Source: Balamuthia mandrillaris (Eukaryota). From it: a DNA stretch of 22,708 nucleotides. The notes below the pieces were generated by a model. That model searched no databases. It was not told where the DNA came from and saw only the letters and a list, made by a program, of their open reading frames with translations. Shown here piece after piece: positions 1 through 22,708 of this stretch. The stretch is from positions 248,001 through 270,708 of the forward strand of contig JAVKOQ020000039.1 in assembly GCA_031835245.2 (NCBI GenBank), written 5' to 3'. Numbering within the stretch: the first letter of the stretch is position 1; each line of letters starts with the position of its first letter. The translations under genes were made by a program, and so were the position numbers.

Positions 1-2
1 TA

Positions 3-974
3 GTTCTTGTCCCTCGCTTTGATTCGCGCCTCCCCGAAGAAGAGTTGGCGGATGGACTTGCTGTGGTTCCACGCCCTGGCTTGGATGCTGAGAGACTGGC
101 TCTTGTCCTTCCGACCACGGAACTTCATCTTGAATCCAGTCCTGCCCGCCGCCAAGCTGGTTTTCACGCCGTTGAAGAAATCATCGACGGCGTCACTGCG
201 AATGTATCGAGGAGTTTCCAACACCCACGCAAGGCTCTTGTCCTCTCCGTTGAAATTGCCGTTATTCAGGAATTTCTCCCTGACTTGTTCCTTCATCTCC
301 TTAAGAGGCATTCCTTTATGTTCACGATGGAACTCCACGGCCTTGTTGTAGGTCCATCGTACTGTGCCGAACCACTTGGCCAGCGTCTTCTTTTGTTCTG
401 AGCGCGGATAAAGGCGGATCTTCTCCACTCGCCCCACTACCGGTTTCTCCTCTCCGTTCTTGCCTTTTTTGGTGAGCTGTACGGCTGGGCGAGACGGAAC
501 GAGTCCCTCGATGAGGCCTAACAAGCCTTTCTGGTTTTTCTCCTCTCCTTCCTTCTCCTTCTCCTTCTCCTTCTCCTTCTCCTCTTCCTCTTCCTCCTTC
601 TTCTCCTTCTCCTTCTTCTTCTCCTCCTCCTCCAACACCTTTTCTCCGTTAGGAATGTGCTTGCAGGCGGTGAACCATCCTGAACCACAGGCAAAGGGTT
701 CTTCCAAGCACAAGGCTTCCGGGCGTATTGATCTTCTCCCGATTTCGCTGGAAAACTGGTTCCAAAAGGGCTGGGCAGGTGCAGCCTGCGGCCTACCACG
801 CTTCTGTGCCCTTGCCTGAGGTGCCGCTGGGGCGTTTTCCGCTCTTCTTTTCCGAGTAGCAGTGGAAGTAGCAGAAGTAGTGGCGCGACCCCCTTCCTTG
901 TGAACCCGACCGAAGTGGATGGCCAACCCGTGAGAGGTAGCAAACTTTTTTCCGCACTGTGGGCAACTTGCCAT
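3..974 (-). CDS. Fanzor2/TnpB-family RNA-guided endonuclease, N-terminal 324 codons (runs off the window's left edge)
   Basis: Manual translation from ATG 974 is stop-free to the edge, so the ORF track misses it. It reads MASCPQCGKKFATSHGLAIHFGRVH (C2H2), a Glu/Lys tract, then VEKIRLYPRSEQKKTLAKWFGTVRWTYNKAVE (HTH_OrfB_IS605-type TnpB start), AWVLETPRYIRSDAVDDF and FKMKFRGRKDKSQSLSIQ, typical TnpB/Fanzor2 motifs. The RuvC catalytic motifs lie outside the window. Confidence 0.88.
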   Translation of the reverse strand, partial: MASCPQCGKKFATSHGLAIHFGRVHKEGGRATTSATSTATRKRRAENAPAAPQARAQKRGRPQAAPAQPFWNQFSSEIGRRSIRPEALCLEEPFACGSGWFTACKHIPNGEKVLEEEEKKKEKEKKEEEEEEKEKEKEKEKEGEEKNQKGLLGLIEGLVPSRPAVQLTKKGKNGEEKPVVGRVEKIRLYPRSEQKKTLAKWFGTVRWTYNKAVEFHREHKGMPLKEMKEQVREKFLNNGNFNGEDKSLAWVLETPRYIRSDAVDDFFNGVKTSLAAGRTGFKMKFRGRKDKSQSLSIQARAWNHSKSIRQLFFGEARIKARDKN

Positions 975-1007
975 TCAGGCCAGCTTCCAGCAGCGTTGTG
1001 GAAGAGG

Positions 1008-1558
1008 CGCACAGAGGTCCATGATGCTGTTCTTTTTTAAACAAAAGAAATCATTAGTGAGTGGTTGGTAACAAATTTTGTTTCCATCATCAAAAAATGT
1101 AGTGAGCGAGCAGAGAAAAAAGAACGCTACCTTTTCAATCGGAGCAGTGCCCCTGCCTGCGGCTGAACCGCTTCGGTTTCCATCTCTGCCTCCTTCCGCT
1201 GGTTTCCTCCTTGTGTAGTAGAAGCGTAGCAATCAGAAATACGGTGGTGCGTGGAGCTGCGTGGATGTGTGTGTCTGTGTGTTTACTTTTGAAAAGAAAG
1301 AAAAGAAGAGAAGAGAAGAAAAGAAAACGAGTAGCAGAAAAATGTCAAGGCGACTGGCGAGTACCAAAAGTTTATTGGCGGCAGCAGCAGCATGAGCATC
1401 CATTCCATTCACCCCACCCCACAACCCACCCTACCACTTTGCCGACGTAGGAGAAGGAAGGGTTGTTTTGGCGGGAAACATGCTCATTGGCCCAAAAGAC
1501 TAATGTCGTGATTTCTTTTTTCGTTGTCCTTAGATCCTATGATCTTTGCGCCGCCTTA
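1008..1558 (-). mobile_element. Left end and 5' non-coding region of the Fanzor element (copy 1)
   Basis: About 550 bp highly similar to 21476-22022. Homology ends abruptly after plus-strand GCCGCCTTA in both copies (minus strand TAAGGCGGC). No transposase ORF is seen between this end and the Fanzor ATG. Confidence 0.8.
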
Positions 1559-1651
1559 TTTTGTATCTGGGCGGGAAAAAAAGGCAAACACCACCCTCCT
1601 TGTGCAAACCTATACTGAGAAAGGAAGAAAGAAAGAAAGAGGGCAGCAGAC

Positions 1652-2172
1652 ATGACGGTAACGTAAGACCACGATTGTTGTTGTCAAAGGGTCTCTCACT
1701 TGGCTATTTCAGTCGTTAGCTGGGCCACGAGGGGCATACGCTAGCCAAGAAGGAGCAGAAAAAGTGTTCTTGGCAGAAGGGCGGACGGACGGGAAATCCA
1801 GCAGCTTAGCGTGGGTCCTGTCTCAGCTACGGGAGATACGCGCCCAAACTAACAGGTACTTTAGCCTCATAGTCCCACCAGCCTTCCCCTGTTCTCTGCC
1901 GAAACATTCAATGTATGAAGAAATGCTCACCTTTGTCCATCAGCTACTTCAGTGAACTTGTTAACGCAGAGAAGGCATCGCAGGCAAACGCCAACGGTAA
2001 GCTAATAAAAACCCTCTCTGCGGTTCATTCTTTAACGTTACTGCATACCGCAGAAAATGAGGAGGCGGAAGAGGAAGACGAGGACTCGGAAGACGAGGAT
2101 GATAGCGAAGCACAACCAACAACCAAAGAGGATTTAAGGAAACAAGATAAGAGGACAAAGCGCGCAGATTAA
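1652..2172 (+). CDS. Small acidic protein, probable KEOPS/EKC subunit Gon7-like (~106 aa; exons 1652-1657, 1713-1855, 1944-1996, 2054-2172)
   Basis: GT-AG splicing gives MTSLAGPRGAYASQEGAEKVFLAEGRTDG...VLSQLREIRAQTNSYFSELVNAEK, then an acidic tract and a basic tail. This resembles Gon7 as recalled (Y-x3-G-x-EK-x-F strand, amphipathic helix, acidic tail). The first exon is uncertain. Confidence 0.5.
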
Positions 2173-2556
2173 GACGTATGGCTTACTGGGGTTACTGCCA
2201 GCTTGTACACTTTCCAATATTGTGGCGCTCTCGTAACAATCACCTCACCGAAAGAGAAGCAAAGGAAGAGAGAGAAGAGAGGAGAAGCTGTTGCTGCCAG
2301 CAGAACAGCTTTGTTTTATCTGCAGATGCTAGTAGCAGCAATTGAAAAGGAGCAAGGCGGAGTAGAAGCTGGTTTTTGTTGTGGAACAGCCTTTGGCTCC
2401 TCTGTTGACTAAGAAATCACGGCTGTAGCGAAACCACATGCATTCGCCGTCGATGATGGTTTTGTGTGAATTGAAACAGAGGCAACAAAGTGCCCCTGAG
2501 GCCAGCTACGTGGCAGTCAGTCCATTTTGTGGTGTTGCGTGTGCCCAACAACCCCC

Positions 2557-5432
2557 TCAGTCATGTTCCTCGCTGGCAGCAGCAACGGGAAATATAAAGT
2601 CAGGGTTAGGTAAGAACTCATCCTTCACAAAAGTGTAAGAGATGCAGTGGTGGCGCAACCACTGCTTGGTCTTAGCTTTGAGTGGCTCTGGTTGCTTGTC
2701 GACGTGGTCCCAGTAGCGGTCATTTGTGACGATTACAGCTGAGTGCCTCTTGGCGTACTCAATGCAGTAGCTGTCATCATAGTCCTACAGACAAGCAGTA
2801 GTATGGTTTAGAAACGTAGGGTGAAGTATCAAAGTTGAAGAAGGAAGGTGGCATACCTGTGGCGGCGTTAGCACTACAAAGCCATCATCAACGAGTTTCT
2901 GAAGTAGAGGAAGGTCGTTGGCCATCGGCAGAAATTCTACCAACTTAATAGCACCTTGCCCTGGCTTACGCGTAAGGTAATGCTGGGGCAGAAACGCCAC
3001 CACGAAGTGGCCACGCTGTTTGTAGTAGTCGATGGCCAACTTAATGCCTTTTACCGAAAATTCTTTCTGGCGACCATGCCGCTGTTCCCGTTCAGCAAGT
3101 GGGTGTAGATCATATTTTGTTTTGTTTGCATTTTCCAAATTAACCACACAGAATAGGCGATAGACTACAAACCACAAGGGAAATGAGGAACGTACAACTG
3201 CAATGTTGGGGCCATCAAGAACCACCATTATTTTCTTCCGTTTCTTTCGGCTACGCTGCCTCCGCTGTTTGCTCGCTTGACCTGACGGCTGTTGGTTTCG
3301 AGTAACTTGTATTGAATCTGTAGGTACAACAGGCAGAATACCAGCCCCAAGACAACCGGAAGGCGATACCTCCTTTAGTCCAATGGTAAGCTTGGTGGAA
3401 AAATACAAGAAGAGAAGCAGCAGCAGAAGAAGAAGAAGAAAAACAAGAAGAAGGTGTAAAGATAAAGAAAACGAAAAAGAGGGTACCTGTGCCTCCGGGT
3501 TGTCTGCTACAAAAGGAGAAATGGGGCTGGATTGGGCATTTAAAGGCACAAGGGAAGGGGTGGCAGCGCTTCCTGTGTTAGGGTCGCAATTGGTAGAGGC
3601 AGCCTTGGTCGAAGGTTGACAGTCCATAAGGCTCTCTACTTGCCTCTGTTGGTGCTGCAACAGCTTCTGACGTTGTAGACGTTCCCTCTCCATAACGAGC
3701 CATCGGATGTGCTCTTCCTCTTGTTCCTGAATTCGTTTCTTTGCAGCTTCGAGCTCTTCTGGAGAGAGCGGTTGGGGTGCTGGAGACATGGACGTAGTTG
3801 AAGCAGTCGTTTGGTGTTGAGGTTTGGCTGGCAGAGACACGACTAGGGAGTCCCCCAGCAACGTCAGGAAAGGCAGTTTGCCTACGTTCGTGGATAATAA
3901 ATCCTTTATGATTCTTGTGTTTTGTTTGTCTAAGTCTACCAATACCCGCCAGCTGGGGTGTTTGTGAGCGCCACCGAGTGGGCAATTGCTTTCAAACGGC
4001 CCCAAGATCTGCCCATAGGTAAAGCCTCCAGCGCTTCTGTTAGGATGAACATTATTAATCCTATTATTAGTCTTGCTGCTCTTATTTCTTACTTTAGTGA
4101 AAAAAGGGATGTGATGCACGAACCTGGGGACTAGCACTTGTTCGTCCTTAACGAAGGTATTATGGACTGAAAATACAGCATTATTAACATCCTTGAACAT
4201 GGCCGGAGCTCCAACGTTGTGACTTTGGCCACCGCCAGTTGGTAGCTGGGGTAACTCGTTGTTCTGGTCCAGGTGTTGAGGACCGGATTTAGCCAATTCT
4301 GTTGGCGTCTCGTCCAACACAAATGCAGCCTTGCCATTGTTGTTGTCATTGTTCTCTGCATTTGTAGCTGCCTCTGCTGAGCGTGGGGATGTCGCTGAAT
4401 CATTCTCTGGCTGTTGGTAATGTACACCAGACCAGAGGATAGTTTCTTCTTCCATTTCGTCGCTTTCGTCCTCTCCAAGATCTTGCAGGCCTTCCATTGC
4501 TGCTGCCGTCGTTGTTTGCGAGTGGGAACTTCTTGCACTTTTTCTTGCAGCGGAGGTGTCATCCTTGCTGCCAGTTGTCACTACTGGCTGTGGTTCTTCG
4601 CTCTTCTTCAGAATAGACAGCCGTCTCTCTGTTTGAGCCGCAGAGGCCTGGGTGAGCAGCTTTCCAAGGCAGATGTTGGGAAGATCTTTGTAAAGATTTG
4701 CCTTGCCGCGAATATTACAATTGGGATAGGCCACACGATATTGATGGTGGTGGACATCCTTGGCGTTGGCGTCCAAGTAGCAGTGCTTCACCACGCTGTG
4801 CCCTACCACTTTGCCATAGGTAAAACCGCCACGAGATCGCGGTACTAGCACTACTTCTCCTGCATTGAACTTGTTGGAGTGGCGGAAAGTACTACTTCCC
4901 ACTGTTTCACATTACATTCCGTACCACCACACCACCCAACACGCAAACGCAAACGCGAACGCGAACACGAACCAATAGCACACGTGACATCAAGAACAAA
5001 CACAACAACGCAACTTGGTAAGGCAAAGAGAGCAAAAGAAATCCGAATAAAAGACTTGTTGTTAAGATACAAACCATCTTCAGCAGTTGGGCACTGGCCA
5101 AGAGCACGCTGCTCTTTCTCCTCTTTTTGCTTATCCCCCAAGGAGAGCCTGCGCGAGGCACGCCTGTCTGATCCCGTTTGGTTGATGGCGACAGGGGCGA
5201 TGACTTGCTGGGTTGAGACGGGTGCTGCTGTGTTGTGGGGACGTCCGCTGTTTCTTGCTGGTTTGCCTCGTCCTCTACCTCGGGTGGAAGAGGGAGGAGA
5301 ACTGGCGGTGTCCAACTCTTCCAGCACCACTGGGCTCCTATTTTTGTGGTTGCCGTGCAATTCGGGGCGGGGCTTCCTACGACGGCGCCGCTGAACAGCA
5401 GGCTTGGCGTTGTGGCTGGCTTGCTTTTGCAT
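2557..5432 (-). CDS. Zc3h12/Regnase-type NYN (PIN-like) ribonuclease with two N-terminal SH3/Tudor-like repeats (~771 aa; exons 5432-5075, 4901-4124, 4036-3487, 3372-3196, 3081-2857, 2784-2557)
   Basis: The spliced C-terminus reads VVLDGPNIAVRHGRQKEFSVKGIKLAIDYYKQRGH...VLTPPQDYDDSYCIEYAKRHSAVIVTNDRYWD...CISYTFVKDEFLPNPDF, the Regnase NYN motifs (DGxN, YDD, TND). All introns are GT-AG and phase-consistent. Confidence 0.88.

Positions 5433-5436
<4 letters not shown>

Positions 5437-5474
<38 letters not shown>
5437..5474. repeat. (TC)n/(GA)n microsatellite immediately upstream of the NYN gene ATG
   Basis: Perfect dinucleotide run seen directly. Confidence 0.95.
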
Positions 5475-5477
<3 letters not shown>

Positions 5478-5881
5478 GGGTTGTTGGGTGGGTGGTTGCA
5501 ATTGTTGTTGTTTGCAGTTGCTGTAACTTGGCCCAGTTGCTGTTCTTCTTGTTGTTGTTTTTTTTTGAGGGGGTTGGGGGTTGGGGGGTTGGGGGTGTTG
5601 GGGGGGGCAGAGCGTGACTGCGGGTGGCGTTGAATATTTTTCACTCTGGCACAACATAATAGGTCAAATGGAAGCCACCGCAAACAACAACAAGAAGAAA
5701 GCAAGCCATCACAATTGCAACCACCCGCCCACACCCATCCAAGAAATACAGGCATTGCAGGCCCACTGAGCAACAACGAAAACCTCTTGGCTAACCACAA
5801 TGTTCTCTCTTTTATTTATTGCAAACAACAAATAAACGAGAGTGTGTGACGAGAGCTTAAGGGATTTTATCTTCGTCTGCA

Positions 5882-5931
5882 TTACACAACGACACGGGCC
5901 TGTCCCATTGGTTCCAACCAATTTAGAACAA

Positions 5932-5981
<50 letters not shown>

Positions 5982-7311
5982 AGTGGTAAGAGTGAGGAAT
6001 GATAATACTGGAGGAGGTAGGACGTACAGGGGTTTTGACAACACAATCGCCGCCATGCTTTTTAATTTCTGCCCGAATAGCCTCTATCGCAGTCTCCAAA
6101 GAGCTGATTCCACGCTCGTGATCTGTGGAGGAAGTAACGAGAATATACTCGGGGGAACACACCAATTGCACCTTTGAAGAAAACAACGCAAAAGAAATGT
6201 TAAGCGCTGTGAACAAACAGGCAGCATACACCATGCCACCATGCTCAAGAGCAAACCTTAATTGGCGACTCAGAGCTGCACTCCTGACCGGCCCTTAGGG
6301 CTGGTTTTATGGCGTCAATACCCTCATAGCTGAAACACGTTACTTGGATATCAGCCTGAACCTTAACAGGTTGAGAACCAAGGCGATGCTGGATGGCTTT
6401 CAAGAGGGTATCCTTCAGAATTTCGTCCACCTCTAGGCCCTCAAATATGTCCTCCCCGCTGCATACAGAGTATAGGAAAGACCCCAGTCATTGTAGAATT
6501 AAGCAATAGGCAACCAAACCAACAACAAAACAAACGAGGAAAACAGGAGAAGGAAAGGAATGGGAATGGGTATGGGTATGCACCTGGCTGCCTTCTTGAA
6601 GGCATCATAAGCGTGGCCATATTTGCGGTAGAGGGGCCAACCGAGTTGTGCGTAAAGTTCTTCCATGGTTTTGGGGGCGGCTCCCTCCGGAACCTCTTGT
6701 GTATCAGCAACATGGGCCATAATGCTGTGCACTGTCTTTGACTTCATGAACTTTTGGGTGCATTCTGCGATGTCCTCCTCCTTTAGGTTTTTCTTGGATA
6801 AGTCGATGTAGCCTTGTTTGGTGTGTGTTTTTCATCATTTTTTTTCAAGTGTGGCGTTGTTTTTGTTTTGTTGCGTTGCGTTGTGTTTTTAAAGAATACT
6901 GTGAGAAAGCAGCGAGGCAGAGGTGGGCAGGCAGGCAGGCAGAGCGTGGTGAGAGCTACCACCCAGCTCACCCTCGCCACCATTTATAGAAAAGGTAGAG
7001 AGGGACAAACCTTTTTCTTTGTCCACCCTGAGCACTTGCAAGACCTCCTGTTTTCCAACGCGGATGTGCTTGTTGACAGAGCGCATTCTTCTTCTAGAGA
7101 GCTCTGAAAGCAGGATGATGCCTTCCTTGTTGCCATACTCCAGGAGGGAGACGAACGCACCGATGGTGGAGATTCGGTTCACTCTAACCATGACTAATTG
7201 GTCCACTTCCGGGTACTCCTCTTCATACATACGGCACTGCTCGAACTTCTTTTTGGTGCCCGTTTCAGCCTCTTCTATGAGGGCATCCGACAAGGAAACT
7301 GTGTTTTGCAT
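5882..7311 (-). CDS. EIF2S1: Translation initiation factor eIF2 alpha (~297 aa; exons 7311-7011, 6812-6584, 6458-6257, 6171-6028, 5899-5882)
   Basis: [17 protein letters not shown]...[24 protein letters not shown] (Ser51 loop)...[15 protein letters not shown]...KSKTVHSI...[15 protein letters not shown]...[17 protein letters not shown]. The GT-AG introns are phase-consistent. Confidence 0.96.
5934..5974. repeat. (GA)n microsatellite in the last eIF2-alpha intron
   Basis: Perfect dinucleotide run seen directly. Confidence 0.95.
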
Positions 7312-7644
7312 GTTGGTGGTGTTGTTGTTGGTGTTGTGAGGGAGGGAGGTTCGTAGGGAGTGGCTGCTTGGTTTGTGGCAGAGGGGGTGGTGGTGAGTTT
7401 TCTGTTTTCTGCTTGCCGCCAGCAGGGCTTAGGGCTTTGTGAGTCGATATTTTTCTCAAAATTTGTTCATTTTCCCCTATTTTTCGATTTGTTGTAATTC
7501 AAGTGATTATTGTTGACGACCTTCGATAAATCATCCCAAGCAGCAAATTCGAGGAGGAGGAGGAGGAGGAGGAGGCTTGAAGCAAAGCTCGAAGAACAAG
7601 GAGGAGGAGGAGGAGGCTTGAAGAGCGGTCGTAGCTGTGGCGCC
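7312..7644. promoter_or_regulatory. Short divergent intergenic region, probable bidirectional promoter (eIF2-alpha / SET gene)
   Basis: The two predicted ATGs (7311 minus, 7645 plus) are head-to-head 333 bp apart. There is an AT-rich core near 7445-7530 and (GGA)n runs. Function is inferred from layout only. Confidence 0.5.
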
Positions 7645-10600
7645 ATGTGGAAAAGGCGACAACCTGCTGCTGGCCCTACCGCTGCTCCTCTTTCGGACCA
7701 TAACCCAACCAGCGCGGGCAGTCCACTGGCTGGCTGGAGTGACGCCAGGAAAAGGCAAGACCTCATTCTCTGTTGTTCTCGTGTTGTGTCCTCCAAATCG
7801 GAACCTTTGCTGACTGTACGGAAAGGGCCTATGTCTTGCTAGACTCCAATCCCAATGCCTACTATTACCGCTTCAATGCGCCTGGAGAGATGCCTCGCTA
7901 TGGACCGTGGTCTGAGGAAGAGAAGAAACTGTTTCTCAGCAAGCTTGCTGAATCAGAAGGGGAAGTTAAACAATGGGGTGAGCCCTTCCTTCAATCCGTT
8001 TGGTTGGTTGGTCGGTCGGTCGTTTGTTTCGTGTCGTTCATTTTTGTACTAATGGGTGTTGGTGAATGTGGTGGGACAACTTGCAGGCCTATTTTCAAGA
8101 AGCATTCCAGGGAGGGTGGGCTACCAGTGCAGCAACTACTACCGCTTGCTTGTACAGCGGGGAGAATTGCAGAGCTCAAGTTATGTCAAGGACGACGAAG
8201 GGCAGATCCATTATGTTGGAAAACAGAGGGGTAATGGTCGTCGGGGTGGCCCTAACAAAGGGTGCCCCATGACCCATGGTCTTGCAACACAACCCCACAC
8301 CAGTTCTTACTCCTCAGACCCTCTATTTCATGGCACCGGAAAGAAACCCCAGTCGAAGAAGAAATCAAACAAAAAGTGCAAGCCACGAGGCATCCAACCC
8401 AAAGAAGCTCTTTCATCGGTTGTATTCCCTTCTTCATCGGAAAGCCTGGCCGACGAAAGACAAGCAGCATCACTCAACGCCTATCATCTACACAGTCCTA
8501 ATGGCGGAAGACTTATTGAGACACAGCAGCAAACATCATTTTTAAAGAAAATGGTAACAGTGGAGCATCTGCCTCCACAAAACTTTATCCATCTCACTTT
8601 CAAGGAGGCTAGTGGGAATCAATCAGATTTTGCTGGAAGCCATATTCCTATCTCTGACTTGGAGCTTTGCTGTCTTTGTGGATCCAGCGGGATTGGCAAA
8701 GACCAAGCCTGTTTGCTTTGGTGCCATGACTGCAGCGAGGTACCTCACTCATCTCTTTAGAATCTCAGTTTTTCAACATAGTGCCTATTCTCTACTCTCT
8801 GCTCTCCTCGCGTGCTCTCTCTCTCTCTCTCTCTCTCTCTCCGTTATCTTTAACTTATTCCAGTAACAAAACGCCTTGCGGCGGTTCAGTGCTACCATTC
8901 CTATTGCCTTTCCACAGAGCTTCGCCTATACGGAGAGAAAAAGCGTCACTGGCGCTGCCCCGACTGCAAAGTATGCGAGGTGTGTAAGGATCCCGGAGAC
9001 GAGGATCGCCTACTTGTTTGTGAGCGGTGCGACGACGGCTTTCATACATTTTGCCTACAGCCTCCGCTACTCGAAATCCCTTCAGGGACTTGGTATTGTG
9101 ACAGTTGCGCCGATAATCCCCCTGCTATAGTGACAGAGAGCTCAGACATAGACTTTGATCGGCTACCACAACGAGTGTATGCACGGGTTGAGGATAAACG
9201 CTCTGCTCCGAAGGCCCACCTTCATGCCACGAATCGGTTGTTGGAACAACCGAGAATATCCATGACTCGAGAACAGCAGAGACAGTTTGAAGGATTATTG
9301 TTTGACTTGTATGAAATGCAAGCTCAAATAGCCTCCCTCGACTACCGCTCGGATCTTGCTGGGCTCAGTTATGAGGAAGCAGAGCCATTTGGAAAGAATG
9401 ACAGAGCGGTGGAAGAAGAACGAGAGAACGAGGCTGAAGCCACGCTTAAACAGGACGTTGATCAGCGACCTGTCTTGGAAGATAGGTGTTGTTTCTGTTG
9501 TAGCTGTTGTCCAGATGTAACCCCTCAGCCTCTCCTCGCCCCACCTATGTTTGCTATCGGAAAAAATGACAGTAGAGAATGCACCTTCTGTGGCCAAAGA
9601 GGGGATAGTATGCCTTGCCAAGAAGGGAGACTACTTCCCCTAACCACAGATAAGTGGTGCCATGCCAATTGTGCAAGGGTATTTATGTCCTTCTGATTCA
9701 CTAAGTTTCCTTCGGCTAGATTCTTACTTTTTTGTGTCACTGTGTTTTTTTGCGTGGTTCCGGATCTAGTGGTCTTCCGAAGTTTATGCATGCCCAGATG
9801 GTGGGCTCATGAATGTAGAAAAGGCTGCAATGCGTGGCAGGAATATGGTATGTTACTTGCATGTAGATTCTTGCTTTTCCGCGTTTGCTCGCTTGCTCGC
9901 TAGGCTGACCTCTACCTATGAGTCCAGAGGTGCTCGCATTGTGGGAACAAAGGTGCCACCATTGGCTGCGCTGTGGCTAAATGCAGCAAAACTTATCATT
10001 TTATGTGCGCTAGGCAAGCTGGATGTCTCTTCCTATCGAACAACTGCACTTTTTGCGCTGAAGACGCTCAGACAAGAAGTACCCAGTCACTACTAGATGC
10101 CTTTGCTCCTTTATTGCCCCGCCAACAAGCCCTCTTCCGTAGAGTCTATGTTTTACGCAAAACGAAAGTCTTGGCAACCTCCTTGCCCGACGATGATACC
10201 CTTCTGGAACTCAAAAAAGAGGATCCAACTCTATTTTCAGAGAATGGAACAATACCTTATTCTGTTGCCTCTCAGCCCCTAGTTTATGAAAGACGCGTTG
10301 GAGGGTTGACACTGAGCTTCCTTGGCATTATCGTTTATGAATATCCCGCCTTCCACTCGGATACTACCCTCTATCCCGTCGGTTTCAAATCCATACGCAC
10401 TTTTTGGAGCATGACCCAACCGTGGAAGAAATGGTAGCTTCCTTCTGCTCATCTATCCTCGCTTCCTCCCACGATTCATCCTAACGTCCTATTTTTTGGT
10501 TACAACAACCAAGTGCTTACACAAATGAAATCCACTTCGACCGACGCAATAATAGTCCTGTCTTCATCGTTACTTCCTTAGACGGTGGCAAGTCTGTTGT

Positions 10601-11766
10601 GGCCTCTTCCCCTGCAGGTTTTTGTGCTGGGGTTTCTCCCATCCCCTCTTTTGCCTTTTCCCTTTTTCTCGTTCTCCCTCTTCAATCCGCTACCTATTGG
10701 GCTGTGGCAAGAGTTGATGAATGGCCTGTTGCTAAACGATGCTAAGACCATCTTTCGTGTTAACACAACAACAAAACAGAGGCATGGGGAAAAATCGTGT
10801 ACGCCGTGCAGCAGCAACAGGAGAATACAGAGCAAACTGTCATAACTAACAGCATTGCAGAGCACTATTTTGGACTGTCTGCACCTTGGGTAAAACAGCG
10901 ATTGGAATATCTTGAAAATGCCACTCGGTGTAGAAGGTTGTTTCATTCAGTTATTTGTTTTTTTTTAATGCTAGCTCACTCACATGTATTTTGTTGCCTT
11001 ATGCCCAGATATCAGTTTCAGTACCGAGATGTAACTCAAATAACAAGTGTGTTGCCAACCCCAAATGTAAATGGCTGTGCACGGTGTATTGCCTTTCTAA
11101 AGGGCAAACAGAAAAAGACCAAATATTTGTATGGGCAACCCATTTCTAGTTTTATGGCTCGGATGGAGAAAGTCCGCCAGGAGTATACAGCAGCATTGGT
11201 TCATTCTGACCATGCACTAAGTATTCCTACCACTATTGAGTACAAAAAATTGCAGTCAAAACAGCGACGGCTGCATGTATATCGGTCTAATATTCATGAC
11301 TGGGGTGTATTTACATTAGAACCCATCAAGCCTAATGAAATGATTGTGGAATATGTTGGTATGGTTCCTTCTTGCTTTAGTCTGTCCTATGCTTACTAAT
11401 CCTCTCTTTACTGCTTAATTCTGTGCTGGTTCTTTTGCAGGAGAAATTATTAGGCAAAAGGTTGCTGATGAGCGAGAAGCTCAGTATTTCAAGCGTGGAA
11501 TTGGAACTTATATGTTTCGTCTTGATGATGACCTCATTGTGGATGCTACCATGAAAGGCAACATTTCACGTATGATGAACCACTGCTGTGAACCAAATGC
11601 AATTGCCAGGTTGGTAAAAATAGATGGAGAACCACACATAATTCTCTATGCAGCACAATACATTGCCCCAATGCAAGAAATAACTTATGATTATAACTTC
11701 CCAATTGAAGATATCAAAATCCCTTGTTATTGTGGTGCTTCGTCTTGTAGAGGCTTTCTTAATTGA
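7645..11766 (+). CDS. Trithorax/MLL (KMT2)-like histone H3K4 methyltransferase: Myb-like, 2x PHD, ePHD, FYRN/FYRC, WIN-like, SET, post-SET (~1074 aa; exons 7645-7754, 7826-7977, 8087-8739, 8890-9678, 9770-9847, 9928-10433, 10514-10617, 10780-10936, 11009-11358, 11441-11766)
   Basis: Myb-like: GPWSEEEKKLF...WGLFSRSIPGRVGYQCSNYYR. PHDs: CCLCGS..CHDCSECYHSYC..WRCPDC and CEVC..CERCDDGFHTFCL..WYCDSC. ePHD: WCHANCARWSSEV..GATIGC..TYHFMCA. FYR: LYPVGFKSIRTFWS and HYFGLS. WIN-like: GCAR. SET: SNIHDWGVF..EYVGE..NHCCEPN..EITYDY. Post-SET: CYCGASSCRGFLN. The exon total is divisible by 3. Confidence 0.93.
8815..8841. repeat. (CT)n microsatellite in SET gene intron 3
   Basis: Perfect dinucleotide run seen directly. 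Confidence 0.9.
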
Positions 11767-11769
11767 GAT

Positions 11770-12350
11770 AATAAATAAATTTATTTAAGAGTTTTTGTAT
11801 TCATACAACAATAAAAATGCTAAAGTAAAATACACATTGCACTGTGGTTTTTGCCAGGACTTGTACATTCTCTCTCATCCTTGTTTTCTAAACAAATGAA
11901 AGGTGTTGAATGAGTTTTCAGACTAGCTTTGCACAATATCTATTCTCCTCTTTTCTCTTTTTCTCATTAAAAGGAATGAATAACATGAATAGACAGGGCC
12001 AAGACGTATTATTCAAGAGGGAACAAGGGAACAAATGGTGTCAAAAGGGAAAGGTGAGGTATAAATAAAACAAAACTAACTAAAGAAAAAAAGAAGGAAG
12101 CAACAGAATAAAAGGAAGAAGCCAAGTGATGTGGCAGTAGGTCCATGTCACAAATGTTGACAGGAAGAAAAGAAAAGAAAGAGCTATTCTCCTTCCTTAC
12201 TAGCCTTATCACATTTCCTTTGCTTATTCTACGTTATTTCTAAGGATTGATGAAATGCAAAAGAACATCCATACTTCCAATTTGCTCTTATTGTCCATAA
12301 TCTCTATACTTGTTTTCAACTTTCCTTGCATTGTTCCCTTAAGTTCTTTT
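11770..12350 (-). mobile_element. Diverged inverted 3' fragment of the same LINE family, interrupted by a ~234-bp insert (11950-12183)
   Basis: The reverse complement of 12210-12340 aligns with 12773-12890 (GGAACAATG..GAGATTATGG..AAGAGCAA..TTGGAAG..TGCATTT..ATCAATC). The reverse complement of 11895-11935 matches CAAAG.TAGTCTGAAA.CTCATTCAACACCTTTCA. The left boundary is uncertain. Confidence 0.65.
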
Positions 12351-12607
12351 ATCATATAGTATATAGATTGTCAACAGAAAAAAAAGAATGGAATGAAAAA
12401 AAATAAAGAGTTGATATATTGGCAGGTCCTAGGACCCTGGTGCATTCCACTGGCAGTTGAGTGAGGACAGGATGATAACACCATGTTGGAGCCTTGGTGA
12501 GTTGTTTAAAAACCAGGTTATAATACACACCTTAAGAATGATATACTATTTATGGAAAACAGGTTTGGCCATTGTATAAATAAATTATGCTTTCTAGAAA
12601 GGATCTG

Positions 12608-13110
12608 AAACAGCAGAACACTTCCTGTTAAGATGTCCAAATCTTTGGGAAGATCGCTTTAGAATCTGGAGTGTGGACAATGGAAATGAAGAACAAGTCA
12701 GAAAGCTGATTATAAAGGACTGTACAACAAAGCTCTTGTCGAGCGGAAAGAAATGCAACAGAGATCAAGAGATGGAACAATGTAAGCAAAGTTGTAAAAG
12801 AGTCTGGAGATTATGGGCAGCAAGAGCAAGTTGGAAGCATGGAAGTTCTTCTGCATTTTATCAATCTTTGGAAGTAATGTAAAAGCAAAGAAAAGAGAAG
12901 AAAGGAAAGGGAAAGAAAAAGGATAGCAAGATGATACAAAGTTAGTCTGAAATCTCATTCAACACCTTTCACTTGTGAACTTGAATAACAATTGGAAAGG
13001 CATCGAGGATGAGGGAGTAAGAGAAGTAAAAGTACACTATGTATGTACAATGCTTACTTTTTATGTATAGATTGGTGTTGCTCTCAGAGCAAATAAACTT
13101 CTTATTACTA
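12608..13110 (+). mobile_element. 5'-truncated non-LTR retrotransposon (LINE) 3' end with 14-bp TSD CTAGAAAGGATCTG
   Basis: TSD at 12594-12607 and 13111-13124. Near-identical to 18603-19105. Encodes the ETAEHFLLRCP zinc-knuckle remnant. AATAAA is followed by a (TAC)n tail. Confidence 0.88.
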
Positions 13111-13167
13111 CTAGAAAGGATCTGCTAGGGCCATGGACACTTGCTGGTTGTGTTGAAGTGCATCATG

Positions 13168-13507
13168 TGTTGAAAAACTCCAACATAATAGCTCTTCTTC
13201 TCTTCCTGTCGACCTCTTCTTCATGCCTGTTGACCTAAGGAAACCTCTCCATGTCCAACTTCTCCTTTTTTGAACTTCTCTTTTCTTGTTGTTTTCTCTC
13301 TTTGCTCTTTTATGCTGATTCTCTGCTCTTCTTTCTTGGATAATTGTTCAGCTTAAATACTGCCTCTCCTTGCTTTTCCTCTTGGGACAAACTTGCAACA
13401 CTACACAAGATACCTTACTTTCACTTACACTCATTACTTTAGTAAATTAAGTTCAGGTCTTATATTTACTTTGTCTCAGCTATCATTCCCGTTCTGATTT
13501 TACAACA
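13168..13507. mobile_element. Solo LTR (340 bp) with 4-bp TSD CATG
   Basis: Inverted termini TGTTGAAAAA...TTTTACAACA. CATG at 13164-13167 and 13508-13511. Removing it restores the minus-strand frame PLDIARKIIKGIHDALQHNQQVSMALADPF. Confidence 0.8.
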
Positions 13508-13709
13508 CATGGATGCCTTTAATGATTTTTCGAGCAATGTCAAGAGGAGGTGGAAGTTCAACATATTGATCTGTGTCAGAAATGTTGGAGTCATCTTCCT
13601 TGAACTCTTCTCATTCACCAGGAAGAGGATAACACACAAGAAGGCATAAGACCAATTCTAATGCATCACATTATGTTATGTTTCTTTCAAATAAGATCTC
13701 ATGCTCACC

Positions 13710-13991
13710 TTAGAGCAGCATGATGAAGAAGTGGTGATATAGCTTACAGGAGCCACAGTCAATGTAGACATGTGCTGCACAGCAGGCAACATGAGTGGTG
13801 GACTTGTCATCTAATGTGATCTCTATGTTGTCAATGTGAGAAATGACAGTATAGTGGTGTTCACAGGACGCTGGATAGAGGGACTTTTCTGCCACTGCTG
13901 GAGAGATAAAAGAGTGAGATGCTTCAAAGTCTATGAAGGCTGTGGCACACTGACAGTTAAGGAGGATGGAAGCCATGATAGGAAGTTCCAC
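13710..13991 (-). pseudogene. Retrotransposon aspartic protease remnant
   Basis: ATAFIDFEASHSFIS is a degenerate gag-asp protease active-site motif. It lies downstream of the gag-like ORF. Confidence 0.7.
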
Positions 13992-15087
13992 TATGTCCTC
14001 ACAGTCGTCTTTTACATCATCATTATCATCTATATCAAGACCTGGTGACTACAAGGCTGAAAGTGTCCATAGCTCTGAAAGAGAGAATTAAGATCAATGA
14101 TAGTAAGCTCTAATTGCCTTGGATCTCTCAGGCATGGTAGCTTCCATGAACTCCTACTTTGCAGTAGCATCTAGTTTGTTTGTAGATGGCTAGTTGGTGC
14201 CAAAGGGAGGCGAAACTGGTGAAAGAGACAGTGATGAAGGTGGTGATGGTGCTGAAGCTAGTTGCTGAGACTGTGATGTTTGCACCTGACTAGAGTTGAG
14301 TGCTGCAGGCTGGTGGGGTTTACACTAATGACCAGGATGCTGTTAGAAAGGGCAAATAACACGAACGGACGGGGCCAAAACGTATTATTGAATAATACGG
14401 GTCATCATGTTCAAGGTTGTATACAAATAGACGAGTCAGAATCTTGGAAGAATTCAATGGAGAGTCCAAAGAGGTAGGTCATGTCAAAGAAAAGCTCTGT
14501 AAAGGATGTATCAGCTGCATGATAAGGGGTGTGCACATGGGGTGGACTGTCAAAGAAGAGGCTCTCTTTGCCTTCTTTGACCTTCTCAGGCTCAGTGTGT
14601 TGTTGCCATTGGGCTTTGACCACCTGGTTGAGCTCAATGCACTCAAGGCAGTCCAGAACCTTGTTCACAATGTGGATGAGGGTGTCCATAATGGTTGTCT
14701 CATAGTACTTAAAGATGGACTTGTTGGTGTGCTCAAGAAGGACATTAACAGCTTCTATGAGGTAGGAGATATAGAAGGTTTGAGGCTCAAGGCAATCAAG
14801 CAGTTTGGAGAGGTATTGGAGGTTTTTCTGCTCCACTGGCTGGTAAGCATGATCCAGTTCCTGGATGTGATGCTCTGCAGAGTAGAGTTCCCATTTTGTA
14901 GCTGTTAATCGGGCAAAGGTTTGATCCTCATTGACCATCTGGTGTTTGTCCAGAGATTTGAGGAGCTTGTTTCATGTGAAAGTTCTGGAGGAGATAAATT
15001 GTTTCAATGTTAAGTACCATACTTGTCATCATCACTCATTGTTGTGAGGCTGAACCTTTTCTACTACTAAGAGTTTGCTTAAAAAAA

Positions 15088-15256
15088 TATTGATGGGATA
15101 AACTTTGTGGATCAAGAAAGGAACAGCACATAAGTGACTCTGGGTTTATTCACAGGAAAAAGTGGTGGACCAAAGTGTGTGATTTGAATATGTCATGAGG
15201 AAAAAGAGAAAATAAAAGGGGTGAATTTGGGGTATCCAGGGAGAGTGTTGTTGACA
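15088..15256 (-). repeat. 5' LTR of the Gypsy-like element (short, 169 bp)
   Basis: Similar to both ends of 17633-18099 (TAAGTGACTCTGGGTTTATTCACA, GGACCAAAGTGTGT, AATTTGGGGTATCCA, TGTTGTTGACA). Contains a minus-strand AATAAA and directly precedes the gag-like region. Confidence 0.72.
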
Positions 15257-15299
15257 GGAAGTCATAATTTTTATGACTTTTTACATCGTTGGTTTTCAA

Positions 15300-15420
15300 A
15301 CAATTTGGCCTCTTGAACTTGCTTCATAGCCTTCCCATTAAGTCTTTACTCCTTATCATGAGCTTTCTTTCCTTGAACTATTACCATTGATTTCTTTGCA
15401 TACCTAATGTTCCCATTCAG
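15300..15420 (-). pseudogene. Possible non-LTR reverse transcriptase fragment
   Basis: NIRYAKKSMVIVQGKKAHDKE*RLNGKAMKQVQEAK resembles the LINE RT segment preceding KYLG. It is short and decayed. Confidence 0.35.
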
Positions 15421-16179
15421 TTAGTTAATAGCACTTGACCATAGTACTAATCTGCAATAATGAAGCAAGGGGTGTCAAAAGGGAGGAAGGGAGGTGTAAG
15501 ACCACCAATGACCTAAAAGGAGCATAGGTACAGCTAAGAGAGACAGTTCTCAAGAATCATGTGAATGCTAAGACAATGAACAATCTCAAAGTTGTACTCT
15601 GAGATAAGGAGAGCCCAACTGTTGAAGATGTAGTTTTATTATCGGAATTATTATTTTGATAAAAATTGTTTTCATTAAAATTGAAAGTCAATTATGCAAA
15701 GGCCCCAATGGTAGTCATTGCTGTTGAAGCTTTCATTGTTTCATTCTCTGCCTGAGATAGACATTGCAAAAGGGCATAGATTGCTACACAGGAGAAAAAT
15801 AAGAGGTCAGAAAGAAATAGCAAACTCTCTTGCAAACCAATGAGAGCATACCCATTACTACTCTGAACCATAATGCATCGACTGCAACCATACTCATGAC
15901 CATAAGTAAGGTTAGAACTTTTACATGAGGGGTGGAACTTGCATCACTGTTATCCCTTTCCCTTTGCTTGGGAATGAGGTTACAGCACGTCTGCTTTCAA
16001 TTCCTTTCAGTTTTTGGTTTTAACAACCATTATTGTTCCCATCATTCTTGCCCAACATACTTTTCTTTTTGTTTCCACCTTTTTTTTATATAAAGTTACC
16101 AGTGACACAACACAACCATCACACACCTATTTTGTTTGTTTGTTTGGCTTTTGTTTTTGTTTTTTCCTTTTTTTTCATT

Positions 16180-17260
16180 ATGGAAGAGAAGAAAAAAAGA
16201 TTTGCAGAGATTTATGGGTGGATTTTTGAAAGAATGGTTCCATTGCAGCAGCTTTCAAGGTTGTACAATGGAGAAGAAGATGCTCTGACCTTCTATTGAG
16301 TCCAATGGAGATCAACTCATGGGCTTACAAAGTGAACAGGAGTGAAGGTGCTTAGTAATCCTCTCACCACCCTTGATGGAGTGAAAGTGTTGGTGCTGAC
16401 AGTCAAGAAAATGAAGAATGGAGTCCTTGAGGTTGCACTCCGTGAGAATCTTCACTGCTCTGGTAGCTTTGCCTGTACTCCTCCAAGCAGAAAGAAAAAC
16501 AAAAAAAAAAGGACTGTGGAGTGCAAAGCTGTTGGGTGGTGTTTAGAGACAAGCTGAACACTGCCTACATCTACATCCAAAAGGAAGCCCAAAGCCACAG
16601 ACCTGGGTTTTTCTGCAATGCCTATGACGCCTGCACTTTGACAATGGCTCTGCCAGATGGATGGGCAAGGAGCAAAAGAAGACAGGATGAAAGGAGGGGA
16701 GGAGCAATGATGACGCATGAGCTGCAACAACTATTGCTGGGGGGTGCTTGTGAGCTGGTCAAGGATGCTATTGATGTACCAACTGTGATGGAGATTGCCA
16801 CTATAATCCACAACAGAAGGAAAAAACTGCAAATCAGCAAGAAAGGCCAAACCAAAGCAGAAGCCCTCCAAGAGGCCTGGAATCAACATGAGCTGGCTTC
16901 CATTATCCTTTTTCCACCTTTGGAGAGCTGTGAAGCATACATCCTTGATCACACTGCAGCCCATCGGCCATGGATGATGTTTTTGATCACACCTTAGGCA
17001 GTCACTGTGCTTCAGCAATGGGGTAAGGAGGTAGTCAGCCTGACTTGGGATGGAGCTGGCCTGTTGCCTTCACTGTGGCTAGCAAGGAACGAGCTGTGGT
17101 TGTGTGCTTTTTTCTTTTGTCTGTTCATCACTTTTTTGAAACACAGACCACAATGATCTCTCTCCAACACCTACATGGCAACCCTTTGTAATGATCAACA
17201 AAGACAAGGTGGAGTGCAACAGGGCAACAAGCACTGGCTTTCAGGTGTTGACTTTCATAC
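16180..17260 (+). pseudogene. Mutator-like (MULE) DDE transposase relic
   Basis: Frame-disrupted translation from ATG 16180. It includes VLQQWGKEVVSL, then GWSWPVAFTVASKERAVVVCFFL (17048-), then WQPFVMINKDKVEC (17176-; ATC AAC may be ATC GAC after CpG decay). These MULE core motifs appear in the expected order. Confidence 0.65.
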
Positions 17261-17632
17261 AAACAAAGAAAAAGTGACTGTGCCCAGTGTGACAAAAAAA
17301 AGACTAGCAAAAAGAACCAAATAAAAAAAATAAACAGTTTTTCCTTGCCCATCCTCTCCTCTCTCCCCCCCCTCCCCCCCTCAAACTACGGAGGAAGAAA
17401 TGGGGGAGCAAACACTTGGTGACAGTTGCACAAAAATAATAGGTTGGTATAAATAATTACATATTAGGGACAACTACCTGAGGGATGGAACTTTAACGAA
17501 GTGTAAGGACCTTTTCTGTTGTGGGATGGGATGTTTACCCGATTTGCCTCTTTGACAAACCAACTCTACACAATGAAAACATACTATCACTACTTTTAAA
17601 CATGACAAAACCAAAAGTAAGATCAATGGTCT

Positions 17633-18099
17633 TGTTGATGGGGAATAACCCTGCGACTCAAGAAAGGGACGGCATGTAAGTGACTCTGGGTTTATTCACA
17701 TGAAAAAGGGGTGTGGACCAAAGTGTGTACTTTGAATATATATATCTCGAGAAAAAAGGGAAAATAAAAAGGAGTGAAAGAATTTGGGGTATCCAAAAGG
17801 AGGAAGGAAGTGGCAGATGGCCACACTCTCTTTTGCCTTTTTACTGAGTGTTGAATCAGCAGCGAACACCCCCTGCTTCCTCACCATTCCCCTCTCTTTG
17901 TTGCTCACAAAGAGAACACCAGGAAAGAAAAGAGAGGAGAGAGGTGGAAGCAGAATGCCAAGGAGAAAGGAGGAATAGGCCAAGGGGAACAAGAACTGTG
18001 GGTACTGTGTGTTGTACCTTTGGGAGACAACAACTGCAAAAGAAGAAGGAGAAGCAGGGCATAAATATTACATACCTGAGGGTTCCTTTGTTGTTGACA
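17633..18099 (-). repeat. LTR related to 15088-15256 (long 467-bp version, no internal domain attached)
   Basis: Minus-strand termini TGTCAACA...CATCAACA. Shares both terminal blocks with the short LTR and has ~300 bp extra internally. No TSD is recognisable. Confidence 0.68.
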
Positions 18100-18431
18100 A
18101 AATCATAACATGGAGGAATAGAACAAAGTGAACCAGTCCCTGTGCTTGCTCTCACTCTTCTGCAGTTTAACTCCCTCTTCTCCCACAACACTGAAGAAAC
18201 TAACACAGATAACAAAGAAGAAAAGATACTCGCATGATGCCTTATCCTCAATTTTATCTCTTTGATAAAGAACTGCAGGCCTTTAGCTAGCCTGTTCAAG
18301 GACAGCATAAGCCACTTGGAAGTCTTTCTATCTGTCCTCTAGGGTCTTTGGACAAGGGCAAGAGCAATGGCAATAGTGCATGGTTGTGTTTGTGCCAGTT
18401 TACAGTCTCCATAAATTCTATATGATGGAAA

Positions 18432-19111
18432 CAAATGGAAGATGTTTGGTTGGACAACAACGGAGCTTAGTGATTACCAACCCAAGGAAAGAACATTTGA
18501 TGAATGCTATTCGTTGTGGTGGACTGTCCATTGGAAAAAAGTGAGGAGCCATTCAGCAGTCTGAGGAGGATAGTAAGTGCCCTGCATGTGGTGCTGAGGA
18601 AGAAACAGCAGAATACTTCCTGTTAAGATGTCCAAATCTTTGGGAAGATCGCTTTAGAATCTGGAGTGTGGACAATGGAAATGAAGAACAAGTCAGAAAG
18701 CTGATTATAAAGGACTGTACAACAAAGCTCTTGTCGAGCGGAAAGAAATGCAACAGAGATCAAGAGATGGAACAATGTAAGCAAAGTTGTAAAAGAGTCT
18801 GGAGATTATGGGCAGCAAGAGCAAGTTGGAAGCATGGAAGTTCTTCTGCATTTTATCAATCTTTGGAAGTAATGTAAAAGCAAAGAAAAGAGAAGAAAGG
18901 AAAGGGAAAGAAAAAGGATAGCAAGATGATACAAAGTTAGTCTGAAATCTCATTCAACACCTTTCACTTGTGAACTTGAATAACAATTGGGAAGGCATTG
19001 AGGATGAGGAAGTAAGAGAAGTAAGAGTACACTATGTATGTACAATGCTTACTTTTTATGTATAGATTGGTGTTGCTCTCAGAGCAAATAAACTTCTTAT
19101 TACTACTACTG
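18432..19111 (+). mobile_element. 5'-truncated LINE 3' end with 14-bp TSD CTATATGATGGAAA
   Basis: TSD at 18418-18431 and 19112-19125. Encodes KCPACGAEEETAEYFLLRCP (non-LTR ORF2 C-terminal zinc knuckle) through to VWRLWAAR. AATAAA is followed by a TACTACTACT tail. Confidence 0.88.
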
Positions 19112-19989
19112 CTATATGATGGAAATTGGTGGTTTTTCTGCCCAGCTAAATTTATATGGACAGTTTTTGGTGGCTGATGGAAAAACTGCCAAAACCACTG
19201 TTTTGGGAAAGCTGCAAAACCGTTACACAAAAATTTGTCCAGAATTTTTGACAGCTTAATTTGACTACCAAAATCCACTGAGTGTACAGGAATTTCAAAG
19301 ATCTTTTTCCTGCTTTCTGTGAAACTTTCCCAAGCCTAGAACTTAAAAATAGAAAAACTAAGAAGTCACTCTCCAACTCCAAGCCTCTTTCCTTCCTTGA
19401 CTTGCTTCTCAACTATAAATACTCTTCTTTTAACAAGAATTACAAAAATGGAAAAAACATAAGGGACTCAAGAAGTAATACTTGATTTTTTTTCTTGGTT
19501 CTATGCTCAGGTTCCTAAAGGTGACTGTTTATTGAAACAAAAAAAAATGAAAACAAAAACAGAAAAAAGCGGCAGAAAGTGGCCACACATCTCATCATAA
19601 GGAGTGCTATAACACCATAGCTTCTGGGTGCCAAGTGTGGTGATATGTGTGCACAAGGTACTGGATTAGTGCAGTGGCCTTGTCACTCATTTTTATGCTT
19701 TGTTCTGCTATATTCCTGGTAGAAAAGCAAATATATATATAGAAACAATGAAGTTACTACAAACCAACAGAAAAGATGTGTTTGCAGGGATTGTGAAAAG
19801 AAACTGGTAGTACACAGAAGTGGTTTAATCTTTTATTTTGTGCTGTCTCCCTTTCCTTTTGTTCACTTTCTTCTGGTCTTATTTTTGATTAAAAAGGTAC
19901 TTCTCAGACAAAAGAAATCAAAAATGGTAAATCTCCATAAAGAATAAAGTCAGTCAGGTCATTTCCCTTACTCACCTAGTTGTCACATG

Positions 19990-20345
19990 TCTTTCCAAAA
20001 TTGGTTCCTTAAAAGTAAAGACCAGGTAGTAGGCAAATCCCTTTCTTTTTTCCCCCAGATCTGATAAGGAGAGGAAACCTCATCTTTTTTCATACAAACA
20101 AGAAGAACCTTAATCAATAGCAAAGATTGCCAGGAAGAAAATGTTTTAAACCTGGACATAATGCTATTAATGTGTAACTTGAAAAAAAAGAGAGAAACAG
20201 CAATGCTCTTGACGGTTGCTATTTCAGAAAAAGAAAAGGCATTCAAGGTTTGTGTTCCTTCATAAGTGTATATAGCCATAGCTTATTAATCAATCTTGTT
20301 GAACAGAACGAAATATCCCCACAATTCCAAGCAATTTGTTGCATA
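19990..20345 (-). pseudogene. Possible LINE APE-endonuclease N-terminal remnant
   Basis: MQQIAWNCG followed, after frameshifts, by an ECLF(F)SEIAT-like segment resembles the APE WN and xLxE motifs. Heavily decayed. Confidence 0.3.
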
Positions 20346-20595
20346 CTTTTACTTTACTTTATGTTAAACTTTTACTGCTGATGATCTGGCCTTTAAAGTA
20401 TACCCAGAATTTCTGCTACTCTTCTGCTTATCACCTTGCAAAAATAACCAAAGAAATAATTATTATTTTGATTTTGTTAGACAACAAACAGCATGATGGA
20501 AGCTCTCTTGTGCTTTGCTCCACCTAGAGGACAAGCAGAAGATCAAGGGCCATGATTCTTGTTCCCAGCACTACAAGCTAGACATTATCTACATA

Positions 20596-21343
20596 AATGA
20601 CAATGGCTGCCTTCACCGTCACTTTCCTCCCCTCAGGAATAACTTCCTTTGTCCTTCTCAAGAAGCACAGTGTTTCTGTTGAGAGACATTTCACAAAGTA
20701 TGTGGATTCCCAGGATCTGTTGCTGTTAAAAAACAACAAGCACTTGTACCAAAACAACAATGAGTAGGTGCTGAAACAGGTTGCACTCCAAGAGTGGCAA
20801 TGTTCTTTACATAAATGTAACAAAAGAGAAGGCCCACAGGGTTTTTTGGATTTTCTACAGCTGCACCTCAAATTATTGCATGACAACCTCTCCCAGGTCT
20901 GCCCTCATGTCATAGCCTCTTTCTCTACCCCCGTCTGGTGGCAACAAACGGAGCAAAAGCAGGTCTATGTAGATGTTCCCAAGTTTACTGAATGCGACTT
21001 CTACATTCTAGGAACAATGGTTTTCAGAGATGGTGGAGGTGAGGGCTAAAGAAATGATTCAGCGACTGATGTCATTGATCTTTGCCAATGCCATGAAGGT
21101 CATGTGAGAAGCAAACTCTTCAAGTACCTCTTGCACTACAACAAACTTATTTACCAAAAAGCGGTGGACTTCCGATTGGGTTCCTACTCCTCTGTCATCA
21201 ATTGCCATTTTGAGAAGGACCCCATTGGCTTCATGTTGCACTTGTGTGATGAGCTAACTATGTGAAAGTTTGAAGAGACCTACTTCAAGGTCACCATTCC
21301 ATCGAAGGAACAACACCATGCACACATATTTGTCCTGGACCAG
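20596..21343 (+). pseudogene. Intronless pseudogene of unrecognised family
   Basis: A single frame of ~250 codons with only three stops (TAG, TAA, TGA), each reachable by a C-to-T transition. It reads ...RSKLFKYLLHYNKLIYQKAVDFRLGSY...KFEETYFKVTIPSKEQHHAHIFVLDQ. Confidence 0.55.
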
Positions 21344-21475
21344 CTGAATGTAACAAGGGAAATCGCAGTTAAAAAAGGAGGAGGAGGAGGTGGTAAGTGC
21401 TTGTAACATGAAAAAGCAGATCAAAATGTTTCAGGCAGTGTTGGCAGCTCAATCAGCCTGGTAGCCACACTCAGA
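21344..21475 (-). ncRNA. Putative Fanzor omega-RNA scaffold region (decayed, possibly partial)
   Basis: Located at the ORF 3' end and presumed right end, where TnpB/Fanzor guide RNAs are encoded. An imperfect 9-bp inverted repeat pairs 21349-21357 with 21400-21408. The minus strand ends in TTCAG. There is no expression evidence. Confidence 0.35.
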
Positions 21476-22020
21476 TGCACAGAGGTTCGTGATGCTGTTC
21501 TTTTTTAAACAAAAGAATTCATTAGTGAGTGGTTGGTAACAAATTTTTTTTCCATCATCAAAAACTGTAGTGAGCAAGCAGAGAAAAAGGCATGCTACCT
21601 TTTCAATCAGAGCAGTGCCCCTGCCTGCAGCTGAACTGCTTCGGTTTCCACCTCTGCCTCCTTCTGCTGGTTTCCTCCTTGTGTAGTAGAAGTGTTGCAA
21701 TCAGAAATATGGTAGGGCGTGGAGCTTCGTGGATGTGTGTGTCTGTGTGTTTACTTTTGAAAAGAAAGAAAAGAAAAGAAGAGAAGAGAAGAGAAGAAAA
21801 GAAAACGAGTAGAAGAAAAGTGTCAAGGTGAATAATGAGTATTAAAAGTTTATTGGCAGCAGCAGCAAGAGCATCCATTCCATTCACCCTACCCAACCCA
21901 CCACTTTGCCCTCACAGACATGGGAGAAGGAGGGTTGTTTTGGCGGGAAACATGCTCATTGGCCCAAAAGACTAATGTCGTGATTTCTTTTTTTTGTTGT
22001 CCTTTGATCTTGGGCCGCCT
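21344..22020 (-). mobile_element. Internally deleted non-autonomous Fanzor element (left end + Fanzor C-terminal remnant + putative omega-RNA/right end)
   Basis: 22022-21476 is a copy of the 1558-1008 left end. It is fused to CASECGYQAD*AANTA*NILICF, which with CpG decay reversed reads CASECGYQADRAANAARNILIRF (TnpB/Fanzor zinc finger and RuvC-III). The right boundary is inferred. Confidence 0.78.
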
Positions 22021-22249
22021 TACAATTTGCCCTGTGCGAGTGCAACAGCTAATAGGTTGGTTATTTTTAAGGAAAGCAGACGAAATTCCCACCTAAAAAC
22101 GATCAACGTCGCCAAGTGCTTGGAAAAGTTGGTGGGGGGGTTGCTGCGGAGGGGAAAAACTAGTAACCAAGAAGAAAGAAAGAGCCAAGGCTGCTGCCCT
22201 CCTTGTTGCGAGTATCTTGCTTAATCCTCCCTTTCCATTTCCATCAACA

Positions 22250-22689
22250 ATGTCACTGGCAAATCAAAGTGGGCGTGGCAGTGTCATTCCTCCTCCTGAC
22301 GATATACCGGTACCACTCCTTCCCATTTGCCTCCTCTCTTCAGCTTTCGTCGATTTGACCCTTTGAACCAATTGATATGTTCACCTCTTAAGTTGGATGA
22401 TGATGAAGGGGGCAATCCATTTGCAGAAGGGGGTAAGTACTGATGGTATTGATTCGAACATTCTTTCTCAACGTCACTCGACAAACCTAAGGAGGACAAG
22501 GCACTCGCAGTGGTCCCGTTCCCAATTATGGAGACGGGGGCGGCTATGCAGATAACTATGGTCTAGACGATGACGACGACGATTTTAATCCTTACAGTGA
22601 ACCTACAAGCTCTGCTCCTAGCCTCAGTGTCCCCCAGACATCTACCGCTGCAGCAAGGCCACACAGTACACCTGAGCTGCAGTTTGAAG
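22250..22689 (+). CDS. 5' part of an unidentified spliced host gene (exons 22250-22309, 22393-22432, 22492-22689; continues beyond window)
   Basis: Phase-consistent GT-AG introns give MSLANQSGRGSVIPPPDDIPLDDDEGGNPFAEGGGQGTRSG...DDDDDFNPYSEP...ELQFE. It is acidic, low-complexity and contains an NPF motif. CpG content returns to normal here. Confidence 0.65.
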
Positions 22690-22708
22690 GTATACTTTAC
22701 GTTGTAGA

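Follow-up and report, generated by a model that had tools for sequence, protein, structure and literature searches.

A 22,708-nucleotide stretch of Balamuthia mandrillaris DNA (contig JAVKOQ020000039.1; the whole stretch analysed is hereafter called the window) contains, at one edge, a left element end and the initial 324 codons of a Fanzor2 gene, which appear to belong to a likely young, multi-copy family of transposase-less elements, of which the window copy is itself likely interrupted just past the edge (a reading to which we assign a probability of about 0.68). Judging from a gene model, the window locus is probably not a working enzyme. To our knowledge, Fanzor2s are compact, natively nuclear RNA-guided nucleases, only a handful of which have been tested. 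Balamuthia adds an amoebozoan Fanzor2 family that was not found in print within the searches made; its many young copies and strain differences make it a usable case for studying the role of Fanzors in their own hosts and the movement of Fanzors that lack TnpA.

An open reading frame at the window edge

The minus-strand frame beginning at the ATG at 974 is free of stops for 324 codons, down to the window edge at position 3, with an in-frame stop immediately 5' of the ATG. The earlier note on this DNA had described this frame and quoted three motifs from it, all of which are present, KIRLYP beginning at residue 185 (nt 422). Residues 185-215 match the Pfam domain HTH_OrfB_IS605 (PF12323; 40.5 bits, cut-off 21, E 1.9e-10), and the NCBIfam model IS200_TnpB matches the WED/REC part (E 6.9e-6, far under its cut-off). 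The ORF had been called hidden; it is indeed missing from default ORF lists, because the frame runs off the window end, but gene model P0010 already holds residues 11-324, letter for letter. The features referred to below are as follows.

3..974, minus strand: Fanzor2 ORF, N-terminal 324 residues, reaching the window edge before RuvC (translation, PF12323, match to P0010)
3..437, minus strand: WED and REC lobes, residues 180-324 (PF12323, NCBIfam IS200_TnpB, structure match)
534..641, minus strand: Glu/Lys-rich low-complexity linker, varying in length among paralogs (sequence, paralog comparison)
669..773, minus strand: PFWN...GWF motif, residues 68-102, equivalent to the Fanzor2 RuvC-R subdomain (profile of relatives, ApmFz2 alignment)
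789..854, minus strand: basic patches RKRR (residues 41-44) and KRGRP (58-62) (sequence)
900..968, minus strand: weak C2H2 zinc-finger-like motif, residues 3-25 (Pfam zf-C2H2)
975..1558, minus strand: 5' non-coding part of 584 nt, comprising left end, promoter-like block and leader (sequence, copy comparison)
1017..1102, plus strand: 86-nt GT-AG intron, antisense to the Fanzor gene, copy of origin not assigned (RNA reads)
1470..1478, plus strand: GGCGGGAAA motif, part of a block of 63 nt that is the same in the two copies (sequence comparison)
1551..1558, minus strand: element left end, TAAGGCGG (depth drop and loose ends)
21377..22022, minus strand: second, decayed copy with an internal deletion and no right end

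The ORF had also been described as intronless and as keeping its CpGs, unlike the decayed transposons in the window. The former holds for 3-974, where neither of two raw RNA runs (X23 and X24) shows a joint with at least three reads, but paralog gene models place two introns in the 5' leader. As for CpG content, the observed/expected ratio of the ORF is 0.77, against 0.06-0.34 in the 1-kb bins of 11-22 kb; the neighbouring host genes at 1-11 kb likewise reach 0.55-0.74. The level in the ORF thus looks like that of its gene-rich surroundings, and CpG retention may reflect a gene-rich, unmethylated position instead of age.

Assignment to Fanzor2

The ORF almost certainly belongs to Fanzor2, derived from the IS607-linked pro-Fanzor clade; the family call of the earlier note is sustained by the HTH_OrfB_IS605 match and by the identity of the closest structure, the mimivirus Fanzor2 9B0L. 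The best database match to the ORF is a 644-residue 'Transposase [Balamuthia mandrillaris]' (91% identity), whose cluster has 10 members, nine named Balamuthia mandrillaris and the tenth being P0010, on contigs of 99-538 kb; P0013 and P0018 were found additionally. Twelve database models of the family carry the label Balamuthia mandrillaris 'transposase'. Intron-bearing neighbours, a spliced host gene beside the left end and paralogs on B. mandrillaris contigs of 68-538 kb place the family in a eukaryotic genome.

Fanzors and pro-Fanzors are defined, in the available part of Yoon et al. (PMC10711439), by two features, the RuvC-I motif DPG and a Glu that precedes a CxxC by six residues. The window ORF ends before these motifs, and the signature was read from the 12 database models: DPG is present in nine, the alternative Glu in eight and both in seven, the second cysteine pair and the RuvC-III motif in two each; all three catalytic motifs occur in one model (P0009), and all four features in none. 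PF12323, PF01385 and PF07282 are all found in P0009 and P0012 (PF01385 slightly under cut-off), and the NCBIfam model guided_TnpB scores 97-98 bits, slightly under its cut-off of 100. The WED-REC-RuvC-ZnF architecture of TnpB and Fanzor is represented by PF12323 in the window ORF, all three Pfam domains in paralogs, and the fold match.

The best PDB sequence match of P0009 is ApmFz2 (9B0L; E 1.1e-17, next 1.2e-6), and a 48-sequence family profile finds 9B0L at E 6e-43, versus 5.8e-17 for the next structure. An AlphaFold model of P0009 (pLDDT 76.5) retrieves 9B0L with Foldseek at 2.1e-17 and SpuFz1 at 3.9e-4. The structural alignment to 9B0L covers model residues 67-551 (Z 21.2, rmsd 4.8, 408 aligned); ISDra2 TnpB comes within 1 Z unit of 9B0L, and among the top rows the N-terminal domain is aligned by 9B0L alone. 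A compact REC like that of TnpB, an N-terminal domain with RuvC-R and thumb, greater similarity to ApmFz2 than to SpuFz1, and a TDG motif in none of 13 family sequences point to Fanzor2 rather than Fanzor1. ESM Atlas matches for P0009 (0.80-0.81) are leads only.

Metagenomic proteins reach up to 49% identity over the core (among the matches listed, the best 120 of 1197), the closest relatives in genomes are for the most part IS607 elements of cyanobacteria (28-38% identity), and canonical TnpBs are 23-27% identical. A quick tree of 70 rows, in which every fourth of the genome loci above L083 was retained and short or duplicate rows were excluded, groups the three Balamuthia rows (100) and puts their branch in an unresolved basal fork with NlovFz2 and viral and cyanobacterial groups; no donor is therefore claimed.

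N-terminal region and RuvC-R

Residues 3-25 weakly resemble a C2H2 zinc finger (Pfam zf-C2H2, 18 bits, cut-off 25.2, E 0.004), and their look-alikes in the ESM Atlas are small zinc-finger proteins (0.88-0.90, a lead only). When residues 1-40 were folded from the single sequence, no zinc finger formed; the five models disagree (pLDDT 47-80) and the best one is helix-free. The C2H2-like pattern occurs in none of the 169 non-Balamuthia relatives having at least 60 residues before WED. The RKRR and KRGRP patches may be NLS-like and AT-hook-like. N-terminal NLSs are common among Fanzors, according to the available part of PMC10530073.

The PFWN...GWF motif aligns over residues 68-81 with a profile of 85 relatives, at a score (11.1 bits) that 0 of 1000 shuffles reach, and is present in 39 of 59 proteins with a long N-terminus, seven of the 39 being Balamuthia rows. 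The family profile aligns its W-F motif with N82-S83-W84 of ApmFz2, and the alignment of the structure model with 9B0L starts at residue 67/53. In ApmFz2, Asn82 and Ser83 of RuvC-R contact the omega-RNA pseudoknot, as described in the accessible text of PMC11832414.

This subdomain likely arose by overprinting of TnpA, the IS607 serine recombinase, and in the Balamuthia element likely persists after TnpA loss, as suggested by reading frames in related loci. Among these (L001-L157), 98 of 157 contain the TnpA motif pair, and in 87 of the 98 the TnpA core lies inside the open +1 frame of the nuclease. Across distinct TnpA cores (225 nt) the +1 frame is open in 85 of 85 and the +2 frame in 0 of 85, and the W-F motif (xW[FY]) stands at a single register in 77 of the 85; in a canonical IS607 (L158) the +1 frame is interrupted by stops. 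A +1-overprint profile built from TnpA-bearing loci only ranks window positions 773-732 first, at a score (0.7 bits) that is not significant. Against a profile built from 87 TnpA proteins, none of the six frames of the 584-nt leader reaches 0 bits, so that the element lacks the TnpA in cis of an autonomous IS607EU. A TnpA relic suspected by eye in an alternative frame was ruled out by the TnpA profile; the TnpA-register frame has an upstream stop and no DRLxRFG. A limited literature search found no published account of the IS607 TnpA/RuvC-R overprint. That a RuvC-R motif outlives TnpA suggests that the motif is now retained for its own sake, and provides a data point on the origin of the Fanzor2 N-terminal domain.

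Left end, leader and second copy

Four runs aligned to 1-2400 show high depth up to ~1558 and single-copy depth beyond, with varied loose ends at 1555-1561. The left end starts with TAAGG at 1558, and the flanks of other copies diverge directly before the TA. Depth in X1 is ~7000-10000 over the ORF versus 20-85 beyond 1600, and at the terminus 1845 versus 54 in X7 and 147 versus 13 in X13; the multi-copy values are sums and do not give a copy number. Within the window the left end has no inverted partner. Scans for a right end or close copy yielded 365 pattern matches in viral contigs and 582 in metagenome contigs, none of them confirmed, and Rfam has no match in the window.

Gene models predict two sense introns in the leader, at 1275-1364 and 1027-1130. 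The GGCGGGAAA motif is presumably E2F-like; alternatively, it could be a transposase-binding repeat. This motif occurs three times in the window (1470-1478, 1570-1578 and 21942-21950; 0.08 expected), always at Fanzor left ends or adjacent flank, and two of the three sites are copies of each other. A CCAAT-like motif was rejected (2 found, 1.89 expected).

The second copy fuses a left end and leader (21477-22022) to the final 32 codons of the gene (21377-21472, with stops). Its leader is 89% identical to that of the window copy and has the same left-end 8-mer (22015-22022); 12 of 21 CpGs have changed to TG or CA, with one change in the opposite direction. As far as the available texts go, IS607 elements recombine at a dinucleotide core (PMC13565253), and TAMs often equal the left-junction motif (PMC10711439, PMC10530073), so the TAM of this family is predicted to contain TA, either alone or as TAAG/TAAGG.

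Multiple copies, probable youth and strain differences

The family is very probably young. The earlier note had proposed youth for the ORF, and this stands for the family: the window copy is 99% identical to its nearest paralog, its left end is absent at this site in two other samples, and it keeps CpGs whereas the second copy shows the CpG loss given above. Identity of the window copy within residues 180-324 is 97-99% with P0007, P0008 and P0009 and 90-91% with P0002, P0006, P0012 and P0013; paralogs, where compared, are 90-99% identical. P0002-P0018 form two subfamilies, 97-99% and 90-93% identical to the window copy. Parts of the element that lie far apart are joined in some DNA contigs and reads, which points to numerous derivatives with deletions or rearrangements.

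Single-copy contigs that cover the neighbouring gene in samples S1 and S5 extend for 241 and 247 letters left of 1584 in sequence unlike the window, and the left end is absent at this site; the S1 contigs likewise did not align to the element. These alleles are not clean empty sites, as the 10 nt separating the shared GGGCGGGAA from the element end differ as well, and therefore no target site is readable; a local rearrangement is a possible cause of the difference. Two other datasets were uninformative for this check: X3, which comprises spliced contigs, and X7, a strain that has diverged and for which the contigs listed begin at 1648. In Acanthamoeba, another amoebozoan, silenced elements carry CpG methylation (PMC12344493, available part), and by analogy repeats may be CpG-methylated in Balamuthia.

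State of the window copy

The first two exons of P0010 map to 1183-1133 and 1030-968. Past the window edge this model continues for 13 family residues, adds three unrelated ones and ends (16 in total), ~45 residues short of the RuvC-I DPG. Had the frame stayed open through RuvC, a gene model would normally include it, and the end of P0010 would represent a spliced escape, a deletion or an insertion. The window copy is thus probably broken just past the edge, before the nuclease domain, a break read from one automatic gene model (P0010) and not from DNA. The suggestion of the earlier note that this copy is potentially active therefore fails to find support, and a downstream break or loss of RuvC, which that note had named as counting against activity, is probably present, as read from P0010. 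A preprint, in its accessible part, calls the TE annotation of the Balamuthia genome fragmentary (10.1101/2025.02.25.640156).

Alternative readings

It is quite unlikely that the window copy is intact and able to cut, with the short and frameshifted models reflecting annotation or long-read homopolymer artefacts. The 324 stop-free codons, the near-identity to the nearest paralog (99%) and the retained CpGs would agree with an intact copy, and assembly errors could fake frame breaks in the models: X1 contigs have single-base deletions at ~3-20% of depth in at least nine places, paralog models often finish out of frame (one piece of window DNA is matched by the tails of both P0012 and P0008, each in its own frame), and the identical shifted tails of P0002/P0005 and P0007/P0012 could be systematic errors. 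However, P0010 departs from the family 13 residues past the edge, well before the point at which the other models shift frame near their C-termini. The window copy also has changes absent from most aligned reads at nt 73, 730, 1183, 1449 and 1537 (among the 40 of 79 rows listed), two of which are non-synonymous (residues 82 and 301), and upstream ATGs at 1183 and 1022 that are absent from the second copy. We favour an interrupted copy.

A different question, which either state of the window copy would fit, is whether a non-IS607 eukaryotic transposon captured the nuclease, as in 'Fanzor2*' elements, the carrier being a TA-duplicating cut-and-paste element with terminal inverted repeats (TIRs) or a Crypton-like TAWGG element. 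We consider such a capture somewhat unlikely. The absence of a TnpA remnant and the break of all flanks directly before TA are in its favour, as is higher X1 depth near the terminus; one read group has TATGG instead of TAAGG (loose end 1555), matching the termini of CryptonS (PMC13565253, available part), and Fanzor2s of molluscs and algae were captured likewise (PMC10711439, available part). The terminus nevertheless contains GG/GC cores like those of IS607 ends (PMC13565253, same part), both ends of multi-copy relatives from cyanobacteria carry GC or short cores like it, the omega-RNA scaffold end of NlovFz2 (TAAAGGCG) is much like the element left end, and that end lacks an inverted partner in the window. 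Domestication, in which zinc finger and basic patches would make the protein a host RNA-guided DNA binder and not a selfish nuclease, is highly improbable: the C2H2-like motif foreign to all 169 relatives, the promoter-like block conserved between copies and RNA covering the ORF are compatible with it, but the many near-identical copies and deletion derivatives, the left end missing from S1 and S5, the catalytic motifs kept in paralogs and the decayed copy nearby fit a mobile family rather than a fixed single gene.

Transcripts of the element

In the two raw RNA runs, of each of which 3-5% was sampled, 185 and 158 reads fall on 1-2400, with a depth of ~10-20 over the ORF, pooled over all copies. 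The only splice seen inside the element is the antisense intron at 1017-1102, supported by eight reads with six starts in X23, two reads in X24 and one contig in X11; the skip is present in 0 of 2108 X1 DNA contigs. The Fanzor2 family is thus transcribed in antisense. This intron overlaps the predicted sense intron at 1027-1130. Neither of the predicted leader introns has RNA joints in X23 or X24. Two plus-strand introns in X24 have opposite first-mate orientation, and the libraries appear unstranded; for these two reasons a sense mRNA is only putative. Were X24 stranded after all, the skip of 1017-1102 would instead have to be explained by a non-canonical event or by an expressed copy that carries the deletion. 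Skips of 238-394 and 332-438 in X11 contigs were rejected as introns (extra letters at the joint, no raw-read support, low depth). A literature search by title or abstract opening found no paper on spliced Fanzor antisense RNA.

Neighbourhood of the element

A small spliced host gene with an acidic tail (1648-2172, plus strand; introns near 1856-1943 and 1997-2053) begins ~90 nt from the left end. It presumably resembles GON7-type small proteins, and had no Pfam match in the two frames scanned; a tblastn Fanzor match at 1746-1844 within it (E 0.003-0.008) was treated as chance. Host genes at 2785-11766 encode a Zc3h12a-like NYN ribonuclease (minus strand), eIF2-alpha (minus strand) and a trithorax-like PHD/FYRN/FYRC/SET protein (plus strand). 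Adjoining these CpG-normal genes is a sharply CpG-depleted zone of decayed elements (11000-22000), which contains a 507-nt repeat (99%; 12607-13113 and 18602-19108), 40-nt inverted arms (11892-11931 and 12937-12976), as well as a frame weakly resembling a retroviral protease (13713-14048, E 0.0076). This zone suggests CpG methylation of repeats in the amoeba.

Proposed mechanism

By comparison with characterised Fanzor2s, an intact copy would encode a protein of ~570-600 residues that binds an omega-RNA from the right end of the element and its flank. The protein would find a short motif equal to the left-junction sequence, predicted to contain TA; the guide would pair with the empty donor site, which the D / alternative-E / D triad of RuvC would cut, and repair from the filled chromatid would restore the element. 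For movement itself, a recombinase or transposase would have to act in trans, as the 584-nt leader encodes neither. CpG methylation is likely the means by which the host silences copies, and old ones, such as that at 21.4-22.0 kb, would through it become CpG-poor relics.

A fuller version of this scheme, which we regard as unlikely in its entirety, would have a Fanzor2 lineage, mobile at present and adapted to its host, in which the serine recombinase was lost and the RuvC-R overprint retained, the rest of the overlap was replaced by a eukaryotic zinc finger and nuclear signals, and a spliced leader, a cell-cycle-type promoter and control by spliced antisense RNA were acquired, with at least one working nuclease copy whose TA-containing TAM would be unlike those of the nearest tested relatives.

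Relation to known systems

Amoebae, and the viruses that infect them, are known carriers of Fanzor2 (PMC3627910, available part). No paper on a Fanzor in Balamuthia was found, and the word 'Balamuthia' is absent from the searchable supplements of PMC10530073, PMC10711439 and PMC10432273. The earlier note had spoken of an uncharacterised family; this is apt for the Balamuthia host, but the biochemically tested NlovFz2 of Naegleria lovaniensis (PMC10432273), likewise a nuclear Fanzor2 of a protist with several loci, aligns over almost the whole length. Its database counterpart P0200, by eye near-identical to the tested protein (Saito et al. supplement), is 34% identical over 536 columns (E 1e-98), including PFW...GWF, WED, DPG and the alternative Glu, and the end of its omega-RNA is similar to the Balamuthia left end. 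In contrast to the Balamuthia ORF, NlovFz2 has neither the zinc-finger pattern nor the Glu/Lys tract, its TAM is 5'-CCG as opposed to the TA-containing TAM predicted here, and the quick tree gives no supported sister grouping with the Balamuthia rows.

ApmFz2 of mimivirus is the best match in both sequence and structure, with its W84 motif aligned, and its order of NLS, RuvC-R, thumb, WED, REC, RuvC and ZnF (PMC11832414, accessible text) is that of the Balamuthia family. It differs in being viral and IS607-encoded, in its TAM (5'-GGG) and in its low identity in the structural alignment (~18-21%). The Fanzor2* of molluscs and Chloropicon (MmeFz2, DpFNuc, BaFNuc) are, as here, TnpA-less elements of eukaryotic nuclear genomes, and their TA-containing TAMs, as far as described (TAG in MmeFz2), would fit the Balamuthia left junction; they have terminal inverted repeats and target-site duplications (PMC10711439, available part), whereas the Balamuthia element is known here from its left end only. 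With the pro-Fanzor IS607 elements of cyanobacteria and IS607EU (PMC10711439; ACa-1 and ACa-2 of Acanthamoeba, PMC3627910), the Balamuthia family shares DPG and the alternative Glu, PFW...SWF and a left end at which no inverted repeat is seen. Those elements carry a TnpA that overlaps the nuclease N-terminus in another frame (in the 87 of 98 loci described above), whereas the Balamuthia element keeps only the overprinted motif.

Follow-up and report, generated by a model that had tools for sequence, protein, structure and literature searches.

A decayed, internally deleted Fanzor2 copy in Balamuthia mandrillaris, with a left junction common to its family and a likely right junction

The window, a stretch of 22,708 nucleotides of Balamuthia mandrillaris contig JAVKOQ020000039.1, contains two minus-strand copies of a Fanzor2 element. 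Copy A lies at the window edge (1–1558), which cuts its ORF so that the N-terminal 324 codons remain (3–974), and its left end (1516–1558) was used to read the left junction of the family. Copy B (21344–22022) is an internally deleted, CpG-decayed, non-autonomous copy, with a left junction that can be seen in the alignments and a right junction that is likely. Next to its right end is a decayed plus-strand ORF (20597–21343, three stops in 249 codons) and beyond its left end is a host gene, for which a spliced contig starts near 22168. The left ends of both copies are situated 90–150 bp upstream of a host-gene 5′ end, head to head (1558–1650 and 22022–22170), based on contigs of run X6, a run that behaves as RNA, given its spliced joints. 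In the gene beside copy A (1746–1844), 14 of 33 residues (SLAWVL) are as in the Fanzor REC region; this similarity was not recovered by a profile of 80 relatives and is probably due to chance.

Residues 170–324 of the copy A protein are 92% identical to an NCBI entry named "Transposase [Balamuthia mandrillaris]," a TnpB-family protein belonging to a ten-member cluster whose members have DPG and EEYTSKTC motifs. The best PDB match of the family protein is the mimivirus Fanzor2 (9B0L, E 5.5e-20), and family member P0007 matches the Pfam families HTH_OrfB_IS605, OrfB_IS605, and TNB. The HTH, the DPG of RuvC-I, the shifted RuvC-II glutamate, the C4 zinc finger, and the RD motif that mark a Fanzor2 protein were all found in the family, of which the window itself holds only the N-terminal part (copy A) and the last codons (copy B), and the NCBI Balamuthia names and the spliced joints in the flanking genes identify the host as eukaryotic. 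P0010 (369 residues), the cluster member matching copy A, extends only 16 residues beyond the window edge and terminates before RuvC; copy A may therefore also be broken. In P0004, a family member elsewhere in the genome, the C-terminus appears by eye to be the right-end hairpin region in the opposite direction, which suggests that an inversion took place at the same unstable right-end spot.

Searches of metagenome and viral collections found no DNA of this family, and we found no Balamuthia Fanzor in print; Balamuthia is absent from the searchable supplements of PMC10711439, PMC10432273 (in which one scanned file is unsearchable), and PMC10530073. The transposons of this amoeba await annotation, according to the accessible text of 10.1101/2025.02.25.640156. 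We consider the Balamuthia element to be a further Fanzor2 of known type that is absent from the papers found.

Reading copy B on the minus strand from its left end, TAAG(G) at 22018–22022 is the predicted TAM plus core (conservation of this site across copies was measured at copy A), followed by a terminal motif (21985–22017) that measures about 40 bp in copy A, is shorter by 8 bp in copy B, and is common to several families with dissimilar interiors. The 5′ non-coding part of the element (21477–21984) is recognized by its similarity to copy A, with 88% identity between 21477–22009 of copy B and 1009–1536 of copy A. At 21473–21476 is the junction of an internal deletion in which almost the entire Fanzor ORF was lost, as contigs with loose ends at 21472 and 21477 run on into family sequence; no contig spanning the deletion was among those listed. 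The ORF 3′ end that was kept (21378–21472, ECGYQAD...LTTSSSS, two stops) has 81% amino acid identity to residues 444–475 of P0008 and is the predicted 5′ part of the omegaRNA. It overlaps the 5′ strand of a predicted pseudoknot helix (21464–21474) in the codons P-E-C-G of the family protein. A 34-nt segment (21344–21377), uncovered by family contigs and likely the terminal right-end piece left by a second deletion, ends with 11 nt that form the 3′ strand of that helix, and past the likely right junction the flank 21324–21343 is the guide predicted from IS607 and Fanzor2 anatomy. Copy B itself lacks an ORF, and its scaffold is damaged.

Decay of copy B is evident at CpG sites: of the 21 CpGs of copy A that could be aligned, 12 correspond to TG or CA in copy B. 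To its left extends a CpG-poor repeat island, of which copy B is the right-hand margin and in which the observed/expected ratio is mostly 0.04–0.36 over 11.5–22 kb, vs. approximately 0.6–0.7 outside. Overall, copy B gives the impression of a lone decayed deletion, damaged at its right end, and not of a conserved ghost family. The island (11800–22020) spans 10 kb between two host genes, has a 507-bp direct repeat of 99% identity (12607/18602), inverted remnants, and a weak match to a retroviral-type aspartyl protease (13713–13991), and its composition suggests methylation-driven decay.

The preliminary description had quoted the minus-strand left ends as aaaa-TAAGGCGGC at 1558 and attg-TAAGGCGGC at 22022, and both occur exactly so, with dissimilar bases beyond; its assignment to a Fanzor2 element, probably of IS607 type, is supported, and a left junction at TAAG is seen in many copies. 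Aligning contigs of four public runs to the copy A left end gave 149 pieces, 32 of them listed, and 27 of these 32 touch the end, 6 merely ending there and 21 running on for at least 30 letters. Among these 21 informative pieces, which from separate runs may represent one locus and are mostly sister families with only the last ~40 bp in common, 14 match through TAA (1558), in one the motif is shifted by a few bases, four stop one base short, one two short, and one three short. Accordingly, TAA is whole in 15 of the listed informative pieces, AA is kept in 19, and the G is reached in 21/21. Loose-end contigs (24 of 56 rows listed) gave a similar distribution, with 15 leaving at 1558, four later, three at 1557, four at 1555, and one at 1550, and agreement among flanks past the junction was 0.47–0.67. 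The left junction at (T)AAG is thus real across the family, and the counts are compatible with TAA as either target or terminus. The shared ~40 bp (1516–1558) joins dissimilar interiors in several families, and one such interior recurs in all four runs. In runs X2 and X3, contigs without copy A depart from the window sequence not at 1558 but at 1584, which is 25 bp beyond the left end, through either clipping at an A-run or a larger indel.

That TAA is conserved and not invariant, and that the 40-bp motif is common to several families, would also fit a cut-and-paste DNA transposon that had captured a Fanzor2, as in the mollusc Fanzor2* elements; TAA would then be a duplicated target and the 40-bp motif one of the terminal inverted repeats; such captures are described in the accessible text of 10.1101/2023.08.09.552727. 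Fanzor2* elements have inverted repeats and a target duplication, features that are not seen in copy B, whose right end is damaged. A search of the window in both orientations, allowing 3 mismatches in 18, gave no second copy of the motif, and of the family right end 30 letters are known, which form no inverted repeat of it. We regard such a capture as very improbable.

At the right end, the sequence contains, as had been proposed, GTTACATTCAG followed directly by CTGG, the 20-nt guide (21343–21324), an excision of 675 nt, and 25 codons open after 22019, and across the family contigs no sequence is shared past 21344, the position taken as the element's end. What had been missed is that family homology of copy B stops at 21378, 34 nt short of that end. 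Family contigs of the four runs aligned to 20800–22500 cover 21378–21996 and past 21378 continue with letters that are absent from copy B; the interval 21313–21369 is covered by the locus's own contig in one run and by nothing in the other three, next to a deeply covered bin. The family proteins P0007 and P0012 likewise read at least 81 nt further into sequence that copy B lost. As both contigs and proteins run past 21378, copy B has lost part of its right end; judged by eye, the missing part is one arm, the second, of a long hairpin. No joint to the 34-nt piece was seen in two contigs that extend 200 letters beyond 21381/21384, and no displaced right end was found elsewhere in the window.

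These observations raise the question of whether the 34-nt piece belongs to the element at all. Had the right end been lost by deletion at 21378, then 21344–21377 would be host or pseudogene DNA and neither core nor guide would be readable; the frame of the pseudogene is open throughout the piece, a 3-nt TAA match at 21369–21371 also joins in frame, and the back-translated family tail matches the piece weakly (reached by 7–16% of controls, not significant). Conversely, a decayed piece of 34 nt may be too short for alignment, as the shortest pieces listed are 39 letters, and a helix of 9–11 bp sits at the very position that had been set beforehand by the preliminary description. We judge a deletion that erased the end entirely to be unlikely.

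The helix pairs the 9 nt preceding the terminal AG with the 9 nt at which the retained Fanzor 3′ end begins, extending to 11 bp in all over the AG. Of the 76 positions compared, an anchor point 2 nt before 21343/21344 gives the strongest helix. As controls, a helix of this kind was found in 1.4% of 4000 tails, 33/1365 tails before AG, 2/65 tails ending TC before AG, and 7/2000 shuffles, although it is less rare when whole 34-nt windows are searched (29 or 63 of 556, 5–11%). We also discounted this evidence because it was found after several other tests. The whole fold of the copy B right end is ordinary (z −0.28), and the partner strand is in the zinc-finger codons, unlike its position in bacterial relatives.

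For comparison, we examined the ends of 80 bacterial and two viral or phage loci using a pseudoknot rule, in which a 5-nt strand that pairs upstream is followed by NG. The rule gives an end in 69 of the 82 relatives, after which identity falls to 31.5%, and these right ends consist of a 5-bp helix strand plus NG, mostly TCGG, TCAG, or TCTG. By a profile of bacterial right ends 21344 ranks only fifth or sixth of 100 positions, and a search with Rfam produced a single chance-level match. In published Fanzor2 and IS607 RNAs, as far as the accessible text describes them, an upstream part pairs with the bases before the guide. The helix test and the TCAG/TCGG ends of relatives make the proposed right junction and guide likely, and we consider the position 21343/21344 probable.

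The register of the core at that junction has two candidates. The preliminary description had given an AG core, a TAM of TAAG, and a guide; the guide is likely and, starting at 21343, is identical in either register, but a CpG-decayed GG core with TAAGG fits at least as well as AG with TAAG. At the left junction the AG would be 22020–22019 and the GG 22019–22018, and either AG or a decayed GG could be the core dinucleotide that an IS607-type element has at both ends. In the published examples accessible to us the last two bases of the scaffold equal the last two of the TAM, with position −3 differing, as in MmeFz2 (CAG/TAG) and NlovFz2 (GCG/CCG; PMC10432273), CboIStron (TCGG/TGGG), and ISXfa1 (CGG/GGG). 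TCAG with TAAG obeys this rule, differing at −3 as other IS607 systems do. Were the right end truly TTCAG, with the same junctions, AG core, and TAAG as TAM, it would have parallels in the MmeFz2 scaffold, which ends GTCAG with TAM TAG (PMC10432273, accessible text), and in relatives, 22 of 69 of which have AG cores at their ends and 18 of 69 TCAG ends, with a GATAC helix and left ends reading GAG joined to GAC. Moreover, the 9-bp helix leaves exactly AG free, and the core A is kept at the left end in 20/21 of the listed informative pieces.

Against AG, the family partner strand is CCGAG (from loose ends at 21472), whose complement ends TCGG; copy B, which is CpG-decayed, reads CTGAG and TTCAG, as CpG decay of both family strands would give. 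Some copies also depart from the shared sequence after the G, and one of the four contigs that leave at 1555 (27 listed) reads C-GG. Two IS607 systems are described, in the accessible text, with an end of CGG and a GG core. The CCGAG partner and the CpG decay thus lead to a GG core and a TAM of TAAGG at the same junction, and given that junction we lean toward the GG register. The AG register as first proposed is a possibility that we rate as rather doubtful, somewhat above loss of the whole end. The predicted TAM of the family's Fanzor is TAAG or TAAGG.

The empty site had been reconstructed by joining the pseudogene in frame to a C-terminus at 22019–22095 (plus strand), with alternative GG/AGG cores also said to keep the frame. 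Those at 21340 and 21334 do keep it, yet so do 13 of 29 shared-dinucleotide registers, with 7 more opening a longer frame, and 32–36% of positions in 11800–22300 open at least 25 codons. Since the open frame is no more than chance would give, the read-through carries no weight, and its length (25 codons in the AG register vs. 68 in the GG register) does not choose between registers. The proposed C-terminus is unsupported and is DNA upstream of the host gene; its 2 CpG in 77 nt are too few to decide. Nor was an uninterrupted allele found in the four runs, as no contig joins 21343 to 22019. One X11 contig, which may be rearranged, matches 22029–22300 and is preceded by 679 letters that fit nothing in 20800–22028; short matches here may be clipped. 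The plus-strand frame of 20597–21343 is a real decayed ORF (5/2000 shuffles). Searches gave it no Pfam family, no homolog at near or longer lengths (weak evidence), and no paralog in the window; a more decayed paralog is present in another run.

Our best explanation of 21344–22022 is a decayed, internally deleted Fanzor2 copy that likely moved in IS607 style through a transposase supplied in trans, with its likely end at 21343/21344, probably a GG core, and TAAGG or its last three bases as TAM, a combination to which we give a little less than even probability. By analogy with IS607, a serine recombinase acting in trans would insert the element at a (T)AAG(G) site via a 2-bp core, without duplication, and after excision the Fanzor with its right-end RNA would cut the rejoined site. 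Copy B could supply at most a shortened omegaRNA, and the Fanzor protein would have to come from another copy. Serine recombinases carry the motif Y-x-R-V/C-S. This motif is absent from the 735 ORFs of the window, in which no transposase was seen.

Several known systems resemble this one, as described in the accessible text of the sources cited here (see also PMC10530073; PMC6188088; PMC3627910; 10.1101/2023.11.20.567912). NlovFz2 and MmeFz2 (Saito et al., 2023, PMC10432273) are eukaryotic Fanzor2 proteins without a linked transposase, and none was seen in the window either; the RuvC region of the Naegleria protein NlovFz2 is close to that of P0007, by eye only. Their TAMs and RNAs were measured, whereas those of Balamuthia are predicted from a decayed copy, and the left motif TAAG(G) corresponds to neither CCG (NlovFz2) nor TAG (MmeFz2). 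The best solved relative of the Balamuthia protein is ApmFz2 of the mimivirus IS607 element ISvMimi (9B0L, PMC11832414), in whose long scaffold a 5′ portion is paired to the nucleotides that immediately precede the guide, like our prediction; however, its TAM is GGG and it has a linked serine recombinase gene, of which none was seen in the window. The "ghost" Fanzor loci (PMC10432273; 10.1101/2023.08.09.552727) keep their ends and omegaRNA region and have lost the ORF, as in copy B.

Bacterial IS607 TnpB systems (ISXfa1, CboIStron, and the cyanobacterial pro-Fanzors) have 29–52% protein identity to the family and are described with a shared core dinucleotide and a TCGG/TCAG right end after a pseudoknot strand. 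Their helix is 5–8 bp and follows the RD-N-ARNI codons, while the one predicted for Balamuthia is 9–11 bp and precedes them. About 40 bp of the CboIStron left end is reported to be enough for the transposase, and the Balamuthia motif is also about 40 bp. The closest relative found among bacterial sequences (52%) is encoded on a 2.3-kb bacterial-MAG contig (L011:3-882) of AT-rich DNA, which may be eukaryotic contamination.

As compact nucleases that can be programmed, Fanzor2 proteins gain targetable sites with every additional TAM. The gain here is incremental, as systems of this type are known and there are earlier examples of TAMs with a final AG or GG. A multi-copy amoebozoan family would also make it possible to study how ends of the IS607 type are mobilized in a eukaryote with no linked transposase. 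As a wider view, which we offer tentatively and think more doubtful than our reading of copy B, Balamuthia may have an undescribed, still-transcribed Fanzor2 with an A-rich TAM (TAAG/TAAGG) and an omegaRNA pseudoknot of 9–11 bp, its 40-bp left end being common to several sister families, themselves non-autonomous, that a single hidden serine recombinase would mobilize; every inserted copy, including those without an ORF, would then give a new guide.

Follow-up and report, generated by a model that had tools for sequence, protein, structure and literature searches.

The window analysed here, a stretch of 22,708 nucleotides of the Balamuthia mandrillaris genome, holds a long and a short copy of one Fanzor-related sequence, and the short copy raises the question of whether it is a mini-element able to move or to supply guide RNA, or a broken copy. 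The original prediction described it as a deletion derivative of ~0.68 kb that reaches 21344 and keeps the omega-RNA end. An internal-deletion derivative of a Fanzor2 element, in which a leader copy is fused to a C-terminal tail, was indeed found; the homology ends at 21376 and the element measures 647 bp (21376-22022, minus strand), in which 97 nt of ORF tail follow the left end and the leader. With a probability of about 0.76, we read 21376-22022 as a CpG-decayed 647-bp Fanzor2 remnant that lacks the stop codon and the downstream region, likely an inert single-copy fossil that neither moves nor gives guides. Feature coordinates are collected in Table 1.

Table 1. Coordinates of the features in the window
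Feature	Position	Strand	Remark
Copy 1 of the Fanzor2 family	3..1558	-	leader and 5' part of the Fanzor2 ORF, runs off the window edge
Pseudogene of Balamuthia hypothetical protein P0012	20624..21340	+	right-hand neighbour of the break
Single-copy flank	21344..21375	.	open in frame with the neighbouring pseudogene (depth and frame)
Fanzor2 ORF tail, 97 nt	21376..21472	-	end of zinc finger, RuvC-III region (tblastn in three frames)
Leader-to-tail join	21473..21476	-	loose ends of family sequence at 21477 (5' part) and 21472 (3' part)
Leader copy, CpG-decayed	21477..22022	-	repeats 1009-1558 of copy 1
63-nt block	21931..21993	-	100% identical to 1459-1521; CCAAT and E2F-like motifs
Left end motif TAAGGCGG (element sense)	22015..22022	-	outermost common base 22022 = 1558 of copy 1

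Leader copy and left end

The predicted duplication of ~550 bp upstream of the Fanzor ORF was confirmed. BLASTN aligned 21477-22022 with 1009-1558 at 88% over 545 columns with gaps (E 0.0), and in a global alignment 493 of the 529 ungapped columns were identical. The left end that a ghost or guide-donor mini-element would carry is present, 22022 corresponding to 1558, and TAAGGCGG is found exactly in the window only at 1551-1558 and 22015-22022. In all four runs mapped on 650-1750, unlike flanks begin behind 1557/1558 (X2, 7 contigs; X4, 2 + 2; X17, 11 reads; X18, 4 reads). TAA stands directly outside GG at this left boundary (1556-1558, 22020-22022) in nearly all flanks seen and is a candidate target motif of the Fanzor2 family. 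The leader belongs to the element, because its depth in the reads is similar to that of the ORF and 6 of 10 family gene models include leader sequence; this similar depth and the match of 21376-21472 to the 3' end of the ORF go against the two refuting outcomes named in the original prediction.

The 63-nt block of the leader contains CCAAT and E2F-like motifs and is a possible promoter. Its depth is several-fold higher and its flanks are many and unlike, as would be expected of a promoter module or of sister or short elements with the same left end. Both CpGs of the block (1459-1521/21931-21993) are kept in the fresh and the decayed copy. Multi-kilobase contigs of X1 and X2 revealed a sister subfamily with a shorter leader, in which 181 nt at 21683-21865 are replaced by 38. 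Spliced RNA antisense to the Fanzor gene was seen at 1014-1101 (matching 21482-21569), with an 86-nt GT..AG intron on the plus strand supported by 2 reads of X17, 4 reads of X18 and a loose end in X16 (6 reads). Among the splices listed, none represented sense-strand splicing of the annotated leader "introns".

ORF tail, internal join and right-hand break

The minus-strand frame of the tail reads CASECGYQAD*AANTA*NILICFFM, and the original prediction recognized the Fanzor C-terminus in it. This assignment holds: over 21472-21377, 26 of 32 residues agree with the C-terminus of P0007 (CPQPECGYQADRDANAARNILIRFFTLQALTTSSSSVRGR; E 1e-14 against the window), and the other two frames match frameshifted family members, P0001/P0004 (12/15) in one case and P0006/P0011 in the other, so that all three frames match relatives. 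The tail carries two nonsense changes and is cut ~five codons before the stop of the family. Five CpG transitions had been proposed for it; four were seen directly when family sequences were compared with the window (21408, 21418, 21433 and 21451, among the differences listed), and the fifth, in the Ala/Thr codon, would follow from translations in the alternative frames. Non-CpG differences between family reads and the window tail occur at 21425 and 21447, again among the differences listed.

At the join, leader and tail overlap by ~2 nt in the comparison with copy 1, and ~1.65 kb of the element is missing, as estimated from the lengths of P0008 and P0010. The proposed TGTGC(G) microhomology with zinc-finger Cys-Ala codons was rejected: the family zinc finger reads CPQPEC (P0007, P0010), not CASEC, and the first two residues "CA" of the remnant frame come from leader plus join, not from the zinc finger. 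The leader also matches the Arg-Cys-Pro codons at 8/9 positions; this imperfect match is 5-6 nt away from the join, would need a further small deletion and is not preferred. Among the reads and contigs listed for the four runs (4/4), none spans the join, a weak negative given that this listing was filtered, and the join therefore rests on the window itself. Likewise, none of the contigs listed carries the remnant's own alleles, including those of the sample that is exact at the right-hand break (X2). All 7 RNA reads over 21451 have the family allele, and 7 run on into zinc-finger sequence, in frame across the finger (both among the reads listed). With no listed read or contig across the join, there is no sign, on this weak evidence, of the short form as a family.

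On the right, family homology stops at 21376 (21375-21377 in both frames that reach the break), within a TCC repeat and before the stop codon. At 21376-21378, six RNA reads of X16 depart from the window with a median of 63 loose letters (agreement 1). A DNA contig from a different sample, X4, departs there too with 56 letters, and both run into one continuation, in which the final codons, the stop and the sequence behind it are encoded. Loose ends were seen to 30 letters only, and the true right end of the family lies outside these data. Two subtypes on different contigs, P0006 and P0011, agree at 25 of 26 codons past the break; judging from these gene models, at least ~80 conserved nt would lie beyond it. 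When up to 3 mismatches were tolerated, a 19-nt motif of the continuation still had 0 matches in the window, also after CpG decay was taken into account, and a right end displaced to another place in the window was rejected on these 0 matches. The region between stop codon and right end, where the omega-RNA scaffold is expected, is thus not kept in the remnant, which breaks at 21376, and the claim that the omega-RNA end is retained and guides are given in trans is not supported, given this missing continuation and the single-copy depth of 21344-21375. P0003 carries an inverted, rearranged end: at its C-terminus, the 3' region of the element is read from the other strand.

Depth at 21310-21370 is that of single-copy DNA (X1, 18; X2, 68.3; X4, 0; X16, 0) and rises to thousands in X1 and X2 from 21371 on. 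In X2 it is 3732 at 21425 vs 68 on the flank, a roughly 55-fold ratio that hints at tens of copies, depth not being equal to copy number. The right-hand break is reproduced exactly by contigs of X1 and X2, of which record 9 of X2 covers 20700-21405 with 0 differences; both are probably the source sample and hence not independent. As far as tested, 21344-21375 is not part of the element; depth and reading frame are the sole grounds for placing it in the flank. The best terminal-repeat match at 21344 was 8/14, and 669 of 1000 random windows did as well or better; the 12 codons at 21341-21376 showed no significant similarity to P0012 (3188 of 5000 shuffles were as good). Formally, a worn terminal stub of the family right end could still stand at 21344-21375, because that end lies unseen, the P0012 similarity is not significant and a short decayed piece may escape mapping.

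The pseudogene next to the break matches P0012 at 107 of 245 residues (E 7e-61, pairwise). Its frame is open up to the break; the match ends at 21340 and the last 47 residues of P0012 were not found in the window. The P0012 family is seen only in Balamuthia, with one representative among 1.84 billion, and the pseudogene gave no significant Pfam match. An HUH-like look of the flank had suggested a Helitron Rep remnant; this idea was dropped, since Pfam and PDB gave no support, word-index searches were empty and a hypothetical protein was the sole relative.

Parent family, repeat block and CpG decay

The family cluster comprises 10 proteins, each on a contig of its own; 9 are named Balamuthia mandrillaris, mostly as "Transposase", and the host is thus eukaryotic, as for a Fanzor2. 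The DPG motif (RuvC-I) is present in 7 of 10 members, the other 3 lacking that region, and an alternative glutamate lies six residues before the first CxxC and 137 residues after DPG in 6 of 10; the distance reported for Fanzor2 is 120-160 residues (PMC10711439). The whole Fanzor motif (C4 zinc finger followed by the RuvC-III Asp) is complete in none of the 10 gene models, which have frameshifts and truncations, while zinc-finger and RuvC-III pieces occur in P0010, P0007 and P0008, with CxxxxC as the second pair. Some of the frameshifts may be assembly errors, because 7 RNA reads pass through the zinc finger without leaving the frame. The best solved relative of the parent protein is 9b0l, "TnpB-like protein L79" (E 1e-17), and the protein is 27% identical, including an N-terminal extension, to a phage IS607 TnpB beside a resolvase (L001). 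Taking DPG, the glutamate at 137, 9b0l and the likeness to phage IS607 TnpB together, we assign the parent to the IS607-derived type of Fanzor2. Its leader has no TnpA: no ORF for a serine-recombinase TnpA was present in copy 1 between the left end at 1558 and the ATG at 974. In the phage locus (L001:2697-4338) the N-terminal extension of TnpB overlaps the resolvase gene, and it aligns with the PFWN motif region of the Balamuthia Fanzor. IS607-like elements have GG at their ends and lack terminal inverted repeats and target-site duplications. Of the element ends available here, the left reads TAA-GG with variable flanks, and no terminal repeat was found at them.

The ORF of copy 1 (3-974, minus strand) contains HTH_OrfB_IS605 (PF12323, E 1.9e-10, Pfam), a C2H2-like finger and an acidic/basic tract. 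Its best relative is P0001 (92% over the region searched), and P0009 is the window's own copy 1 (99.7% over 315 residues). The gene model of P0009 stops ~15 residues beyond the window edge, and copy 1 is therefore probably truncated too. The family is transcribed (95 and 53 RNA reads on 650-1750); the RNA runs X16-X18 are 150-nt RNA-seq of other samples, of which 3-5% each was read, with a depth of 0 for X16 on the single-copy flank. Our literature searches found no paper on Fanzor or TnpB in Balamuthia, whose proteins might be listed in survey supplements. No DNA of other copies was found in the metagenome contigs, and the viral contigs gave one distant phage IS607 locus, L001. The family is thus multi-copy (10 proteins, 10 contigs), in line with the original prediction, and mobility of the mini form is not supported, its join being spanned by no listed read or contig.

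The remnant sits at the edge of a CpG-poor repeat block with sharp bounds (11.5-21.4 kb; 11500-21375) and adjoins a spliced host gene starting near 22248. The observed/expected CpG ratio is 0.63 in the gene-rich part of the window vs 0.15 in the block, which suggests a methylated repeat island in Balamuthia. Neighbouring genes in the window encode S1, PHD and NYN domains (Pfam), and one spliced intron was seen. Within the block, a 507-bp direct repeat (12607-13113 and 18602-19108, 99% identical) flanks a decayed interior with a weak aspartyl-protease match at 13710-13991 (RVP_2, E 0.007); the pair and its interior are an LTR-like element, the six-frame Pfam scan of the interior being otherwise empty. 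More inverted and direct repeats of 80-92% identity lie at 11892-11931, 12214-12337 and 15090-15238/17635-17795.

CpG decay of the remnant itself is heavy. Of the 22 CpGs of the copy 1 leader, the remnant has lost 12 by transition and retains 8; one of the other two falls in a gap and one shows a transversion. At non-CpG sites of the leader 23 of 485 differ from copy 1, and the family majority sides with the remnant at 8 of the 23. The observed/expected ratio is 0.33 in the remnant leader and 0 in the tail (0 CpG left), vs 0.76 in the copy 1 leader. In the related Acanthamoeba, CG methylation is reported to mark repeats (PMC12344493). The loss in the remnant fits such repeat methylation, which would also operate in Balamuthia if CpG loss is taken as its trace, and decay of this degree points to silencing.

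Alternative readings and relation to known systems

If the remnant is an inert fossil, a full element would have inserted at the edge of the CpG-poor repeat block. One deletion (~1.65 kb, with ~2 nt of overlap, as in end-joining repair) would have fused the leader to the ORF tail, and another would have taken the right end together with neighbouring DNA, joining the TCC repeat to a host pseudogene that itself lacks its 3' end. Cytosine methylation and deamination would then have eroded the CpGs; either deletion may have come first.

The same structure would result if the internal deletion came first in an element that kept both ends, transposed here as a mini-element and lost its right end later. 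The exact left end would agree with this history, SpuFz1 is known to have ghosts of about 550 nt (PMC10432273), and short relatives may exist, as some further sequences agree with the left end over its terminal 40-110 nt alone, where depth is several-fold higher. Against it, the listed reads and contigs of all four runs leave at 21472 or 21477 rather than cross the join, and the listed RNA reads have the family allele at 21451 (7/7) or continue into the zinc finger (7); we consider it unlikely. A chimeric assembly, with leader and tail taken from two copies and mis-joined, would account for the lack of a listed read or contig across 21472-21477, and X1 does differ from the window in the left-hand flank (17 other letters and 7 gaps over 22026-22411). 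Both halves, however, show strong private CpG loss, unlike the family majority, and the right break is exact in contigs of X1 and X2, which are probably the source sample and not independent. We regard mis-assembly as the least probable of the readings considered here.

A functional role as guide donor depends on the 3' region. The final bases of the scaffold (-4 to 0) of the mimivirus Fanzor2 are reported to form a core pseudoknot next to the guide (PMC11832414), a pseudoknot is reported as needed for activity of the IS607 TnpB of ISXfa1 (PMC10711439), and the mimivirus RNA is described as reaching about 200 nt past the ORF (PMC10530073). By analogy with the omega-RNA position in other Fanzor2s, the remnant is very unlikely to supply guides or to be mobilized, because it is cut before the stop codon and lacks this part of the scaffold. 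A ghost locus that keeps its omega-RNA end, down to 21344, and provides guides in trans would still be conceivable if the tail overlapped the 5' part of the omega-RNA, as reported for GtFz1 and ISDra2 TnpB (PMC10432273); the predicted fold allows 21464-21474 to pair with 21344-21354, and the family terminus lies unseen. It is opposed by the missing conserved 3' sequence of at least ~80 nt, by single-copy DNA at 21344-21375, by a fold at chance (41 of 200 shuffles as good), by the random-level terminal-repeat match (8/14, 669/1000) and by the CpG decay that points to silencing. The tail folded no better than shuffles in three versions (z -0.94, -0.62 and +1.70), and an Rfam search over 20000-22708 with E up to 5 gave 4 matches, all far below gathering scores. 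A scan for bacterial-type promoters and terminators was empty; its prokaryotic models are not relevant to this host. We hold such a guide donor to be highly improbable. Only slightly less doubtful is a bolder version, in which an unreported, transcribed, transposase-less Balamuthia Fanzor2 family has real ghosts and the locus is a doubly deleted one, with 21344-21375 as the worn tip of its right end and tail plus tip once a minimal omega-RNA.

We concluded that the inert fossil is the best explanation. As a broken copy the remnant is of little weight in itself, and it records how a Fanzor2 died in an amoeba, through an internal deletion, the loss of its right end and the erosion of its CpGs where it borders a repeat block. 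The better lead is its parent, a multi-copy, transcribed Balamuthia Fanzor2 family with a sharp TAA-GG left boundary. This family might yield a compact RNA-guided nuclease and an example of a Fanzor2 that spreads with no transposase linked to it. The guide-donor reading, if true, would provide a Fanzor2 counterpart of the Spu-1 ghosts, ghosts as such being already known.

In Spizellomyces punctatus, SpuFz1 is reported to have ghost elements of about 550 nt, and the Spu-1 ghosts (n=134) keep both 30-nt inverted repeats and a 75-nt omega-RNA region and give working scaffolds (PMC10432273). The remnant is likewise short (about 550-650 nt) and ORF-less, with the left end kept and a multi-copy Fanzor parent, whereas it lacks the 3' region and the right end, appears single and is CpG-eroded. 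The Balamuthia genome is reported to hold many fragmented elements (bioRxiv 10.1101/2025.02.25.640156); the remnant resembles these truncated transposon fragments in being broken and in lying in a repeat-rich block, and the available part of that preprint names no Fanzor or transposase family. IS607-derived Fanzor2 has been described in Acanthamoeba (PMC3627910). Compared with the Fanzor2 of IS607-like elements as reported there and elsewhere (mimivirus ApmFz2/ISvMimi; Acanthamoeba castellanii ACa-1 and -2; PMC3627910, PMC10711439, PMC11832414), the parent is alike in DPG, the alternative glutamate, the RuvC-III Asp and the N-terminal extension. It differs from them in a 580-nt leader without a serine-recombinase gene, in the CxxxxC second pair and in the extra C2H2-like finger and acidic/basic tract, and the remnant itself encodes nothing.
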